A stretch of 45,555 nt of DNA from a virus, in the UHGV virus genome UHGV-2198558. One strand, 5' to 3'. Of this stretch, positions 1 through 45,555 are shown in pieces. The notes beneath the pieces were generated by a model. The model saw only the letters and a list, made by a program, of their open reading frames with translations. It was not told the origin of the DNA and made no database searches. A program made the position numbers and the translations under genes. Each line of letters starts with the position of its first letter. Positions within the stretch are counted from its first letter, which is position 1.

Positions 1-81
1 TGTCGGAGGTGCTTCTGGAAAATCAGAATTGATTCCAGCCGAAATCATATTTTCAAGAGGCTCAAATGTATTTGCACTCAT
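1..81 (-). CDS. Partial CDS (first 27 codons, MSANTFEPLENMISAGINSDFPEAPPT...) running off the left edge; downstream partner of the GHKL ATPase gene
   Basis: ATG at 81..79 overlaps the stop of the upstream GHKL gene (ATGA arrangement), open frame to position 1. Function unknown. Confidence 0.35.
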   Translation of the reverse strand, partial: MSANTFEPLENMISAGINSDFPEAPPT

Positions 82-1538
82 ATTCCGAACTCCTTTTTTA
101 TAGTTTTAACAGCATTAGGATAATTGATATAAGGTTCTATCGTTTCAAGCATTTCCAACATTCGCTTCTGAGCTTCAAGCGAAGATTGTACTGCAAGAAC
201 ATCCCTTATCATCTGTATTATTTCCTTTTCTGCTAGAATTTGGTCGTTTTTAATTTGCTCATCATTATTTAAATCTATATATAACTGATTTAACGGCAAA
301 GATGATTCAATTAAGTGAAGTAGACTCTCTAATAACTTTTGGGCAGACTCGGGATTGCTACGAATCTGTTCTACCACGGGGTGATCTCGGTTGATTTCAT
401 AATAAAAGCCACCTTTTGCTGCTTTCATCCGGTTCCATACGTGCGAAATTGAATCATCCGTTTCCTTTTTCCCTCGGAACACCCAAGTCCGTTTACTTTT
501 CTCTGCTATTTTCTCGATTATTAATTCAAGATTCTTTCGCACCTCCGCAGGCGGTAGAGCAGAGGATTTCTTTATATCCAATGTCCATAAATCATCCAAC
601 GTGTTGGGGATATCTACTTGGATACGGGCGAGCTTTGACAAGTCTCCCTTTCTCATCATTCTAAACCATGTACCCCATACAAGAAGGCGTTTATTTCTAT
701 AAACATAGAACCCCTGTTGTTTCCTTAATCCGTCCTTTCCGCCTAATCGCTTGATTTCCTCTGCCGTCATTTTTGATGTGTGTGGTAAAATATACGGTCT
801 GACAATTATTTTCTCCCCACGAATTTTAAGTATTTCATCATCCATAGGTTGCTGACTTTTACCAGATAAGAATGGATCAAACGGTACTATAGCAGTATTA
901 TTGATGCTAATTTTTATTTTTTTAAGTCCTGTTTCTCCAGATAGATACCTATGGAATACAAGTGAGATATGTTCTCTGACACCATCTATCTTTTTTCCAA
1001 GGACCTCTTCAAAGTTTATCTCACCTGATTTCAGCCGATCCAACTCCTGCCACACAATTAGTGTTCCAGATTCATATTGACACAAAGCTTCAAAATGCGG
1101 AACTGTATGCATCTCATCGGAGTCAAGTACAATTAATGACCATTGACCAGTTTGTGCAACATAGTCGATATCCCATCTTCTTCCTTCGATACTATTACCT
1201 TTCTTAGAGATAACAGTGAGGACTCGACACTGCGATAATGATGCAGTTTTTAATCCTAAACCAAATCTTCCAAGGTCATTTGTAGCTCTTATATCTAATG
1301 GATTTCTGCTTCCATATTGCATAGCTTTATCAATTTCAGGTGCATCCATACCGTTACCATTATCTAGCACAGCTATGTAAGCATCACCGACAGGGAAGAA
1401 AAATATATCTATATTCTCAGAGCAGGCAGCAATACTATTATCGATAATATCTGCTATTGCTGCATCTAACGTATAACCGATTGCCCTTGTAGATTCAATC
1501 AATGTGGGTGCATATGGCGGTAGTTCTATAGTGTGCAT
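78..1538 (-). CDS. GHKL-type (HATPase_c, MORC-like) ATPase
   Basis: N-terminal motifs IDNSIAA, LDNGNGMD, GRFGLGLK typical of the Bergerat ATP-binding fold. Start moved to ATG 1538 (MHTIELPP), which is preceded by GGAGGGAG at 6 nt spacing; the ORF-track start at 1589 lies upstream of the predicted transcription start. Confidence 0.75.
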   Translation of the reverse strand: MHTIELPPYAPTLIESTRAIGYTLDAAIADIIDNSIAACSENIDIFFFPVGDAYIAVLDNGNGMDAPEIDKAMQYGSRNPLDIRATNDLGRFGLGLKTASLSQCRVLTVISKKGNSIEGRRWDIDYVAQTGQWSLIVLDSDEMHTVPHFEALCQYESGTLIVWQELDRLKSGEINFEEVLGKKIDGVREHISLVFHRYLSGETGLKKIKISINNTAIVPFDPFLSGKSQQPMDDEILKIRGEKIIVRPYILPHTSKMTAEEIKRLGGKDGLRKQQGFYVYRNKRLLVWGTWFRMMRKGDLSKLARIQVDIPNTLDDLWTLDIKKSSALPPAEVRKNLELIIEKIAEKSKRTWVFRGKKETDDSISHVWNRMKAAKGGFYYEINRDHPVVEQIRSNPESAQKLLESLLHLIESSLPLNQLYIDLNNDEQIKNDQILAEKEIIQMIRDVLAVQSSLEAQKRMLEMLETIEPYINYPNAVKTIKKEFGI

Positions 1539-1594
1539 ATTTTCTCCCTCCAGTATAGATATAATTTGCGAACGGGTAAAATACCCCATAATCT

Positions 1595-1623
1595 ACTATA
1601 CCACAATCTGCTGATTTTTTCAA
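1595..1623 (-). promoter_or_regulatory. Sigma-70-type promoter for the GHKL operon
   Basis: Minus strand reads TTGAAA, 17-nt spacer, TGgTATAGT (extended -10). Confidence 0.45.
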
Positions 1624-1719
1624 TACACGATCCGCACTTTTTCAGAAAAAAGTAGGTGTTTTGTTTCCTTTCATTTTGTAAAGAGTTACTTTTTTCTCTT
1701 GACAAATCATGATAAGATG

Positions 1720-1768
1720 CGAAAAACTCTGTGCAAGCATCGGACATCAGTGTCCATTTGCACAGAGT
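1720..1768 (-). terminator. Rho-independent terminator after the HExxH-protein gene
   Basis: Perfect 11-bp inverted repeat actctgtgcaa / ttgcacagagt (1726-1736 / 1758-1768), followed on the minus strand by a U-run (plus-strand gaaaaa 1721-1726). Confidence 0.6.
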
Positions 1769-1801
1769 CTTATTCTATGATTTACTTTCTCTACGGACTT
1801 A

Positions 1802-2899
1802 TCACTCCGAATACTCTCTCGCCATCTCTTTTATCTTCTCAACCATCATATCGCTGATGCAGCTTCCGATCTTCTCTAAAGTGTCCTCGTCCATCAACCA
1901 GAAACCTTTCTTATTAAGGTGTGCATCAAGTATCTTATACATTTTCCACATATGCGGCTGATAACACTCTGGTATATCGCTGATGCAGGTCGGCTCTATG
2001 TTTTCATCGGGATAAACGCCGCCATTGATCTTCAGCTTACCCTCGTTAGCGGCATTTACAAATAATATCGTCAGATCGTCTGTGAGCAATTTTGCGAAGT
2101 AGTGGGCAAGCGCATACTCATCAATGGTGTGCGAATAGTAGTAAAGCGTTGCTTCAAGAAAATCCTCTAACTGATTTACTATCCCGCCCCATACATCTGT
2201 TGTCCAGTCGAGCATTTCCGGATGATAGCTGTCACCGCCGGAGCGAATCGTATAGCTGACATGGTTTGCGATTACTTCTGCGATAAACTCCTGCCAGAAC
2301 CAGTAGCCTTCCTGCTTTCGGCGTTCACTGCTGTATCTGCAGCCGTCGATTGCTGCATCATATAAAGGAGAATCATCTATCAGACCGGGTTCATTATAAC
2401 GGTGCAGATCATCTACCTCTGCATTGATAGTGTAGAAATGCCCAAGTTCATGCCAGAAGAAATGTTCAAAATAAACACGCAGCTCGAAGTCGTCATGCAC
2501 AGGCAAGTCTGCCACAAGCTCCCTGCGAATCAGAATCGCATTGCCTTTCTCACCGTGTATGTATTCCATGATGGAGTCAGGCGGTTCCTCTGTATGAGGA
2601 CAGCCGATGCTTTTGATGATCTTCTTTCTTGTCCGGGAATAACTGCTTGCAGTTGAAGTATACACCGGCGGAAACGGAATGCCGAGATCAGGCATGATCT
2701 GCTCAAACTGCATCTTTGCCATTTCAGCCCAGTAAAGAATCGTTGCTTCGGGTATCGGGCGCGGCTTTGGCAGTTCAGCAGGATGTGCGGTATCTTCGCC
2801 GTTAGTACGCTCGGCAAATTCAAGCATACTCTTTACAAAATCAAGCGGCAAGCCTTTTTCTTCTGCCAGCTTCTGTGCTTCGACTTCAAGTTCATTCAT
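1802..2899 (-). CDS. Hypothetical protein with HExxH motif (FFWHELGHF), possible zinc metallopeptidase
   Basis: 365-aa ORF; AGGAG 8 nt upstream of ATG 2899; own promoter and terminator. The HExxH assignment is a motif-level inference only. Confidence 0.6.
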   Translation of the reverse strand: MNELEVEAQKLAEEKGLPLDFVKSMLEFAERTNGEDTAHPAELPKPRPIPEATILYWAEMAKMQFEQIMPDLGIPFPPVYTSTASSYSRTRKKIIKSIGCPHTEEPPDSIMEYIHGEKGNAILIRRELVADLPVHDDFELRVYFEHFFWHELGHFYTINAEVDDLHRYNEPGLIDDSPLYDAAIDGCRYSSERRKQEGYWFWQEFIAEVIANHVSYTIRSGGDSYHPEMLDWTTDVWGGIVNQLEDFLEATLYYYSHTIDEYALAHYFAKLLTDDLTILFVNAANEGKLKINGGVYPDENIEPTCISDIPECYQPHMWKMYKILDAHLNKKGFWLMDEDTLEKIGSCISDMMVEKIKEMAREYSE

Positions 2900-2940
2900 G
2901 CGCTTTACTCCTTGTAAAATAGTACAATAATTTATTTTTT

Positions 2941-2969
2941 ATTATAGCACAATTGCCGCCTGTTTTCAA
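2941..2969 (-). promoter_or_regulatory. Sigma-70-type promoter for the HExxH-protein gene
   Basis: Minus strand reads TTGAAA, 17-nt spacer, TGcTATAAT, then about 35 nt to the RBS and ATG. Confidence 0.5.
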
Positions 2970-2990
2970 GCCTTTAGAGAGCGTTTTCAT

Positions 2991-3038
2991 ATAAAAACTC
3001 AGGCTCTGTGAGAAGACACTATACCTCTCACAGAGCCT
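2991..3038 (-). terminator. Rho-independent terminator after the SRAP gene; also the boundary between the AT-rich island and the prophage body
   Basis: Perfect 13-bp inverted repeat aggctctgtgaga / tctcacagagcct with a 12-nt loop; U-run on the minus strand (plus-strand aaaaa 2993-2997). Confidence 0.55.
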
Positions 3039-3045
3039 CTATTCA

Positions 3046-3681
3046 TTATACAGCCTTTTCCATCACTACCTCAGTCAAAGCCCTCTTGCATATCTCAGCA
3101 GGATTCCCGTTCGGCTTTATCCAGCTTTCAACGTCCTCTCTACTCAGTATCACCGGCATTCGGTCGTGGATGCTTCTCAGTTCCTCGGTTGCGTCCCGTG
3201 TGATTACCGCAAACACCGGGCAATTAACTCCGTTTCTCTCCTCGATCCTATACAACAGCCCAGCAAGCAGCGTAGATTCGGCTCCTTTCGGCTGTATCAG
3301 GTATTTATCGCCAACCTTCTTCTTTTTCCCGTCCGGACTCCTGAAATGCTCCCATTCAAAGTACCAACTGCTCGGAATTACGCATCTACTTCGGAACCAT
3401 GAGTCCTTCCACATTTCCTTCTGGTCAGCCGTTTCGAGGCGGCAGTTCACGATTGGAGCATCGGTCGCGTCATGACTGAAACCCCAGAGCATCGGAAAAA
3501 CTTCCATTCTTCCGTCCTTATTCGGTGCTAAAACCGCAGCAACATCAGTCGGACGCAGTTCACCGGACATAAACAGCGGTTTGCCGAGTTTTACCATGAT
3601 AGTATTCGCTAGCTCCAGTTTCTGTGCCCGTGTGATCAGCGGAGCGAACTGAGCAGGCTCTACATAGAAGCGTGTACACAT
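3046..3681 (-). CDS. SOS response-associated peptidase (SRAP / YedK / DUF159 family)
   Basis: Begins MCTRF with Cys at position 2 (family hallmark), plus a conserved HDRMPVIL segment; 211 aa. Confidence 0.8.
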   Translation of the reverse strand: MCTRFYVEPAQFAPLITRAQKLELANTIMVKLGKPLFMSGELRPTDVAAVLAPNKDGRMEVFPMLWGFSHDATDAPIVNCRLETADQKEMWKDSWFRSRCVIPSSWYFEWEHFRSPDGKKKKVGDKYLIQPKGAESTLLAGLLYRIEERNGVNCPVFAVITRDATEELRSIHDRMPVILSREDVESWIKPNGNPAEICKRALTEVVMEKAV

Positions 3682-3695
3682 AAGACCACGACCTT

Positions 3696-4253
3696 TCAGC
3701 CTTCGATCATTCTCAGCTTATAGTGTTTTCGGCAGAGTGCTGTATAACTCTCATTACCGCCGAGCTGTACCTGTTCTCCCTCTGTGACCATTTCACCGTT
3801 CAGGAGTCTTGCATTGAAGTGCGCTCTTTTGCCGCACCAGCAGATGGTCTTGATCTGCTCAATATCGTCTGCAAGCTCCATGAGCCGCTGTGCGCCGGGA
3901 AACAGATGACTCTGGAAGTCTGTCCGCAGGCCGTAGCAGATAACTGTGATGCCATGAAAATCCACAAGATCACTGAGCTTGTCTATCATTTCAGGTGACA
4001 GGAACTGCACCTCGTCAACGATGATACAGTCATAATGCTCACCATTATAGTCAGCAAGGAAGTTTTCAGCAAACTCGCAGGGTTCTTCAAGTCCGATGCG
4101 GGATTTTAGGTTCTTCGCACCGTCCCTGTCCTCGCATCTCGGCTTCAGCAGAAGCACTTTTTTGTCTCTCTCATAGTAGTTATATCGAACCATAAGCGCA
4201 TTGGCGGTCTTGGAGCTGCCCATTGCGCCGTATCTGAATATCAGTTTTGCCAT
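3696..4253 (-). CDS. tdk: Thymidine kinase
   Basis: P-loop GAMGSSKT, VDEVQF, and C-terminal zinc-binding cysteines (CWCGKRAHF...CRKH); 185 aa. GAGGAG RBS sits inside the 3' end of the repressor gene. Confidence 0.88.
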   Translation of the reverse strand: MAKLIFRYGAMGSSKTANALMVRYNYYERDKKVLLLKPRCEDRDGAKNLKSRIGLEEPCEFAENFLADYNGEHYDCIIVDEVQFLSPEMIDKLSDLVDFHGITVICYGLRTDFQSHLFPGAQRLMELADDIEQIKTICWCGKRAHFNARLLNGEMVTEGEQVQLGGNESYTALCRKHYKLRMIEG

Positions 4254-4258
4254 CTGCC

Positions 4259-5131
4259 TTACTCCTCATCGTCCTCGTGCATGACTTCATATCGCTTGAT
4301 ATCTCTCTTGCTTGCAATGGAAGCGGGTTCAAGGATACCGAGAACGCGCCCGATCAGAGTGACATTGTCATATTCTGTGAATGTCATGGTATCATACTTA
4401 TCATTAAACGATACCAGACCTTCTTCCTCATATATCTTTATGTATGTACTGTTTCCAACCATGAAAGCGCCGACCTCATCGTATTGCAGCTCCGGACAGC
4501 CGGGATACTTCTCCACAAGAACAAGGTCGCCGTCATGATACTCAGGCTCCATACTGTCGCCGTTGACAGGAAACACAAGGTCTGCCTGCCGTATTGCTGT
4601 GTTCGTATTCGGATACAGATAGATCGGTGTTCCGTTGTCCTCAAACTCCGCCCCGCCGTCAAAGCCTGCTGCAAGCCCCTTGTCGCAGAGTGTCAGTTTG
4701 ATGATCTCCGGGAAGCTGCCGACAGTCTCTGCCGCTTCAAGCGAGGATAGCAGACTGTCCATTGCAAGCTGGTGCGGATACGACAGTCCACGGTATCTCT
4801 CTACCATAGACTTTTCCTTATCAGTATAGGTATCTTGCTTGTTTTCGATGCCATATAGTTCATACAGCGTGATACCAAGTGCGTCACATAGCTTAGGAAC
4901 AACGCTGAAATCCGGGCGGGTTCTTCCGTTCTCCCAGTTACTGATAGCATTTGAGGTCACGCCGATTTTTTCTGCAATCACTTTCTGATCTAATTTTAGA
5001 CGCTCCCTGTAGTATTTGATGCGACCGCCAACCGCGTGAGCGTCCTTACGGTGGGCAGGATCAGAGATGTTACTCTTAATATCCTTGCCTCCCTGTGAGA
5101 CTGAGATATTCGGTTTCTTACGCTGTTTCAT
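4259..5131 (-). CDS. Prophage repressor, CI/LexA-like (XRE-type HTH plus S24 self-cleaving peptidase domain)
   Basis: HTH segment IKYYRERLKLDQKVIAEKIGVTSNAISNWENG; S24 motifs VNGDSMEPEY and GDLVLV. Start set to ATG 5131 (AAGGAG 9 nt upstream); the ORF-track start at 5149 is a TTG. Confidence 0.85.
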   Translation of the reverse strand: MKQRKKPNISVSQGGKDIKSNISDPAHRKDAHAVGGRIKYYRERLKLDQKVIAEKIGVTSNAISNWENGRTRPDFSVVPKLCDALGITLYELYGIENKQDTYTDKEKSMVERYRGLSYPHQLAMDSLLSSLEAAETVGSFPEIIKLTLCDKGLAAGFDGGAEFEDNGTPIYLYPNTNTAIRQADLVFPVNGDSMEPEYHDGDLVLVEKYPGCPELQYDEVGAFMVGNSTYIKIYEEEGLVSFNDKYDTMTFTEYDNVTLIGRVLGILEPASIASKRDIKRYEVMHEDDEE

Positions 5132-5291
5132 TACAAAGCTCTCCTTCAAGAATGTATGGGATAGTCAATCCTCAAAACGAACAAATATTCTTATTGAAAT
5201 CTGTGCAACCCTACAAAGTTTATCAAAGACTTTTCAACGCTGAAAACGTTAGAAATGCGAAATTTGGCGTAGGCATTGCATCTTTGATCAC

Positions 5292-5320
5292 ATTATAGCA
5301 CACAATCGGTGTTTTGTCAA
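5292..5320 (-). promoter_or_regulatory. Repressor-operon promoter (consensus sigma-70)
   Basis: Minus strand reads TTGACA, 17-nt spacer, TGcTATAAT: a perfect consensus. Confidence 0.6.
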
Positions 5321-5333
5321 TACAAAATTGCAC

Positions 5334-5362
5334 TTGCAATTCGTTTGACGGTGTGATATAAT
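5334..5362 (+). promoter_or_regulatory. Divergent rightward promoter
   Basis: TTGCAA, 17-nt spacer, TGaTATAAT; back-to-back with the repressor promoter. ATTGCA-type repeats (5274-5339) are candidate operator half-sites. Confidence 0.5.
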
Positions 5363-5563
5363 AGCAATGTCGGTATTCCGCCTACAGGAAAATGAGACCG
5401 AAGGCTGGTGCAGTGTGTCCGTCTTAAGGTGTGTGACAGGACAGACTGCCGGTCAGAGTACCGACAACTTCGCCATCAACCCACTTCGCCACGATAGATA
5501 TACAGAACAATAGAATGGAGCTAATGTTGGAAATACCATAAGTTGCGAAACAGGAGGGCGTAA

Positions 5564-7492
5564 ATGACTATATATCTTGATAGAGGACCGTTTCTCACCA
5601 TTCCCGACAAGCTGCATTCGGGGCAGTACAGAGTGATCCGCAACCCCGACTGGCACGGAGTACTGCCGGAGATCGTGTCCTTCACCGATTTTCTCAAATG
5701 GAATTACACACTGGAGTATGGTCAGTATATCCGCAAATTGCACTACTACCACCAGCTTCCGCTGCCGTGGGTCGTTCCACAGGATGCCGAGATAGAAACT
5801 GTCATCATCGAGGAAGGCAGATATGACCGCATTGATCACAATTCCTTTGATATGTATGTGATATGCGATGTCGTGTTCGAGATGAACGGCTGCCGGCAGT
5901 GCCAGAAGTATATCGTACACGGCTTTTACTGCTCTTACGGCGGTTCAGACTTTCTGTGCGGTGCGGAGCTCTACAATGGTCAGTTTATCCGGCTGAACAA
6001 TCCCTTAGATGAGTTTCTGGTTCCCATCCTTTCAAAGAAAGAATTTGCAAGCATTGCACAAGCAATCATCGACCACTACTATTCATACAAATCGAATTAT
6101 CCCTGCCGCATCAATACTGCTTCAATTGCAAAGGCAATGGGTCACGATATAAAGTATGCCAGACTGTCAAAAAACGGAAATGTCAAGTCCAAGCTGATCC
6201 TGGACAAGCGGGATACGACCGTCTATGATAAGGAATACAAAGCTGTCAAAATGCGGATCGACAGTCCTACGATCCTTGTGGACGAGTCATTGGAGGAGGA
6301 TGAAGCGCAGAACGCCATTATTCATGAGTGCGTTCACGCTTACCTTCACAACCTCTTCTATGAGCTGCAGAGCTACTATCGGAAAATGGTCGGCAGGAAG
6401 ATGCCGGAGTTCAATGACTACTTCTATTCCAAGACGCAGCGTAGCTGCCTGAAATGGATGGAAACACAGGCAAATGCCATCCCACGCTTTATTCAGATGC
6501 CGGAGGAGCAGGCATCCGATGTCATCCTGAACTTCTTCGAGCGACTCCCCGGAGAGCCTGACTGGGACGATTACAGAGAACTGATCGACCTTGTGAAATG
6601 GAAGTTCGGAGTATCCCGCAATGCTGCGAAGAAGCGTATCATTGAGCTTGGCTGGCCGGAGGTGCGCGGTGTGTATGTCTACAACACCACAGGATATGTT
6701 GAGGACTACGATGTAGAGCTAAGATTCCCGCAGGACTATACCTATACACTGTCATTCCGCCAAATCTCTGATGTGTTTGCATCCTGCGAGACCTTCGCAG
6801 AGCTTGTCCGTTCCAAGAAGTTCATCTATCTGGACGGTCATGTTGTGATCAACAGCGACAGGTATATCCGCAAGGAACACGGCTTAGCTATGGGCTTGAC
6901 AGAGTATGCTAGACACCACATGGCAGAGTGCTGTCTGGATTTCAAGCGTATCTACGCAGAATTCGACTACAGCTATACCTATGGCGAGCTACACAAGGAT
7001 GACCTGACCGAGATCACGGCCGAAAACCGTTCGTTCAGCGATGAACAGCGAAAGAAGATCCGCATGGCAATGTATGAGATCACAGAAGAAAACTATAAAC
7101 TGACCGTTCCTTCAGATGTCAACGAATTCGGCAAGGCGGTGCGTTTCCATATGGAGAGATGCGGTCTCACCTCGGATCTGGTTGCAGACCGCAGCGGCAT
7201 GGGTGTGAACACTGTCAATAAGATGCGCAGTGGCAAGAGAGTGAAGCTCGAAACAGTGCTAGCTTTTTGTGTCGCTTTGGAGCTTGAAGAGTCGTTCCGC
7301 ATTGACCTTATGCAGAAAGCGAAGGTTGATTATGATATGAGCAATCCTGCCCATCGGCTCTATGTCACGATCTTTGAGCTGATGCCGAAGGCAAATGTCT
7401 TTCAGATCAACGATCTGCTGAAGGCAGAAGGCTTTACGCCGTGGACGAGGGACTGCGAGGAAAAGAAGCGGTATGCTAAGAAAAGTATGTAA
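5564..7492 (+). CDS. Large regulatory protein: HExxH (ImmA/IrrE-like) metallopeptidase motif plus C-terminal XRE-type HTH
   Basis: 642 aa; CAGGAGGG RBS; IIHECVHAYLH motif mid-protein; C-terminal HTH (GLTSDLVADRSGMGVNTVNKMRSGKR). Confidence 0.7.
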   Translation: MTIYLDRGPFLTIPDKLHSGQYRVIRNPDWHGVLPEIVSFTDFLKWNYTLEYGQYIRKLHYYHQLPLPWVVPQDAEIETVIIEEGRYDRIDHNSFDMYVICDVVFEMNGCRQCQKYIVHGFYCSYGGSDFLCGAELYNGQFIRLNNPLDEFLVPILSKKEFASIAQAIIDHYYSYKSNYPCRINTASIAKAMGHDIKYARLSKNGNVKSKLILDKRDTTVYDKEYKAVKMRIDSPTILVDESLEEDEAQNAIIHECVHAYLHNLFYELQSYYRKMVGRKMPEFNDYFYSKTQRSCLKWMETQANAIPRFIQMPEEQASDVILNFFERLPGEPDWDDYRELIDLVKWKFGVSRNAAKKRIIELGWPEVRGVYVYNTTGYVEDYDVELRFPQDYTYTLSFRQISDVFASCETFAELVRSKKFIYLDGHVVINSDRYIRKEHGLAMGLTEYARHHMAECCLDFKRIYAEFDYSYTYGELHKDDLTEITAENRSFSDEQRKKIRMAMYEITEENYKLTVPSDVNEFGKAVRFHMERCGLTSDLVADRSGMGVNTVNKMRSGKRVKLETVLAFCVALELEESFRIDLMQKAKVDYDMSNPAHRLYVTIFELMPKANVFQINDLLKAEGFTPWTRDCEEKKRYAKKSM

Positions 7493-7506
7493 TAACGGCA
7501 TTTTCA

Positions 7507-7531
7507 GGAGGCTTTCGAGCCTCCTTTTTTT
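7507..7531 (+). terminator. Rho-independent terminator
   Basis: ggaggct / agcctcc stem with a ttcg tetraloop, followed by TTTTTTT. Confidence 0.8.
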
Positions 7532-7794
7532 ATGCCCTGAAATATTTTCATGAAGCCCCCAGAAAAAATGGGGGCGATTTGCGTTTTTGAAATAGTTTAG
7601 AGACAGAATGTTCATAGAATATCCATTTAATTTAGATGATATGAACAAGTGAAGATGATATATCAAAGTTGAGATAAGCACAGTGCATAAAAAGCAGCCC
7701 CCATTTTTTATGTATGTAAAAGAAGATTCGGATATGTTATGATATAGACACGGTCAAGGACAGGCACCACCTTCCAAGACTGAAACACCACAAT

Positions 7795-7915
7795 GCCGGA
7801 TGCATACGGCAGAGGATGTTCATATGATATCTGAACAGAATGCCATAGGTATACCCTGTGGTCGGAAGCCGATGTCATATGTCTACTCTGTGCTATGCAT
7901 CCGGCTATTTTTTTT
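7795..7915 (+). ncRNA. Candidate structured RNA element or complex terminator
   Basis: Perfect 12-bp inverted repeat gccggatgcata (7795-7806) / tatgcatccggc (7894-7905), extended by cagag/ctctg, enclosing about 70 nt and followed by T9 (7907-7915). No ORF with an RBS in the surrounding 600-bp intergenic region. Confidence 0.25.
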
Positions 7916-8140
7916 GCCGCGGCATTCGGAGCATGGCAATTAGATCATTACATTTGTTAGTCAGGGCGCGCACTGGCGGACAGATGCTCATAGCGGAAAT
8001 AACATCACGATTTGGAGTCTGTATAGACTGACAAGGTGTATTTCGTGTGGACATCGTCCCCTGCGTGCCTTTTTCTCTGGGACAGCAGTCGCGTTATGGG
8101 CATCTGCCGCTTGGTGTGTTCCTTGCAGAAAGGAACGATT

Positions 8141-8863
8141 ATGGAAAACGCAAATGTTCAGAATGCTGCCGCTATCACCGATAAGACCACCCTCGGCGAA
8201 CTGCTTGCAATGCTTGACCTCGCTGATAAGGCAGGCAAGATGCCGACACCGAGAGAACTGTTTGAGACTGCCGGTTCGCCGATAGCCGATATGAATGGCT
8301 GCACTCTCTTCAGCAACGGCTTCGCCATCTATCAGAATGTCACTGGGCGCACTGTTGTCTGGCTGCCGTACTGCAAGAGCTTCACCTATTACTTCGGCAA
8401 GCTCCGTGATTCCGAGAAAGACACGCTGACAGAGACCTATGAGCTGCCGGATGGATTTCTGGAAACACAGCCGTGGGTGATCGCAGTAACACTGATCGGC
8501 GACCATCGTGTGGAGGCAAACAGCATGAACCGCACCGGCAGCCGCAAGGATACCACAGATTATGACAGCGCCGATAACGGCGATAAAGACGGTGATGCAG
8601 AGGAGGCTTTGGCAGATCCGTATCGCAGGGCATTCAACTGGTATGACGGACGCATGGGCGAGAATCCGCAGGATGCCGTGGAGCGCAGAGAGACACGCGA
8701 GGAGATGCTTGCAGACATGACGGACAAGCAGCGTGAAGCCTTTATTATGTACTTCAGGGATGGTATGACGCAGGAAGAGATTGCTTCATATATAGGGGTA
8801 AGCCGTGATTCCATAAATGACAGGCTTGAAGGTGCTTTGAAAAAAGCAAAAAAATATTTTTAG
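8141..8863 (+). CDS. Sigma-70 region-4-like HTH protein (putative phage transcription regulator)
   Basis: C-terminus LTDKQREAFIMYFRDGMTQEEIASYIGVSRDSINDRLEGALKKAKK resembles sigma region 4; no region 2 recognised. Start at ATG 8141 after GAAAGGAA. Confidence 0.65.
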   Translation: MENANVQNAAAITDKTTLGELLAMLDLADKAGKMPTPRELFETAGSPIADMNGCTLFSNGFAIYQNVTGRTVVWLPYCKSFTYYFGKLRDSEKDTLTETYELPDGFLETQPWVIAVTLIGDHRVEANSMNRTGSRKDTTDYDSADNGDKDGDAEEALADPYRRAFNWYDGRMGENPQDAVERRETREEMLADMTDKQREAFIMYFRDGMTQEEIASYIGVSRDSINDRLEGALKKAKKYF

Positions 8864-8906
8864 GATACCCACAAAAAGACCTCTCCCACGACAGTATATG
8901 AGAGGG
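8863..8906. repeat. Copy 1 of a 44-bp intergenic repeat (second copy at 22690-22733)
   Basis: ggatacccacaaaaagacctctcccacgacagtatatgagaggg; 41 of 44 positions identical to copy 2; contains a cctctc/gagagg hairpin. Confidence 0.6.
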
Positions 8907-8994
8907 CTTGAAAAGAAACCAAACCGCAAGCGGCTGCAAAGCCCTCGCAGCCGAACCATTATTACATCGGTCGAAAGACCTGAACAGAAAGGAA

Positions 8995-9363
8995 ATGCTT
9001 ATGCCTATGGAAAACAGAGTCCCGAAAAACCGCTACAACGGCGGTGCCGCAACCGATGCCGACAAGCAGGACAAGCCCGATGTGCTGAAGATGATCGAAA
9101 CGGCAATGGACAAGCGTGCGGCGGGCATCGCACAGACGGTCACGGATATGTTCCGTTTCATGTCGATGGCATCTGCCATGCTCCCGAATATGGAGATGGA
9201 TGTCGGTGTGTTCCGTCTGAAGATCGACGATGACGGCATCTTTTTCGAGATCAACCATCCGTTCCGCAAGCGCAAGCAGCGTGATATCTCCAATGACTGC
9301 TGTGCCGAGGAGCCGGACAACTATGATGATGACGAGGAGGGACTGATTTATGACGGAGACTGA
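8995..9363 (+). CDS. Hypothetical protein with acidic C-terminus
   Basis: GAAAGGAA RBS then ATG 8995; C-terminus EEPDNYDDDEEGLIYDGD. Confidence 0.55.
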   Translation: MLMPMENRVPKNRYNGGAATDADKQDKPDVLKMIETAMDKRAAGIAQTVTDMFRFMSMASAMLPNMEMDVGVFRLKIDDDGIFFEINHPFRKRKQRDISNDCCAEEPDNYDDDEEGLIYDGD

Positions 9364-9844
9364 AAAGAAATTCCCTGTGCCGGGACCGCTTCCCGTAGAC
9401 GCAAAGAAGCTGATCGATGGGCTTGGCACGATCTTCGGCGGCGTGATCCAGCTTCTGGCAGCAATGGAGCCGAACATGGCAAAGGAGCTGGCGGACATGG
9501 CGATCAACGGTGTGCCAAAGGAGACTGCGCCGGAGGAAATCAATCCGGACGATTTCGAGGAGATCATCACCGCTGACGATCTGCCGTGGGATACAGAGCC
9601 GGAGCAGCCCGAAGAGCCGAAACCTGCGGAAAAGCCCAAACCGAAGAAGGCGGCAAAGAGGGCGGAGCCTGCATCGGAGCTGACCGCTGATGACCTCATC
9701 CGCGTGGTGACGCAGAAGATCAAGCAGAACCGTGCCAACAAGGACAAAGTGCTGGCGCTGCTGAAATCCTACGGTGCGGCAAAAGTCAGCGATATACCTG
9801 CGGACAAGTACGAAGCGTTTCTCACTGACCTGTCGCAGCTCTGA
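9350..9844 (+). CDS. Hypothetical protein
   Basis: GAGGAGGGA RBS; 164 aa with a Pro/Glu/Lys-rich linker; overlaps the previous stop by 14 nt. Confidence 0.55.
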   Translation: MTETEKKFPVPGPLPVDAKKLIDGLGTIFGGVIQLLAAMEPNMAKELADMAINGVPKETAPEEINPDDFEEIITADDLPWDTEPEQPEEPKPAEKPKPKKAAKRAEPASELTADDLIRVVTQKIKQNRANKDKVLALLKSYGAAKVSDIPADKYEAFLTDLSQL

Positions 9845-9858
9845 TCGGAGGTGGCACG

Positions 9859-11106
9859 ATGCCGGATGTTCATGCACTTCTGAGTGCATCCAGTTCCAAG
9901 CAATGGCTTCACTGTCCGCCGTCCGTCCGCCTGCAGGAGAACTTTCCGAACGAGAGCTCCGTGTATGCCGCCGAGGGAACATTCGCTCATGAGGTCTGCG
10001 AGTACAAGGTCCGCAAGTATCTGAAGGAGCGTGTGAAACGTCCGCAGTCCGAGGAATATGACACCGAGGAAATCGAGCAGATCACAGATGTGTATGCGGA
10101 GTTCGTGATCTCCATCATTGAGCAGATGAAGGAGAACGGCTGTGAGTCGCTTGCTTTTGTTGAGGAGCGTGTGGACTACAGCCACATTGCCCCTTCCGGC
10201 TTTGGCACGGCAGATATGCTCATCATCGGTAAGGACGAGCAGGGACGCGGAATCCTTCATGTATGCGATTTCAAGACGGGTGCAGGCGTGTTTGTGGATG
10301 CAGACCACAACAGCCAGATGATGCTCTATGCGATCGGAGCTTTAGCCGCCTACGGCTTTTTGTATGATATTGAGATCGTGCGTATGAGCATCATTCAGCC
10401 TCGTCTGGATAATATCAGCACATTCGAGTGCAGCAGAGCCGAGCTTGAGGAATGGGGCGAGAGCATCAAGCCCATTGCGAAACTTGCCTACGAGGGCAAG
10501 GGCGAACAAAGCCCCGGCGACTGGTGTCGGTTCTGCCGTGCAAAGCCTGTTTGCAAAGCGTGTGCCAATGAAGCACTGGCACTCTGCCGTGAGGATTTCC
10601 TTGACCTCGATGCCGGAGCATTCGATGATACTGCGGAGGAAAGCGATATGACCGCACCCTACGAAGCGGATATACAGACTGCCGTATTCAAGCAGCCGGG
10701 ACTGATTCCTATCAGCGAACTTGCGGAGATCCTGCCGACTCTGAACCGCATCAGCTCTTGGATCGAGGCGGTATTCGCATTCGTATCCTCCGAGGCGATC
10801 AATCACGGTGTACCGATTCCCGGCTATAAGGTGGTCGAAGGGCGCAGCAAGCGTGTATTCACAGATACAAAAGCTGTGGTCGATACCGCTGTTCAGAACG
10901 GGTACACCGACCTTTACAAGCAGACGCTCATCACGCTGACGGAATTTGAAAAGATGATGGGCAAGAAAAAGTTCAACGAGCTGCTCGGTGAGTATGTCGC
11001 CAAGCCACCCGGAAAGCTGGCACTTGTGCCGGAGAGCGATCCGAGAGAACCCGTTGATCTCACAACACCCGGTCAGGAATTTGAAGTTCTCTCTGATGAT
11101 GAGTGA
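9859..11106 (+). CDS. PD-(D/E)xK nuclease, DUF2800-like (Cas4/RecB-like cysteine cluster)
   Basis: N-terminus LSASSSKQWLHCP, core DMLIIG...HVCDFKTG, cysteine cluster CRFCRAKPVCKAC; GGAGGTG RBS. Family name from recall. Confidence 0.78.
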   Translation: MPDVHALLSASSSKQWLHCPPSVRLQENFPNESSVYAAEGTFAHEVCEYKVRKYLKERVKRPQSEEYDTEEIEQITDVYAEFVISIIEQMKENGCESLAFVEERVDYSHIAPSGFGTADMLIIGKDEQGRGILHVCDFKTGAGVFVDADHNSQMMLYAIGALAAYGFLYDIEIVRMSIIQPRLDNISTFECSRAELEEWGESIKPIAKLAYEGKGEQSPGDWCRFCRAKPVCKACANEALALCREDFLDLDAGAFDDTAEESDMTAPYEADIQTAVFKQPGLIPISELAEILPTLNRISSWIEAVFAFVSSEAINHGVPIPGYKVVEGRSKRVFTDTKAVVDTAVQNGYTDLYKQTLITLTEFEKMMGKKKFNELLGEYVAKPPGKLALVPESDPREPVDLTTPGQEFEVLSDDE

Positions 11107-11179
11107 GGATCATACAATAATGCCGCAATTATTCTGTTTGGTGAATACGCAAAATTGAATGAAATATAGGAGGTATACT

Positions 11180-11755
11180 ATGGCAAACACAACACCCGCG
11201 ACTAAAGTGGTTATTCCCTGTCGCATTTCTTTTGCGAACATCTGGGAGCCAAAATCAATTAATGGCAGCGAAGAGAAGTATTCCGTTTCCCTACTGATCC
11301 CGAAGGATGACAAGGCAACGCTCGCCAAGATCAAGAAGGCAATTGAGGCGGCAAAGGAAGCGGCGAAGGAGAAGAAGTGGGGCGGCAAGATCCCGCCGAA
11401 CCTCAAGCTGCCGATGCATGACGGCGACATCGACCGTCCTGATGACGAGAACTATGCCGGTCACTTCTTCTTCAATGCCACGAGCAAGGATGCACCGCAG
11501 ATCGTTGACCGCCATGTGCAGCCGATTCTCGATCCGATGGAGTGCGGCAGCGGTGACTATTGCAATGTCAGCGTGAACTTCTACGGTTTTGCAGCATCCG
11601 GCAACAAGGGCATCGCAGCAGGACTCCAGAACATCCAGCTTGTCCGCCACGGTGAGCGTCTTGCGGGCAGACCGACCGCAGCATCCGACTTCGTTGAGGT
11701 CGAGGGCGATGACACGGATGATCTCGCAGACGATGATCTGGATTTCCTGAACTGA
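11180..11755 (+). CDS. DUF2815-like single-strand DNA-binding protein
   Basis: TAGGAGGT RBS then ATG 11180; acidic SSB-like tail DDLADDDLDFLN; sits between the DUF2800-like nuclease and the polymerase. Family name from recall. Confidence 0.72.
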   Translation: MANTTPATKVVIPCRISFANIWEPKSINGSEEKYSVSLLIPKDDKATLAKIKKAIEAAKEAAKEKKWGGKIPPNLKLPMHDGDIDRPDDENYAGHFFFNATSKDAPQIVDRHVQPILDPMECGSGDYCNVSVNFYGFAASGNKGIAAGLQNIQLVRHGERLAGRPTAASDFVEVEGDDTDDLADDDLDFLN

Positions 11756-11795
11756 CGCATAAGGGAGGCTTGCCTCCCTGTACATACACAAACAG

Positions 11796-14681
11796 GTGGT
11801 GATTTTATTGAGCAGACGTGTACTTTCCATCGACTTAGAGACCTATTCGGATGTAGACCTCCCGAACTGCGGTGTGTACCGCTATGTTGAGGGAGATTTC
11901 CATATCCTGCTGTTCGCATATGCATTTGACGATGAGGAGACAAAATGCGTGGATATGGCCTGCGGGGAGCAGCTCCCGGCAGAGGTCGTGGATGCGCTGC
12001 AGGATGACAGTATTATCAAATCGGCATGGAACGCACAGTTTGAGCGTACCTGCCTTTCAAAATATCTCGGTACGCAGATTTCTCCGGACTCGTGGCAATG
12101 CACGATGGTATGGGCGGCATCGCTTTCACTTCCGCTGAAGCTGGCAACGGCTGCACAGGCACTGAAAACTGCACAGCAGAAGGACGCTGTCGGTGAGCGT
12201 CTTATCCGTTATTTCTCTCTGCCCTGTAAGCCCACCAAAGCAAACGGCGGCAGAACAAGAAATCTGCCGGAACACGCCCCCGAAGACTGGAAGCTGTTCA
12301 AAAGCTACTGCATACAGGACGTGGAAACCGAGCGGGATATCCGCCGCAGGCTTGAAAAGTTCCCCCTGCTCCCGCAGGAATGGGACTACTACCACATGGA
12401 TCAGCGGATCAATGATCGCGGTATCCTGATCGACAAAGAGCTTGTGCAGCAGGCTATTATCTGCAATATGGCAATGTCCGAAGAAATGACAAAACGTGCA
12501 TACGCTCTGACAGGACTTGAAAATCCGAATTCCGTATCACAGCTCAAGGGATGGCTTGAGGAGCGTGGCATTGAGGTGGATTCCCTCGGCAAAAAGAATG
12601 TCGCTTCTCTTATCACAGACCTCGACAGGCACAGCGCAGACGGTGAGGCTCTGGATATGATGAAGCTGCGGTTGCAGATGGCAAAGTCCTCTGTGAAAAA
12701 GTATCAGGCGGCAGAGAGATACATCTGTCAGGACGGCAGGGCGCACGGACTGTTTCAGTTTTCCGGAGCTCAGCGAACACAGCGCTGGTGTCTTACCGGC
12801 GATCATGAAATACTGACAGATAAAGGCTGGCTCAGGCTTGATAATTGGCAGGGCGGTAAGATTGCTTGTTGGAATCCTAATCAGGAAATGGTCTCGTTCC
12901 AGAAAGCGAACGTATTGTGCTTTGAATATGACGGTCCTATCTACCGCTATGAGGACAAACGGATCGATCAGATCAGCACGCCGGATCACAAAATGCGTGT
13001 AAAGAAACGGTATAACGGCGAGTGGACGGATGACACTGTTGGCAATATGGAAAAGTATCGTCCTTCTATTCCGTTTACCGGACGCAGACAAACGATGCCC
13101 GGCTTGGAGCACGCAGAACTGAGGGTACTGGTGATGACGCAGGCTGACGGCAGCTATAAAGAAGATGGAATGCTCTGCTTCCATTTCAAGAAGAAAAGGA
13201 AAATAGAACGGTGCAAACATCTGCTCAGACAGGCGGGCATTTATTTCACAGTGAATGAATGCAGGACAGATGGAACAACGCAGATCAAGATTCCTTCCCG
13301 TGAGCAGCCGATGTATCTAAGAATGTTTCATAACAAGACATTTGGAATGTGGCTTCTCGATGAAAGCCCGGATGTTTTCTTTGATGAGCTTCGGTATTGG
13401 GACGGATCGCAAAGCGCCAAAAACAGTATCCAATATACCACAACGAACAAAGTGAATGCCGATATTGTTCAGGCTTTTGCTCATACAAGTGGTCGCTGTG
13501 CAAAAATGAAAACGGTCATCCGGGATAAAGAACACCCGAATTGGAGCGATGCATACTATCTCGATATATGGCTCACTCCGAAAAACTGTCATGAAATCAG
13601 AGTGAAGCCGACTATCTCGCAATTCAGCGGCAAAATATACTGTGCTGAAACCCCAACCGGATACTTCCTTGTAAGACGTAATGGTAAAGTGTGGGTAACA
13701 GGAAACAGCGGGCGCGGCATTCAATTACAGAACCTGCCGCAGAACCACATCTCTACCCTCGATGAAGCAAGAGAACTTGTCAAAATGGGCTGCTTTGACA
13801 TGATCGAAGCACTGTACGGCAATACGCCGGATATCCTGTCACAGCTTATCCGCACGATGCTCATTCCGAAGGACGGCTGTGAATTTATCGTGGCAGACTT
13901 CTCCGCCATTGAAGCGAGAGTACTTGCGTGGCTTGCCGGAGAACAGTGGCGGCTCGATGCCTTCAAGCGTGGCGAGGATATTTACTGTGCATCCGCATCG
14001 CAAATGTTCGGTGTTCCGGTCGTGAAGCACGGCATCAATGGAGAACTGCGGCAGAAAGGCAAGGTCGCTGAGCTTGCCTGTGGTTACGGAGGTGGCAGCG
14101 GTGCGCTGATCTCTATGGGTGCGCTGGATATGGGACTGAAAGAGGATGAACTTCCCGACATCATTTCAAGCTGGCGCGATGCAAACCCGGAGATCGTGAA
14201 ATTCTGGTATGCCGTGGAGAAAGCGGCGATCGAAACAGTCAAGGACCACGCGGAAAGAACGGTCGGCAGGATCGGTTTTCAGTTCTCTGCAAATACACTG
14301 TGGATCGTGCTGCCGTCCGGGCGCAGACTTGCCTACATCAAGCCGAGGTTACAGCCGAACCGTTTCGGGCGTATGGCGCTGACCTTTGAAGGACTCGGTG
14401 CAAACAACAAATGGACGCGCGGTGAGACATACAGCGGCAAGCTGACGGAGAACATCACACAGGCGACCGCCCGTGACCTGCTTGCAGAGGCAATGCACCG
14501 AATGGAGCTTGCGGGACTTGACATAGTCGGTCATGTGCATGATGAGGTCATTTTGGAAGTGCCGAAAAGACAATATACGGTCGATGATGTGTGCAATATC
14601 ATGAATCAAAATCCGAGATGGGCAGACGGTCTGCCCTTATCATCTGCCGGATATACCGGCAATTACTACTTCAAAGACTGA
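11796..14681 (+). CDS. Family-A DNA polymerase (3'-5' exonuclease plus polymerase) interrupted by an intein
   Basis: Exo motif SIDLETYSD; polymerase motif A FIVADFSAIEARVLAW, motif B RQKGKVAELACGYGGG, motif C HVHDEVILE. Start uncertain (GTG 11796 or TTG 11808). Confidence 0.85.
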   Translation: MVILLSRRVLSIDLETYSDVDLPNCGVYRYVEGDFHILLFAYAFDDEETKCVDMACGEQLPAEVVDALQDDSIIKSAWNAQFERTCLSKYLGTQISPDSWQCTMVWAASLSLPLKLATAAQALKTAQQKDAVGERLIRYFSLPCKPTKANGGRTRNLPEHAPEDWKLFKSYCIQDVETERDIRRRLEKFPLLPQEWDYYHMDQRINDRGILIDKELVQQAIICNMAMSEEMTKRAYALTGLENPNSVSQLKGWLEERGIEVDSLGKKNVASLITDLDRHSADGEALDMMKLRLQMAKSSVKKYQAAERYICQDGRAHGLFQFSGAQRTQRWCLTGDHEILTDKGWLRLDNWQGGKIACWNPNQEMVSFQKANVLCFEYDGPIYRYEDKRIDQISTPDHKMRVKKRYNGEWTDDTVGNMEKYRPSIPFTGRRQTMPGLEHAELRVLVMTQADGSYKEDGMLCFHFKKKRKIERCKHLLRQAGIYFTVNECRTDGTTQIKIPSREQPMYLRMFHNKTFGMWLLDESPDVFFDELRYWDGSQSAKNSIQYTTTNKVNADIVQAFAHTSGRCAKMKTVIRDKEHPNWSDAYYLDIWLTPKNCHEIRVKPTISQFSGKIYCAETPTGYFLVRRNGKVWVTGNSGRGIQLQNLPQNHISTLDEARELVKMGCFDMIEALYGNTPDILSQLIRTMLIPKDGCEFIVADFSAIEARVLAWLAGEQWRLDAFKRGEDIYCASASQMFGVPVVKHGINGELRQKGKVAELACGYGGGSGALISMGALDMGLKEDELPDIISSWRDANPEIVKFWYAVEKAAIETVKDHAERTVGRIGFQFSANTLWIVLPSGRRLAYIKPRLQPNRFGRMALTFEGLGANNKWTRGETYSGKLTENITQATARDLLAEAMHRMELAGLDIVGHVHDEVILEVPKRQYTVDDVCNIMNQNPRWADGLPLSSAGYTGNYYFKD
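12789..13706 (+). mobile_element. Intein (306 aa) within the DNA polymerase, with candidate LAGLIDADG homing-endonuclease motifs
   Basis: Starts CLTGDHEILTDKGW (block A, Cys1) and ends VWVTGN followed by Ser; internal LRVLVMTQADGSY and LRYWDGSQ motifs. Inserted in ...GAQRTQRW / SGRGIQLQNLP. Confidence 0.7.
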
Positions 14682-14694
14682 GGAGGATATTCTT

Positions 14695-15744
14695 ATGAAA
14701 CAGGGACGAGCATTACCGGAAGTGCTGACAGAGCTTCAGAGACAGAATGCAGCAAAGCAGGATTATATTGGCACGGCAGAGGCGTTCCGTCTGGACGAGG
14801 ACGGCAGCACCTTCCGGATCGGTGACGATCACAGCTTTGGTACCACACAGCTTTTCCATCGTCAGGTGGCATCGGCACTCGGCATTCCGGCGAAGTATTA
14901 CGACATGATGCAGAAACAGAAGCCTGACCTTCTGGCAGACAATGTGAATGCATGGTTCAGTGACAAGGGCAGCAGCTACATGGTGCGTACCCTTGATTAC
15001 GGCAGCGGACAGGTTGCGAGAGCCTTTCTGTCTGACCGTTACCGCCGTATCGATAACCTTGAAATTGCCTCGGCTGTTCTCCCGATTTTCGCCGGACAGG
15101 AAGGCATGGAGGTCATGAGCTGCGAGGTCACAGAGAATAAGCTGTATCTGAAGATCGTCAATCACCGTCTGGAAATGGCGTGTGTCGGTGACCGTGTGCA
15201 GGCAGGTGTCATCATCTCCAATTCGGAGGTTGGACTCGGTGCTGTGTCTGTTCAGCCGCTTGTCTATACACTTGCCTGCACCAACGGCATGGTGGTCAAC
15301 AGTATGGGCGAACGCCGTACCCATGTCGGCAGGGCGGCGAAAGCACTGGAAGACAGCTTCAATATCTACACAAATGAAACCCTCGAAGCCGAAGATAAGG
15401 CATTCATGCTGAAGCTCCGTGATACCACAATGGCAGCAATTGAAGAGGCTCGTTTCGCACAGATCATCGGTGTGTTGGAGCAGAGCCACGGCGCAAAGAT
15501 CACAGGACGTGTGCAGGATGTCATCGAACTGACCGGCAAGGCGTATGACCTGAATCAGTCGGAACAGGACAGCATTCTGAACTATCTCATCAAGGGCGGC
15601 GATCTTTCCCTCTATGGTCTGAGCAATGCCATCACACGCGCTTCGCAGGATGTAGATTCCTACGACAGAGCCACTGCGTTAGAGGGCATCGGCTGGCAGG
15701 TGGCGACCATGCCTGCAAATCAGTGGAAGGAGATCAACGCATGA
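14695..15744 (+). CDS. DUF932-like phage/plasmid protein
   Basis: GAGGAGGA RBS; 349 aa; segments AFLSDRYRRIDNLE and VIISNSEVGLGAVS match my recollection of DUF932/TIGR03299 proteins. Confidence 0.6.
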   Translation: MKQGRALPEVLTELQRQNAAKQDYIGTAEAFRLDEDGSTFRIGDDHSFGTTQLFHRQVASALGIPAKYYDMMQKQKPDLLADNVNAWFSDKGSSYMVRTLDYGSGQVARAFLSDRYRRIDNLEIASAVLPIFAGQEGMEVMSCEVTENKLYLKIVNHRLEMACVGDRVQAGVIISNSEVGLGAVSVQPLVYTLACTNGMVVNSMGERRTHVGRAAKALEDSFNIYTNETLEAEDKAFMLKLRDTTMAAIEEARFAQIIGVLEQSHGAKITGRVQDVIELTGKAYDLNQSEQDSILNYLIKGGDLSLYGLSNAITRASQDVDSYDRATALEGIGWQVATMPANQWKEINA

Positions 15745-15974
15745 GCAGAACCTGGAAAGACAGAAAAGGATATAAAACACGCAGAAAACGACACGGATAT
15801 CCTGTGCCGGAGATCTGCAATTACACACGCGGCAGCTATGAAGATTATGACCACAGCGATGAGGAACTGTATGTCGATGACCAGTGCTGCGAGAACTGCC
15901 GCTTTTGCGGATGTTGCCGTCATACACCGTTCCCGTCGGGCTGGTGCGAATACTGGAAGGACGGCACACATTGA
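15741..15974 (+). CDS. Small cysteine-rich protein
   Basis: ATG overlaps the previous stop (ATGA); cysteine cluster CCENCRFCGCC. Confidence 0.45.
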   Translation: MSRTWKDRKGYKTRRKRHGYPVPEICNYTRGSYEDYDHSDEELYVDDQCCENCRFCGCCRHTPFPSGWCEYWKDGTH

Positions 15975-16411
15975 GAGAATATGTTGTCGAAAACGAGTTT
16001 GTCAAGGCGGTAAAAGCGGCAGGCGGTGTGGCATACAAGCTGACATCGCAGACCGCAAACGGACTGCCGGACAGACTCGTTCTGTTCCCGGCGGCAAAGA
16101 CGATTTTCGTGGAGCTGAAAGCACCGGGGAAAATGATGCGACCGTTGCAGCGTAAAAGACGGTATCAGCTTATGAAACTCGGCTTTCCGGTGCTGTGCAT
16201 TGACAGGATGCCGCAGATCAAGCCGTTCATATCAGCAGCATTGTCATGGACACCCGGTGAGCCGTTCCCGGAAGGCATCGGTGCGAAGATACCCGATCTG
16301 GAAAGGGCAACGCTGCCGACGGATATGGATAACTTCGGGGAAACGCTTGAACCCATCGATCCAGACAATCTGATAGAGTTTTATGAAATAGAGGACGGTG
16401 ATGATGCATGA
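15971..16411 (+). CDS. VRR-NUC domain nuclease
   Basis: GLPDRLVLFP...FVELKAPGK...LQRKRRYQ pattern. Start uncertain (TTG 15971 after GGAAGGA, or ATG 15911). Confidence 0.65.
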   Translation: MREYVVENEFVKAVKAAGGVAYKLTSQTANGLPDRLVLFPAAKTIFVELKAPGKMMRPLQRKRRYQLMKLGFPVLCIDRMPQIKPFISAALSWTPGEPFPEGIGAKIPDLERATLPTDMDNFGETLEPIDPDNLIEFYEIEDGDDA

Positions 16412-16905
16412 TTAACCCTAAACGCAGAGCTGTGAGAAAAAGCTGCTCATACTGCGGAACTGTCTTTACCTATGTCGGAAGTCATGGTACAAGAAATAAG
16501 CATTTTTTCTGTTCTCATGAATGCTATATTGCCTTTAAGACAAAGAAAGCAGAAGTGAAATGCGATTGGTGCGGCAAATCAATGCTGAAAAAACGCTCTG
16601 ATATATGGAGAACGGATCACAATTTCTGCTGCCCCGAATGCTGTTTACTGTATAGGCAAAAGCAAGGCGAAACTTCATGGAATCATCGTGTGAATGGAAT
16701 AACCGTACACAGGGGCATTTTGGAGAAGAAGCTCGGACGAGAACTGCGTGCGGATGAAGAAGTACACCTTATCGATGGTAACCATTTCAATAATGATCCG
16801 GACAATCTCATCGCCCTTTCCAAATCGGAACACGCCAAAATTCATTCTTCTTGGAAAGCGAGGGACGAGTATGGAAAATACGTTAAAACGCAGTCAGATT
16901 CATGA
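16408..16905 (+). CDS. HNH homing endonuclease with N-terminal zinc-finger-like CxxC pairs
   Basis: HLIDGNHFNNDPDNLIALSKSEHAKIH HNH motif; ATGA overlap with the VRR-NUC stop. Confidence 0.8.
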   Translation: MINPKRRAVRKSCSYCGTVFTYVGSHGTRNKHFFCSHECYIAFKTKKAEVKCDWCGKSMLKKRSDIWRTDHNFCCPECCLLYRQKQGETSWNHRVNGITVHRGILEKKLGRELRADEEVHLIDGNHFNNDPDNLIALSKSEHAKIHSSWKARDEYGKYVKTQSDS

Positions 16906-18253
16906 ATACCAAAAATACTGTGTTGACTTTATTAAGTCTCATCCCGTATCAGCACTCTTTTTGGATTGCGGACTTGGAAAGACGATCATTTCATTGACTG
17001 CAATATATGATCTAATGTTTGATGAGCTGAAGGTATCTAAAGTTCTTGTAATTGCCCCTCTAAGAGTGACAAATGTCTGGAAAGCGGAGGTTCAGAAATG
17101 GAGTCATCTGCAAGATGTTGATGTTGCGATAGTAGTCGGAACTGTAAAACAGCGGATTGCTGCGATTAACAGTAACGCTCTTGTTTACGCTGTCAACCGT
17201 GAAAATGTGAAGTGGCTCGTAGAGTATTACGAGAAGAACGGTCTTCGCTGGGATTACGATATGATCGTCATTGACGAGCTGAGTTCCTTCAAAAACTACC
17301 AGTCACAGCGGTTCAAATGGTTGCGTAAGGTTCGGCCTTTCGTGAAGCGCTGGGTAGGATTGACAGGAACGCCGACTTCCAACGGTCTCATGGACCTGTG
17401 GGCAGAGATCGGTATCCTTGACGGCGGTGAGCGGCTCGGACGGTTTATAGGCAGATTTCGTGAAAGCTATTTCAAGCCTGCGTCCATGAATCCGTCAACC
17501 GGTGTTGTTTTCAGCTACACCCCACGTCCCGTCGCAGAGGAGCAGATCTATAACAAAATCTCCGACATTACGATTTCCATGAAGGCACTGGATTATCTGG
17601 ATATGCCGGAATGTATCTTCGTCAATCATGAGGTCGAGATGAATGCAGCAGAGCGAAAACTATACGATCAGCTGAAACAGGATCTTATCATTCCGCTTGA
17701 GGACGGAGATATCGATGCTGCCAACGCTGCCTCTCTCTCCAACAAGCTGCTCCAGATGGCTAACGGCGCGGTCTATGACGAAAACAAGGAAGCCCGAATC
17801 ATTCACAGCCGGAAACTGGAAATGCTGGAAGACCTGATCGAAGCCGCAAACGGACAGCCTGTTCTGGTCGGCTACTGGTTCAAGCATGACCGCACTCGCA
17901 TCATGGAGCATCTAACCGCCTGCGGTTACAGCCCTCGTGATATAAAGGATTCCGCCGACATCACAGACTGGAACGCCGGAAACATCCCGGTCGCTCTTAT
18001 ACACCCCGCTTCGGCAGGACACGGTCTGAACATTCAGTCCGGTGGCCATATCATGATCTGGTTCGGTCTGACATGGAGCTTAGAGCTTTATCAGCAGACA
18101 AATGCGCGTTTGTGGAGGCAGGGACAGAAGCACACTGTCACGATCCACCACATCGTAACAAAAGACAGTGTCGATGAGGATGTGCTTGCTGCTTTGGCCA
18201 ATAAGGATGTAACACAGGAGAAATTGATCGCCGCTGTCAAGGCGAGATTATAG
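16871..18253 (+). CDS. SNF2-family helicase
   Basis: Walker A LDCGLGKT, motif II DELS, helicase C-terminal motifs. Start at ATG 16871 (MENTLKRSQIHEYQ); overlaps the HNH gene by 35 nt. Confidence 0.85.
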   Translation: MENTLKRSQIHEYQKYCVDFIKSHPVSALFLDCGLGKTIISLTAIYDLMFDELKVSKVLVIAPLRVTNVWKAEVQKWSHLQDVDVAIVVGTVKQRIAAINSNALVYAVNRENVKWLVEYYEKNGLRWDYDMIVIDELSSFKNYQSQRFKWLRKVRPFVKRWVGLTGTPTSNGLMDLWAEIGILDGGERLGRFIGRFRESYFKPASMNPSTGVVFSYTPRPVAEEQIYNKISDITISMKALDYLDMPECIFVNHEVEMNAAERKLYDQLKQDLIIPLEDGDIDAANAASLSNKLLQMANGAVYDENKEARIIHSRKLEMLEDLIEAANGQPVLVGYWFKHDRTRIMEHLTACGYSPRDIKDSADITDWNAGNIPVALIHPASAGHGLNIQSGGHIMIWFGLTWSLELYQQTNARLWRQGQKHTVTIHHIVTKDSVDEDVLAALANKDVTQEKLIAAVKARL

Positions 18254-18338
18254 GATCATACTCTCCGTATGATCCGCACTGAAAAGACGACAAAGCGGCG
18301 ACAAAACGGTTACACCGCACTCTATGGAGGTGAAAACT

Positions 18339-18842
18339 ATGGCGCGTAAGAACAAACGCCTGAAAACAGAATACCACAGAGGTCTCGGTTTTGATCCGCG
18401 AAAGTATATGACTTCCTACTCCCACCAAACTCGCTGTGAATCAATTCCGACTCCCGACCGTGCTCCAAAGCGCGGCGATATCTGGTTTGCGCGGCTCGGC
18501 ACACATCCGAATTCCAGTGTGCAGGGCGGCACCCGTCCCGTTATCATCATTTCTAACGACCTCGGCAACGAACACGCTGACACCGTCAATGTTGTGCCGA
18601 TGACCAGACACCTGAAAAAGCCGGAGCTGCCTTGTCACACTCCGCTTTCTCCCGGCAGCATTACCGATAGCAGACAGCCGCTTGAACTGTCAATGGTGCT
18701 GGCGGAGCAGCTCACAACTGTCAGCAAGAACGCACTTCGCTATTATGCAGGTCATATTTCCGATGACGAAGCTATGAACCGCATCGAAACCGCTGTTATT
18801 GCGCAGCTCAGTCTTGAAAGGAGATATTCCAAATGCCTGTGA
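18339..18842 (+). CDS. MazF/PemK-like protein with a 48-aa basic N-terminal extension
   Basis: GDIWFARLGTHPNSSVQGGTRPVIIISND and NVVPMT parallel E. coli MazF GDLIWVDFDPTKGSEQAGHRPAVVLS and CVPCTT. GGAGGT RBS 7 nt before ATG 18339. Confidence 0.6.
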   Translation: MARKNKRLKTEYHRGLGFDPRKYMTSYSHQTRCESIPTPDRAPKRGDIWFARLGTHPNSSVQGGTRPVIIISNDLGNEHADTVNVVPMTRHLKKPELPCHTPLSPGSITDSRQPLELSMVLAEQLTTVSKNALRYYAGHISDDEAMNRIETAVIAQLSLERRYSKCL

Positions 18843-21262
18843 ATTTTGTCAATATCCCAGATGTTCTGAAGCAGACCGCTTCTTTCTGTGTCTGGAAGCT
18901 GGAAAAGAGATCCGGCAGACCGACCAAAGTACCGTATAACCCTCGCACCGGTGCAATGGCGAGAACCAACGATCCGTCTACCTTTGCAGACTTCAATACA
19001 GCAATGAAATCCTATGCCATCGGCGGATGGGACGGTATCGGCTATCGTGTCAGCGAAGGCATCGGTGCAATCGACATCGACCACTGCATCCGTGAGGACG
19101 GCAGTCTCAATGATGTTGCAGCATCCATTCTCGGTATCTTCCCCGATGCGTACTTTGAGCGCAGCCCCTCTGGTACCGGCTTGCGCGGCTTTTTTCGCCT
19201 TTCTCCTGATTTCGCCTACGATAAGACTGTGTACTACATCAACAACCGAAAGCACGGTCTGGAGGTCTATCTTCCCGGTGTGACGAACCGCTTTGTGACT
19301 GTTACAGGAGATATGTTCCGCAATGGTGCAGTTACCCGAAATGACGGTTCCCTGCGCACACTACTTGATACCTTCATGAAGCGCAGCACCCGTGTATCTT
19401 CCAAGACTGTCGAGCCTGTGTCCTATCTCGATGATGACGGTGTTATCGCTCACGCATCGGCATCTGAATCCGGCGACAAGTTCAAAGCACTGTATGCCGG
19501 TAACTGGGAGGAAGGCTACGATTCCCAGTCCGATGCAGATATGGCGCTTGTGTCTATCCTTGCATTCTGGTGCGGTAATGTCGAGGAGCAGATCGACCGT
19601 ATCTTCCGAACTTCCGGTCTGATGCGTGATAAGTGGGATCGTATGACCGGAGACAGAACTTACGGACAGATCACGATCCGCAATGCTGTCGCTACCAATT
19701 CCGCTGTCTATACACCGATTCAGGATTCTACGGCAGAAGATGACTTTGACGATATCGAGGGCGATGCGGAAAATGAGCAGCTTATGTTTGAGCCTGATCT
19801 CACCCATGTTTCCCTGACGCTGGAAGAAATGCAGCCGCACACGAATCCCCGCTATCAGCGTGACGAGATCGGCATCGGATATGCATTTGCGGATTATTAT
19901 AAGCCCATCGCTCGTTTTGACCGTGAGCGCGGCATCTGGTATGTCTTTGACGGGAAGGTGTGGCAGCCGGACGAGAATGCGCTTGCCGTGGCGGAGCTTG
20001 CAAAGCGTCTGGCAGACAGGCTGTATACCTTTGCCCTTCAGATCAAGGATGAGGACACACGCAACCGCTATATCAAGCGAGTGCAGAAGCTGCAAATGCG
20101 GAAGAACCGCCGCACCATGATCGAAGATGCGAAATCCGTGTATCCAGTGCCGCACGCTATCTTTGACCGCAATACCTACCTTTTCAACTGTCAGAACGGG
20201 ACACTGAACCTCACCACAGGTGAATTCCGTCCGCACGATCCGGCAGACTTTCTCACCATGATGTCCGGTGTCACTTATGATCCGAACGCCACCTGTCCAC
20301 GATGGGAGCAGTTCATTTCCGAAGTTATGTGTAATGATGCTGACCTCGCATTATACTTGCAAAAAGCCCTCGGATATGCGCTTACCGGCGACACATCACT
20401 GGAATGCCTGTTCATCCTCTACGGTGCAACATCCAGAAACGGCAAAGGCACCACAATGGAGACCTTTCTCAAAATCATGGGCGACTACGGCAAAACCTCC
20501 AATCCGGAGATGCTGTCTACGAAATTCGGCAACACCAATGCTTCCGGACCGTCCGAAGAGATCGCCCGGCTTGCGGGTGTCCGTTTTGTCAATATCTCCG
20601 AGCCGGAGAAGAAGATCACCTTCAATGCGGCACTGGTAAAGCGTATGACGGGTAATGATACACTGAATGCACGTTTCCTGCATGAGAATTCCTTCGACTT
20701 CCGACCGAATTTCAAGATCTTCATCAATACGAATTACAAACCGTCCGTTTCTGATATGACACTGTTTTACTCCAACCGTCTGAAGCTCATTCCGTTCAAA
20801 CGCCATTTTGAGGAGCATGAGCAGGACAAAGGTCTGAAAGCATTTTTCAGTACGTATGTCTGCCTCTCTGCCATCTTCAACTGGTGCTATGAAGGATATA
20901 AGCGGTTCCGTTCCGAAGATCTGGAAGATCCGGCTGCTGTATCTCAAGCAACCAAGGAGTATCAGGAGGAGTCTGACCGTATCGGGCAGTTTGTGGATGC
21001 GTGGCTCGAAGAAGGCGAAGCATTTGAAGTCCGTACCTCTGCGGCATATAAGCTGTACGGTGAATGGTGCGATAAATATGGCTACCGCAAGGAAAACAGC
21101 ACCAACTTCAATAACGCGATCCAGCGTTTCTTCCCCATCGTGCGTAAGCGCCCGAACGATACTAAGGGTGCGCAGAAAACAACGATGCTTGTGGGCTGTC
21201 GTTTTCTGGAGCATGAAAACGGCGAAGCTGACGAACCAGAGGAGTTTGCAGCTTTGGAGTAA
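18833..21262 (+). CDS. Primase-helicase (Prim-Pol N-domain plus P4-type primase NTPase)
   Basis: Prim-Pol motifs GAIDIDHC and SPSGTGLRGFF; Walker A ILYGATSRNGKGTT; 809 aa; GAAAGGAG RBS. Confidence 0.85.
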   Translation: MPVNFVNIPDVLKQTASFCVWKLEKRSGRPTKVPYNPRTGAMARTNDPSTFADFNTAMKSYAIGGWDGIGYRVSEGIGAIDIDHCIREDGSLNDVAASILGIFPDAYFERSPSGTGLRGFFRLSPDFAYDKTVYYINNRKHGLEVYLPGVTNRFVTVTGDMFRNGAVTRNDGSLRTLLDTFMKRSTRVSSKTVEPVSYLDDDGVIAHASASESGDKFKALYAGNWEEGYDSQSDADMALVSILAFWCGNVEEQIDRIFRTSGLMRDKWDRMTGDRTYGQITIRNAVATNSAVYTPIQDSTAEDDFDDIEGDAENEQLMFEPDLTHVSLTLEEMQPHTNPRYQRDEIGIGYAFADYYKPIARFDRERGIWYVFDGKVWQPDENALAVAELAKRLADRLYTFALQIKDEDTRNRYIKRVQKLQMRKNRRTMIEDAKSVYPVPHAIFDRNTYLFNCQNGTLNLTTGEFRPHDPADFLTMMSGVTYDPNATCPRWEQFISEVMCNDADLALYLQKALGYALTGDTSLECLFILYGATSRNGKGTTMETFLKIMGDYGKTSNPEMLSTKFGNTNASGPSEEIARLAGVRFVNISEPEKKITFNAALVKRMTGNDTLNARFLHENSFDFRPNFKIFINTNYKPSVSDMTLFYSNRLKLIPFKRHFEEHEQDKGLKAFFSTYVCLSAIFNWCYEGYKRFRSEDLEDPAAVSQATKEYQEESDRIGQFVDAWLEEGEAFEVRTSAAYKLYGEWCDKYGYRKENSTNFNNAIQRFFPIVRKRPNDTKGAQKTTMLVGCRFLEHENGEADEPEEFAALE

Positions 21263-21301
21263 AAGTAGACTTTTCTCCGTATTTACGCTGTTTTCCGCAG
21301 T

Positions 21302-21500
21302 TGGGGCAGCGTGGGGCAAGTTTTTTCGGTGGTTATTATTATTACTTCTCTTTATATATATTACTATTTTTACTTGCCCCTACTTGCCCCAAATAAATAA
21401 AAACAATAGAAAAGATAAGAAGAATAGAGGATTTTCACTGATTTGAACCATTACCCATTTTGCACTGTTTTGAACCTTGCCCGATGCTGTCACTGACAAA
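21302..21500. promoter_or_regulatory. Putative replication origin / regulatory region downstream of the primase gene
   Basis: Tandem tacttgcccc x2 (21371-21390) with inverted partner ggggcaag (21313-21320), AT-rich core 21331-21420, and repeated tttgaacc motifs. Confidence 0.35.
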
Positions 21501-21568
21501 GAGTGTGTAAGCGACAAAGCGTGGCAAGGTCAAAATCCAATAAACAATCATACAGGAGGAACACGAAT

Positions 21569-22663
21569 ATGAGAATCATTACTTCAGAACAGGTATCCGC
21601 AGGACATCCCGACAAGATCTGTGACCAAATCGCGGATGCCATCGTGACAGACTGCCTTCAGCATGACCGCAGCAGTCGTGTTGCGATAGAGTGTCTTTTC
21701 AAGAACCGCTGTCTTGTGATCGCCGGTGAGCTGACCAGTACCCATGAGCCGGACTACAAGGCTCTGGTGCAGCAGGTGTTCGACCGTATCAACAACGGCG
21801 GAGCTGAGAACAGCGATGCGGGACTTGACTACAAGCTGGACTTCACCGCCGATGATCTGGACATTGCGATTCTGGTCGATCACCAGAGCAATGACATTGC
21901 GCTCGGTGTGAATGTCGGCGGTGCAGGAGATCAGGGTATGATGTACGGCTATGCGACCAACGAAACGCCGGAGATGCTCCCGATCCCCTTCGTGCTGGCT
22001 ACCAGATTTCTGGAACTGCTGAAAGCCTACCCCTGCCGTATGCTGAAAGCCGATGCAAAGGCACAGGTCAGCTATGACTATGACAGCGGTCGCATTACCA
22101 CCTTCCTCTGCTCGGTGCAGCATACACACGATGTGGATGTTGAGGACTTCAAGCCCATCATCGAAAAGCTGATGGTGAGAACGGCAACCGAATACGGGCT
22201 GAATACAGACTTTGCAAAGCTCGTCAACCCGACCGGCAGATTTGTCATAGGCAGTTCCTTTGCGGACTGCGGCGTTACCGGACGCAAGCTCGCCTGCGAT
22301 ACCTATGGCGGTATCGGGCATATCGGCGGCGGTGCAATGTCCGGCAAAGATCCGTCTAAGGTTGACCGCAGCGGCGCATATGCAGCAAGAAAAATCGCAA
22401 GGGATATCGTCAGCGCCGGATATTCAGACAAGGCAGAGGTGCAGATCGCATACGCCATCGGTGTGGCAGAGCCCGTATCCGTGTATGTAGAGACTTTTGG
22501 CACGGAGCATCAGGATACGGAGTTCATCAACCAGTATGTTCGTGAGAATTATGACCTCACGCCGAGGGGAATCATCGAAGGGCTGCATCTGCTCGATGTG
22601 GACTATAACGCCATTTCCGCATACGGACACTTCGGAAAACAGAACCTTCCGTGGGAACTATAA
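21569..22663 (+). CDS. metK: S-adenosylmethionine synthetase
   Basis: Collinear with bacterial MetK: SAGHPDKICDQIAD, GAGDQGMMYGYA, DTYGG, GGGAMSGKDPSKVDRSGAYAARKIA; GGAGGA RBS before ATG 21569. Confidence 0.88.
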   Translation: MRIITSEQVSAGHPDKICDQIADAIVTDCLQHDRSSRVAIECLFKNRCLVIAGELTSTHEPDYKALVQQVFDRINNGGAENSDAGLDYKLDFTADDLDIAILVDHQSNDIALGVNVGGAGDQGMMYGYATNETPEMLPIPFVLATRFLELLKAYPCRMLKADAKAQVSYDYDSGRITTFLCSVQHTHDVDVEDFKPIIEKLMVRTATEYGLNTDFAKLVNPTGRFVIGSSFADCGVTGRKLACDTYGGIGHIGGGAMSGKDPSKVDRSGAYAARKIARDIVSAGYSDKAEVQIAYAIGVAEPVSVYVETFGTEHQDTEFINQYVRENYDLTPRGIIEGLHLLDVDYNAISAYGHFGKQNLPWEL

Positions 22664-22689
22664 TAAATTTTTTGAAATTTTTTTTGATT

Positions 22690-22733
22690 GGATACCCACA
22701 AAATGCCCTCTCCCACGACAGTATATGAGGGGC
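22690..22733. repeat. Copy 2 of the 44-bp intergenic repeat
   Basis: ggatacccacaaaatgccctctcccacgacagtatatgaggggc; hairpin preserved through an A-U to G-U change. Confidence 0.6.
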
Positions 22734-22826
22734 GTTGTTCAGACCGACCACAAACACACTACAAACCAAGCGGGACTGACCGCCCCTATCACTATGCAAC
22801 ACCACTGTGGAAAGGAGGCAGAGACA

Positions 22827-23186
22827 ATGCCAAGCAGACCAAAAACACCATGCAGACACCCCGGCTGTGCTGCGCTCGTACCTTATGGCACCAAGTATTG
22901 TGACAAGCACCGTTCTCTCCATCCGGAGGACACACGCTCCGCAGGCAGTCGAGGCTATGGCACCACATGGAACAAGACCCGCAAGCGTTACCTTGAGACG
23001 CATCCGCTGTGCGTGGAGTGCATGAAGCAAGGGCGCTATATCAAGGCGACCGATGTCGATCACATCATGCCGCACCGAGGAGACAATGTTCTCTTCTGGG
23101 ATCAGAGCAACTGGCAGAGCCTCTGCCACCGACACCACAGCATCAAGACCCGAAATGAGGATCACACCCCCGAGTACAAGTACTAA
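22827..23186 (+). CDS. HNH endonuclease (small phage type)
   Basis: AAAGGAGG RBS; CRHPGC...CDKH...PLCVEC...DVDHIMP...N.QSLC..HH pattern; 119 aa. Confidence 0.8.
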   Translation: MPSRPKTPCRHPGCAALVPYGTKYCDKHRSLHPEDTRSAGSRGYGTTWNKTRKRYLETHPLCVECMKQGRYIKATDVDHIMPHRGDNVLFWDQSNWQSLCHRHHSIKTRNEDHTPEYKY

Positions 23187-23644
23187 ACGCAAGCCACACT
23201 CACTATCGTTGCAGTTCAGGCAGTCTCAGGGGTGTACCTATGGGCGGGGCTGGGGGCTGGGGTTGCCCGCCGGGGCGGGTTCACTTCTCTGTGTGAAAGC
23301 GAACACAAGACCGTCGGCCCCTCTCGTGTGAAAAAACGCGAATTTGCAAGGGCCCCGGTCATTTGGGACCCTGACAGAGATATATTAGCTGTAAATGAAA
23401 TACTGTGCAGAAAACAGAAAACGCAGATTTTTCGTGCTTTTCCATATGCTGCCGTAGGAAACTGCGGCGGCAGGATACATACAGAGTTTCGTTACAAAAT
23501 GCACTGTAAAACGGCGAATTTACGTCAAAAAGCGATAGAATTAGCACATTTTTAGCGCCAAACCGCATTTTACAGTTTTATTCTTGGCGGAGCCCGTGTG
23601 GATACCGAAAACCGCATAAAATCAGAAGTTTCGAGGTGAATCAG

Positions 23645-23950
23645 ATGACAGATTCTCAAAAATATCAAGTACGAATTATGCGGATGCAGGGCATTGGATA
23701 TAAGGCAATAGCAAGGTCGCTGGGCTTGAAAACCAATCAGGTGCAGCTCTTTTGCAAGGCTCACGGTCTTGCAGGAGACAATCATCTGGTCGATGTCAAC
23801 TATCAAATCTGGTGTCAGCAAAACAACCGCTGTCCGGTCTGCGGTGCAAAGGTCACCCAGCCGAGGACAGGACGGCGAAAACGCTTCTGTTCCGGACGGT
23901 GCAGAACAAGATATTATCGTGAAAAACTGGAGGAATCAAAATGCTTGTAA
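23645..23950 (+). CDS. Small DNA-binding protein (HTH plus C-terminal zinc ribbon)
   Basis: HTH-like QVRIMRMQGIGYKAIARSLGLKTNQVQ; CPVCG...CSGRC. Start ATG 23645 (or GTG 23636). Confidence 0.55.
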   Translation: MTDSQKYQVRIMRMQGIGYKAIARSLGLKTNQVQLFCKAHGLAGDNHLVDVNYQIWCQQNNRCPVCGAKVTQPRTGRRKRFCSGRCRTRYYREKLEESKCL

Positions 23951-24097
23951 CCGTTTTGTGCCTTACTTACATGATGATCATCATCCTGATCCATGCGATC
24001 TGGATATCTTCGATCATCAAGCATGACGGGAAATGCCACTACAACGACTGCGGTCACTGTCCGTATGACGCCTGGTGTCCGATGCAGGAGGAAAAAC

Positions 24098-24583
24098 ATG
24101 ACACTGACAGAGAACTTCATTCGTGATGCGATACAGCTTGACAGCGGTGCAGAGGTCATGTACGGCAGCGATCAGATCTATGACACCTACCCCTGCCGCT
24201 TTCCGACTGTCGAGTTCCAGCTCATGGCAACGGATGCACTTGCGGAGGTCGCAGACCGCATCCGAATGGAGAAAGGCTATCTCCCGATGCATCCGAGGGA
24301 CGGGCGCACGGACGATGTTGACAATGACGGCTGGTACGACTTTTATATCGGGATTAGCAAGCTCCCCAGCGATCATAAGGAATGCAAACTTGACAGCAGC
24401 ATTAGTTTCGTGGTCGTCAATTCAGATTCCGATGACAACGAGGATATGTACAGCATTGACCTGACTGAAACAGAGCAGGCGTATGTGTATGAAATACTGA
24501 ACCGGCAATGCCGGAGATATCACGGGAAGGACTGTGCCACGCTTCTGGCAGAGTCTGAAAAGGAGCTGATGGATACAGCATGA
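24098..24583 (+). CDS. Hypothetical protein
   Basis: AGGAGGA RBS before ATG 24098; 161 aa; stop overlaps the nrdD start. Confidence 0.55.
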   Translation: MTLTENFIRDAIQLDSGAEVMYGSDQIYDTYPCRFPTVEFQLMATDALAEVADRIRMEKGYLPMHPRDGRTDDVDNDGWYDFYIGISKLPSDHKECKLDSSISFVVVNSDSDDNEDMYSIDLTETEQAYVYEILNRQCRRYHGKDCATLLAESEKELMDTA

Positions 24584-26721
24584 GGATAATAAAACGAAAC
24601 GGCGCTGAGGTGCCGTATGACTGCGAAAAGATACGAGCCGCAATATCAGCGGCAAATGATGAAGTGCCGGAGAAGATATCAGATACAGTGATCGGATTCA
24701 TTGTCGGGAATGTAGAAAAACGCTGTCATGCCCTTGCAAGACCTGTCCATGTCGAAGAAGTCCAGGACATGGTTCTTGATGAACTGGACAAGGCCGAGGC
24801 TTACAAACTTGCACGGCACTACAGTGAGTACCGCCTGTGGCATGAGCAGCAGCGCCGTATGAACACCACCGACGGCAAGATTCTCAGTCTGCTGGAACGC
24901 AACAACGAGGAGGCAAAGCAGGAGAACGCCAACAAGAACCCCATCATCAACAGCACGCTCCGTGACTATATGGCGGGAGAAGTCAGTCGGGATATATGTC
25001 GGCGCTTCCTGTTTCCGGAGGATGTGATCGCCGCCCATGATGACGGCATCATTCATGTGCATGACCTCGACTACATCGCAGAGCCGATGCACAATTGCTG
25101 TCTGGTGAATCTGGAGGATATGCTTCAAAACGGCACAGTGGTATCCGGTACTATGATTGAGAAGCCGCACAGCTTTTCGACTGCCTGCAATATCGCAACG
25201 CAGATCATTGCACAGGTGGCATCAAATCAGTACGGCGGACAGACGGTATCTCTGGCACATCTTGCGCCTTTCGTGGATATCAGCCGACAGAAAATTCGTG
25301 CCGAGGTGTTCGAGGATGTGAACTGCGACTGCGGTGCAAAGCTGTCTGAAAAAGAACTGGACTACATCGTAGAAAAGCGCGTGCGACGGGAAGTCAAGCG
25401 AGGCGTACAAACGATCCAGTATCAGATCAACACGCTCCTGACAACCAACGGTCAGACACCGTTCGTGACGGTATTCATGTATCTGGACGAGGCACCGGAG
25501 GGACAGACCAGAGATGACCTTGCACTCATTATCGAGGAAACGCTGCTTCAGCGTATCGAGGGCGTGAAAAACGAGAAGGGCGTGTGGATCACACCGGCAT
25601 TCCCGAAGCTGATCTATGTTCTCGATGAGGACAACATTCAGCCCGGTTCCAAGTATTACTACCTCACCGAGCTTGCGGCGAAGTGTACCGCAAAGCGTAT
25701 GGTTCCCGACTATATTTCCGCAAAGGTGATGAAACGTCTGAAGGGTGATGTGTATGCCTGCATGGGCTGCCGGTCATTCCTGACACCTTCTGCCGACCAC
25801 AAATACTACGGCAGATTCAATCAGGGAGTCGTCACGATCAACCTTGTGGATGTTGCGTGTAGCGCAGGCGGAGACGAAGATAAATTCTGGCAGCTTCTTG
25901 ATGAACGCTGCGAACTGTGCCGCAAGGCTCTGATGTGCAGGCATGAACGTCTGAAAGGTACGCCGTCCGATGTTGCACCGATCCTCTGGCAGTATGGCGC
26001 ACTTGCGAGACTGAAGAACGGTGAGGTCATTGACAATTTGCTGTATAACAACTACAGCACGATCTCCCTCGGCTATGCCGGCATCGCGGAAATGACCTAC
26101 CGCATGACAGGCTGTTCGCATACAGAGTCGGAGGGAAAATCCTTCGCCATTTCAGTGATGCATTTTCTGAACGATAAGTGCAGCAAATGGAGAGCTGAAA
26201 GCAATATCTCGTTCTCGCTATACGGCACGCCGATGGAATCTGTGACCTACAAATTTGCAAAGTGTCTGCAAAGGCGGCATGGTATTATTCCGCACGTCAC
26301 GGACAGGAGCTACATTACCAACAGCTATCATGTCCATGTGACAGAGCCGATCGACGCCTTCAGCAAGTTGTCCTTTGAAGCGGAGTTTCAGGAGCTTTCT
26401 CCCGGCGGTGCGATTTCGTATGTAGAAGTGCCGAACCTTCAGAACAACATTCCTGCGGTTCTGGCACTCATGAAACACATTTACGAAACGATTTTATATG
26501 CTGAACTCAACACTAAGTCCGACTACTGTCAGGCTTGTGGCTATGACGGGGAGATGCAGATCGTGGAAGAGGACGGCAAGCTGATCTGGGAATGCCCGAA
26601 CTGCGGCAACCGTGACCAGCGGACAATGAATGTCTGCCGCCGCACCTGCGGATATCTCGGAACGCAGTTCTGGAATCAAGGGCGCACACAGGAGATCGCA
26701 GAAAGGGTGATGCACCTGTGA
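24580..26721 (+). CDS. nrdD: Anaerobic ribonucleoside-triphosphate reductase
   Basis: N-terminal ATP-cone; C-terminal zinc ribbon CQACG...CPNCG; glycyl-radical motif RRTCGYLG; 713 aa. Confidence 0.88.
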   Translation: MRIIKRNGAEVPYDCEKIRAAISAANDEVPEKISDTVIGFIVGNVEKRCHALARPVHVEEVQDMVLDELDKAEAYKLARHYSEYRLWHEQQRRMNTTDGKILSLLERNNEEAKQENANKNPIINSTLRDYMAGEVSRDICRRFLFPEDVIAAHDDGIIHVHDLDYIAEPMHNCCLVNLEDMLQNGTVVSGTMIEKPHSFSTACNIATQIIAQVASNQYGGQTVSLAHLAPFVDISRQKIRAEVFEDVNCDCGAKLSEKELDYIVEKRVRREVKRGVQTIQYQINTLLTTNGQTPFVTVFMYLDEAPEGQTRDDLALIIEETLLQRIEGVKNEKGVWITPAFPKLIYVLDEDNIQPGSKYYYLTELAAKCTAKRMVPDYISAKVMKRLKGDVYACMGCRSFLTPSADHKYYGRFNQGVVTINLVDVACSAGGDEDKFWQLLDERCELCRKALMCRHERLKGTPSDVAPILWQYGALARLKNGEVIDNLLYNNYSTISLGYAGIAEMTYRMTGCSHTESEGKSFAISVMHFLNDKCSKWRAESNISFSLYGTPMESVTYKFAKCLQRRHGIIPHVTDRSYITNSYHVHVTEPIDAFSKLSFEAEFQELSPGGAISYVEVPNLQNNIPAVLALMKHIYETILYAELNTKSDYCQACGYDGEMQIVEEDGKLIWECPNCGNRDQRTMNVCRRTCGYLGTQFWNQGRTQEIAERVMHL

Positions 26722-27185
26722 ATTACTGCGGTCTGAATAAAAACGATATTGCCAACGGTGAAGGTGTGCGTGTGTCGCTGTTCGTGTCCGGATGCCGGAA
26801 TCACTGCATCGGCTGTCACAATCCCGAAGCATGGGATTTCGGCTACGGTCAGCCGTTTACCAAAGAAACCGAAAAAGAGATCATCGAAGCCCTGCGTCCT
26901 TCTTGGATACAGGGCATTTCTATACTCGGCGGTGAACCCTGCGAGGAGGAAAACGAGCGTGTTCTGATACCGTTTCTGAAACGGATAAAACTTGAGTCTC
27001 CGAATTCGGACACTTGGCTGTTCTCCGGATACACCTACGAAATGCTTCAGAATGATGAGATTCTCAAATACATTGATGTGCTTGTGGACGGGCCGTTCCT
27101 GATGGAACAGAAGAACATCTCCCTTGCATTCCGGGGCAGTCGGAATCAACGAATCCTCCGATTAAGAAATGGGGTGCGTGTATGA
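26718..27185 (+). CDS. nrdG: Anaerobic RNR activating protein (radical SAM)
   Basis: CRNHCIGCHN (CxxxCxxC) near the N-terminus; GTG start overlapping the nrdD stop. Confidence 0.82.
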   Translation: MNYCGLNKNDIANGEGVRVSLFVSGCRNHCIGCHNPEAWDFGYGQPFTKETEKEIIEALRPSWIQGISILGGEPCEEENERVLIPFLKRIKLESPNSDTWLFSGYTYEMLQNDEILKYIDVLVDGPFLMEQKNISLAFRGSRNQRILRLRNGVRV

Positions 27186-27499
27186 GAGCCAGACTGAAAC
27201 CGCCGGGAGATGCTGTCCGCTGCGATGCCTGCGGATGTGCCTTTGTGCCGGAGCCGAAAATGCAGCGTGAGGGAGAGATCGAATACAGCTTCCTCAACTG
27301 TGATTACTGTGGCAAAGCGTATATCGTGTCTGTGACCGATGCCGCACTCCGCCGGAGCATCCGCAAGTACCGGACGCTTGCCGAAAAGCTGAAGGGCAAG
27401 CCGTTGAGTGAAGATACGCTCCGTGAGGTCACGGCGCTGAAGGATGCGAACACAAAAAGAGCCGCAGAGCTGCGGCAGATGTATATTCGGGAGGGATGA
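27182..27499 (+). CDS. Hypothetical zinc-ribbon protein
   Basis: CDACGC...CDYCGK; ATG overlaps the nrdG stop. Confidence 0.5.
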   Translation: MRARLKPPGDAVRCDACGCAFVPEPKMQREGEIEYSFLNCDYCGKAYIVSVTDAALRRSIRKYRTLAEKLKGKPLSEDTLREVTALKDANTKRAAELRQMYIREG

Positions 27500-27500
27500 G

Positions 27501-28772
27501 ATGAAAACAGCAGAACTTCGCATGATCCCTGTCTCGGAGCTGAAGCCTGCGGAATACAATCCGCGTAAAAAGCTGAAGCCCGGCGACAAGGAATACGAGA
27601 AGATCAAAAACAGCATCGAGGAATTCGGCTTTGCCGACCCGCTTGTTGTCAACGCCGACATGACGATCATCGGCGGACACCAGAGACTGACCGTAGCAAC
27701 GGCGCTCGGTTACACGGAAGTTCCGTGTGCGGTGGTGGACATCGACAAAGTCCGTGAGAAGGCACTGAACATTGCGCTGAATAAGATCACGGGTGCATGG
27801 GACGAGAATCTTCTGGCGGAACTTCTCGAAGATATCCAGAGCAGCGATTTCGACCTCGGCAAGACCGGCTTTGATCCGCCGGAGATCGAGCAGCTTTTCA
27901 ATGCCGTTCATGACAAGCAGGTCAGTGAGGACAGCTTCGATGTGGAGGAGGAGCTGCAAAAGCCGACATTCTCGCAGCCGGGAGATATCTGGATTCTCGG
28001 CAGGCACAAAGTCATCTGCGGCGATAGTACAATCGCAGAGACATACACCAAGCTGATGGACGGGCAGAAGGCAAACCTCGTCCTGACCGATCCTCCGTAC
28101 AATGTGGATGTTGAGGAAACTGCCGGAAAGATCATGAATGACAACATGAGCGACAGTGATTTCTATAGCTTCCTGCTTTCCGCTTACAAGTGTATGTATG
28201 ACAGTCTTGCCGATGACGGCAGCATTTATGTATGGCACGCCGACACCGAGGGGCTGAACTTCCGCAGAGCGTTCAAGGAGGCAGGCTTCCAGCTTTCTGG
28301 CTGCTGTATCTGGAAGAAGAATTCTCTGGTGCTGGGCAGAAGCCCCTATCAGTGGATTCATGAGCCGTGTCTCTTCGGGTGGAAACAGAAGGGCAAGCAT
28401 CAGTGGTATGCCGACCGCAAGCAGACAACTGTATGGGAGTATGACAAGCCCAAGAGCAGCCCCGATCATCCGACCACAAAGCCTATCCCGCTGATGGCGT
28501 ACCCGATCAAGAACAGCACCATGACCAACGGCATCGTTCTCGATCCGTTCCTCGGCAGCGGTTCGACACTGATCGCCTGTTGCGAGACAGACCGTGTTTG
28601 TCGGGGCATCGAGCTTGATCCGAAGTTCGTGGATGTCATTGTCAAGAGGTATCTGGCATGGTGCCAAGAGAAGCAGACCGCCGAGGTCGCATATGTCATT
28701 CGTGATGGACAGAAGCTCACCTATGAGGAGGCTATCGCAGCGATGCCGCAGGGCGGTGATGCAGTTGAGTGA
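27501..28772 (+). CDS. ParB-like nuclease domain fused to a DNA methyltransferase (N6-adenine/N4-cytosine class)
   Basis: N-terminal ParB-like segment (PAEYNPR...IIGGHQR); methyltransferase motif IV TDPPY and motif I DPFLGSGST; GGGAGGG RBS. Confidence 0.82.
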   Translation: MKTAELRMIPVSELKPAEYNPRKKLKPGDKEYEKIKNSIEEFGFADPLVVNADMTIIGGHQRLTVATALGYTEVPCAVVDIDKVREKALNIALNKITGAWDENLLAELLEDIQSSDFDLGKTGFDPPEIEQLFNAVHDKQVSEDSFDVEEELQKPTFSQPGDIWILGRHKVICGDSTIAETYTKLMDGQKANLVLTDPPYNVDVEETAGKIMNDNMSDSDFYSFLLSAYKCMYDSLADDGSIYVWHADTEGLNFRRAFKEAGFQLSGCCIWKKNSLVLGRSPYQWIHEPCLFGWKQKGKHQWYADRKQTTVWEYDKPKSSPDHPTTKPIPLMAYPIKNSTMTNGIVLDPFLGSGSTLIACCETDRVCRGIELDPKFVDVIVKRYLAWCQEKQTAEVAYVIRDGQKLTYEEAIAAMPQGGDAVE

Positions 28773-29544
28773 TGTGAAGTGTGTATTATATCACGACAAC
28801 TTCCAAAACTTCAAAGGCTACAGCATCCCGAAAGCGCAGCTCGTCATCGCTGACATCCCGTACAACATCGGCGGCGATTTTTACGCAAGCCGCCCCGACT
28901 GGTATGTGGACGGTGACAATCAGAACGGCGAAAGCAGCAAAGCACATAAGGCGGCATTCCATACAGATTACAGCTTTAACATTGCTGAATACTTCGCCTT
29001 CTGCAACCGACTGCTCAAAAAAGAGCCGCCAAAAGGTGAAAAGGATGCGCCGTGCATGATCGTGTTCTGTGCCTTTCAGCAGATACCGGAAGTCATCCGG
29101 CAGGCGGAGAAATACGGCTTCAAGAAGTATCAGTTTTTGTGTTTTATGAAGAATTACAGTCCGCAGGTGTTGAAGGCGAACATGAGGATCGTGGGCGCAA
29201 CGGAATACGCTCTGGTGCTGTACCGGGGCAAGCTGCCGAAATTCCGAAACACGGATGAGAATGGCAAACACCACATGATCTTCGACCATTTTGACTGGAT
29301 GCGGGACGGCAAGGATATCCCGAAGATACATCCTTCGCAGAAGCCGGTAAATCTCCTGAAACGGCTGATCGGGATATTTACCGACGAGGGTGATGTGGTC
29401 ATCGATCCCTGCGCCGGTTCCGGCTCAACGCTGCGTGCGGCGAGGGAGCTTGGCAGACACAGCTACGGCTTTGAAGTCAGCCGGGATTTTTATAATAAAG
29501 CCTGTGAACTGATGCTTGGGGAGGATACCGATGACGAAGCATGA
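28759..29544 (+). CDS. Second DNA methyltransferase (N6-adenine/N4-cytosine class)
   Basis: ADIPYNIG (DPPY-like) and IDPCAGSGST (motif I); start overlaps the previous gene. Confidence 0.72.
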   Translation: MQLSDVKCVLYHDNFQNFKGYSIPKAQLVIADIPYNIGGDFYASRPDWYVDGDNQNGESSKAHKAAFHTDYSFNIAEYFAFCNRLLKKEPPKGEKDAPCMIVFCAFQQIPEVIRQAEKYGFKKYQFLCFMKNYSPQVLKANMRIVGATEYALVLYRGKLPKFRNTDENGKHHMIFDHFDWMRDGKDIPKIHPSQKPVNLLKRLIGIFTDEGDVVIDPCAGSGSTLRAARELGRHSYGFEVSRDFYNKACELMLGEDTDDEA

Positions 29545-29776
29545 ATGTGCGGTCGTGACCGCTTACACAGAGATTTCTATGCTCAAGGGCGACGATCTGA
29601 AATATCTGTATGACTATCTTTCCGGCTTTATCGGCAGACCGGTGTATACACACGAGATTTCTGCTGTGGTGATGGCTTACAGAGAGCAGATCAGGGAGGA
29701 CTTCCTCGATCTGTGCAGGAACGCAAAGGAGGCGGATGATGGATCAGAAACACTTGACTCTCGGCAGCTTATTTGA
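29531..29776 (+). CDS. Hypothetical small protein
   Basis: GGGGAGGA RBS before ATG 29531; overlaps flanking methyltransferase genes. Confidence 0.4.
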   Translation: MTKHECAVVTAYTEISMLKGDDLKYLYDYLSGFIGRPVYTHEISAVVMAYREQIREDFLDLCRNAKEADDGSETLDSRQLI

Positions 29777-32339
29777 CGGCTCCGGTGGCTTTCCGCTTGG
29801 CGGCATCCTTGCAGGGATCGAGCCGAAGTGGAGCAGCGAAATTGAACCATTCCCGGTGCTTGTCACGCACAAGCGGCTGCCGCAGGTGAAGCACTACGGC
29901 GATGTATCCAAACTGAACGGAGCAGAGCTTCCGCCGGTGGATATCATCACCTTCGGCAGCCCGTGTCAGGATCTGTCCATAGCGGGCAAGCGCGCCGGAA
30001 TCCATGACGGTGATCGGTCAAACCTGTTCTTTCAGGCGATCCGCATCATCAAAGAAATGAGGGATGCAACAAATGGACGATATCCGCGATACTGCGTCTG
30101 GGAAAATGTCCCCGGCGCTTTCTCATCCAACGGAGGAAACGACTTCAAGGCTGTCCTCGAAGCAGTTATCGGAGTTAAAGAAAAAGGGATCGAGGTGCCT
30201 GCGCCTGAAAATCACAGATGGGCAAAATCAGACGTATATCTGGGAGACGGATGGAGCGTGGCTTACCGAGTTTTCGATGCTCAATACTGGGGTGTCCCCC
30301 AACGCAGAGCAAGAATCTACCTTGTCGCAGATCTTGCTGGTGGAAGTGCCGGAGAAGTATTATTTAAGTCCGAAGGCGTGTCTGGGTATACTCCGCAGGG
30401 CTTCCGTGCGTGGCAAGGAGCTGCCGGAGGTGCTGAAGAAGGCACTGGAGAGACAGGCGGGCGGTCTGACGCTGGAGGTGGAACCCTCTGCCTGAATACA
30501 CAGGGCAACAGCGGCGTCGGCATCACCGAGAACAAGGCTCTCGCACTGGTCGCACAGGATCATGGCAATCATCCGGCTGTGCTTCATGCGGTCGGTATCG
30601 ACGGCTACAATGCTGCGGTCACCGATGATACGGCAGCAACGCTTGGTGTGAACTGCGGAATGTCCACAGGCAGAAACGGTGTCCTGCAGGCGGCGGGATT
30701 TTCCACAGAACACAGTGCAAAAGCAAGGAGCATCGGCTACGAGGAAGAGGTATCTCCCACACTTCGAGCCGGTGTTGTTCCGGCGGCAATGGAGTTATAT
30801 GAAAATCATGGGCAGGACAGCAGATTCAGAGGACCTTTGGATGTAGCACAGCCTGTGACTGCTACCTACGGCATGGGCGGCAACAATCAGCCGCTTGTGG
30901 TAGAGAACAATCCCACGGACGGCAGAGCGAAGATCAATCCCGACGGTGTGTTTCAGACGCTCTGCGGACGAGCCGGAACAGGCGGAAACAACACGCCGCT
31001 TGTTGCTGAACCGGTCACGCTGAAAATCAGGTCGGGATGTGAGGGCGGTGGCAAGGGTGCTTTATGGCAGACCGACAAGTCTGCTACGCTCGGCACAAAC
31101 AATGACCAGAGTGTATTTGTTCCGTTCGTCAAGGGAACACGTCCGCACTCTGCTGAAGAGGGGCAAACATGGAAACCCGGCGAGGTCGCCAATACACTGA
31201 ATACCTTTGATGTCGGTGAAAGTCGCTGCAATGAACTTGTGGTGGAAGAGCCGCAGATCAGGGCTTTCGGTGTATGCAGCAAGCATTCCAATGCGATGAT
31301 GTCCGACAATCCGCACAGCGGATTCTATGAGGCGACCACAAGCAGAACGCTCGACCAAAGTGGTGGAAATTCTGTGACATCGAATCAGGGCGGCATCTGC
31401 GTGGTAGCACCTGCGCCTGAAACCTTCGATGTGCGTTTCACATCAGACGGTACAAAAAACGCTCGTGGGCATTGCTATCCGACAGACATCTCCCGATGCC
31501 TTGATACGAGCGAGGGATCGCCAGACTCGAATCACGGCGGTGTCGCTGTGGTGGCTCTTGAACCGGGGGCTGCATCACGTGTCGGCGGTCATGTATACAG
31601 TGACGGCAAAAGCGGTACGCTTCGAGCCAATGCCGGCGATAATCAGCAGGCTGTTGTGGTCGCCGAGCCGGAGACCTATGCTCTGCAAGGCTCGATGATC
31701 GGTCGTGCCGACAAGAACGGTCCGCAGGGTGATGGCATCAACGAGGATGTGTGCTTTACGCTCAATACATCGGACAGACACGCCATTGCCGCACCTGATC
31801 CGTCCTTCACAATTTCCCGCGACAACCATTTTGCCGTTTCGGAGGATGTATCCGTTACAGCCGTGGCAAGAGGCCCTGCGGCAGTCGCAGCACCGGCAGA
31901 CCACTATTGCACCAGTAAGAATTCGCATCATACGGTCGCCGCCCATGAGCAGGCAAACACGCTGGTCGCTTCCGACTGGAAGGATCCGCCGCTTGTGAAC
32001 GACCTTCCGAATGACGAGCCAGTATATATCGTTCGCCGCTTGACTCCGGTTGAGTGCGCCAGATTGCAGGGATTCCCTGACTGGTGGTGTGCCGACCTTG
32101 CAATTACTGATCCTTCCGATGAGGAGATCGCCTTCTGGACGGAGGTCTGGGAGACATGGCGGCAGGTCACAAATCCCAAGGGCAAGCCGAAAACGGAAAA
32201 GCAGATCCGCAAATGGCTGGCTGATCCGTACACGGATTCAGCGGAGTACAAGCTGTGGGGCAACGGTGTCTCAGAGCCGGTCGTATACTTCGTGCTTTCC
32301 GGCATCGCATGGGCAGCGCAGAGAGATACACAAAAGTGA
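29736..32339 (+). CDS. C5-cytosine DNA methyltransferase with an unusually long, repetitive target-recognition region
   Basis: Motif I LFDGSGGF, motif IV GSPCQDLSIAGKR, motif VI ENVPGA, motif X RRLTPVECARLQGFPDWW; about 550 aa between motifs VIII and IX with at least 8 TL-type motifs; 867 aa. Confidence 0.85.
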   Translation: MMDQKHLTLGSLFDGSGGFPLGGILAGIEPKWSSEIEPFPVLVTHKRLPQVKHYGDVSKLNGAELPPVDIITFGSPCQDLSIAGKRAGIHDGDRSNLFFQAIRIIKEMRDATNGRYPRYCVWENVPGAFSSNGGNDFKAVLEAVIGVKEKGIEVPAPENHRWAKSDVYLGDGWSVAYRVFDAQYWGVPQRRARIYLVADLAGGSAGEVLFKSEGVSGYTPQGFRAWQGAAGGAEEGTGETGGRSDAGGGTLCLNTQGNSGVGITENKALALVAQDHGNHPAVLHAVGIDGYNAAVTDDTAATLGVNCGMSTGRNGVLQAAGFSTEHSAKARSIGYEEEVSPTLRAGVVPAAMELYENHGQDSRFRGPLDVAQPVTATYGMGGNNQPLVVENNPTDGRAKINPDGVFQTLCGRAGTGGNNTPLVAEPVTLKIRSGCEGGGKGALWQTDKSATLGTNNDQSVFVPFVKGTRPHSAEEGQTWKPGEVANTLNTFDVGESRCNELVVEEPQIRAFGVCSKHSNAMMSDNPHSGFYEATTSRTLDQSGGNSVTSNQGGICVVAPAPETFDVRFTSDGTKNARGHCYPTDISRCLDTSEGSPDSNHGGVAVVALEPGAASRVGGHVYSDGKSGTLRANAGDNQQAVVVAEPETYALQGSMIGRADKNGPQGDGINEDVCFTLNTSDRHAIAAPDPSFTISRDNHFAVSEDVSVTAVARGPAAVAAPADHYCTSKNSHHTVAAHEQANTLVASDWKDPPLVNDLPNDEPVYIVRRLTPVECARLQGFPDWWCADLAITDPSDEEIAFWTEVWETWRQVTNPKGKPKTEKQIRKWLADPYTDSAEYKLWGNGVSEPVVYFVLSGIAWAAQRDTQK

Positions 32340-32416
32340 ACGCATAACGTGCCCGTTTTGAAACGATGAAACGAAAACTCCCGAATCTGCGTTACTTTGA
32401 TTTCGCAAAGATACAC

Positions 32417-32599
32417 TCATTCAGATTTCTTGTCTCCGCCAAGCTCGATCTTTCCGTGCTTTTCCTCATATTTTTCAATGCAGTCACGGATCAGGATCAG
32501 AACCTGACTGTTGGCAGAACGACCTTCGTAATCGGCAACAACGTGAAGTTTATCAAGCATCTCCTGTTCGATACGGATGGATACACTTTTAATAGCCAT
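32417..32599 (-). CDS. Ribbon-helix-helix (CopG/Arc-like) DNA-binding protein
   Basis: MAIKSVSIRIEQEMLDKL... beta-strand then helix pattern; AAGGA RBS; the only minus-strand gene in the 35-kb plus-strand block. Confidence 0.55.
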   Translation of the reverse strand: MAIKSVSIRIEQEMLDKLHVVADYEGRSANSQVLILIRDCIEKYEEKHGKIELGGDKKSE

Positions 32600-32712
32600 A
32601 AAACAACTTCCTTTCAGATATATTATGACTTTATTTTAGACCTGTTTTGTGGTATAATGTTTGAAATGGATATAAAGTGTATCTAAAATATATCTATAAG
32701 AAGTTGTACGAT

Positions 32713-33051
32713 ATGAAAATAGCAATTATTGGCTCACGGGGACTTCATGTGAATGACCTTGAACGGTATCTTCCGGAAGATGTCACAGAAATCGTCAGCG
32801 GAGGAGCAAGGGGCATTGATTCGGATGCGCGGGCATACGCACAGGCACACGGCATTCCGCTGAAGGAGTTTCTGCCGGATTATGAACGCTTCGGCAGGAG
32901 CGCCCCGCTGAAACGGAATCTTGAGATCATCGCTTATGCCGATGTGGTGCTTGCATTCTGGGACGGACAGTCACGCGGCACGAAATATGTGATAGACCAT
33001 TGCCGGGAACAGCACGTTCCGGTCAGGGTTTTCGCACCGAGAAAGAAATAG
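32713..33051 (+). CDS. SLOG/DprA-like Rossmann-fold protein
   Basis: IAIIGSRG...VSGGARGIDSDARAYA...ADVVLAFWDGQSRGT pattern; start uncertain (ATG 32713 or GTG 32677). Confidence 0.5.
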   Translation: MKIAIIGSRGLHVNDLERYLPEDVTEIVSGGARGIDSDARAYAQAHGIPLKEFLPDYERFGRSAPLKRNLEIIAYADVVLAFWDGQSRGTKYVIDHCREQHVPVRVFAPRKK

Positions 33052-33186
33052 TAATAAAGAAGCCATGCAGCAAATTGTGAACATTCTGATACTAAATCAG
33101 ATGTTCTGCCGCAGGGCTTCTTTCTATTCTGTACTATGCACAATCTAAAGGGCAGACACGCCCCGTACATTCTCCGTTTTACAGTC

Positions 33187-33215
33187 TTGCATTCCGGGGC
33201 AAAAGACGGTAATAT
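33187..33215 (+). promoter_or_regulatory. Cassette promoter 1
   Basis: TTGCAT, 17-nt spacer, TAATAT, followed by GTGAC leader. Confidence 0.5.
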
Positions 33216-33283
33216 GTGACTACGAAAACGCCGCAGCCCAACGCACAAGGCTGAGGGGCGGCAGTAAAAACGGAGGTAATCAT

Positions 33284-34192
33284 ATGGAAATCAAGTTCAA
33301 TATTGAAAAGAGCCAGCGCAAGGCACTGGCACAGAAAATCGGCGAGCTGACAGGAGCAGAGGTCAAGTACCTCGGTGTACCGGGCTGCAGATACCAGATC
33401 GACTTCTTCACCCTGGACAAAAACGCAGTCCTCAGTTTCAGCGACCGCATCGACACAGATATCGTGGAGAAGGTACTGAATGGGCTTGCAGAGGCAGGAT
33501 ATGAAAGCAAAACAGTAGCACCGCCGGAAGAAACGGATGCTTCGGCTGAATCAGAGCCGGATATCCCTGACGAACCGAGCAGCGGATTTCCGCTGCTCGC
33601 AAGCATCAGCTTCCCGATTGCAGAGCACACGGTGCAGAGCCTTACAAACCTTATCTGCATGATCCACTCCCGCGGCGCACTTCTCAGCAAGGCGACCGGC
33701 GGACAGTTCTTCGCAGACAAGAGCCTCGCCGATGCGATCCTCGATGACAAGACCTTCCGCAGCATCCACGAGCTTATCGCCTACATCAGAGTATGGGAGG
33801 AAACGAATCCCGAACTGAAGGGCATCCGTTTCGCCGATGACAAGCTGATCTTTGACGGCTTCGGTGCAGCGCAGGATGCCGAAACGGTGCAGACCTTCAC
33901 CAAGCTCGCCACAGCCATGAACAGGATGGCGATCACGCAGAAACGTGTGCAGGCAAAGGATGTCGATGACAGCAACGAAAAGTACGCACTCCGCATCTGG
34001 CTGATCCGCCTTGGGCTGAACGGCGCAGACTGCAAGGTTGACCGCAAGCGCCTCATGGCTCCGCTTTCCGGACACACCGCATTCCGCAACGATGCGGAGC
34101 GTGTGCGCTGGGAGGCAAAGCAAAAGGCAAAGCGTGATGCTGCCAGAACCGAACTGACCGAGGAGGATGAAAACGATGCAGTTTCCGAATGA
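33284..34192 (+). CDS. Hypothetical protein sharing a C-terminal module with the amidoligase
   Basis: CGGAGG RBS; C-terminus KYALRIWLIRLGLNGADCKVDRKRLMAPLSGHTAFRN aligns with the amidoligase C-terminus. Confidence 0.6.
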   Translation: MEIKFNIEKSQRKALAQKIGELTGAEVKYLGVPGCRYQIDFFTLDKNAVLSFSDRIDTDIVEKVLNGLAEAGYESKTVAPPEETDASAESEPDIPDEPSSGFPLLASISFPIAEHTVQSLTNLICMIHSRGALLSKATGGQFFADKSLADAILDDKTFRSIHELIAYIRVWEETNPELKGIRFADDKLIFDGFGAAQDAETVQTFTKLATAMNRMAITQKRVQAKDVDDSNEKYALRIWLIRLGLNGADCKVDRKRLMAPLSGHTAFRNDAERVRWEAKQKAKRDAARTELTEEDENDAVSE

Positions 34193-34424
34193 AAGACAGC
34201 TCAGAGCCTTGCGGGAGCGTTATCCCGCAGGCACCCGCATCCGACTGAAGCATATGGATGACCCTTATGCACCCGTACCGCCCGGCACGGTCGGCGAGGT
34301 TCAGATGGTTGATGACGGCGGCAACATACACATGGTCTGGGAGAATGGCAGAACGCTCTCCCTTATAGACGGTGTCGATGATTTCCAGGTCATTTCTGAC
34401 CGCAATGGGGGCTCCGGAAAATAA
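34176..34424 (+). CDS. Small conserved protein (DUF4314-like by recall)
   Basis: GAGGAGG RBS 9 nt before ATG 34176; GTVGEVQMVDDGGNIHMVWENGRTLSLIDGVDDF. Confidence 0.45.
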   Translation: MQFPNERQLRALRERYPAGTRIRLKHMDDPYAPVPPGTVGEVQMVDDGGNIHMVWENGRTLSLIDGVDDFQVISDRNGGSGK

Positions 34425-34537
34425 GAGATCCTATTCCATTGTATCCGAGTATACCATAGAATTTCAAGTATATCAAGTGTACACATACACCAGATATGAG
34501 CAATGTATTTTCCTCGATATTCTGTGGTTTTAGCGGC

Positions 34538-34566
34538 TTGCTATATCCTCCGAAAGACGGTAATAT
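34538..34566 (+). promoter_or_regulatory. Cassette promoter 2
   Basis: TTGCTA, 17-nt spacer, TAATAT, then conserved leader GTGACACAACGGAAGGGCAAACGCCCACCGAAAA. Confidence 0.55.
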
Positions 34567-34621
34567 GTGACACAACGGAAGGGCAAACGCCCACCGAAAA
34601 ACCGAATCGGAGGATACCAAA

Positions 34622-35566
34622 ATGACTGAGAAAACCGCACAGCAGATCAACAGAATGAAGGAGCAGACCATCGGGGTTGAGATCGAGATGAACAACATCA
34701 CCCGCAAGGCTGCCGCAAAGCTCGCCGCCGACTTCTTCGGCACGAACCGCTACGAGGACACGGCCTGCCGCAACGGCTACGAAACCTACAGTGCTTGGGA
34801 CGCACAGGGACGCGAGTGGAAATTCCAGAAGGACGTCAGCATCGCAGGCCCCGACAGCGAAAAGTGCGAACTGGTCACACCGATCCTGCACTACGCAGAC
34901 ATCGAAACCCTGCAGGAGCTTGTGAGAAGGCTCAGAAAGGCAGGAGCGCGCAGTGATTACACGCGGGGATGTGGAGTCCACTGCCACATTGGAGCCCAGG
35001 GACACACACCGCAGAGCCTCAGAAACCTCGCAAACCTTATGGCAAGCCACGAAACCCTGATCGCCGAGGCAATCAGAGTAGACCAGAGCAGAATGCACCG
35101 CTACTGCAGAACAGTTGACCCGAGATTCCTTGAACAGCTCAACCGCAAAAAGCCCACCACGATGGCACAGCTTGCGGACATCTGGTACGGCGCACAGGGC
35201 TGCGAATACGGCAGAACCCACCACTACAACGACAGCCGCTATCACATGCTCAACCTCCACGCTACCTTCACCAAAGGCACGGTCGAGTTCAGACTTTTCC
35301 AGTTCGCACCGCCTTCCAACGGCAAGCAGAACGGGCTCCACGCAGGCAAGCTCAAGAGCTACATTCAGCTCTGCCTCGCAATGAGCCAGATGGCAAAGGA
35401 CCTGCGGAGCGCCAGCCCCAAGGAACAGCAGAAGGAAAACAAAAAGTTCGCCATGCGGACTTGGCTGATGAGAATGGGATTCATCGGGGATGAATTCGCA
35501 ACGGCGAGAGAGGTCCTCACTGAGAACCTTACGGGCGACAACAGCTTCCGCTTCGGCAGATCTTAA
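34622..35566 (+). CDS. Amidoligase_2-family enzyme (putative peptide/metabolite ligase)
   Basis: N-terminal GVEIE motif; 314 aa; immediately upstream of an AIG2-like cyclotransferase gene, the conserved neighbourhood I recall for this family in Firmicutes phages. Confidence 0.65.
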   Translation: MTEKTAQQINRMKEQTIGVEIEMNNITRKAAAKLAADFFGTNRYEDTACRNGYETYSAWDAQGREWKFQKDVSIAGPDSEKCELVTPILHYADIETLQELVRRLRKAGARSDYTRGCGVHCHIGAQGHTPQSLRNLANLMASHETLIAEAIRVDQSRMHRYCRTVDPRFLEQLNRKKPTTMAQLADIWYGAQGCEYGRTHHYNDSRYHMLNLHATFTKGTVEFRLFQFAPPSNGKQNGLHAGKLKSYIQLCLAMSQMAKDLRSASPKEQQKENKKFAMRTWLMRMGFIGDEFATAREVLTENLTGDNSFRFGRS

Positions 35567-35831
35567 AGGCCTGCCCTTCGGGGCGGAAGAACAAGCGGAA
35601 CGGCACGGCGGCGCACACAGCCGCCACGGTCTCGGCTCTCGCCTCGGTCGGTGCTTCTGCTTCGCAGAGGTTGCCACTGGCAACCCGCACCCCCGTGTGT
35701 GGCGGAAAGGGTATCCTCCGAATCGGTATCCCATCTCAGTCAACCGCGCCACACAGCGCAAATGTAGGCAAGGCATAAAATGCACAACATACGGCACAGA
35801 ATCGCCCTCGATGATCTGTTCATTTACCCGC

Positions 35832-35860
35832 TTGATAATGCCGCCGAAATGAGTTAACAT
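35832..35860 (+). promoter_or_regulatory. Cassette promoter 3 (diverged leader)
   Basis: TTGATA, 17-nt spacer, TAACAT. Confidence 0.45.
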
Positions 35861-35899
35861 AGCACTACCGCAAGGAAAAAACGCAAAGGAGAACATAGC

Positions 35900-36367
35900 A
35901 TGAACAAGAAAAAATACTACATAGCCTACGGCAGCAACCTCAACATCCGCCAGATGCGATTCCGCTGCTCAGGCGCAAAGCCCATCGGCATTTCCGCGAT
36001 TCCTGACTACGAACTGCTCTTCAAGGGCAGCAAGACGGGAGCGTACCTCACCATCGAGCCGAAGGACGGCGGGCTTGTTCCGGTCGCCGTGTGGGAAGTG
36101 ACAGCCGACGATGAGAAGCACCTCGACATCTACGAGGGCTACCCGAACTTCTACTACAAGAAGGAAGTCCGCCTGCCAATCAGGCTGGCAAACGGCAAGA
36201 CCAAAAAGGTCACGGCATTTGTCTACATCATGCACGAGGAGCGTGAGATTGCGATCCCGTCAATGACCTACATCCGCACCTGCGAGGAAGGCTACCGCAA
36301 CTTCGGCTTCGACACCAAGTTCCTTGATGCCGCCTACGAGATCAGCGCAAAGGAGGTACAGCGATGA
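35900..36367 (+). CDS. AIG2-like / gamma-glutamyl cyclotransferase family protein
   Basis: YIAYGSNLNIRQM N-terminal motif; AAAGGAG RBS; 155 aa. Confidence 0.75.
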   Translation: MNKKKYYIAYGSNLNIRQMRFRCSGAKPIGISAIPDYELLFKGSKTGAYLTIEPKDGGLVPVAVWEVTADDEKHLDIYEGYPNFYYKKEVRLPIRLANGKTKKVTAFVYIMHEEREIAIPSMTYIRTCEEGYRNFGFDTKFLDAAYEISAKEVQR

Positions 36368-36564
36368 AAGACCGCAACAAAGAGCCGCACATCTGCCCGA
36401 AATGCGGGCAGGCGTACACCGCCCGACCAGCTCTTTCCCGCGTGGATAACAGCCCAATCTGCCCCGACTGCGGAACGCGTGAAGCGCTTGAAAGCATCGG
36501 CGTCGGACGCGAGGAACAGGACAAGATTCTCGGCATCATCCACGAGAAGTACGAAGGCGAATAA
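36364..36564 (+). CDS. Small zinc-ribbon protein
   Basis: ATGA overlap with the AIG2 stop; CPKCG...CPDCG. Confidence 0.5.
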   Translation: MKDRNKEPHICPKCGQAYTARPALSRVDNSPICPDCGTREALESIGVGREEQDKILGIIHEKYEGE

Positions 36565-36572
36565 GTCGGCAC

Positions 36573-36594
36573 AAAGGGGCGTTACAGCCCCTTT
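36573..36594 (+). terminator. Hairpin, possible weak terminator
   Basis: aaaggggc / gccccttt stem with gttaca loop; weak U-tract. Confidence 0.35.
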
Positions 36595-36635
36595 CCGCAT
36601 TCTCAGGGATAACTTATCCCCCACTTTCCGGGCGT

Positions 36636-36655
36636 GACACGGCGCGTTCTGGCGC
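36636..36655. repeat. Cassette boundary repeat (short copy)
   Basis: gacacggcgcgttctggcgc shares the ACACGGCGCG core with copies at 38314, 39198 and 40524. Confidence 0.45.
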
Positions 36656-36721
36656 AAACTATGTACCTGTTCAGCTTGCTGAAAACGGCGATTCTTCTAC
36701 GATTTATTTTGCACATAGGCG

Positions 36722-36750
36722 TGGACTTTTCAGGCAAAAGGCGGTAGTAT
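36722..36750 (+). promoter_or_regulatory. Cassette promoter 4
   Basis: TGGACT, 17-nt spacer, TAGTAT, then conserved leader. Confidence 0.5.
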
Positions 36751-36807
36751 GTGACACAACGGAAGGGCAGACAGCCCACCGGAATTCATAACATGGAGGA
36801 TACGAAC

Positions 36808-37278
36808 ATGAACGACAGCTACTTTGAGGAGATGACCTTCCAGTGCGCCGCCTATGAACGCGCCAAAAAGGAGCGCGCCGAGCGCAAGGCTCAGATTGCC
36901 GAAGCCCACGGCTACGACAGCCCGGAGGTGGACGCTTGGTACGCTGAGGAGAAGGCGGCAGGTCCTTACCCCTACAGCGGCAATGAGATGAAAGCCTACT
37001 GGGTGTACAAGATGCGCCGCGAGAACGACGGTGACGAGTTCGAGATGAGCGATTACTGCTGGGACAAGGAATTCCACGATTTCATCGAAACGCTCCGCAA
37101 GCTAGGCATCACCGAGTTCACGATCACCAATCAGAGCACGGCGCTGATGGAGAACATCTACGGATTTATTGCAGAAGGCTGCACGATGGTCGGAACGCAC
37201 ACCATCACCAAGAAGAGCCTGCGCTGGGGCGAGGAAGAATACGAAACGGCACAGGGCATCCTTTTCAAGGTGAACTGA
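36808..37278 (+). CDS. Hypothetical protein
   Basis: GGAGGA RBS 7 nt before ATG 36808; 156 aa. Confidence 0.6.
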   Translation: MNDSYFEEMTFQCAAYERAKKERAERKAQIAEAHGYDSPEVDAWYAEEKAAGPYPYSGNEMKAYWVYKMRRENDGDEFEMSDYCWDKEFHDFIETLRKLGITEFTITNQSTALMENIYGFIAEGCTMVGTHTITKKSLRWGEEEYETAQGILFKVN

Positions 37279-37286
37279 TATCGACA

Positions 37287-37322
37287 GGAGCAGGGCTTCG
37301 GCTCTGCTCCCCTCCCCCTTTT
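37287..37322 (+). terminator. Rho-independent-like terminator
   Basis: 10-bp stem ggagcagggc / gctctgctcc with ttcg tetraloop, then a C/T-rich tract ending TTTT. Confidence 0.5.
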
Positions 37323-37395
37323 CCTCATGTGTAAATCCTACAATACGAAAGGCTGAGATCGGCGATTCTTCTACGTTTTATTTTGCACATAGGCG

Positions 37396-37424
37396 TGGAC
37401 TTATCAGCAGGATCATGGTAATAT
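37396..37424 (+). promoter_or_regulatory. Cassette promoter 5
   Basis: TGGACT, 17-nt spacer, TAATAT, then conserved leader. Confidence 0.5.
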
Positions 37425-37479
37425 GTGACACAACGGAAGGGCAGAACGCCTACCGAAAAACGAAACGGAGGATAACACC

Positions 37480-37800
37480 ATGAACCCCTACACACTGAGA
37501 AAGAGCCTGAACCTGATTGATGCCAACACGGCGATCACCCGCGAGGACTTCGAGAGCCTCTTCTGCAAGACTGCAGAGCGTGTCACCTTTACCTTCAACG
37601 GTTGGGACGGCAAGAGCTATGATGGCGAGAGGCGCAGCGGTTACGTTTACCGCACCATCATCGAGGGCTACGAGAATGTGAGATTCGTTAAGGTCGGCAA
37701 GGGACTGCATTACATCGATGAGGACAGCAGCATTACCGAGAAGGCTACGGGCATCGCCCACAAGGAAGCAGAGTGGCTGGTCGATGTGAAGAGAGCATAA
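37480..37800 (+). CDS. Hypothetical protein
   Basis: CGGAGGA RBS; 106 aa. Confidence 0.6.
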   Translation: MNPYTLRKSLNLIDANTAITREDFESLFCKTAERVTFTFNGWDGKSYDGERRSGYVYRTIIEGYENVRFVKVGKGLHYIDEDSSITEKATGIAHKEAEWLVDVKRA

Positions 37801-37866
37801 GCAAAACAGCGGAGCCCTTCCTGCGGGGAGGGCTTACCGCAGAAAAAAACATGGAGGTTTACGAAC

Positions 37867-38250
37867 ATGAGTACGAATTCAAGAGTCGGAATTCTGCATC
37901 AGGACGGCGTCACGGAGACAATCTACTGCCATTGGGACGGCTACCCCGAACACCAGATGCCCATCCTCACCGAGCATTATAACACCGCCGAGAAGGTCAA
38001 GGCACTGCTTGCCCTTGGAGACATCAGCATCCTCGGCGAGCGCCTTGCTCCCGATGCGGATGAGCCGCACAGCTTTGAAAAGCCTGCCGATGGTGTGACG
38101 GTTGCTTACCACCGCGACCGCAAAGAGCCGATGCAGCCTGCGGTCACCCACAAGAGCGTTGTTTCCCTGATGAGCGATGACTGGGGCATTCCGTATTACT
38201 ACCTTTTCGATGAGGAAAAAGGAGCATGGCTTCCGCCGACCGAGGACTGA
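37867..38250 (+). CDS. Hypothetical protein
   Basis: GGAGG RBS 9 nt before ATG; 127 aa; no own promoter, co-transcribed with 37480. Confidence 0.6.
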   Translation: MSTNSRVGILHQDGVTETIYCHWDGYPEHQMPILTEHYNTAEKVKALLALGDISILGERLAPDADEPHSFEKPADGVTVAYHRDRKEPMQPAVTHKSVVSLMSDDWGIPYYYLFDEEKGAWLPPTED

Positions 38251-38313
38251 TAGGTTCAGCCCTGCGGGGCTGACTTGCCCCACGTTGTCCTTTGTGCGGT
38301 TTTCCTGCGATAA

Positions 38314-38366
38314 GCTTGCCCCTGCGGAAAGCCGCCTCACACGGCGCGTTTGTGTGCCTCCTGTGG
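38314..38366. repeat. Cassette boundary repeat
   Basis: cttgcccctgcggaaagccgcctcacacggcgcgtttgtgtgcctcctgtggg. Confidence 0.5.
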
Positions 38367-38430
38367 GCTTGGTGCTATGTATACAACAAATGGCGCAGAT
38401 ACGCCGATTTTGTTCTGAACATTTAGCCGC

Positions 38431-38459
38431 TTGCTATTCCGGAAAGATCATGGTAATAT
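38431..38459 (+). promoter_or_regulatory. Cassette promoter 6
   Basis: TTGCTA, 17-nt spacer, TAATAT, then conserved leader. Confidence 0.5.
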
Positions 38460-38515
38460 GCTACACAACGGAAGGGCAAACGCCCACCGAATACAAAACA
38501 CGGAGGTAAACCACC

Positions 38516-38898
38516 ATGACAAAGAAGGAAATGAAAGCCGCAGTTGCCAAGCTGAAGATGCTGCAGAACGGCAAAGCCGCCCTTGAGGGAATGACCGAAG
38601 CGGACTGCCTTGAGCTTTTCGGGATCAGCAGAGCGCAGGCACTTGCAAACACAAACGCCGCCCTTGCCAAAACCGAGCAGGAGATTTNNNNNNNNNNNNN
38701 NNNNNNNNNNNNGAGCATCCGCTGACAGGCATCGACAAACAGCTCTTCGAGATCGCAGCAAAGCACCTGATCACGGTGCAGGAGCGCGGAGACCTTGAAG
38801 CCCGCCACTGCGACAGCGAGGACTTCATCGAGGGTTCGGTCTGGGGGCTGGAAGCCGCCCTCAAGGATGCCTACGAGGCAGGACGCAAGAGCAAGTAA
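38516..38898 (+). CDS. Hypothetical protein interrupted by an assembly gap
   Basis: CGGAGGT RBS and ATG 38516; coding resumes after the N-run and ends at TAA 38896-38898. Frame across the gap cannot be determined. Confidence 0.4.
38688..38712. other. Assembly gap (25 N)
   Basis: Run of n characters in the sequence. Confidence 0.99.
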
Positions 38899-38960
38899 CC
38901 AAACGGAACAGCGCAGCCCTTCCGCAGGGAGGGGCTGCCAATCCCGAAGGAGGAAAGAAC

Positions 38961-39140
38961 ATGGATACATACGCACAGCTTGAAATGCTGACCGCAGTCA
39001 TCGCAAACCTGTCGGCCACGGGAACATGGACGGAGCGAGAAGTGATGGAAACGCTGCTGGATGTCTTTGAACCGAAGGAGCTTGAACAGCTCGGCTACGG
39101 CGACTGCGTGAACGCATACTTGGAAGAGTACGGCGGATAG
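38961..39140 (+). CDS. Small acidic protein (59 aa), below the ORF-track length cutoff
   Basis: AAGGAGGAAA RBS 7 nt before ATG 38961; MDTYAQLEMLTAVIANLS...EEYGG, stop TAG 39138-39140. Confidence 0.5.
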   Translation: MDTYAQLEMLTAVIANLSATGTWTEREVMETLLDVFEPKELEQLGYGDCVNAYLEEYGG

Positions 39141-39197
39141 CGACGACACACGCACCACGTTGCCTCGTGTGGGGCGGTGCCGGGGAGATGCGTACAG

Positions 39198-39240
39198 CTT
39201 GCCCCTGCGAAAAGCCGCCTTACACGGCGCGTTCTGGCGC
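39198..39240. repeat. Cassette boundary repeat
   Basis: cttgcccctgcgaaaagccgccttacacggcgcgttctggcgc. Confidence 0.5.
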
Positions 39241-39310
39241 GTCCTATACGATGTACAATTCCGCCCGACTTCCCGCCTCATGTTTGTCACATTTATTTTG
39301 CAGACAGACG

Positions 39311-39339
39311 TGGACTTTTCTGCGAAAAGACGGTAATAT
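39311..39339 (+). promoter_or_regulatory. Cassette promoter 7
   Basis: TGGACT, 17-nt spacer, TAATAT. Confidence 0.5.
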
Positions 39340-39386
39340 GTGACTACCGCAAGAGAAGCGGAATCAATCAAAAGGAGCGAATCTAC

Positions 39387-39740
39387 ATGAAAATTCTGGT
39401 ATGCGAACCCGGCAAGCACCCCTACGTCAAGGACATCGAGTCGGGGCTGGAGAACCTTCAGCACGAGGTGGACGGACTGATTCAGGCCCTCTACCCATTT
39501 TCCGAAGAGGCGGCTGTTGTGTGCAACGAAGAAGGGCTGTTCCGCGATGACCTCGAATGGAACAGAACGGTCGATCCCTATGGTCCGATCAAGGGAACAT
39601 TCTTCATTTGTGGGCTCGGCTTTGAAGATTTTACAGGACTGACCGATGAACAGATCGAAAAGTACACTAAGCTCTTCTGGCCTCCTGAGCTTTTCATCCC
39701 GACACCGAACGGCATGGTGGTGCTTCACATTGTGGAATGA
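39387..39740 (+). CDS. DUF3846-like protein
   Basis: AAAGGAG RBS; MKILVCEPGKHPYVKDIE...YPF...VVCNEEG...GTFFICG pattern, recalled from mobile-element proteins of Firmicutes. Confidence 0.55.
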   Translation: MKILVCEPGKHPYVKDIESGLENLQHEVDGLIQALYPFSEEAAVVCNEEGLFRDDLEWNRTVDPYGPIKGTFFICGLGFEDFTGLTDEQIEKYTKLFWPPELFIPTPNGMVVLHIVE

Positions 39741-39843
39741 CCGCAACAGGGGCAGGGCTTCGGCTCTGCTCCGCACTATTCCCCGGTCATAATGTACACA
39801 ACTGAACGCCGAAAAATGCAGAAATGATCGTGATTACTCACGC

Positions 39844-39872
39844 TTGATAATGTAGGCAAGAAGAGTTATACT
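39844..39872 (+). promoter_or_regulatory. Cassette promoter 8
   Basis: TTGATA, 17-nt spacer, TATACT; leader hairpin variant gggcggaaagccc. Confidence 0.5.
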
Positions 39873-39929
39873 GTGTACAACGGAAGGGCGGAAAGCCCAG
39901 CCGAAAACGAAAATGCGGAGGTACACACC

Positions 39930-40109
39930 ATGAAAACGAAGCAGGAACTGATCGAGAAGGCAAAGAAAGAGTGGGGCGAGACTTGGAACGAGGGCATGAT
40001 CGAGTACGATGCCGAGTACAACGAGTACATCGTCTGGGTAGGCAAGCCGGACATCTACAAAGCCTTCTTCGATGCCGACACCCTCAGATGCATTGGCACG
40101 AAGTGCTGA
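39930..40109 (+). CDS. Small hypothetical protein (59 aa)
   Basis: GCGGAGGT RBS; followed by a ccgccc-ttcg-gggcgg hairpin. Confidence 0.5.
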   Translation: MKTKQELIEKAKKEWGETWNEGMIEYDAEYNEYIVWVGKPDIYKAFFDADTLRCIGTKC

Positions 40110-40164
40110 GAACAACCGCCGCCCTTCGGGGCGGCACAACACCAATACTAAGGAGGACATTTAC

Positions 40165-40437
40165 ATGAGCGAGAACACAGAAAAGCGCGATGCAGCCGAA
40201 GAACTAGAACTTACCGATGCACAGGCAGACCGCAACGATGACATCTACGAGGCAGCTTTTGAATTCTGCAAGGTGCTGACCGAGAACCCCGACCTCGAAT
40301 GGGACATGGCGTTCCTCGGTGAGATCGCCGACCTTGCCGCTGGCATCATGACCGAGCAGGGACACAAGGTGCGGTTCCCCAGTGTGGTCACCGAGCAGGA
40401 CGGCACGCAGTACATTGAAGAATACTACGGCGGCTGA
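40165..40437 (+). CDS. Small highly acidic protein (90 aa)
   Basis: AAGGAGG RBS before ATG 40165; roughly 23 Asp/Glu against about 6 basic residues. Confidence 0.55.
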   Translation: MSENTEKRDAAEELELTDAQADRNDDIYEAAFEFCKVLTENPDLEWDMAFLGEIADLAAGIMTEQGHKVRFPSVVTEQDGTQYIEEYYGG

Positions 40438-40523
40438 TCGGCAAAACGGAGCAGTCCTTCTGCGGAGGGGCTGTTCCACGCCACGTTCGCTTGTGTGGGG
40501 GGCTTACGGCTTTCTGCGGATAT

Positions 40524-40575
40524 CTTGCCCCGCGATAAAAGCCGCCCACACGGCGCATTTGTGTGCCTCCTGTGG
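40524..40575. repeat. Cassette boundary repeat
   Basis: cttgccccgcgataaaagccgcccacacggcgcatttgtgtgcctcctgtgg. Confidence 0.5.
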
Positions 40576-40638
40576 CAAGGCATAATATGTACAACAACCG
40601 ACAAAAAATCGCCTTGCACATTCTGGTAGTTTAGCCGC

Positions 40639-40667
40639 TTGATATATCTGCCGAAAAGAGTTATAGT
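40639..40667 (+). promoter_or_regulatory. Cassette promoter 9
   Basis: TTGATA, 17-nt spacer, TATAGT; leader variant with cgggaaaccg hairpin. Confidence 0.5.
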
Positions 40668-40723
40668 GTGTACAACGGAACGGGAAACCGAGCCGAAAAC
40701 TACGAAAGAACGAGGTAAACACT

Positions 40724-40960
40724 ATGTGGCACGAAGGCACGATTCTGGCACCGACCAAGGAAGGCAAGACGGTGGTTCACTACTGGGCAAAGGTCTACGA
40801 CGAGGGCAGCCAGTACGGCATCAACGAGGGCAGAATCAGTAAACTGACACTCAAGGAGAATGGCAAGGTCATCTACAACTATGACAGAGGCGAGGATGTA
40901 CCCGAGCAGAACGAGGCTGCGGAGATTGCCCTTGCGATCCTGATGTACGAGTACAAGTAA
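40724..40960 (+). CDS. Small hypothetical protein (78 aa)
   Basis: ORF directly downstream of cassette promoter 9 and its leader; weak SD (ACGAGG). Confidence 0.5.
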   Translation: MWHEGTILAPTKEGKTVVHYWAKVYDEGSQYGINEGRISKLTLKENGKVIYNYDRGEDVPEQNEAAEIALAILMYEYK

Positions 40961-41048
40961 ATAGAACGGTCGGTAGGCGGTAGCATTAAGCCGCCCATCC
41001 AAACCAAGACGGACACACATATAAATTCAAGGTGGATATACATAGGAG

Positions 41049-41077
41049 AGGCTTGCAGCACGCAGGCCTTTTCTTTA
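41049..41077 (+). terminator. Rho-independent terminator closing the cassette array
   Basis: 8-bp stem aggcttgc / gcaggcct (one G-U), 5-nt loop, then TTTTCTTT. Confidence 0.65.
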
Positions 41078-41108
41078 TGCAGATTTTTTGAGAAAAGGAG
41101 TGATGCGG

Positions 41109-41582
41109 ATGGCTCAGAGAGGCAGAAAACCGACGCCGACAGCAATCAAGGAACTGGAAGGCAATCCCGGAAAACGACCGCTGAATGATGCAGAGCCGAA
41201 GCCGGAACGCAAGGCACCGCCCTGTCCGAAGTGGCTGGAGCCCGAAGCAAAAAAGGAATGGCGCAGGCTGTCAAAGCAACTGGAGCAGATTGGTGTGCTG
41301 ACCGAGGTCGATCAGGCGGCATTCGCATCCTACTGTCAGGCATACGCACGATGGAAAGAAGCCGAGGAATTCATGACCCAGCACGGCACGATCGTAAAAA
41401 CAAAATCAGGTTACTGGCAGCAGGTTCCGCAGGTATCCATTGCGCAAACTTATCTGAAGATCATGAACAAGATCGCAGAGCAGTTTGGCCTGACCCCGGC
41501 GGCAAGAAGCCGTATCACTGCCGGCGCAGATATGAAAAACGCTGCCGTTGACGATATGGATGAACTTCTCGGAGGTGGCTGA
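41109..41582 (+). CDS. terS: Terminase small subunit (P27-family-like)
   Basis: MAQRGRKPTPTAIKELEGNPGKRPLN N-terminus; AAGGAG RBS 8 nt before ATG 41109; stop overlaps the terL start. Confidence 0.8.
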   Translation: MAQRGRKPTPTAIKELEGNPGKRPLNDAEPKPERKAPPCPKWLEPEAKKEWRRLSKQLEQIGVLTEVDQAAFASYCQAYARWKEAEEFMTQHGTIVKTKSGYWQQVPQVSIAQTYLKIMNKIAEQFGLTPAARSRITAGADMKNAAVDDMDELLGGG

Positions 41583-44248
41583 TGGCGAGAACGGCAAAGG
41601 CAAGAGAAAGACCTGCCAACTATCCGAAACTGAAGGATTATAAACCGACACGCTTTATGCTGCCGGAATCGCACTACGATGCGGCAAAGGCTGACCGAGC
41701 TGTGCGGTTCATCGAGAATCTCTGCCATACCAAAGGACGCTGGGCAGGCAAACCGTTCTGGCTGCTTCCGTGGCAGGAACAGATCATCCGGGATATTTTC
41801 GGCATCGTCAAAGAGGACGATATGCGGCAATTTCGTACCGCCTATGTCGAAATTCCAAAGAAAAATGGGAAGCAGCTTGCACTGGATACACCGATCCCGA
41901 CTCCGCAGGGATTCACCAATATGGGAGATCTGAAGGTCGGAGATACAGTATTCGATGAAAACGGCATTCCGTGCCATGTGGTTGCGAAAAGTCCTGTGGA
42001 TGATACAGAGCAAGCCTACAAGCTGACCTTCAAGGACGGCACCTCGATCATTGCCGGGGAAAGGCATCTGTGGAACTGTCAGTATATTTACGGCAAACGC
42101 AAGGATGTTCTCTGGACGACCGGCGAGATCTATCGCAGGACAACGGAATACAGACAGCGTTTTTCCGACAGACCACAGACAAAGCGGGATTCCCTTATCC
42201 GAATTCCGGTGTGCGGTGTCCTTCAGACAGAAGCGGCAGTTTTACCGATTGATCCGTATCTGTACGGCTACTGGCTCGGAAACGGTAATGTGACCATGCC
42301 GGAGATCACTGTTCGGACGGAGGATGTCGAGGATATCATCTCGAATATTCCGTATAAGGTACACAACCGTTATCCGCAGAAATGCGGCGGCAGTGAGATC
42401 ATAAAGTACAATGAACTGAAAGCAGTACTACTTGACAGCTTCCGTGAAAAGAAGATCCGACCAGAATATCTGAGGGCATCCGCAGAGCAGAGATGGGCAT
42501 TACTGCAAGGGCTTATGGATTCGGACGGCTGTATCGGCGAACGCAAAGGGCAAAGTGTGTATGTCACAACGCTGCGAGAGCTGGCGCTTTCCGTCAGAGA
42601 ACTGCTGTGGTCACTCGGCATCAAAAATGCAGTGAAATGTGAGCCTTCTACACGGCATGGGTGGCCGACCGGCGAGATTTTGTATATCGTCCGTTTTACA
42701 ACCTTTGATGGCCAACCGACATCAAGGCTTAAACGCAAAAATACACGCACACAGGCGCGGTTAAAGGAAACTCGCTCCTGTTTTCATTATCTGCTGGATA
42801 TTCAACCTGTAAATCATCCTGTAAAAATGCAGTGCATTCAGGTGGACAGTCCGAGTCACCAATATCTCGCAGGACCGTCATTTGTGCCTACGCACAACAG
42901 TGAGCTTGCAGCGGCAATTGCACTGTATCTGCTCTACGCCGACAACGAGCCGTCTGCTGAGGTCTACGGCGCTGCTGCTGATCGTGGGCAGGCATCCATT
43001 GTATTCGATGTCGCCAAAAGAATGGTTGAGATGACACCGGCACTTCTGAAACGCTCAAAAATCATGGCGGCGACAAAGCGTCTGGTGAATTACAGTAATG
43101 TTGGCTTTTATCAGGTGCTTTCAGCGGAAGTCGGTACAAAGCACGGATTGAATGTATCCGGTCTGGTTTTGGATGAACTTCATGCCCAACCGAACCGCAG
43201 CCTTGTGGATGTTCTCACAAAGGGTTCCGGTGATGCCCGTACTCAGCCGCTGTACTTCCTGATCACAACCGCCGGAACGGATCGCAACAGCATCTGCTAC
43301 GAGTATCACACGAAAGCAAAAGATATTCTGGACGGCAGGCGCATTGATCCGTCCTTCTATCCTGTGATCTACGGCTTGAACGATGATGACGACTGGAACG
43401 CAGAGGAGTCATGGTATAAGGCAAATCCCTCGCTCGGATACACTATCGCCATCGACCGAGTCCGCGATGCTCACCGGGAAGCCCTTACAAATCCCGCTGA
43501 AGAAAATGTATTCCGTCAGCTGAGGCTTGACCAGTGGGTAGGCAGTGCGGTGGCATGGATTCCGGAGCATATCTACGACAGGGGCAATCTTCCGATCGAC
43601 CTCGAAAAGCTCCGGGGACGGGAGTGCTACGCAGGTCTTGACCTATCCAGCACATCGGATATCACGGCATTTGTGCTGGTGTTCCCTCCGCTGCATGACG
43701 GCGAGAAATACATCGTTGTCCCGCACTTCTGGCTGCCGAGAGAAACGCTCGATTTGCGAGTACGGCGAGACCATGTTCCCTACGATGTATGGGAGCGCAT
43801 GGGATTATTTCATATCACCGAGGGCAATGTGGTCGATTACAATTTCGTGCGGAAAACGATCAACGAGCTGCACACGATGTACAACATCAAGGAAATTGCT
43901 GCCGACCGCTGGAATGCCACACAGCTTATCACAGACCTTGAGGGAGACGGATTTACCGTTGTTCCGATGGGTATGGGCTTCAAGGATATGTCCCCGCCGA
44001 TGAAGGAACTGTACAAGCTCATACTCGAGGGGCAGTTTATCCACGGCGGCAACCCTGTACTCCGCTGGATGGCAGGAAATGTGGTCGCTGAAATTGATGC
44101 AGCGGAGAACATCAAACCAAGTAAAAAGAAAAGTACAGAAAAGATTGACGGTATCGTGGCATGGATCATGGCACTTGACCGCTGCATCCGCCACGAAATG
44201 CAGGGCAGTGTCTATGACGAACCCGGCCACGATCTTGTGGTCATCTGA
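41582..44248 (+). CDS. terL: Terminase large subunit interrupted by an intein
   Basis: 888 aa against a typical size near 550; ATPase P-loop region YVEIPKKNGK / SELAAAIALYLLYAD split by a 342-aa insertion; C-terminal nuclease-domain-like sequence. Confidence 0.85.
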   Translation: MARTAKARERPANYPKLKDYKPTRFMLPESHYDAAKADRAVRFIENLCHTKGRWAGKPFWLLPWQEQIIRDIFGIVKEDDMRQFRTAYVEIPKKNGKQLALDTPIPTPQGFTNMGDLKVGDTVFDENGIPCHVVAKSPVDDTEQAYKLTFKDGTSIIAGERHLWNCQYIYGKRKDVLWTTGEIYRRTTEYRQRFSDRPQTKRDSLIRIPVCGVLQTEAAVLPIDPYLYGYWLGNGNVTMPEITVRTEDVEDIISNIPYKVHNRYPQKCGGSEIIKYNELKAVLLDSFREKKIRPEYLRASAEQRWALLQGLMDSDGCIGERKGQSVYVTTLRELALSVRELLWSLGIKNAVKCEPSTRHGWPTGEILYIVRFTTFDGQPTSRLKRKNTRTQARLKETRSCFHYLLDIQPVNHPVKMQCIQVDSPSHQYLAGPSFVPTHNSELAAAIALYLLYADNEPSAEVYGAAADRGQASIVFDVAKRMVEMTPALLKRSKIMAATKRLVNYSNVGFYQVLSAEVGTKHGLNVSGLVLDELHAQPNRSLVDVLTKGSGDARTQPLYFLITTAGTDRNSICYEYHTKAKDILDGRRIDPSFYPVIYGLNDDDDWNAEESWYKANPSLGYTIAIDRVRDAHREALTNPAEENVFRQLRLDQWVGSAVAWIPEHIYDRGNLPIDLEKLRGRECYAGLDLSSTSDITAFVLVFPPLHDGEKYIVVPHFWLPRETLDLRVRRDHVPYDVWERMGLFHITEGNVVDYNFVRKTINELHTMYNIKEIAADRWNATQLITDLEGDGFTVVPMGMGFKDMSPPMKELYKLILEGQFIHGGNPVLRWMAGNVVAEIDAAENIKPSKKKSTEKIDGIVAWIMALDRCIRHEMQGSVYDEPGHDLVVI
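41873..42898 (+). mobile_element. Intein (342 aa) in TerL, non-canonical Gln at position 1, with LAGLIDADG-like motifs
   Basis: Block A-like QLALDTPIPT, block B-like GERHLW, block F-like MQCIQVD, block G FVPTHN followed by Ser; internal LYGYWLGNGN and LLQGLMDSDGCI. Confidence 0.6.
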
Positions 44249-44263
44249 CAGGAGGTAATGTTT

Positions 44264-45555
44264 ATGAGCTTTTTAAGCTGGCTCGGCATCAGCAAGCCGA
44301 GAGATGCGCCGATGCTGCCTGATATTCAGGACAATGTCCGTGATTCTGGAAATCTGTTCGTATTCGGCATGACGCACAGCGGTGAACGTGTCGATGAGCG
44401 CACGGCGATGCAGATCGTGACTGTTTACGCCTGTGTTCGACTGCTCTCCAACACCATCGCAGGACTGCCGCTGCACCTATACAGATACACCGGCAAAGGC
44501 GATGATAAGGAATTAGCCATTGACCATCCGCTGTACAAAATACTCTATCGGCAGCCGAATCCCGAAATGAGTTCATTCTCGTTCTGGGAAGCACTGATGT
44601 GCCACCTTTTACTATGGGGCAACGCCTATGCACAGATTGTCCGGGACGGCAAAAACGGCATCCTCGGTCTCTATCCCCTGCTTCCCGAAAATGTCGAGAT
44701 CGACCGTGATCCGAAATCCGGCGACCTGATCTACACTTACCACGCCTACACCGACGAAAAGCCCGGTGAGCATGACAAGGATATTATCTTCCGCAGGGAT
44801 GAAATCTTACACATCCCCGGTCTGGGATTCAATGGACTGGTCGGTTTCTCACCGATAGCGATGATGAAAAATGCACTCGGTGCGGTCATGGCAGTAGAGC
44901 GATACGGCAGCGCCTTCTTCAAAAACGGAGCGCAGCCTGCCGGAGTTCTCGAACATCCGGGCGTGCTGAAGGATCCGCAGAAGATCCGCGACAACTGGAC
45001 AAAGGCATACGGCGGCGCACGGAACGCACACCGCATCGCAGTCCTCGAAGAAGGTATGCAGTATAAGCCAATCTCCCTGCCGCCGGAGGATTCGCAGTTT
45101 CTGTCCACAAGAGAATTCGATGTGGAGGAAATCTGCCGGATGTTTCAGGTTCCGCCGCATCTGGTACAAGACCTCAAACGCAGTACCTTCAATAACATCG
45201 AGCATCAGGGTATTGCATTTGTGCAGTATTCTCTTATGCCGTGGATCATTCGCATCGAAAAGGGCATCATGAAAGACCTTCTTCTGGAGGAAGAACAGAA
45301 TGTATATTTCCCGAAATTCAATGTGGACGGTCTGATGCGCGGCGACTACCAGAGCCGAATGAACGCCTACGCTATCGGTGTCGGCAACGGCTTTATGTCG
45401 CCCAATGATGTGCGCCGTCTTGAAAATATGGACTTGATCCCTGACGATCAGGGCGGCAACGACTACTACCTGAACGGCTCGTATAACAAGCTGGAGGATG
45501 CAGGTGCGGCATATGCTCTGAATCAGCCGCAGGAACAGCCGGATACCGAGGAACA
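44264..45555 (+). CDS. Portal protein (partial; continues beyond the right edge)
   Basis: Open frame from ATG 44264 to the window end (430 codons), absent from the ORF track because it has no stop in the window; GGAGG RBS; directly after terL. Confidence 0.8.
   Translation, partial: MSFLSWLGISKPRDAPMLPDIQDNVRDSGNLFVFGMTHSGERVDERTAMQIVTVYACVRLLSNTIAGLPLHLYRYTGKGDDKELAIDHPLYKILYRQPNPEMSSFSFWEALMCHLLLWGNAYAQIVRDGKNGILGLYPLLPENVEIDRDPKSGDLIYTYHAYTDEKPGEHDKDIIFRRDEILHIPGLGFNGLVGFSPIAMMKNALGAVMAVERYGSAFFKNGAQPAGVLEHPGVLKDPQKIRDNWTKAYGGARNAHRIAVLEEGMQYKPISLPPEDSQFLSTREFDVEEICRMFQVPPHLVQDLKRSTFNNIEHQGIAFVQYSLMPWIIRIEKGIMKDLLLEEEQNVYFPKFNVDGLMRGDYQSRMNAYAIGVGNGFMSPNDVRRLENMDLIPDDQGGNDYYLNGSYNKLEDAGAAYALNQPQEQPDTEE

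Follow-up and report, generated by a model that had tools for sequence, protein, structure and literature searches.

The untranslated gap at positions 34567–34621 of a viral genome, which runs from a −10 box (TAATAT, 34561–34566) to the ATG (34622) of an amidoligase cassette, can fold into a short hairpin, and this raises the question of whether the structure is conserved beyond chance and what it does for the transcript that it would head. The gene at this ATG encodes an Amidoligase_2 protein. The DNA analysed here, a stretch of 45,555 nt that we call the window, belongs to a temperate phage (prophage) of the Ruminococcus type. It encodes a CI-like repressor, a sigma-like protein, a replication module (DUF2800 nuclease, SSB, PolA, SNF2 helicase and D5 primase), a SAM synthetase, NrdD/NrdG and three DNA methylases (Table 1). 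Just upstream of the terminase lies an array of small accessory genes containing nine promoter–leader units, all on the plus strand, that follow one plan: a sigma-70-like −35 element, a 17-nt spacer, a −10 box and a 33–62-nt leader ending in GGAGG and ATG. Promoter-like hexamers spaced by 17 nt precede nine of nine units, and their resemblance to host sigma-A promoters suggests that they serve as such. Most cassette genes end in a GC-rich 3′ hairpin (−15 to −27 kcal/mol) that lacks a U tract and lies 60–250 nt from the next promoter; terminator-like sites are not enriched (11 found against 11.1 expected). Units 3 and 9 are each preceded, at a distance of about 75 nt, by degenerate extra copies of the −10 box and start region.

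Table 1 Positions of the accessory-gene array, its nine promoter–leader units and other landmarks of the window.
Feature	Positions	Strand	Description
CI-like HTH/S24 repressor	4259–5149	−	
Sigma-like protein	8036–8863		
Arc-like RHH gene	32417–32599	−	At head of array
Small accessory-gene array	33.1–41.0 kb		
Unit 1 (302-aa protein/DUF4314 operon)	33187–33283	+	Same promoter type; −10 at 33210–33215
Unit 1 hairpin	33230–33262		Different and longer; z −1.3
Unit 2 (amidoligase cassette)	34538–34621	+	−35 TTGCTA 34538–34543, 17-nt spacer, −10 TAATAT 34561–34566; promoter-model match; covariance-model match 34572–34607, 45.8 bits
Unit 2 promoter-spacer segment TATCCTCCGA	34544–34553	+	Perfect complement of SD region TCGGAGGATA, 34607–34616
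Unit 2 hairpin, two-tier	34576–34596	+	CGG-AA-GGGC-AAAC-GCCC-A-CCG; MFE −10.2 to −11 kcal/mol, z −2.5
Unit 2 inner stem-loop	34581–34592		GGGC-AAAC-GCCC
Unit 2 SD	34609–34613		GGAGG; leader runs to ATG 34622
Unit 3 (GGACT cassette)	35832–35899	+	Same promoter type, TTGATA-17-TAACAT; short A-rich leader; no hairpin found on folding, z −0.25
Unit 4 (DUF7698 cassette)	36722–36807	+	−35 TGGACT, −10 TAGTAT 36745–36750
Unit 4 hairpin	36760–36781		Loop AGACA; z −2.7; covariance-model match
Unit 5	37396–37479	+	−10 TAATAT 37419–37424
Unit 5 hairpin	37434–37455		GGGC-AGAAC-GCCU, one G–U pair; z −2.65; covariance-model match
Unit 6	38431–38515	+	−35 TTGCTA, −10 TAATAT 38454–38459
Unit 6 hairpin	38469–38489		Loop AAAC; z −4.05; covariance-model match, 47.8 bits
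Unit 7 (DUF3846 cassette)	39311–39386	+	Same promoter type; −10 at 39334–39339
Unit 7 hairpin	39347–39361		Different; CCGC-AAGAGAA-GCGG; z −3.0
Unit 8	39844–39929	+	−35 TTGATA, −10 TATACT 39867–39872; promoter scan
Unit 8 hairpin	39881–39903		Loop GGAAA, 3′ bulge AG; z −2.6; covariance-model match
Unit 9 (DUF7678 cassette)	40639–40723	+	−35 TTGATA, −10 TATAGT 40662–40667; promoter scan
Unit 9 hairpin	40676–40695		CGG-AA-CGG-GAAA-CCG-AG-CCG; z −4.6; covariance-model match
Terminase small and large subunits	41119–44248		

Folding reveals a two-tier hairpin, CGG-AA-GGGC-loop-GCCC-N-CCG, in six of the nine units (2, 4, 5, 6, 8 and 9), set in the common sequence frame ACAACGGAA-(stem-loop)-N(1–2)-CCGAA. 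The six hairpins have folding energies of −8.4 to −13 kcal/mol and z-scores of −2.5 to −4.6 relative to dinucleotide shuffles, and for the five besides that of unit 2, 0–4 of 200 shuffles fold as well. A covariance model of the motif matches exactly these six leaders in the window, together with one weak match (E = 0.077). Fold z-scores and covariance-model matches thus bear out the claim, made in a preliminary description of this DNA, that the leaders carry a conserved short hairpin: it is real and conserved beyond chance. The GGGC/GCCC stem-loop of that description stands, but the hairpin is longer, with an outer CGG/CCG helix that, beyond a small internal loop, extends it to the limits given in Table 1. 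Unit 5, to which GGGC-AAAC-GCCC had also been assigned, actually reads GGGC-AGAAC-GCCT, and only units 2 and 6 share the former sequence. Nor does the hairpin lie just upstream of the SD, where it had been placed: in the six units it lies 9–10 nt past the −10 box and 12–17 nt 5′ of the SD, and therefore adjoins the predicted transcription start rather than the SD.

The loops differ within this one genome (AAAC, AGACA, AGAAC, AAAC, GGAAA and GAAA in the six units), the distance from the outer CGG to the outer CCG is 14, 15, 15, 16, 16 or 17 nt, and the outer half-sites are asymmetric (AA versus A or AG). Within the window the stems vary in only two ways, by a G–U pair in one unit and by a CGG/CCG stem that is shortened and shifted in register in another; genuine double substitutions emerge only once relatives are included. 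A GGA lies in the 5′ flank of the hairpin and another in the SD. Three hairpin classes coexist in the array, the hairpins of units 1 and 7 taking the place that the two-tier hairpin has in the other leaders, and leaders orthologous to that of unit 1 carry ACCGC/GCGGT, CACCG/CGGTG or GCCG/CGGC hairpins, or none. Searches of the whole window against Rfam gave no match at the gathering score, and a permissive search of 32300–41200 returned two chance-level matches only (E = 0.8 and 1.6). A complementary locus that could supply an antisense partner in trans was sought across the window and none was found.

A scan of viral contigs for the exact pattern ACAACGGAAGGGCNNNNNNCC returned 94 loci, most with the same promoter context and often with two to four copies per contig; about 25 of its 143 matches are attributable to chance. 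Because this pattern fixes the 5′ half of the stem, we re-collected leaders independently of the hairpin, through loci found with the DUF7678 and amidoligase proteins and through an nhmmer profile of the promoter region only. This re-collection yielded 660 units in 2.39 Mb of related loci, whose promoter evidence is partly circular, as the units were gathered with a promoter model. In 648 of them an SD and a start codon follow within 95 nt, and the resulting set comprises 323 distinct leaders, 308 of them long enough to fold. The same module occurs in rumen viral contigs and in Ruminococcus flavefaciens prophages, the closest genomic hosts being R. flavefaciens strains and rumen Oscillospiraceae. 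More distant loci (in Lachnospiraceae, Peptostreptococcaceae and others) are prophages whose genes run in the same order, namely methylases, the 302-aa protein, DUF4314, amidoligase and GGACT, then TerL, portal and capsid. The related loci are prophages, not conjugative elements, and one relative from a cultured community is classified as Ca. Heliusvirales. Literature on R. flavefaciens prophages and Heliusvirales yielded no description of this element.

Structure is predicted in 306 of the 308 distinct leaders collected by promoter similarity, with a mean MFE of −8.4 kcal/mol compared with −3.7 kcal/mol for dinucleotide shuffles, a mean fold z-score of −2.84 and 73% of leaders at z < −2. The first paired base lies 8, 9 or 10 nt past the −10 box in 235 of the 306 structured leaders. 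The hairpin ends at about 25–31 nt and is followed by an unpaired spacer of 11–15 nt (63% A) and the SD GGAGG. [quoted passage not shown] Several stem classes occupy this same position (CGG..GGGC/GCCC..CCG, ACCGC/GCGGT, CCGC/GCGG, TGCC/GGCA and CCGG/CCGG), and z is −2 or lower in 16 of 27 leader clusters that are less than 72% alike. Within the main class, the stems include GGC/GCC, CGG-GAAA-CCG, GGCA/TGCC and a merged GGCGGG/CCCGCC helix, and the outer helices shift to CGGC/GCCG or CGC/GCG. Loops vary freely among leaders, and promoter spacers and loops have diverged widely while the stems and the position of the hairpin have held. The occurrence of different stems at one position, combined with free loops, suggests that shape rather than a specific sequence is kept.

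Of the two complementary arrangements, 139 leaders combine a 5′ CGG with a 3′ CCG, and 26 combine a 5′ CCG with a 3′ CGG. These counts represent leader classes, not independent events, and the 11 discordant cases are for the most part palindromic CCGG or artefacts of the regex. Covariance-model alignments, which are biased toward the structure underlying the model, have 82% of their cells paired, whereas slid controls reach no more than 53%; covariation scores in the alignments are 0.067 and 0.095, against 0.048 and 0.050 for shuffles. A sequence-only (MAFFT) alignment gives similar values, with 80% of cells paired and a covariation score of 0.069 against 0.052. RNAalifold predicts no structure from the MAFFT alignment of 142 leaders, probably because indels in loops and bulges shift the 3′ halves out of register. 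Most stem pairs are invariant G–C, and with stems that seldom change, column-wise covariation stays modest. The conservation of structure and position is well above chance, and classical covariation support is modest. The reverse complement folds as well as the plus strand, and A–C (28) outnumbers G–U (13–15) in the covariance-model alignments, partly through register shifts; this count is uninformative in that the reverse strand is U/G-rich and has more G–U pairs by composition. With both strands folding equally and A–C no rarer than G–U, the substitutions do not prove which strand acts as RNA. The earlier proposal that loop and stem vary while pairing is kept therefore holds in part: position and pairing persist through changes in the loops and in some stems, but with mostly invariant stems the case is weaker than the term compensatory variants would imply. 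Selection on RNA structure, which had been suggested on that ground, is plausible in view of the z-scores, the 82% pairing and the CGG/CCG association, although the substitution counts do not identify the RNA strand; of the covariation anticipated in a larger alignment, what appears is modest scores above shuffles.

What could a hairpin of varying sequence at a constant place do? We favour, with a probability of about one half, the reading that it is a generic 5′ stabilizer and insulator of the cassette mRNA within a portable promoter–leader–RBS module. Each accessory cassette upstream of the terminase would have its own copy of this module, consisting in order of a sigma-A-type promoter (TTGMTA-17-TAATAT), 2–4 unpaired nucleotides, the GC-rich hairpin, an A-rich, unpaired spacer of 11–15 nt, GGAGG and ATG. 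Sitting at the 5′ terminus of the mRNA and acting in cis without a dedicated partner, the hairpin would make the 5′ end a poor substrate for 5′-end-dependent decay (by an RppH-type pyrophosphohydrolase and an RNase J1-type 5′ exonuclease) and would hold the ribosome-binding site in a constant, unstructured context regardless of the downstream gene. The anatomy of the leader, its conservation, the fixed position of the hairpin and the diversity of its stems are the observations behind this reading; a transcription start beside the hairpin, an effect on stability and the absence of a trans factor are what they most likely imply. In Firmicutes, a hairpin or an SD-like tract at the 5′ end is a documented protection from 5′-end-dependent decay, the two documented classes of Bacillus 5′ stabilizers differing in what lies at or close to the 5′ end, a hairpin in one and a ribosome-binding site in the other, and RppH of Bacillus subtilis prefers at least three unpaired 5′ nucleotides and still accepts two or three (PMC3997798, section 7). 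Among the roles listed in the preliminary description, an RNase-related one, taken as protection from such decay, fits best.

The closest functional analogues are 5′ stem-loop and STAB-SD stabilizers, which include the ermC, aprE and ompA leaders, the cryIIIA STAB-SD and the SP82 polypurine element (PMC3997798, section 7). The likeness lies in a short stable hairpin or SD-like purine tract a few nucleotides from the predicted 5′ end, in the unstructured region and strong SD downstream, and in the precedence of shape over sequence: here too structure, not sequence, is kept, with differing stems, free loops and paired cells well above the slid controls. In contrast to those stabilizers, the phage element is repeated before many cassettes and travels with its promoter, and its effect on half-life is a prediction. 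A contrary point is that sequence itself is conserved across 142 distinct class-A leaders, both in the GGGC/GCCC stem and in its flanks ACAACGGAA and CCGAA, to a degree beyond what pure structure needs.

Leaders of the amidoligase and 302-aa-protein orthologues in many related Clostridia prophages are short, A-rich and devoid of a hairpin, which indicates that the hairpin is dispensable for expression. These leaders keep GTGACTACCGAAAGGGAAAAC, which contains an SD-like GAAAGG(G/A) at the place of the hairpin. In 43 hairpin-less leaders, the duplex of this tract with the anti-SD CACCUCCUUUCU, a sequence that we take from general Firmicute knowledge, has a mean energy of −7.85 kcal/mol, compared with −3.9 kcal/mol for shuffles. 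Hairpin-less leaders thus have an SD-like tract near the predicted 5′ end and far from the start codon, the arrangement that characterizes a STAB-SD. In the rumen lineage, a hairpin of varying sequence seems to have been inserted between the conserved start region and the A-rich spacer. If the hairpin stabilizes the mRNA, its alternation with the SD-like tract would be a natural case of two interchangeable 5′ stabilizers; if it does not, it adds no new principle.

By architecture, the module is closest to three groups of repeated elements in mobile DNA. The establishment-gene regulatory sequences EGeRS2 of plasmid p576 (pLS20 family, clade II) are 50–68% identical to one another, and short inverted repeats in p576 leaders have been interpreted as enhancing RNA half-life (PMC8708921, including its Fig. 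1 legend). As with EGeRS2, a strong sigma-A promoter block is repeated before small, variable accessory operons of a Firmicute mobile element, nine times in the window and 660 times in related loci, and as in p576 an RHH regulator gene is nearby. The module differs in that dual direct heptamers TTATCCCnnTTATCCC, the Reg operators that flank the EGeRS2 promoter, are lacking: a search returned 3-mismatch matches at chance level, none of them in the array, and no other comparable direct repeats flank the units, save an A-rich CCGAAA(A). The RHH gene, moreover, stands outside any unit and on the opposite strand, and the element is a prophage, not a conjugative plasmid. Promoter-early stem-loops (PeSLs) of T4-type phages place a stem-loop and a promoter between small accessory genes (PMC2839356, PMC4122927). 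They too are a composite motif repeated in a plastic region with exchange points between unrelated genes, and here identical leaders before unrelated genes mark such borders of gene replacement, with 3′ hairpins preceding the next promoter. In PeSLs, however, a terminator stem-loop lies upstream of the promoter, whereas the hairpin described here lies downstream, in the 5′ UTR, and it is the promoter together with this UTR that is conserved as a block; phage lineage and promoter consensus also differ. In Cluster K mycobacteriophages, non-structural genes have oriented repeats at their translation starts: SAS, a motif of 13 bp, lies at the RBS, and ESAS, just upstream, consists of inverted repeats with a variable spacer, 17-bp arms, little support for RNA pairing and no assigned function (PMC3203893). 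The present repeats are also oriented and tied to translation starts; unlike ESAS, their arms are 3 + 4 bp and their pairing is kept in 82% of cells. Each cassette further recalls morons, reportedly described by Juhala and Hendrix in 2000 as autonomous promoter–gene–terminator units of lambdoid prophages, in having its own promoter and 3′ hairpin and in being inserted between conserved modules. Morons are usually unrelated single insertions, whereas the flanking control sequences here form one repeated family. Two further comparisons, with an ssDNA promoter and with an integron attC-like site, were dropped: the hairpins are only 4–9 bp, the loci are prophages rather than conjugative elements, and neither attC-type conserved ends nor an integron integrase was seen.

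We think it unlikely that the hairpin and its conserved single-stranded flanks (ACAA... / ...CCGAAAAC) form an RNA site at which a trans factor coordinates the cassettes, whether by nut/boxB-like antitermination, as a translational repressor or as a GGA binder of the CsrA type. This reading would suit the conservation across the 142 class-A leaders, the repetition ahead of six cassettes and the pair of GGA motifs in 5′ flank and SD, and the hairpin at the end of each cassette could be a weak terminator. Yet the loop, the usual determinant of boxB- or coat-protein-type recognition, varies within one genome, three unrelated hairpin classes share the array, neither an Rfam match nor an antisense locus in the window turned up, and the 3′ hairpins lack U tracts amid a chance number of terminator-like sites; each cassette also has its own promoter, which makes read-through control needless. 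Lambdoid nut sites do combine, past early promoters, a conserved single-stranded box (boxA) with a 4–5-bp GC hairpin (boxB) bearing a 4–5-nt purine-rich loop, and the order of box and hairpin past a promoter is similar here. The boxB loop, however, is the determinant recognized by N and is conserved within a phage, and a lambda-type nut site is disfavoured by loops that differ between the units of one genome, each with its own promoter. A new cis-regulatory RNA, in which a phage or host factor acts through the two-tier hairpin and invariant flanks to switch the whole accessory regulon together, strikes us as improbable; were it true, the cassettes, possibly anti-defence, would be individually insulated and co-regulated, and promoter-embedded anti-SDs, as in unit 2, would silence read-through transcripts. 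We hold it equally improbable that the inverted repeat is a DNA operator past the promoter, bound by a phage repressor such as the Arc/RHH protein to silence the cassettes, in the manner of the p576 RHH repressor Reg or of L5 stoperators. In its favour, a protein bound at about +5 to +30 would stand in the way of RNA polymerase, an Arc-like RHH gene heads the array, and both strands fold equally, so that the symmetry is readable at the DNA level. In p576, repeated strong promoters that drive establishment operons are under the control of an RHH repressor, some of whose operators lie past the start (PMC8708921). Spacings of 14–17 nt between the triplets and asymmetric half-sites are nevertheless awkward for a dimer on B-DNA, hairpins of unrelated sequence occur in the same array, and Reg-type TTATCCC dual heptamers are absent. 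The RHH gene itself is not preceded by a unit, the motif is missing from its unrelated, AT-rich promoter region and from the switch region of the CI-like repressor (5150–5560), and an RHH homologue lies within the 8-kb flanks in only 4 of the 26 genome loci with at least three units. The preliminary description had named the RHH and the sigma-like proteins as candidate binders; loops and spacing that vary in one genome, the three hairpin classes, the 4 of 26 loci and promoters that look like host sigma-A promoters all speak against this. The element is a real, conserved and structured 5′ leader element for which a regulator-binding interpretation is unsupported.

Two other explanations need no binding partner. 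The hairpin may have no function and be carried along in a promoter–leader block that spreads by duplication or homologous recombination, in a PeSL-like shuffling, its conservation then reflecting recent common descent; we consider this unlikely, although several observations agree with it. Two unrelated genes, MTKKEMKA and MKTLKIYN, have the same full leader, in eight cases a 30-nt leader core is shared by genes with unrelated N-termini, degenerate copies of the −10 box and start region lie near units 3 and 9, stems are mostly invariant, and orthologues work without a hairpin. Against it, spacers and loops have diverged where stems and hairpin position have not, and descent alone is insufficient because in other leader classes this position is taken by hairpins of unrelated sequence. 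The leader structure might instead control access to the SD, with the 5′ CGG and the CGG within the SD (CGGAGG) as alternative partners of the 3′ CCG and, in unit 2, an anti-SD in the promoter spacer silencing read-through RNA so that only self-initiated transcripts are translated. To this we give a low probability. In its favour, positions 34544–34553 and 34607–34616 of unit 2 are perfect complements over 10 nt, and in the predicted fold of its read-through RNA (−31.5 kcal/mol, z −4.2) the SD is paired; the duplex has z < −2 in 36% of 90 distinct amidoligase upstream regions, and 38 of 235 distinct spacers contain CTCC, where 4.5 would be expected. The duplex is, however, significant in unit 2 only among the nine units of the window, the close relatives L095 and L101 lack the complement, and across all units duplexes with the unit's own RBS average −9.08 kcal/mol against −8.46 kcal/mol for the RBS of other units. 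In self-initiated transcripts the SD is mostly unpaired (predicted 0.45–0.90), and the 3-bp CCG/CGG alternative is energetically trivial. We also rejected promoter-to-RBS complementarity as a general rule, since it is significant in unit 2 only and weak overall.

Whatever its role, the promoter–leader block is a compact signature of the accessory island between the DNA methylases and the terminase, and it spans a widespread group of Clostridia prophages that includes those of R. flavefaciens strains and rumen Oscillospiraceae and the relatives of a phage assigned to Ca. Heliusvirales. In rumen and gut viromes, cassette boundaries could be drawn with its help and new accessory or anti-defence genes discovered, and the block might serve as a natural promoter, 5′ hairpin and RBS part for Clostridia that are hard to engineer.

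Separately, the match between the promoter spacer and the SD region of unit 2 is an observation in its own right. TATCCTCCGA and TCGGAGGATA are 100% complementary over 10 nt and their duplex has a z-score of −3.6; TATCCTCCGA would be present in read-through RNA only. Roughly one third of amidoligase orthologues have the complement, and some close relatives lack it. In IS10, fold-back inhibition protects against outside transcription, and the predicted fold of the unit 2 read-through RNA resembles it.

In the amidoligase promoter (unit 2 of the nine promoter/leader blocks), the spacer between the -35 and -10 boxes carries TATCCTCCGA, which forms a perfect inverted repeat with TCGGAGGATA, the Shine-Dalgarno (SD) region of the same gene. 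In read-through RNA, the amidoligase SD would be buried, with a predicted fold of -31.5 kcal/mol (z = -4.2). Complementarity between promoter spacer and SD is seen in about one-third of amidoligase orthologues and is absent from the remaining eight of the nine units in the window. The degenerate copies of the -10 box and start region, which lie roughly 75 nt upstream of units 3 (GGACT cassette) and 9 (DUF7678 cassette), suggest that the promoter block was duplicated in tandem.

Directly after most cassette genes comes a GC-rich hairpin that is strong (-15 to -27 kcal/mol) and lacks a U tract; these hairpins could be 3′ stabilizers or atypical terminators. The gene starting at 38516 is broken by an assembly gap. 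The sigma-70-like promoter on the minus strand faces the 3′ end of the DUF4314 gene, in antisense orientation to it, and the promoter sequence is kept in many related loci.

Features located in the window
Feature	Position	Strand	Details
Inverted repeat	34544-34553 and 34607-34616		10 nt, perfect
GC-rich hairpins 3′ of cassette genes	35571-35586, 36567-36598, 37287-37310, 37809-37840, 38252-38276, 38911-38939, 39749-39772, 40118-40135, 40448-40477		
Sigma-70-like promoter	34448-34476	minus	TTGATA-17-TATACT, TG upstream
Degenerate -10 box/start region copies	35776-35795 and 40584-40601		e.g. TAATATGTACAACAACCG
Terminase large subunit	41582-44248		888 aa
48-nt repeat	8863-8910 and 22690-22737		two copies, 90% identical
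Run of N	38689-38712		within gene starting at 38516

Both the promoter with its GTGACTACC start and the block upstream of the terminase, comprising a 302-aa protein, DUF4314, amidoligase and GGACT, are common to prophages across Clostridia families (genome loci L136-L215 and phage NatCom_991, L216). One relative is classified as Ca. Heliusvirales. The hosts include Ruminococcus sp. XPD3002, apparently the strain from which RfxCas13d was obtained.

The terminase large subunit spans 888 aa, compared with 505-533 aa in relatives, and its LAGLIDADG_3 domain (residues 303-369) precedes the ATPase match; it therefore probably harbours an intein that includes a homing endonuclease. Elsewhere, one copy of the 48-nt repeat adjoins the end of the sigma-like gene and the other that of the SAM synthetase gene; the repeat, which includes the inverted repeat CCTCTC...GAGAGG, could serve the phage sigma-like protein as a promoter, or it could be a terminator.

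Follow-up and report, generated by a model that had tools for sequence, protein, structure and literature searches.

A repeated imperfect palindrome preceding sigma-70-type promoters among the accessory genes of a temperate Clostridia phage

Repeated intergenic elements at the boundaries of gene cassettes

In T4-type phages, promoter-early stem-loop (PeSL) cassettes consist of a repeated intergenic stem-loop followed by a sigma-70-like promoter and a Shine-Dalgarno (SD) sequence (PMC2839356, PMC4122927). PeSLs, with about 100 bp of conserved sequence, border small accessory ORFs whose functions are unknown (Arbiol et al. 2010, PMC2839356; Comeau et al. 2014, PMC4122927), and their copies recombine with one another to produce indels, with crossovers inside or beside the stem-loop (PMC2839356, PMC4122927). 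The element analyzed here, located in a 45,555-nt stretch of virus genome UHGV-2198558 (the window), follows the same order and likewise flanks small accessory ORFs, is conserved over about 100 bp and shows crossovers in or beside the stem-loop. PeSL hosts are T4-like myoviruses, in whose hyperplastic regions the cassettes lie, whereas the window belongs to a temperate Clostridia phage, and for this reason we regard the element as a PeSL analogue and not as a member of that family. Two further differences concern structure: the PeSL is a short polyG/polyC hairpin, whereas our element is an imperfect palindrome of 105–125 nt whose arms and apex are strongly conserved in sequence; and, unlike in PeSLs, palindrome and promoter occur independently here, and one subtype carries a putative anti-SD sequence directed at its own unit.

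Other systems share part of this description. Integron attC sites are comparable in being imperfect palindromes of approximately 60–140 bp that lie at the cassette 3' end in fixed orientation, with junctions inside the palindrome. Correia elements of Neisseria and bcr1 of the Bacillus cereus group are MITE-like palindromic repeats carrying regulatory signals; they resemble our element as intergenic repeats of about 100–150 bp with inverted-repeat arms, which can be co-transcribed and fold into long hairpins, but in our element both orientation and position follow strict rules, and a consistent target-site duplication was not found. RNase III processing hairpins occur between the early genes of T7 and of the B. 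subtilis phage SP82, and are similar as repeated, long, imperfect intergenic hairpins in a co-directional early or accessory block; in the present family, the primary sequence is conserved beyond what RNase III recognition needs. Finally, anti-SD pairing between 3'UTR and 5'UTR has been described in Firmicutes mRNAs, namely S. aureus icaR with its UCCCCUG motif (PMC3868564) and B. subtilis hbs with a 14-bp interaction (PMC5737220). One subtype of our element has a comparable predicted C-rich anti-SD sequence 3' of the stop codon, complementary to the SD of its own unit over 12–18 bp; unlike in icaR and hbs, it occupies the apical loop of a palindrome that recurs in a mobile phage cassette family.

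Copies, placement and relatives of the palindrome

The element is found among the accessory genes of a temperate Clostridia phage of the gut or rumen, which encodes a CI-like repressor, a family A DNA polymerase, a D5-type primase and a P27-type TerS, together with further DNA-binding proteins (an M78+HTH protein, an Arc-like protein and a sigma-70 region-4 protein). A preliminary description had reported a motif of 40–50 bp at four intergenic sites. Its recurrence is real, the core ACACGGCGCG being exact at 36637, 38339 and 39222 and showing one mismatch at 40548, always intergenic and on the plus strand. The motif itself is only the 3' arm and apex of an imperfect palindrome of 105–125 nt, which starts about 45 nt farther upstream at (C)TTGC.CCACGTT and in which the core pairs with CGCCYGTGT of the 5' arm. 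The window contains five copies (Table 1): the full palindromes F, H and K, a diverged copy B that the preliminary description had missed, and copy C, the "shorter copy" of that description, which is indeed a half element comprising apex and 3' arm. By chance, about 0.09 exact 10-mer matches are expected in 2 × 45.5 kb; the one-mismatch count of the core taken alone is not significant (4 found vs 3.5 expected), and the 21-mer AAAGCCGCCNNACACGGCGCR is (2 found vs 0.03 expected). A repeat search of the window returned a 65-nt family of 74–75% identity and a 31-nt family that takes in copy C, and a profile built from relatives matched the window copies with E = 1e-41, 9e-28 and 3e-24. With Rfam covariance models, the whole window yielded no matches at the gathering threshold, and a scan of 33000–41200 at E ≤ 1 gave only a chance-level PhotoRC-I match (39880–39903).

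Table 1. Positions of the palindrome copies and associated features in the window.
Feature	Position	Strand	Details
Copy K, full palindrome	40470..40580	+	nhmmer E = 1.2e-41; RNAfold -44.2 kcal/mol, single long hairpin; 5' arm GCCACGTTCGCTTGTGTGGGGGGC, apex CTGCGGATATCTTGCCCCGCG, 3' arm AAAGCCGCCCACACGGCGCATTTGTGTGCC, tail CCTCCTGTGG
Copy H, full palindrome	39146..39250	+	nhmmer E = 2.6e-24; RNAfold -47.6 kcal/mol; 3' continuation differs (GTTCTGGCGCGTCC); CCTCC tail absent
Copy F, full palindrome	38266..38372	+	nhmmer E = 9.3e-28; RNAfold -33.0 kcal/mol; inner stem GCGGTTTTCC / GGAAAGCCGC
Copy C, half element	about 36606..36670	+	apex-like GGGATAACTTATCCC and 3' arm GACACGGCGCGTTCTGGCGC; without 5' arm
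Copy B, diverged full palindrome	35675..35796	+	nhmmer E = 7.5e-6; 3' of amidoligase gene; arms GTGTGTGGCGG / CCGCGCCACACAGCGC
Copy B, putative anti-SD apex GGTATCCTCCGAATCGGT	35710..35727	+	CUCCGAAUC within 9-nt apical loop
Amidoligase 5'UTR/RBS segment ACCGAATCGGAGGATACC	34601..34618	+	17/18 complementary to copy B apex
Copy K core ACACGGCGCA	40548..40557	+	3'-arm partner of 5'-arm CGC.YGTGT; L006 crossover falls in 9-nt identity here
Copy H core AAAGCCGCCTTACACGGCGCG	39211..39231	+	site of L010 and L006 crossovers
ATGTACAAC box	40587..40595	+	just 3' of palindrome K
Other ATGTACAAC boxes	near 35780, 36661, 38377, 39251		
Sigma-70-type promoter after copy K	40639..40667	+	TTGATA-17-TATAGT
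Equivalent promoters	35832-35860, 36722-36750, 38431-38459, 39311-39339		those at 36722, 38431 and 39311 read off the sequence, unlike 35832 and 40639

The element is non-coding. The shared peptide LAPAKSRLTRRV, already suspected of being spurious, is copy H translated in one frame. That the copies represent diverged 3' ends of homologous genes, which the preliminary description had named as its refutation, or a small conserved ORF, is extremely improbable. One core-anchored frame is free of stops in most copies, but indels refute this reading, those of 1 nt beside the core breaking all reading frames and others changing the length of the apex; there is neither a start codon nor an RBS, the genes upstream come from unrelated families, each ending ahead of the element, and H-type and K-type copies are wholly different 3' of the core.

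The preliminary description had proposed looking for the element at cassette junctions of related phages, and our profile searches found it there, with 418 matches at 106 fetched loci of related Clostridia phages (2–8 per locus). It follows the final gene of a transcription unit, about 60 nt before the next sigma-70-type promoter, and is oriented like the genes at 335 of 335 sites in gene-oriented loci. The distance from its end to the next start codon is near-constant (103–126 nt) and the gap from the upstream gene is variable (-10 to +109 nt), the element beginning at the stop codon in many relatives. More than 20 different gene-family pairs flank it. The B subtype is abundant among these relatives, and 5'-truncated copies comparable to C occur at loci L008, L026 and L028.

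Such a distribution could also be produced by a MITE-like, non-autonomous mobile element that recently spread through intergenic regions and is largely neutral. The arms do resemble terminal inverted repeats, there are many copies per genome, some of them truncated, the uncompensated decay of pairing fits neutral drift, and one insertion-like polymorphism (L183 vs L186) carries a 5-bp direct repeat, GGCGC. This explanation appears improbable nevertheless, given the single orientation, the invariable location at a unit end before a promoter with near-constant distance to the next start codon, and the stable association of given subtypes with given genes in phages with 57–90% identical proteins. 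In addition, the GGCGC repeat is the single candidate target-site duplication among 268 flank queries, the other empty site has none, and no partner transposase is known.

Promoter linkage and folding

The order palindrome, -35/-10 hexamers at 17-nt spacing, and conserved 5'UTR with GGAGG is repeated five times between 35.6 and 40.7 kb. The spacing to the promoter given in the preliminary description holds, the palindrome ending approximately 58–65 nt before the -35 hexamers at 36722, 38431, 39311 and 40639. The ATGTACAAC box resembles a -10/+1 region, and since it occurs at 39792 as well, without a palindrome there, we assign it to the promoter module; an empty site at L174 bears on the same box. 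At L239 the palindrome lies between two cistrons and the promoter is absent, so that the palindrome must be transcribed there, and at L186 the promoter is present and the palindrome absent. Palindrome and promoter are thus separable modules. We see no separate promoter ahead of the element, which in many relatives begins at the stop codon, so any RNA from it would be a 3'UTR or read-through product; the palindrome is probably transcribed as a 3'UTR hairpin.

A fixed spacing to the -35 hexamer would also fit an operator-like DNA site, in line with the regulator-binding site considered in the preliminary description; a dimer of a phage or host protein, bound to the two inverted arms, would then control the promoter about 60 bp downstream. 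The arms show dyad symmetry and are conserved in primary sequence but do not covary, and the phage encodes four candidate binding proteins (the CI-like, M78+HTH, Arc-like and sigma-70 region-4 proteins named above). We consider this unlikely, as the length, more than 100 bp, and the variable 30–45 nt centre are unlike known operators, the element accompanies three different promoter types, L239 has the element without a promoter and L186 the same promoter without the element, and the asymmetric apex and tail hold a fixed orientation.

Nearly all copies are predicted to form a long hairpin. Each arm, about 28 bp long, is an inverted copy of the other, and the two form duplexes of -25 to -46 kcal/mol; the central helix is 81.5% paired, and its register is specific (68.5% paired in place vs 37–57% when slid). 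Stem covariation was not found (score of 0.070 vs 0.069 in shuffles), and cognate arms barely outpaired non-cognate arms, with a z of -2.1 and the cognate arm best in 1 of 75 cases. The two strands fold equally well (-33.07 vs -33.03 kcal/mol), so the stems give no pointer to RNA over DNA, and together with the missing covariation this means that selection for an RNA structure has no demonstration in F, H and K. A T-tract follows the outer stem in 25 of 72 non-redundant copies; the window copies F, H and K have no U-tract. The primary sequence is conserved beyond the needs of a terminator.

The reading that we favor, and to which we give an even chance, is that the element is the terminator-side (upstream) half of a PeSL-like regulatory cassette, acting as a read-through 3'UTR hairpin and as a substrate for homologous recombination. 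The cassette would consist of the 105–125 nt imperfect palindrome, the ATGTACAAC box, the sigma-70-type promoter, and a 5'UTR stem-loop with SD. Read-through from the upstream unit would place the palindrome in that unit's 3'UTR, where it would fold into a long hairpin that, by analogy with the stem-loop of T4-type PeSLs, may serve as a transcription barrier or 3'-end protector insulating the next promoter; recombination between copies deletes and reshuffles cassettes. Weighing against this reading are the missing stem covariation, the equal stability of both strands, the strong primary-sequence conservation, the lack of a U-tract in F, H and K, and the persistence of half copies devoid of a 5' arm.

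Recombination between copies and the anti-SD subtype

Two independent H × K recombinants, L006 and L010, carry chimeric H/K elements and are devoid of DUF3846 and the next two genes. Copy H is the left parent of both, and the crossovers, located in ACACGGCGC for L006 and in AAAAGCCGCC for L010, fall within the 22-nt core. These junctions inside the core support the recombination boundary suggested in the preliminary description as an observed outcome, and the element also separates more than 20 gene-family pairs; of a dedicated recombination site we found no sign. The two crossover positions differ and are therefore consistent with homology-driven exchange. Because the copies share approximately 70–75% identity over more than 100 bp and identical cores of 9–10 nt, they also act as substrates for relaxed homologous recombination.

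An alternative, which we judge rather unlikely, is that the palindrome serves mainly for recombination at the DNA level, either as a dedicated attC-like site whose hairpin or cruciform DNA would be acted on by a phage- or host-encoded enzyme, or as a linker conserved for promoting shuffling. It would account for sequence conservation without stem covariation, equally stable strands, two independent crossovers within 22 nt, the diversity of flanking gene pairs, attC-like size and place at the cassette 3' end, and the filled/empty pair L183 vs L186 with GGCGC on both sides of the insert. Against it, R''/R' motifs are absent: the sequence shows neither RYYYAAC nor GTTRRRY core sites, and the ends GTTCGCC (5') and GTACAAC (3') fit neither. 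No IntI-type integrase or other recombinase domain was found among the ORFs scanned in the window, the cassettes, unlike those of attC sites, have their own promoters, the two crossovers lie at different positions as homology predicts, the second empty site is a replacement without flanking repeat, and the covariation of the B-type anti-SD needs an RNA-level explanation. More specifically, the palindromes could be dedicated hairpin-forming exchange sites, a phage counterpart of integron attC that swaps promoter-equipped cassettes between co-infecting phages, which seems very unlikely to us; if true, accessory or anti-defence cassettes would be excised, swapped and captured, and the apex, anti-SD included, would travel with its cassette as its own dosage control.

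Accessory blocks adjoining the packaging genes of temperate phages show the fastest turnover of anti-defence and host-takeover genes. For gut and rumen Clostridia phages, the family provides a concrete, sequence-defined cassette boundary with direct examples of cassette loss, and therefore could help to define and search for cassettes in metagenomes.

The preliminary description had also proposed that the element is part of an RNA. The idea is plausible, but it is shown for the diverged B subtype only, in which the apex and the own-unit RBS co-vary; in F, H and K the stems lack covariation, and pairing with the own 5'UTR is marginal in K/F/H-type copies (z = -1.7). The predicted anti-SD sequence in the apical loop of the B subtype is complementary to the own-unit 5'UTR, and UTR and apex co-vary across phages (lineage test, p = 0.007; own-unit UTR vs the UTRs of other units, z = -5.3, 0/3000 permutations). 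The feature is absent from H and C, K and F having only a generic CCUCC tail; as judged by sequence complementarity, a 3' motif matching the own-unit SD and kept by covariation is confined to the B subtype. By analogy with icaR and hbs, pairing with its own 5'UTR/RBS may affect translation or cleavage by RNase III/Y. The subtype offers a testable phage 3' element co-varying with the RBS of its own unit, and such control, if true, would extend 3'UTR-5'UTR regulation from a few Firmicutes chromosomal genes to mobile phage cassettes.

In the window, the predicted pairing of the copy B apex with the amidoligase RBS amounts to -32.4 kcal/mol vs -23.4 for the next-best RBS, and cofolding with the amidoligase UTR gains approximately 20 kcal/mol. 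At L185 the UTR/apex pairing is bipartite with non-homologous spacers, and at L191, as a point against the favored reading, all four palindromes have an identical anti-SD apex, to which only the amidoligase UTR is fully complementary.

Anatomy and occurrence of the palindromic element

The repeated element of the preliminary description is real and was under-described. Its motif lies on the + strand in the four cassette intergenic regions between 36636 and 40575 where it was first noticed, and its recurrence is not due to chance, with profile E-values of 1e-24 to 1e-41 once length is counted; the 40-50-bp unit originally delimited, however, comprises only the apex and 3' arm of an imperfect palindrome of 105-125 nt. 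The anatomy was compared across 28 viral contigs that the core pattern had picked out and about 140 further loci reached via two neighbouring proteins. The 5' arm reads (C)TTGCGCCACGTT-CGCC-(C)GTGTGGGG-GCTT and the 3' arm AAGC-CGCCCACAC-GGCG-CGTT..GTG.GC, and the core first noticed, ACACGGCGCG, pairs with CGCCYGTGT of the 5' arm. One long hairpin is predicted in nearly every copy, with arm-arm duplexes of -25 to -46 kcal/mol. An iterated profile gave 418 matches in 106 loci (2-8 per locus, many loci overlapping on the same contigs), and because the palindrome is symmetric, the profile matches both strands at one site in distant loci. No Rfam-type known RNA family matching the element was found.

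The copies, named K, H, F, B and C in the window, are distinguished by 1-nt indels next to the core and by further, variable ones in the centre. A coding or gene 3'-end origin was rejected: no reading frame survives the indels, and the genes upstream come from unrelated families that end before the element, so that the copies are not the diverged 3' ends of homologous genes, the alternative raised at the outset. An inversion of the apex between K-type and B-type copies was likewise rejected (direct 7.3, reverse-complement 6.9).

Positions of the palindrome copies and of other features in the window
Feature	Position	Strand	Remark
Copy K	40470-40580	+	full
Copy H	39146-39250	+	full
Copy F	38266-38372	+	full
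Copy B	35675-35796	+	diverged
Copy C	about 36606-36670	+	half copy
ATGTACA(C)AAC box	35780, 36661, 38377, 39251, 39792, 40587		about 45 nt upstream of each -35 hexamer
Conserved 5'UTR	34571-34600, 36755-36784, 37429-37458, 38464-38493, 39876-39905, 40672-40700		ACAACGGAAGGGC-AAAC-GCCCACCG
Short GC-rich hairpins	37806-37840, 38907-38938, 40116-40136, 35570-35588, 36575-36592, 40975-40996
CI-like HTH + S24 repressor	4259-5149	minus
P27-type small terminase, then large terminase	41.1-44.2 kb

Placement relative to genes and promoters, and recombination at the core

In gene-oriented loci, all 335 of 335 sites are co-directional with the genes. [quoted passage not shown] The element is flanked by more than 20 different gene-family pairs and accompanied by three different promoter types. 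Given this strict orientation and position, and a single candidate target duplication, it is unlikely that the palindrome is a MITE; a systematic search for empty sites yielded two kinds of site only, which is insufficient to support transposition. An attC-like recombination site is opposed by the absence of its core motifs and, among the ORFs scanned, of an integrase, and by the promoters that the cassettes carry.

Palindrome and promoter are separable. Among the related Clostridia phage loci, L186 matches L183 at the Zn-ribbon gene, the promoter and the DUF3846 gene, but is without the palindrome. In L239 the palindrome separates these two genes without any promoter and leads directly into the RBS; it must therefore be transcribed there. 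This Zn-ribbon/DUF3846 junction is polymorphic for presence or absence of the palindrome (L183, L190 and L188 vs L185 and L186), and GGCGC stands on both sides of the insert of about 120 bp.

Recombination at the core is shown, and as an observed outcome it supports the early suggestion of a recombination boundary. L006 and L010, in which DUF3846 and the two genes after it are missing, each carry a chimera of the left side of copy H and the right side of copy K; the switch point falls within ACACGGCGC in L006 and within AAAAGCCGCC in L010, and these are two independent events inside the 22-nt core. Further rearranged copies are 5'-truncated and fused to a different hairpin (L008, L026, L028) or fused into a coding sequence (L002). 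In the PeSLs of T4-type phages, the promoter-early stem-loop regulatory cassettes, crossovers have been mapped in or adjoining the stem-loop (PMC2839356; PMC4122927), and the crossovers inside the core resemble these.

The ATGTACA(C)AAC box listed in the table resembles the promoter -10/+1 region (TATAGTGTGTACAACGG), is present at 39792 despite no palindrome there, and could serve as a regulator site or be the remnant of a promoter. The idea that the 3' arm and a CATAAT box make up a second promoter was rejected, as the copies share no consistent -35. In L191, the palindromes of four consecutive intergenic regions (4184-7308) all have the apex CCTCCGCAAAGTTA; two of these regions, 6361-6616 and 6962-7308, match almost exactly for more than 200 nt, promoter included, which indicates that the whole regulatory cassette was duplicated recently.

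Pairing within the palindrome and the copy B subtype

A selected RNA structure was not demonstrable by three covariation or pairing tests. RNAalifold on the MAFFT alignment of the copies recovered only the near-invariant GTGTG/CACAC stem, and no stem covariation was found; cognate arms paired only slightly better than non-cognate ones (-40.0 vs -39.05 kcal/mol; z = -2.1); and in an arm alignment blind to structure the central helix was 81.5% paired and clearly in register, with a covariation score of 0.070 vs 0.069 in shuffles. G.U pairs as a mark of a + strand RNA were rejected, since the reverse strand folds equally well with a similar number of them. With no covariation and equally stable strands, the conserved thing is therefore the palindromic sequence. 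Sequence conservation without covariation is exactly what recognition by a protein would produce, as expected of an operator, a reading that is nevertheless hard to reconcile with the size of the palindrome and its separability from promoters. A T-tract follows the outer stem directly, as in a terminator, in 25 of 72 family members, and copies F, H and K are without one. A minus-strand sRNA was rejected: there is only a weak terminator-like match (40554-40541), and no promoter was seen on that strand.

For the palindrome as part of a small RNA, the third early suggestion, we infer an RNA function, and the case for it is strong for the B subtype only. In copy B, the apex GGTATCCTCCGAATCGGT (35710-35727) complements the 5'UTR/RBS of the amidoligase gene (34601-34618), and apex and UTR co-vary across phages (lineage-level permutation test, p = 0.007): GATTCGGAGGATAC pairs with GTATCCTCCGAATC in L235, TAACTTTGCGGAGGA with TCCTCCGCAAAGTTA in L191, and GGAGGATACCAC with GTGGTATCCTCC in L185, where a second helix (ACCGAAAGGG / CCCTTTCGGT) is added. 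The spacers between the two L185 helices are non-homologous and of different lengths, and this speaks against an origin by simple inverted duplication of DNA. B-type copies pair with the 5'UTR of their own unit, a group of co-directional small genes behind one promoter, at -35.2 kcal/mol and with those of other units at -31.7 (z = -5.3; 0 of 3000 permutations); for K/F/H-type copies and their own units z is only -1.7. In the folded B element, the apical loop is 9 nt long and holds CUCCGAAUC; the gain on cofolding it with the UTR is about 20 kcal/mol. The anti-Shine-Dalgarno (anti-SD) apex is common to all four palindromes of L191, but full complementarity to it is confined to the amidoligase UTR. 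Copies K and F of the window carry only a generic anti-SD-like tail (UGUGCCUCCU), H and C carry none, and the complement of the K/F/H apex occurs elsewhere in the window at chance level. The 3'UTR-5'UTR pairings of icaR and hbs are Firmicutes precedents for the B-subtype anti-SD pairing (PMC3868564; PMC5737220). The B-subtype pairing may act in cis or in trans.

The classification that fits best is the stem-loop half of a PeSL-like terminator/promoter cassette, in a phage lineage other than that of the T4-type phages. The element stands apart from T4-type PeSLs by the unusual size and sequence conservation of its palindrome, and by one subtype with a co-varying anti-SD.

The -35/-10 spacer of the amidoligase promoter (34546-34557) contains another anti-SD-like motif, ATCCTCCGAAAG. 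The RBS CGGAGGATAC follows about 50 nt downstream, and the motif would be transcribed only by upstream read-through.

The phage and its accessory gene block

The window is a temperate phage. Besides the repressor and terminases, it encodes an M78+HTH protein, a DUF2800 nuclease, a family A DNA polymerase, an SNF2 helicase, a D5/NrS-1-type primase, MetK, NrdD and two DNA methylases. Megablast against deposited phage genomes found no close relative. Among genome assemblies, the genuine copies of the element were those of Clostridia MAGs from sheep rumen and rabbit gut; matches of the 18-base core pattern to genome contigs were mostly due to chance in GC-rich genomes, with L111 and L144, both Clostridia MAGs, the only genuine ones.

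A block of small genes, all co-directional, occupies 33.1-41.1 kb and encodes amidoligase, GGACT, a Zn-ribbon protein, DUF7698, a PHROG 1987 protein, DUF3846, DUF7678 and several orphans. Its units each open with a sigma-70-type promoter and the conserved 5'UTR, which starts approximately at the predicted transcription start and has a small stem-loop at its very 5' end, followed by an A-rich spacer and GGAGG; this shared stem-loop looks like a 5' mRNA stabiliser. Short GC-rich hairpins without a T-tract lie 3' of most small genes, even between genes under one promoter, and are probably 3' stabilisers or weak attenuators rather than efficient terminators. An assembly gap (25 N, 38689-38713) falls within the gene starting at 38516.

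Elsewhere, a 275-aa protein with a sigma-70 region 4 domain (8036-8863) could be a phage sigma-like factor recognising some of the repeated promoters. The large terminase (41582-44248, 888 aa) has a LAGLIDADG_3 domain (residues 303-369) ahead of its ATPase domain match (442-580), suggesting an intein or inserted homing endonuclease. An AT-rich island that resembles an acquired moron lies within the GC-rich gene block (32340-33100); its divergent gene pair encodes an Arc-like repressor (32417-32599, minus) and a SLOG/YspA-like protein (32713-33051, plus). The low-GC left end (78-2899, minus; 38-43%) encodes a 503-aa GHKL-type ATPase (HATPase_c_3) and a 365-aa protein without a Pfam match, a pair that may represent defence-type genes at the prophage edge.

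Follow-up and report, generated by a model that had tools for sequence, protein, structure and literature searches.

A family of small acidic phage proteins with a predicted new fold, encoded in a variable cassette array, as a candidate for decoy-type anti-defence function

What does a small, strongly acidic protein do when it is encoded near the end of an array of short genes, just ahead of the terminase genes of a temperate phage? An earlier note on this DNA proposed that such proteins could be DNA mimics of the Ocr or ArdA kind, or anti-CRISPR proteins. The window, that is, the whole stretch of 45,555 nucleotides analysed here (UHGV virus genome UHGV-2198558), carries the gene in question, which we call acid90. 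Its product had been described as a 90-aa protein with about a quarter Asp and Glu and few basic residues, and this description holds: 23 residues are acidic (25.6%) and 6 are Lys or Arg (6.7%), against a background of 14.4% and 11.8%, respectively, in the proteome of the window (40 curated genes). With a pI of 4.05 and a net charge of −17 the protein is conspicuously acidic, and its charge per residue, −0.19, is the most negative among the 40 curated genes. The composition of this single sequence, taken alone, is only modestly significant (binomial P = 0.004, uncorrected, for at least 23 acidic residues out of 90), and it is because the acidity is conserved across the family that it goes beyond chance. 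Our results also show that acid90 is a real gene under purifying selection, since it is preceded by a strong ribosome-binding site, its median dN/dS is 0.13 (62 pairwise comparisons among 12 distinct 90-codon gene sequences), and it has 324 relatives at 50% clustering.

The window represents a temperate phage, of the Oscillospiraceae type or from related Clostridia. Its left part encodes a LexA-like repressor (4259–5149, minus strand) and a sigma-like gene; the replication module comprises a DUF2800 nuclease, an Enc34-type SSB, a family-A DNA polymerase, an SNF2 helicase and a D5-type primase, and is followed by genes for a SAM synthetase, NrdD, a ParB-methylase, a C5-methylase and an amidoligase. 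Relatives of this phage are found in genomes of Oscillospiraceae, Lachnospiraceae and other Clostridia, mostly metagenome-assembled and some from the rumen, and the nearest annotated phages share only about 45% identity with it in their DUF2800 protein. The array of small genes, with spacers of 190–290 nt, extends from about 34.5 to 41.0 kb, directly after the DNA-modification module (SAM synthetase, ParB-methylase and C5-methylase). Past the array come the gene for the terminase small subunit (41103–41582; Terminase_4 in relatives) and that for the large subunit (41582–44248), which has 888 aa versus 542–546 aa in relatives. The large subunit of the window probably carries an intein, as indicated by the weak LAGLIDADG_3 match seen in those relatives whose large subunit also has 888 aa; other relatives have a free-standing HNH_3 gene between the genes for the two terminase subunits. 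At the other extreme of the window the GC content is lower (38–46%), and this left end encodes a HATPase_c_3 protein (78–1589, minus strand), an unannotated 365-aa acidic protein of net charge −33 (1802–2899, minus strand) and a SRAP peptidase (3046–3681, minus strand); these genes, next to the prophage repressor, may represent a defence-type or host-flank island.

The array is a mosaic of about 30 small-gene families, whose combinations change between relatives, and its members include DUF3846 and, in relatives, DUF4313. It is headed by the amidoligase_2, gamma-glutamyl cyclotransferase and Zn-ribbon genes (34622–36564), and the same three genes head the array in divergent Lachnospiraceae phages (L021, L023 and L047); the gene after the amidoligase, at 35900–36367, codes for 155 aa, and its counterparts in relatives carry GGACT (gamma-glutamyl cyclotransferase family). 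A 25-N scaffold gap at 38688–38712 breaks a gene that in relatives codes for a 121-aa DUF6900 protein. Nothing useful was found in the literature on DUF3846, DUF7678, DUF6809, DUF6900, DUF7698, DUF4313 or DUF3849.

Seven sigma-70-like promoters were found in the array, ending at about 35860, 36750, 37425, 38460, 39335, 39872 and 40667, with the layout TTGATA/TGGACT, 17 nt, TAATAT/TATAGT. A leader of the form ACAACGGAAGGGC...GCCC.CCG comes after five of these seven promoters; ahead of the amidoligase gene, at 34572, stands a sixth copy of the motif. In all, ACAACGGAAGGGC was counted 6 times versus 1.1 expected, and in five cassette leaders the hairpins fold with z scores of −2.1 to −3.8. In the leader copy at 40672 the pairing is kept with different bases. 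An Rfam scan of the whole window found no known RNA family, the leader hairpin included; this hairpin could be an mRNA-stabilising 5′ stem-loop or the site of a regulator. The promoter that ends at 39872 is the sole promoter-like site upstream of acid90, which has no promoter of its own, and it probably drives a two-gene unit formed by the 39930–40109 gene and acid90 (Table 1). The product of the first gene of this unit has no Pfam match and only weak PHROG matches (E above 0.1); the gene precedes acid90 in four loci (L027, L028, L030 and L062), and in other relatives acid90 comes after a spacer of about 250 nt. The stem-loop past the acid90 stop codon marks the 3′ boundary of the cassette and could serve as a terminator or as an mRNA stabiliser. 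Similar hairpins also trail other cassette genes.

Table 1. Coordinates in the window of acid90, of the elements of its cassette and of the other genes and segments discussed in the text
Feature	Position	Strand	Description
acid90	40165..40437	+	ATG...TGA ORF, 90 aa, strongly acidic product
Ribosome-binding site of acid90, AAGGAGG	40150..40156	+	Read from sequence; 8 nt 5′ of the ATG
Sigma-70-like promoter, TTGATA-17-TATACT	39844..39872	+	Promoter scan, 10/12 matches; aligns with six other cassette promoters
Two-step 5′ leader hairpin, CGG..GGGC-loop-GCCC..CCG	39881..39903	+	Conserved, common to cassette transcripts
59-aa gene upstream of acid90	39930..40109	+	ORF; net charge of product −3
Intercistronic GC-rich hairpin	40118..40135	+	7 bp, UUCG loop, no U-tract; fold −17.3 kcal/mol, z −3.4
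13-bp stem-loop	40448..40477	+	10 nt past the acid90 stop, no U-tract; 63-nt stretch −30.4 kcal/mol, z −2.9
Segment deleted in relatives	39068..40374		1307 bp, blastn breakpoints; flanks 93–99% identical (L056–L058)
Second acidic cassette protein	38961..39140	+	59 aa; 20.3% Asp+Glu, 2 Lys+Arg, net charge −10
Third protein, with acidic tail	9001..9363	+	About 120 aa; likely start 9001, not 8995

Strong negative charge is a trait of the acid90 family and is not peculiar to the copy in the window. A word-indexed search gave 41 close homologues, none of them with a functional name, and a profile search with the domain, performed in a space of 1.84 billion representatives at 50% clustering, gave 324 proteins at E ≤ 1e-3 and 167 at E ≤ 1e-10. 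In 177 homologues of the domain (about 80 aa) the net charge averages −13.9 (range −29 to −2) and the pI averages 4.23. Twelve alignment positions (15, 19, 25, 26, 33, 40, 45, 47, 53, 56, 79 and 86) have an acidic residue in 60% of the members or more, and the acidic positions are kept in homologues down to about 30% identity. The family consensus reads EELELxDxQxxRxDEIYNAxxExCKVLTENxxLEWDMxxIGEIADxAAxxLxxxGxKVRxPxVVTxxDGxQxIEEY; residues E15, R23, D25 and P72 are kept in about 90% of the members or more, and Q20, A30, W46, G52, D56 and G66 in about 70–90%. The earlier note had recognised no family for this protein, and our searches agree with that: hmmscan against Pfam-A returned 0 families with E up to 1, and there was no match in PHROGs, NCBIfam or PADLOC. 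A tblastn search against 50,697 phage and 72,556 plasmid records also gave no match, and the sequence-profile search of the PDB returned a single chance match (E 0.4). acid90 defines an uncatalogued domain family with a confident structural model.

This model was obtained with AlphaFold2 from an alignment of 117 sequences (pLDDT 90.4, pTM 0.76), while with 21 sequences the model was mediocre (pLDDT 69). In it, residues 1 to about 14 are disordered, and they are followed by a helix (18–39), a second helix (48–64) and a beta-hairpin (73–76/82–85), so that acid90 is predicted to be a compact domain of about 75 aa that folds on its own, and not a low-complexity tail. The first helix, of about 22 residues, would be about 33 Å long, which is roughly one turn of B-DNA. 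In the sequence of both helices acidic residues recur at i, i+3/4 and i+7, opposite the hydrophobic positions, and for that reason the helices are likely to be amphipathic, with their acidic faces outward. When the predicted fold was compared with the PDB no structural relative was found, Ocr and ArdA included, and the model thus represents a new predicted fold that matches no solved structure.

acid90 is accessory and dispensable. In a survey for which the terminase small subunit (identity of 86% or higher) served as anchor, we examined 65 IMG/VR loci whose sequence reaches 1.5 kb or more upstream; 17 have the gene at full length, 1 has part of it and 47 (72%) lack it. A deletion variant was also found, in which a 1307-bp segment is lost (Table 1). 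The deletion takes the 3′ end of the 59-aa gene at 38961–39140, the DUF3846 gene, the 39930 gene and most of acid90, and it joins in frame the first 36 codons of the former to the last 19 of acid90, which gives a hybrid protein of 55 aa (P0041) that is indexed in 33 blocks of the collection. At the junction, between GATGTCTT and CCCCAGTG, the microhomology is just 2 nt (TT). Other near-identical phages are also without the DUF3846, 59-aa and acid90 genes, and in them no hybrid was formed. Since acid90 is absent from or deleted in close relatives, it is unnecessary for phage replication, packaging and morphogenesis. The features of a moron or accessory cassette are found at this locus: the promoter at 39844–39872, the hairpin at 40448–40477, full-length presence in 17/65 loci and a deletion variant. 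The array resembles morons and anti-defence islands in its small genes, its sigma-70-like promoters, its flanking hairpins and its cassette-wise gain and loss in near-identical phages; it differs from the latter in that its anti-defence role is putative.

The genomic contexts of the family are diverse. In this phage group, when acid90 is present, the gene order is acid90, DUF7678, sometimes DUF6809, and the terminase small subunit, and the homologues of large phages carry an N-terminal Zn-ribbon and sit between two unknown genes. In L048/L049 (4064–5886; a 239-kb viral contig) the homologue comes directly after the genes for an RtcB RNA ligase and an RF-1/PrfH-like release factor; these neighbours, read as a ribosome/RNA-repair pair, suggest a possible counter-defence against ribotoxins. 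In one bacterial contig the homologue lies beside an EcoRI-type methylase. No partner gene conserved across the divergent contexts of acid90 was found.

The majority of the family consists of stand-alone proteins or Zn-ribbon fusions, although 61 of the 145 new representatives of the domain have at least 140 aa, and in several proteins the domain is present twice, in tandem. Besides the Zn-ribbon, it is fused to a DnaB_C/KaiC-like ATPase, to a guanylate-kinase-like domain, to LPD16, to DUF3849 and to unannotated regions, each informative fusion being a single representative. LPD16 is a domain of the ‘polyvalent proteins’ used by conjugative elements in conflicts with their hosts (PMC5512222), and fusions of this type suggest that the acid90 domain may be one of the portable modules that mobile elements use for conflict or establishment. 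Found both alone and, in single representatives, within multidomain proteins of mobile elements, this short domain may be comparable to the domains of polyvalent proteins (Iyer et al. 2017, PMC5512222), with one relative each carrying LPD16 and DUF3849 and with DUF3846 and, in relatives, DUF4313 among its array neighbours; in contrast to them, it has no match in Pfam, though Pfam includes a model for LPD16, and most of its members are solo.

We tentatively propose that acid90 could be a stoichiometric decoy, which would block the nucleic-acid-binding surface of a host protein and would thus be a DNA mimic in the broad sense. The surface of the protein, held strongly negative by selection and built from two amphipathic helices packed on a beta-hairpin, with a floppy acidic N-terminal tail, would occupy the positively charged surface with which the host protein binds nucleic acids. 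The target may be a restriction enzyme or another defence enzyme, or else another DNA- or RNA-binding protein, and acid90 would act alone, with no conserved partner gene. In this mechanism we infer the binding to a host protein, the nucleic-acid-binding nature of that target and the counter-defence outcome. A decoy is considered because acid90 is small, folded and alone, is acidic by position, is dispensable and cassette-borne, lies next to methylases that serve restriction evasion, and is shared with conflict-type proteins. Its composition also comes near that of Ocr, the best-studied mimic. Small acidic inhibitors of 56–92 aa and low pI, such as Ugi, phi29 p56, T4 Arn and SPO1 Gp46, block one host protein in a stoichiometric manner, and each of them has its own fold, so a new fold would be typical of the class. 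Against the decoy count the negative outcome of the sequence and fold searches for known DNA mimics and anti-defence proteins, the size of the predicted monomer (about 75 aa), which is short next to mimics of 24 and 42 bp, and the presence of non-acidic residues (Q20, R23, W46, G52, G66 and P72) among the best conserved ones, which point to a specific fold or binding site and not to a generic phosphate mimic.

Acidity itself is a poor discriminator for a DNA mimic, because most of the small proteins of the array are acidic. The four most acidic genes of the window (40 curated genes) are all cassette genes, and net charges in the array reach −13 in the DUF3846 protein, −12 in a 127-aa protein and −10 in the 38961–39140 protein. 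Either many of the cassettes code for decoys, or the trait is partly a compositional habit. Still more acidic cassette proteins are found in relatives: one of 114 aa has a net charge of −28 to −30 and one of 164 aa a net charge of −30 (L011, 3841–4185 and 295–789, and many other loci). Neither has a Pfam match, and by composition alone they would be stronger DNA-mimic candidates than acid90.

These observations also bear on an explanation that we consider improbable, in which acid90 is a generic docking or solubility module of mobile-element proteins that inhibits nothing, its acidity being a compositional habit. The variety of fusion partners among which the domain appears and the charge of the cassette proteins here and in relatives agree with such a module. 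However, specific acidic positions are conserved down to about 30% identity, the dN/dS of 0.13 implies selection on a defined function, and the protein is usually a stand-alone one.

Could acid90 act instead on the phage itself? It might be a regulator, a chaperone or an adaptor for a phage protein (for example the terminase small subunit, with a net charge of +5, or a replication protein), tuning packaging or late development, and its constant place near the end of the array, ahead of the terminase small subunit, in the closest phages is in line with this. So is locus L050, where the homologue comes after a gene that resembles a primase by eye, although Pfam gives no match for that gene. Nevertheless, the 47 phages of the survey that lack acid90 have a terminase small subunit at least 86% identical, near-identical phages have deleted it, and the distant homologues lie away from terminase genes; a role of this kind is thus unlikely. 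A function coupled to the terminase was rejected in view of the absence of the gene from 72% of the close relatives and by the different contexts of the distant ones.

The more specific reading advanced in the earlier note was that of a mimic of the Ocr or ArdA type. As a true mimic of double-stranded DNA, acid90 would block methyltransferases of type I restriction-modification or BREX systems at their DNA groove. Of the 116 residues of Ocr (T7 gene 0.3; PF08684), 34 are acidic and 6 basic, and about 15 of its acidic positions are conserved (PMC3439906). acid90, with about 12 such positions, shows the same acidic excess and a comparable charge composition, and like Ocr it is a small phage protein of extreme acidity, with few basic residues, encoded by a non-essential accessory gene; it also adjoins methyltransferases that themselves serve restriction evasion. 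ArdA (Tn916 Orf18; PF07275) is likewise an acidic and modular protein of mobile elements of Firmicutes, and in some relatives the tandem copies or multidomain fusions of the acid90 domain could build a longer mimic, as the three domains of ArdA do. In contrast, Ocr forms an elongated dimer, wholly helical, with the shape of about 24 bp of bent B-DNA, and ArdA has three domains that form a rod of 70 x 20 Å, whose dimer mimics about 42 bp, whereas acid90 is modelled as a single compact helix-helix-hairpin domain of about 75 aa. Kinship with either protein found no support, as there was no Pfam match to PF08684 or PF07275 and no fold match in the PDB, and we regard a mimic of this specific type as improbable. 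The proposal of an anti-CRISPR protein fares no better at the level of the locus, which has no HTH (aca) neighbour; the neighbours are DUF7678 and a 59-aa protein. In the libraries searched, which were Pfam, PHROGs, NCBIfam and PADLOC, no homology of acid90 to Acr proteins was found.

Returning to the decoy, its broadest version would be that the acid90 family (at least 324 clusters at 50% identity) represents widespread anti-defence DNA mimics of new fold, encoded in a cassette array that enters the cell first. If packaging is of the cos-site type and starts near the gene for the terminase small subunit, the array just upstream would be packaged last and injected first. The leading regions of conjugative plasmids are anti-defence regions, and the array would be their phage counterpart. 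We give this general version little credence.

If the acid90 family does disable a host defence protein or a DNA-binding protein, the small set of DNA-mimic inhibitors would gain a member of new fold. Studies of defence and counter-defence in gut and rumen Clostridia, of which, to our knowledge, almost nothing has been tested, would gain an entry point, and candidate counter-defence genes could be read off the array. Otherwise, acid90 is one more small acidic phage protein, a common kind. What has been gained is a domain family with a structural model, its accessory status, and the removal of the 8995–9363 gene from the list of candidates.

That the amidoligase and the gamma-glutamyl-cyclotransferase have acid90 as their substrate or partner, for instance by ligating or tagging it via its C-terminal Gly-Gly, is highly improbable: the amidoligase, cyclotransferase and Zn-ribbon genes do precede the array here and in divergent Lachnospiraceae phages with acid90, and both acid90 and the 38961–39140 protein end in YGG, but no amidoligase gene lies within about 7–8 kb of the homologues in other phages, and many phages have the amidoligase and lack acid90. 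A ubiquitin- or Pup-like C-terminal tag (GG, GGQ/GGE) is largely refuted by the variable C-termini of the family alignment, which include GG, GD, GE, N, TEGR and longer tails.

The note had grouped acid90 with two other proteins as small acidic cassette proteins, and this grouping is correct for the 90-aa protein and for the 59-aa protein at 38961–39140, which are uncatalogued and variably present. The 59-aa protein is acidic, as had been said (Table 1), and comes second to acid90 in negative charge per residue among the 40 curated genes. It has 58 close homologues, all of them annotated at most as ‘hypothetical protein’, with a family mean net charge of −9.3, and its gene shows the same accessory behaviour as acid90. 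It may be considered a weaker DNA-mimic candidate of the same kind, and for both proteins a DNA-mimic or anti-defence function is a plausible and reasonable proposal, judging from composition and location. Both end in YGG and both match P0041. That they are paralogues is ruled out, since they share no BLASTP similarity and P0041 is a deletion chimera.

The grouping does not apply to the third protein (8995–9363), which is encoded by a fixed gene of the replication operon. It is acidic, as the note stated, in that Asp and Glu make up 21% of it, yet it also has 16 Lys and Arg, and its charge is limited to the C-terminal tail: in its family the net charge is −8.5 in the last 20 residues versus −0.2 in the rest. 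This family has more than 220 homologue clusters, an invariant N-terminal motif NRxPKNRYN and an invariant C-terminal motif EEGL(I/L)YDGD. The synteny is constant (sigma-like gene, 9001–9363 gene, 164-aa gene, DUF2800, Enc34-type SSB and PolA): the 9001–9363 gene heads the replication operon in a fixed position, and it overlaps the start of the next gene. As a fixed operon gene with its charge confined to the tail, it was dropped as a DNA-mimic candidate. In single-stranded-DNA-binding proteins, acidic docking tails recruit partners, and by analogy the 9001–9363 product may be an accessory protein of replication or recombination with an SSB-like docking tail.

Follow-up and report, generated by a model that had tools for sequence, protein, structure and literature searches.

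The terminase large-subunit (TerL) gene of this phage carries, between the Walker A Lys and Ser of its ATPase domain (KKNGK/S), a 342-residue insert that is very probably (at roughly 0.82) a class 3 intein, functional and with a LAGLIDADG homing endonuclease nested in it. In the window, that is, the whole stretch of 45,555 nucleotides analysed here, the insert occupies positions 41873-42898 of the plus strand, on which all features given below lie, and runs from Gln1 to Asn342. It was delimited by an exact gap in intein-free alleles and characterised by phmmer searches of the PDB, an AlphaFold2 model and Foldseek comparisons. The precursor ORF (41582-44248, stop codon included) encodes 888 residues with the intein; directly 5' of it, and overlapping it, is the gene for the terminase small subunit (41088-41582, 164 residues; Pfam Terminase_4, E 2.9e-31). 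The N-extein (residues 1-97, 41582-41872), as defined by alignment with the intein-free alleles, stops at the first half of Walker A, IPKKNGK, the codon of its final residue, Lys97, being 41870-41872. The insert then opens with Gln at codon 98, followed by LALDTPIPT, and ends in PTHN (42887-42898). The C-extein (42899-44248) starts with Ser+1, or Ser440 of the precursor (codon 42899-42901), which is the Ser of Walker A GK(S/T) and the first residue of SELAAAIALY, and contains the remaining part of the ATPase domain and the nuclease domain. The preliminary description had placed an insertion at these same boundaries, splitting the ATPase P-loop into KKNGK and SELAAAIALY in a TerL about 340 residues over the usual length, and in both respects it was exact.

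Intein-free TerL alleles of 546 residues, with 94-97% protein identity over the exteins, miss precisely the 342 residues. Their junction, KKNGK/SELAAA, is the sequence predicted from removal of the insert, and the comparison with insert-free homologues that had been proposed as a check thus gave the same junction. The DNA of the intein-free allele was taken from P0124; in locus L013, the intein-free junction reads CCGAAGAAAAACGGAAAA/TCTGAGCTTGCGGCGGCC. Precise removal of the insert also restores a conserved motif of the host protein. In the precursor, the Pfam TerL_ATPase profile is matched at residues 442-580 and over profile positions 37-177 only (71 bits), with TerL_nuclease at residues 589-872, whereas the TerL spliced in silico matches TerL_ATPase over positions 1-177 (90 bits). 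We considered whether the insert could be kept as a permanent domain of a terminase that works with it unexcised, and rejected this as extremely improbable: the insert puts 342 residues between the Lys and the Ser/Thr of Walker A, TerL alleles of 94-97% protein identity function in its absence, and it bears all the hallmarks of a Hint domain that excises itself.

Blocks A, B, F and G are all recognisable in the intein, as are the Asn at its C-terminus and the Ser at +1, and Foldseek matched it to solved inteins. The match to known inteins is, by sequence, far beyond chance, because a solved class 3 intein was found in the PDB at E 1.3e-21 and 289 homologues were found at E <= 1e-3. Block B (GERHLW, 42056-42073), which aligns with AQHQW of the class 3 intein 6bs8, provides His65 (B:10, codon starting at 42065) and, two residues beyond it, Trp67 (B:12, codon starting at 42071), the W of the WCT triplet. 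Block F (VKMQCIQVDSPSHQYLAG, 42824-42877) contains MQCIQVD, aligned with VRCVEVD of 6bs8, in which Cys321 (F:4, codon 42833-42835) is the predicted class 3 nucleophile and aligns with Cys118, the catalytic cysteine of 6bs8 (PMC6195587). Block G (FVPTHN, 42881-42898) provides Thr340 (G:5, codon 42890-42892), the T of the triplet, which aligns with Thr137 of 6bs8, followed by His341 and Asn342. The WCT arrangement that had been read from GERHLW, MQCIQVD and PTHN therefore stands, as does the THN end followed by Ser. In a set of 59 full-length relatives with identities of 35-99%, none lacks His65 or Trp67, and Thr340 is found in 56, Asn342 in 57 of the 57 aligned and Cys321 in 55 of the 55 aligned, the other four being alignment gaps. 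Ser+1 is kept in 96 of 101 complete inteins, in agreement with the residue used at this position by class 3 inteins.

The best PDB matches were all class 3 inteins (6bs8, 6rix and 6riy), and only then came an engineered WCT variant of gp41-1 (E 3e-7) and the class 1 intein gp41-1 itself (E 6e-6). Class 3 has been described as monophyletic (PMC4031507); the closest characterised inteins are about 35% identical to this one. The AlphaFold2 model of the intein has a pLDDT of 92.2, and its splicing domain superimposes on 6bs8 and 6rix with TM-scores of 0.83-0.88, normalised to the target. The proposal of a class-3-type intein in the TerL P-loop is thus supported, both by the class 3 sequence features and by the closest solved structures. 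Intein homologues are present in 606 deposited phage records; in seven of the eight that were read, the intein has the block F Cys and ends in THN/S or THN/T, and that of Gmala1 ends in SHN/S.

The matches in the PDB are mycobacterial DnaB inteins (Msm DnaBi1, 6bs8; Mch DnaB1, 6rix and 6riy; E 1e-21 to 5e-18). Their block A, LALDTPxPTP, is nearly identical to that of the TerL intein, the W, C, T, penultimate His and terminal Asn all align, and they also sit in an ATPase P-loop (SVGK/A in DnaB). Unlike the TerL intein, however, they are mini-inteins with no endonuclease, begin with Ala1 and reside in a helicase; their block B has DxxH, whereas the TerL intein has GxxH. MP-Be DnaB (Bethlehem), the prototype of class 3 (Tori et al., 2010; PMC2807308), is closer in architecture: it has 341 residues to our 342 and a LAGLIDADG endonuclease, His65 and Trp67 occupy identical positions, Cys F:4 is residue 320 rather than 321, and a THN end is followed by Thr instead of Ser. 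It differs in its Pro1 and in its helicase host. A point against the assignment is position 7 of block B, at which the TerL intein has Gly, DnaBi1 has Asp and MP-Be has Ser. For MP-Be DnaB, experiments demonstrated both splicing and the branched intermediate at block F (PMC2807308). The mycobacteriophage TerL1 P-loop inteins of cluster E phages such as Cjw1 and Icee ("TerL1-a"; Kelley et al., 2016; PMC5050341) share with it a Pfam TerL_ATPase/Terminase_1 extein and the very point of insertion (RKNGK/...THN/TELLAGIMLYLL in Icee, KKNGK/...THN/SELAAAIALYLL here). The Icee-type inteins also have the WCT triplet, a full-length LAGLIDADG endonuclease and a similar size (about 330 versus 342 residues). 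Identity is nevertheless low, at about 33%; against Gln1, Ser+1 and LGNG in motif 1 of the TerL intein, Icee shows Ala1, Thr+1 and LGDG, and the TerL1-a phages infect Actinobacteria whereas the phage studied here is assigned to gut Clostridia.

We infer that the intein splices, that it does so by the class 3 route and that its endonuclease is active. For the mechanism we followed the class 3 pathway as worked out with the inteins MP-Be DnaB, Dra Snf2 and Msm DnaBi1. Cys321, assisted by His65 and Trp67 of block B, would attack the Lys97-Gln98 peptide bond of the 888-residue precursor, and the N-extein would become a thioester on Cys321, that is, the block F branched intermediate. The N-extein would then pass to the hydroxyl of Ser+1, cyclisation of Asn342 would free the intein, and an O-to-N acyl shift would make the Lys-Ser peptide bond, yielding a 546-residue TerL with an intact P-loop and a free 342-residue intein-endonuclease. 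Gln1 is a non-nucleophilic residue at a position that has no chemical role in class 3. Another non-canonical route could be imagined, for example the class 2 (KlbA-like) route, in which the +1 residue attacks the N-terminal junction directly and Cys321 is only structural or activating. The absence of a nucleophile at position 1 is shared with class 2 inteins, and in a model of MP-Be DnaB the +1 oxygen is 5.2 Å from the scissile carbonyl versus 4.9 Å for Cys F:4 (PMC2807308). However, class 2 inteins in the literature are orthologues of KlbA that combine Ala1 and Cys+1 with Asp F:4 (PMC4031507), and the archaeal KlbA type has Ser at G:6, whereas the TerL intein, in a different host protein, has Gln1, Ser+1, Cys F:4, His G:6 and the full WCT triplet. 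Moreover, in its class 3 relatives the C118A and C320A substitutions abolish splicing (PMC6195587; PMC2807308). A class 2 mechanism is thus very unlikely, and we rejected it in favour of the class 3 route.

The first residue of the intein is, as the preliminary description had it, Gln (QLALDTPIPT) and not Cys or Ser, and is encoded by CAG at 41873-41875. Gln was found in 126 of 147 readable N-junctions from independent cluster representatives; the other junctions have Glu, Ala, Leu or Met, and no intact copy has Cys, Ser or Thr there. The codon is CAG in five loci and CAA in one; one relative has GAG (Glu). Residue 1 was read in eight deposited WCT-type phage inteins, where it is Arg, Glu, Lys, Gln, Leu, Ala (twice) and Cys. 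Because the lack of a nucleophile as first residue defines class 3 (PMC2807308), and because residue 1 varies among these eight inteins, Gln1 is, on sequence grounds, no anomaly within the class. Text searches of the literature found no report in which the splicing of a class 3 intein with Gln1 was assayed. Residue 1 is not a wholly neutral position, because in MP-Be DnaB the substitutions P1A, P1S and P1C reduced splicing and increased side cleavage. That Gln1 is rare among inteins as a whole is the one point in favour of a class 1 intein with a misread first codon, the true residue being Cys or Ser and the Gln an error of sequencing or assembly. Such an error at codon 98, which had been raised as a way in which the assignment could fail, has a practically negligible chance of being the explanation and was rejected: to turn CAG into a codon for Cys or Ser takes at least two substitutions, Gln is encoded by CAG as well as by CAA, Gln1 predominates among the representatives, and the identical 888-residue protein (DAZ37244.1) is encoded on 11 contigs from several sources.

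The nested LAGLIDADG homing-endonuclease domain spans about residues 106-300 of the intein (42188-42772). It matches Pfam LAGLIDADG_3 (E 1.5e-6) and, by Foldseek, PI-SceI, TliVMA, PI-PfuI and I-DmoI, and has the two LAGLIDADG helices and the alpha/beta core of this fold. The whole model also resembles PI-SceI (E 3e-17, TMq 0.72). PI-SceI and other LAGLIDADG inteins (1vde, 1ef0, 7qsu, 1dq3) likewise combine a Hint domain with a nested two-motif endonuclease; these inteins, however, belong to class 1 (Cys1) and are only 12-16% identical to the TerL intein. The LAGLIDADG-like motifs mentioned in the preliminary description are LYGYWLGNGN (motif 1, 42260-42289) and LLQGLMDSDG (motif 2, 42500-42529). 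In the LAGLIDADG family, an acidic metal-binding residue closes both motifs. Motif 2 has the canonical Asp218 (Asp in 55 of 59 family members), but motif 1, by motif alignment rather than structure superposition, has Asn137 (42281-42283) at the site where the metal-binding Asp is expected. This Asn is found in 56 of 59 family members, the three outgroups having Asp, and Asp is also what the deposited phage inteins have in all seven cases where the motif was located. The Asn in motif 1 could mean that the endonuclease makes no double-strand breaks. The domain presumably targets intein-free TerL alleles and so spreads the element.

Both domains of the intein evolve under purifying selection, dN/dS lying at 0.04-0.13 in the splicing domain and at 0.06-0.11 in the endonuclease. 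Decay of the intein, which the preliminary description had left as an option, is disfavoured because of these low ratios in both domains and the full conservation of the catalytic residues. The corresponding possibility, that the intein is decaying or inactive and TerL a dead gene of a defective prophage whose precursor never matures, appears distinctly improbable. Degraded contexts do occur: in P0001 and P0031 the TerL gene is cut short and unrelated genes come after it, in P0091 a frameshift lies within the endonuclease domain, and a deletion in P0055 removed the junction residues; the Asn at the end of motif 1 could also be read in this way. The decayed copies, however, differ from the one in the window, where the 888-residue ORF is unbroken and encodes both the ATPase and the nuclease domain in full, and the motif 1 Asn is too well conserved to be random variation. 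Moreover, the protein found unchanged on 11 contigs belongs to a 90% cluster of 217 members, and the terminase small-subunit gene, a portal gene and a replication module are all found in the window, which looks like a coherent temperate phage genome.

A single TerL lineage, whose members share 94-98% protein identity with the spliced query, contains three coexisting alleles: intein-free, mini-intein and full-length. Comparison of the intein with its exteins is suggestive of mobility: between the window and L009, dS is 0.21 for the intein and 0.67 for the exteins, and between L010 and L011, dN is 0.22 for the intein and 0.04 for the exteins. We also asked whether the homing site shows target-site immunity or co-conversion; between intein-plus and intein-free alleles, however, the 36 nt surrounding the junction differ at 8 positions, which is not clearly above the background of 16.5% mismatch over all exteins, and the idea was dropped.

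Cys34 of the intein (GIPCHVV, codon 41972-41974) is present in 59 of 59 full-length inteins and 42 of 42 mini-inteins. No Cys is found at this position in seven of the eight deposited phage inteins, RcKickapoo having one. Cys48, the redox partner in DnaBi1, has no counterpart in the TerL intein, where it aligns with Ala. The combination of Gln or Glu at position 1, the invariant Cys34 and the motif 1 Asn might mark a variant of class 3, with conditional splicing, for example through a Cys34-Cys321 redox switch modelled on the Cys48-Cys118 switch of Msm DnaBi1, and with a LAGLIDADG nickase that homes by nicking. We regard this as unlikely; if true, conditional splicing would make terminase maturation and DNA packaging conditional as well.

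The DNA polymerase gene in the window appears to carry a second intein; its insert gave no Pfam match at E <= 0.01. Elsewhere in the window, tblastn with the TerL intein as query detected no further copy of the TerL intein type. Megablast of positions 38000-45555 against deposited phage genomes gave no match, and the phage is known solely from metagenome assemblies.

The TerL intein is a well-preserved but ordinary example of class 3. Class 3 inteins with no nucleophile at position 1 were found in terminase large subunits, mostly in P-loops, in 2010 (PMC2807308), the TerL1-a site, which separates Lys from Thr in Walker A, was described in 2016 (PMC5050341), and the first residue is widely variable; for this reason the present case leaves current understanding unchanged. 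It does indicate that class 3 inteins of TerL P-loops reach well past actinobacteriophages, into phages of gut Clostridia, where they form a large clade of 289 homologues in which Gln1 predominates. For annotation, the terminase of this widespread gut lineage of Caudoviricetes is predicted to have 546 residues when mature, and not 888. The coexisting intein-free, mini-intein and full-length alleles are a handy natural system in which to study homing and the loss or gain of the endonuclease, and the viability of the phage would hinge on the predicted class 3 splicing within the Walker A loop.

The terminase large subunit (TerL) gene of the window (41582..44248, + strand) encodes a precursor of 888 residues, and is preceded directly by a Terminase_4 small-subunit gene (41088-41582) and followed by a portal-like gene that starts at 44265. 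Pfam detected the nuclease domain at residues 589-872 of the precursor (E 3e-47), a LAGLIDADG_3 match at residues 303-369, and the ATPase domain only from residue 442 onward, over positions 37-177 of the 178 in the TerL_ATPase profile (71 bits). We joined residues 1-97 and 440-888 in silico, and the spliced TerL of 546 residues, which was also used as the search query, matched positions 1-177, the whole profile, with 90 bits. The closest relatives of this query came in three sizes: alleles of 546 residues (e.g., proteins P0121, P0124 and P0170), with 94-97% identity to it, and forms of 703 and 888 residues, mostly with 92-98% identity. In the window, the junctions read ...IPKKNGK|QLALDTPIPTPQG..., with CAG as codon 98 (41873-41875), and ...SFVPTHN|SELAAAIALY..., at 42898/42899; the 546-residue alleles read IPKKNGK|SELAAAIALY, and the alignment gap is exactly 342 residues, from Gln98 to Asn439. 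The exact gap, together with the restored ATPase profile, places the intein (41873-42898) between the Lys and the Ser of the Walker A motif, GK(S/T). The preliminary description had proposed an insert splitting the TerL P-loop, and alignment with intein-free homologues lacking precisely these 342 residues bears this out; the GERHLW, MQCIQVD, PTHN and LAGLIDADG-like motifs were also all found at the positions it had assigned to them.

When the intein (numbered from Gln1, TerL residue 98, to Asn342, with Ser440 at +1) was compared by sequence with all PDB chains, the best match was the class 3 DnaB intein of Mycobacterium smegmatis, DnaBi1 (6bs8, E 1.3e-21), followed by the M. chimaera DnaB1 class 3 intein (6rix and 6riy, E 1e-18 and 5.5e-18). 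In the class 3 matches, LALDTPIPTPQGF of the intein was aligned with LALDTPLPTPSGW, GERHLW with AQHQW, and VKMQCIQVDSPSHQYLAGPSFVPTHN with a 26-residue stretch. Through this pairing, Trp67, Cys321 and Thr340 fall on Trp67, Cys118 and Thr137 of DnaBi1, the WCT triplet of that intein, with Cys118 as its catalytic cysteine (PMC6195587). An AlphaFold2 model of the intein, built from a 32-sequence alignment, was confident (mean pLDDT 92.2, pTM 0.90). In Foldseek searches of the PDB, the whole model grouped with LAGLIDADG intein endonucleases (PI-SceI, E 3e-17, TMq 0.72; also TliVMA, PhoVMA and PI-PfuI), and its splicing domain matched class 3 DnaB inteins with TM-scores of 0.83-0.88, normalised to the target. 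Class 3 inteins are defined by a non-nucleophilic residue 1 that co-varies with Trp B:12, Cys F:4 and Thr G:5, and by Ser or Thr at +1 (Tori et al., 2010; PMC2807308). All of these features are present in the TerL sequence and, together with the PDB matches, they support the earlier proposal of a class-3-like WCT intein. We conclude that the TerL element is a class 3 intein, ordinary within its class.

By homology with the published class 3 pathway (PMC2807308, PMC4031507, PMC6195587), from which each chemical step is taken, Cys321 would attack the Lys97-Gln98 amide to form a thioester-linked block F branched intermediate. The N-extein would then be handed to the hydroxyl of Ser440, Asn342 would cyclise, and an O-to-N shift would make the Lys-Ser bond, releasing TerL of 546 residues and a free intein-endonuclease.

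The intein by itself, used as the query, retrieved 289 homologues, which were pooled with the TerL search to give 147 proteins with a readable N-terminal junction. Residue 1 was Gln in 126 of these, Glu in 11, Ala in seven, Leu in two and Met in one; no intact copy among the 147 had Cys, Ser or Thr. Five loci have CAG as the residue-1 codon, one has CAA and another GAG. The identical 888-residue protein is present in NCBI nr (DAZ37244.1, "MAG TPA: Terminase large subunit [Caudoviricetes sp.]") and on 11 contigs from several sources, and its 90% cluster has 217 members. A sequencing error at codon 98 is excluded by the 11 contigs, the 126 Gln junctions and the use of both CAG and CAA; the Gln previously noted as the first intein residue is real. 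Eight deposited phage genomes with matching inteins were also read at the position that follows GK of the P-loop, which is occupied by Arg in the TerL of Rhodobacter RcKickapoo, Glu in Bacteroides BF766P4, Lys in Escherichia EJP2 TerL, Gln in Gordonia Gmala1, Leu in Gordonia Zipp TerL, Cys in Lactococcus AM4 TerL, and Ala in the TerL of both Ec_Makalu_003 and Mycobacterium phage Icee. In the prototype class 3 intein, replacing Pro1 with Ala, Ser or Cys left splicing in place, if less clean. Judged from the sequences, Gln1 is not exceptional for class 3 and is typical of this clade.

Conservation was assessed in 59 full-length relatives with 35-99% identity to the window copy. His65 and Trp67 were invariant (59/59), as was Cys321 in the 55 relatives aligned at that column; Thr340 was found in 56, His341 in 55 and Asn342 in 57 of the 59. 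Pairwise Nei-Gojobori dN/dS, calculated on codon alignments with the DNA of six relatives and only where dS was unsaturated, ranged from 0.04 to 0.13 in the splicing domain and from 0.06 to 0.11 in the endonuclease domain, indicating strong purifying selection on both halves. Truly decaying copies differ from the intact window copy. Relative P0091 (242 residues; longest contig 307,903 bp) has a frameshift within the endonuclease domain and one additional Ser ahead of residue 1 (KKQGK-S-ELALDT), and P0055 is missing part of the ATPase as well as the Ser-Glu that follows THN. Two further copies, P0103 and P0108, resemble P0055 in both losses. The preliminary description had left open whether the element is active or decaying; the dN/dS values and residue conservation disfavour decay. 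TerL is indispensable for packaging. Since the intein splits the Walker A motif of such a protein, and the allele persists in many assemblies, we infer that splicing works, and the TerL intein is very probably functional.

LAGLIDADG motif 1 (42260-42289) reads LYGYWLGNGN, with Asn137 (42281-42283) at the position of an Asp in relatives, the residue expected to bind metal. The TerL intein family has this Asn (LGNG) in 56 of its 59 members; LGDG is found in three outgroups (other exteins, Ala1 or Met1) and in all seven deposited phage class 3 inteins in which motif 1 was found. The two LAGLIDADG motifs each supply one of the two active sites with a catalytic residue, and cleavage of one strand falls to each domain (PMC3017599). 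Together with the purifying selection, the conserved Asn allows the speculation that the endonuclease could be a strand-biased or nicking enzyme. Cys34 (GIPCHVV; 41972-41974) is present in all 59 full-length inteins and all 42 mini-inteins of the family. Among the eight inteins read from deposited phages, only that of RcKickapoo has a Cys at this position, and the other seven lack one. Cys34 is not the counterpart of the DnaBi1 redox partner, Cys48, which aligns to an Ala in the window intein.

The 703-residue TerL alleles (P0122, P0133 and the locus L012) carry a mini-intein of 157 residues at the same site, and coexist with intein-free and full-length forms. Their exteins have 96-98% protein and 91% nucleotide identity to the window, and the first 68 intein codons are identical at the amino acid level (96% nucleotide identity); the two sequences diverge abruptly just after RHLWN and rejoin ahead of block F. 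The full-length and mini forms are thus mosaics differing by an endonuclease-containing cassette. Intein and extein histories are also discordant: dS between the window and locus L009 was 0.21 for the intein and 0.67 for the extein, and dN between loci L010 and L011 was 0.22 and 0.04, respectively. This is the expectation for an element moving between TerL alleles; each comparison is of one pair, and we regard both as supporting evidence only. An 8-nt direct repeat, AGCTTGCA, is present at the intein start (41874-41881; cAGCTTGCA, Gln-Leu-Ala) and at the C-extein start (42903-42910; gAGCTTGCA, Glu-Leu-Ala), and extends to 9 nt (GAGCTTGCA) in Glu1 relatives.

The window has the look of a temperate phage genome, encoding an S24/HTH repressor, a DUF2800 PD-(D/E)XK nuclease, an Enc34-type ssDNA-binding protein, a family A DNA polymerase, an SNF2 helicase and a D5-type primase-helicase, along with SAM synthetase, NrdD, three DNA methyltransferases, terS, TerL and a portal gene. 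The DNA polymerase ORF (11796-14681), whose Pfam DNA_pol_A match is only partial, contains an intein-like insert of 306 residues (12789-13706, + strand; RTQRW|CLTGDHEILTDKGW...VWVTGN|SGRGIQLQNLP), with Cys1, a penultimate Gly in place of His, a final Asn and Ser+1. In block A, the insert has a weak match to the Spl DnaX mini-intein (7cfv, E 1e-3). It gave no Pfam match and does not resemble the TerL intein, and is probably a second intein of a different, unrelated type. A C-5 cytosine DNA methyltransferase ORF of 867 residues (29736-32339, +) matches Pfam DNA_methylase only at residues 9-143 (profile positions 3-129 of 324), and a Gly/Ala/Ser-rich run of several hundred residues separates this match from the C-terminal part; for a variable or inserted region of a methyltransferase, its size is unusual. 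The auxiliary metabolic genes, for a complete S-adenosylmethionine synthetase (21503-22663, +) and the anaerobic ribonucleotide reductase NrdD with ATP-cone and glycyl-radical domains (24580-26721, +), adjoin the three methyltransferase genes.

Class 3 TerL inteins are already known. Tori et al. (2010; PMC2807308) described members without a nucleophile at residue 1 in terminase large subunits, P-loops being the usual location. The TerL1-a site lies between the invariant Lys and Thr of the P-loop (Kelley et al., 2016; PMC5050341), TerL1 inteins are listed for cluster E mycobacteriophages, and a 2025 survey put the number of class 3 inteins in actinobacteriophages at 287, most of them located in TerL and Cas4. 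The Icee TerL intein (RKNGK|ALDVET...HHLW...VCIQID...PTHN|TELLAGIMLYLL) shares extein family, site and signature with the window intein, but only about 33% identity. No deposited phage genome closely matches the phage itself at the DNA level; source names on the relatives include Ruminococcus, Oscillospiraceae, Selenomonadaceae and Lactonifactor. The novelty is thus modest, and lies in a large, Gln1-dominated clade of class 3 TerL inteins in gut Clostridia phages.
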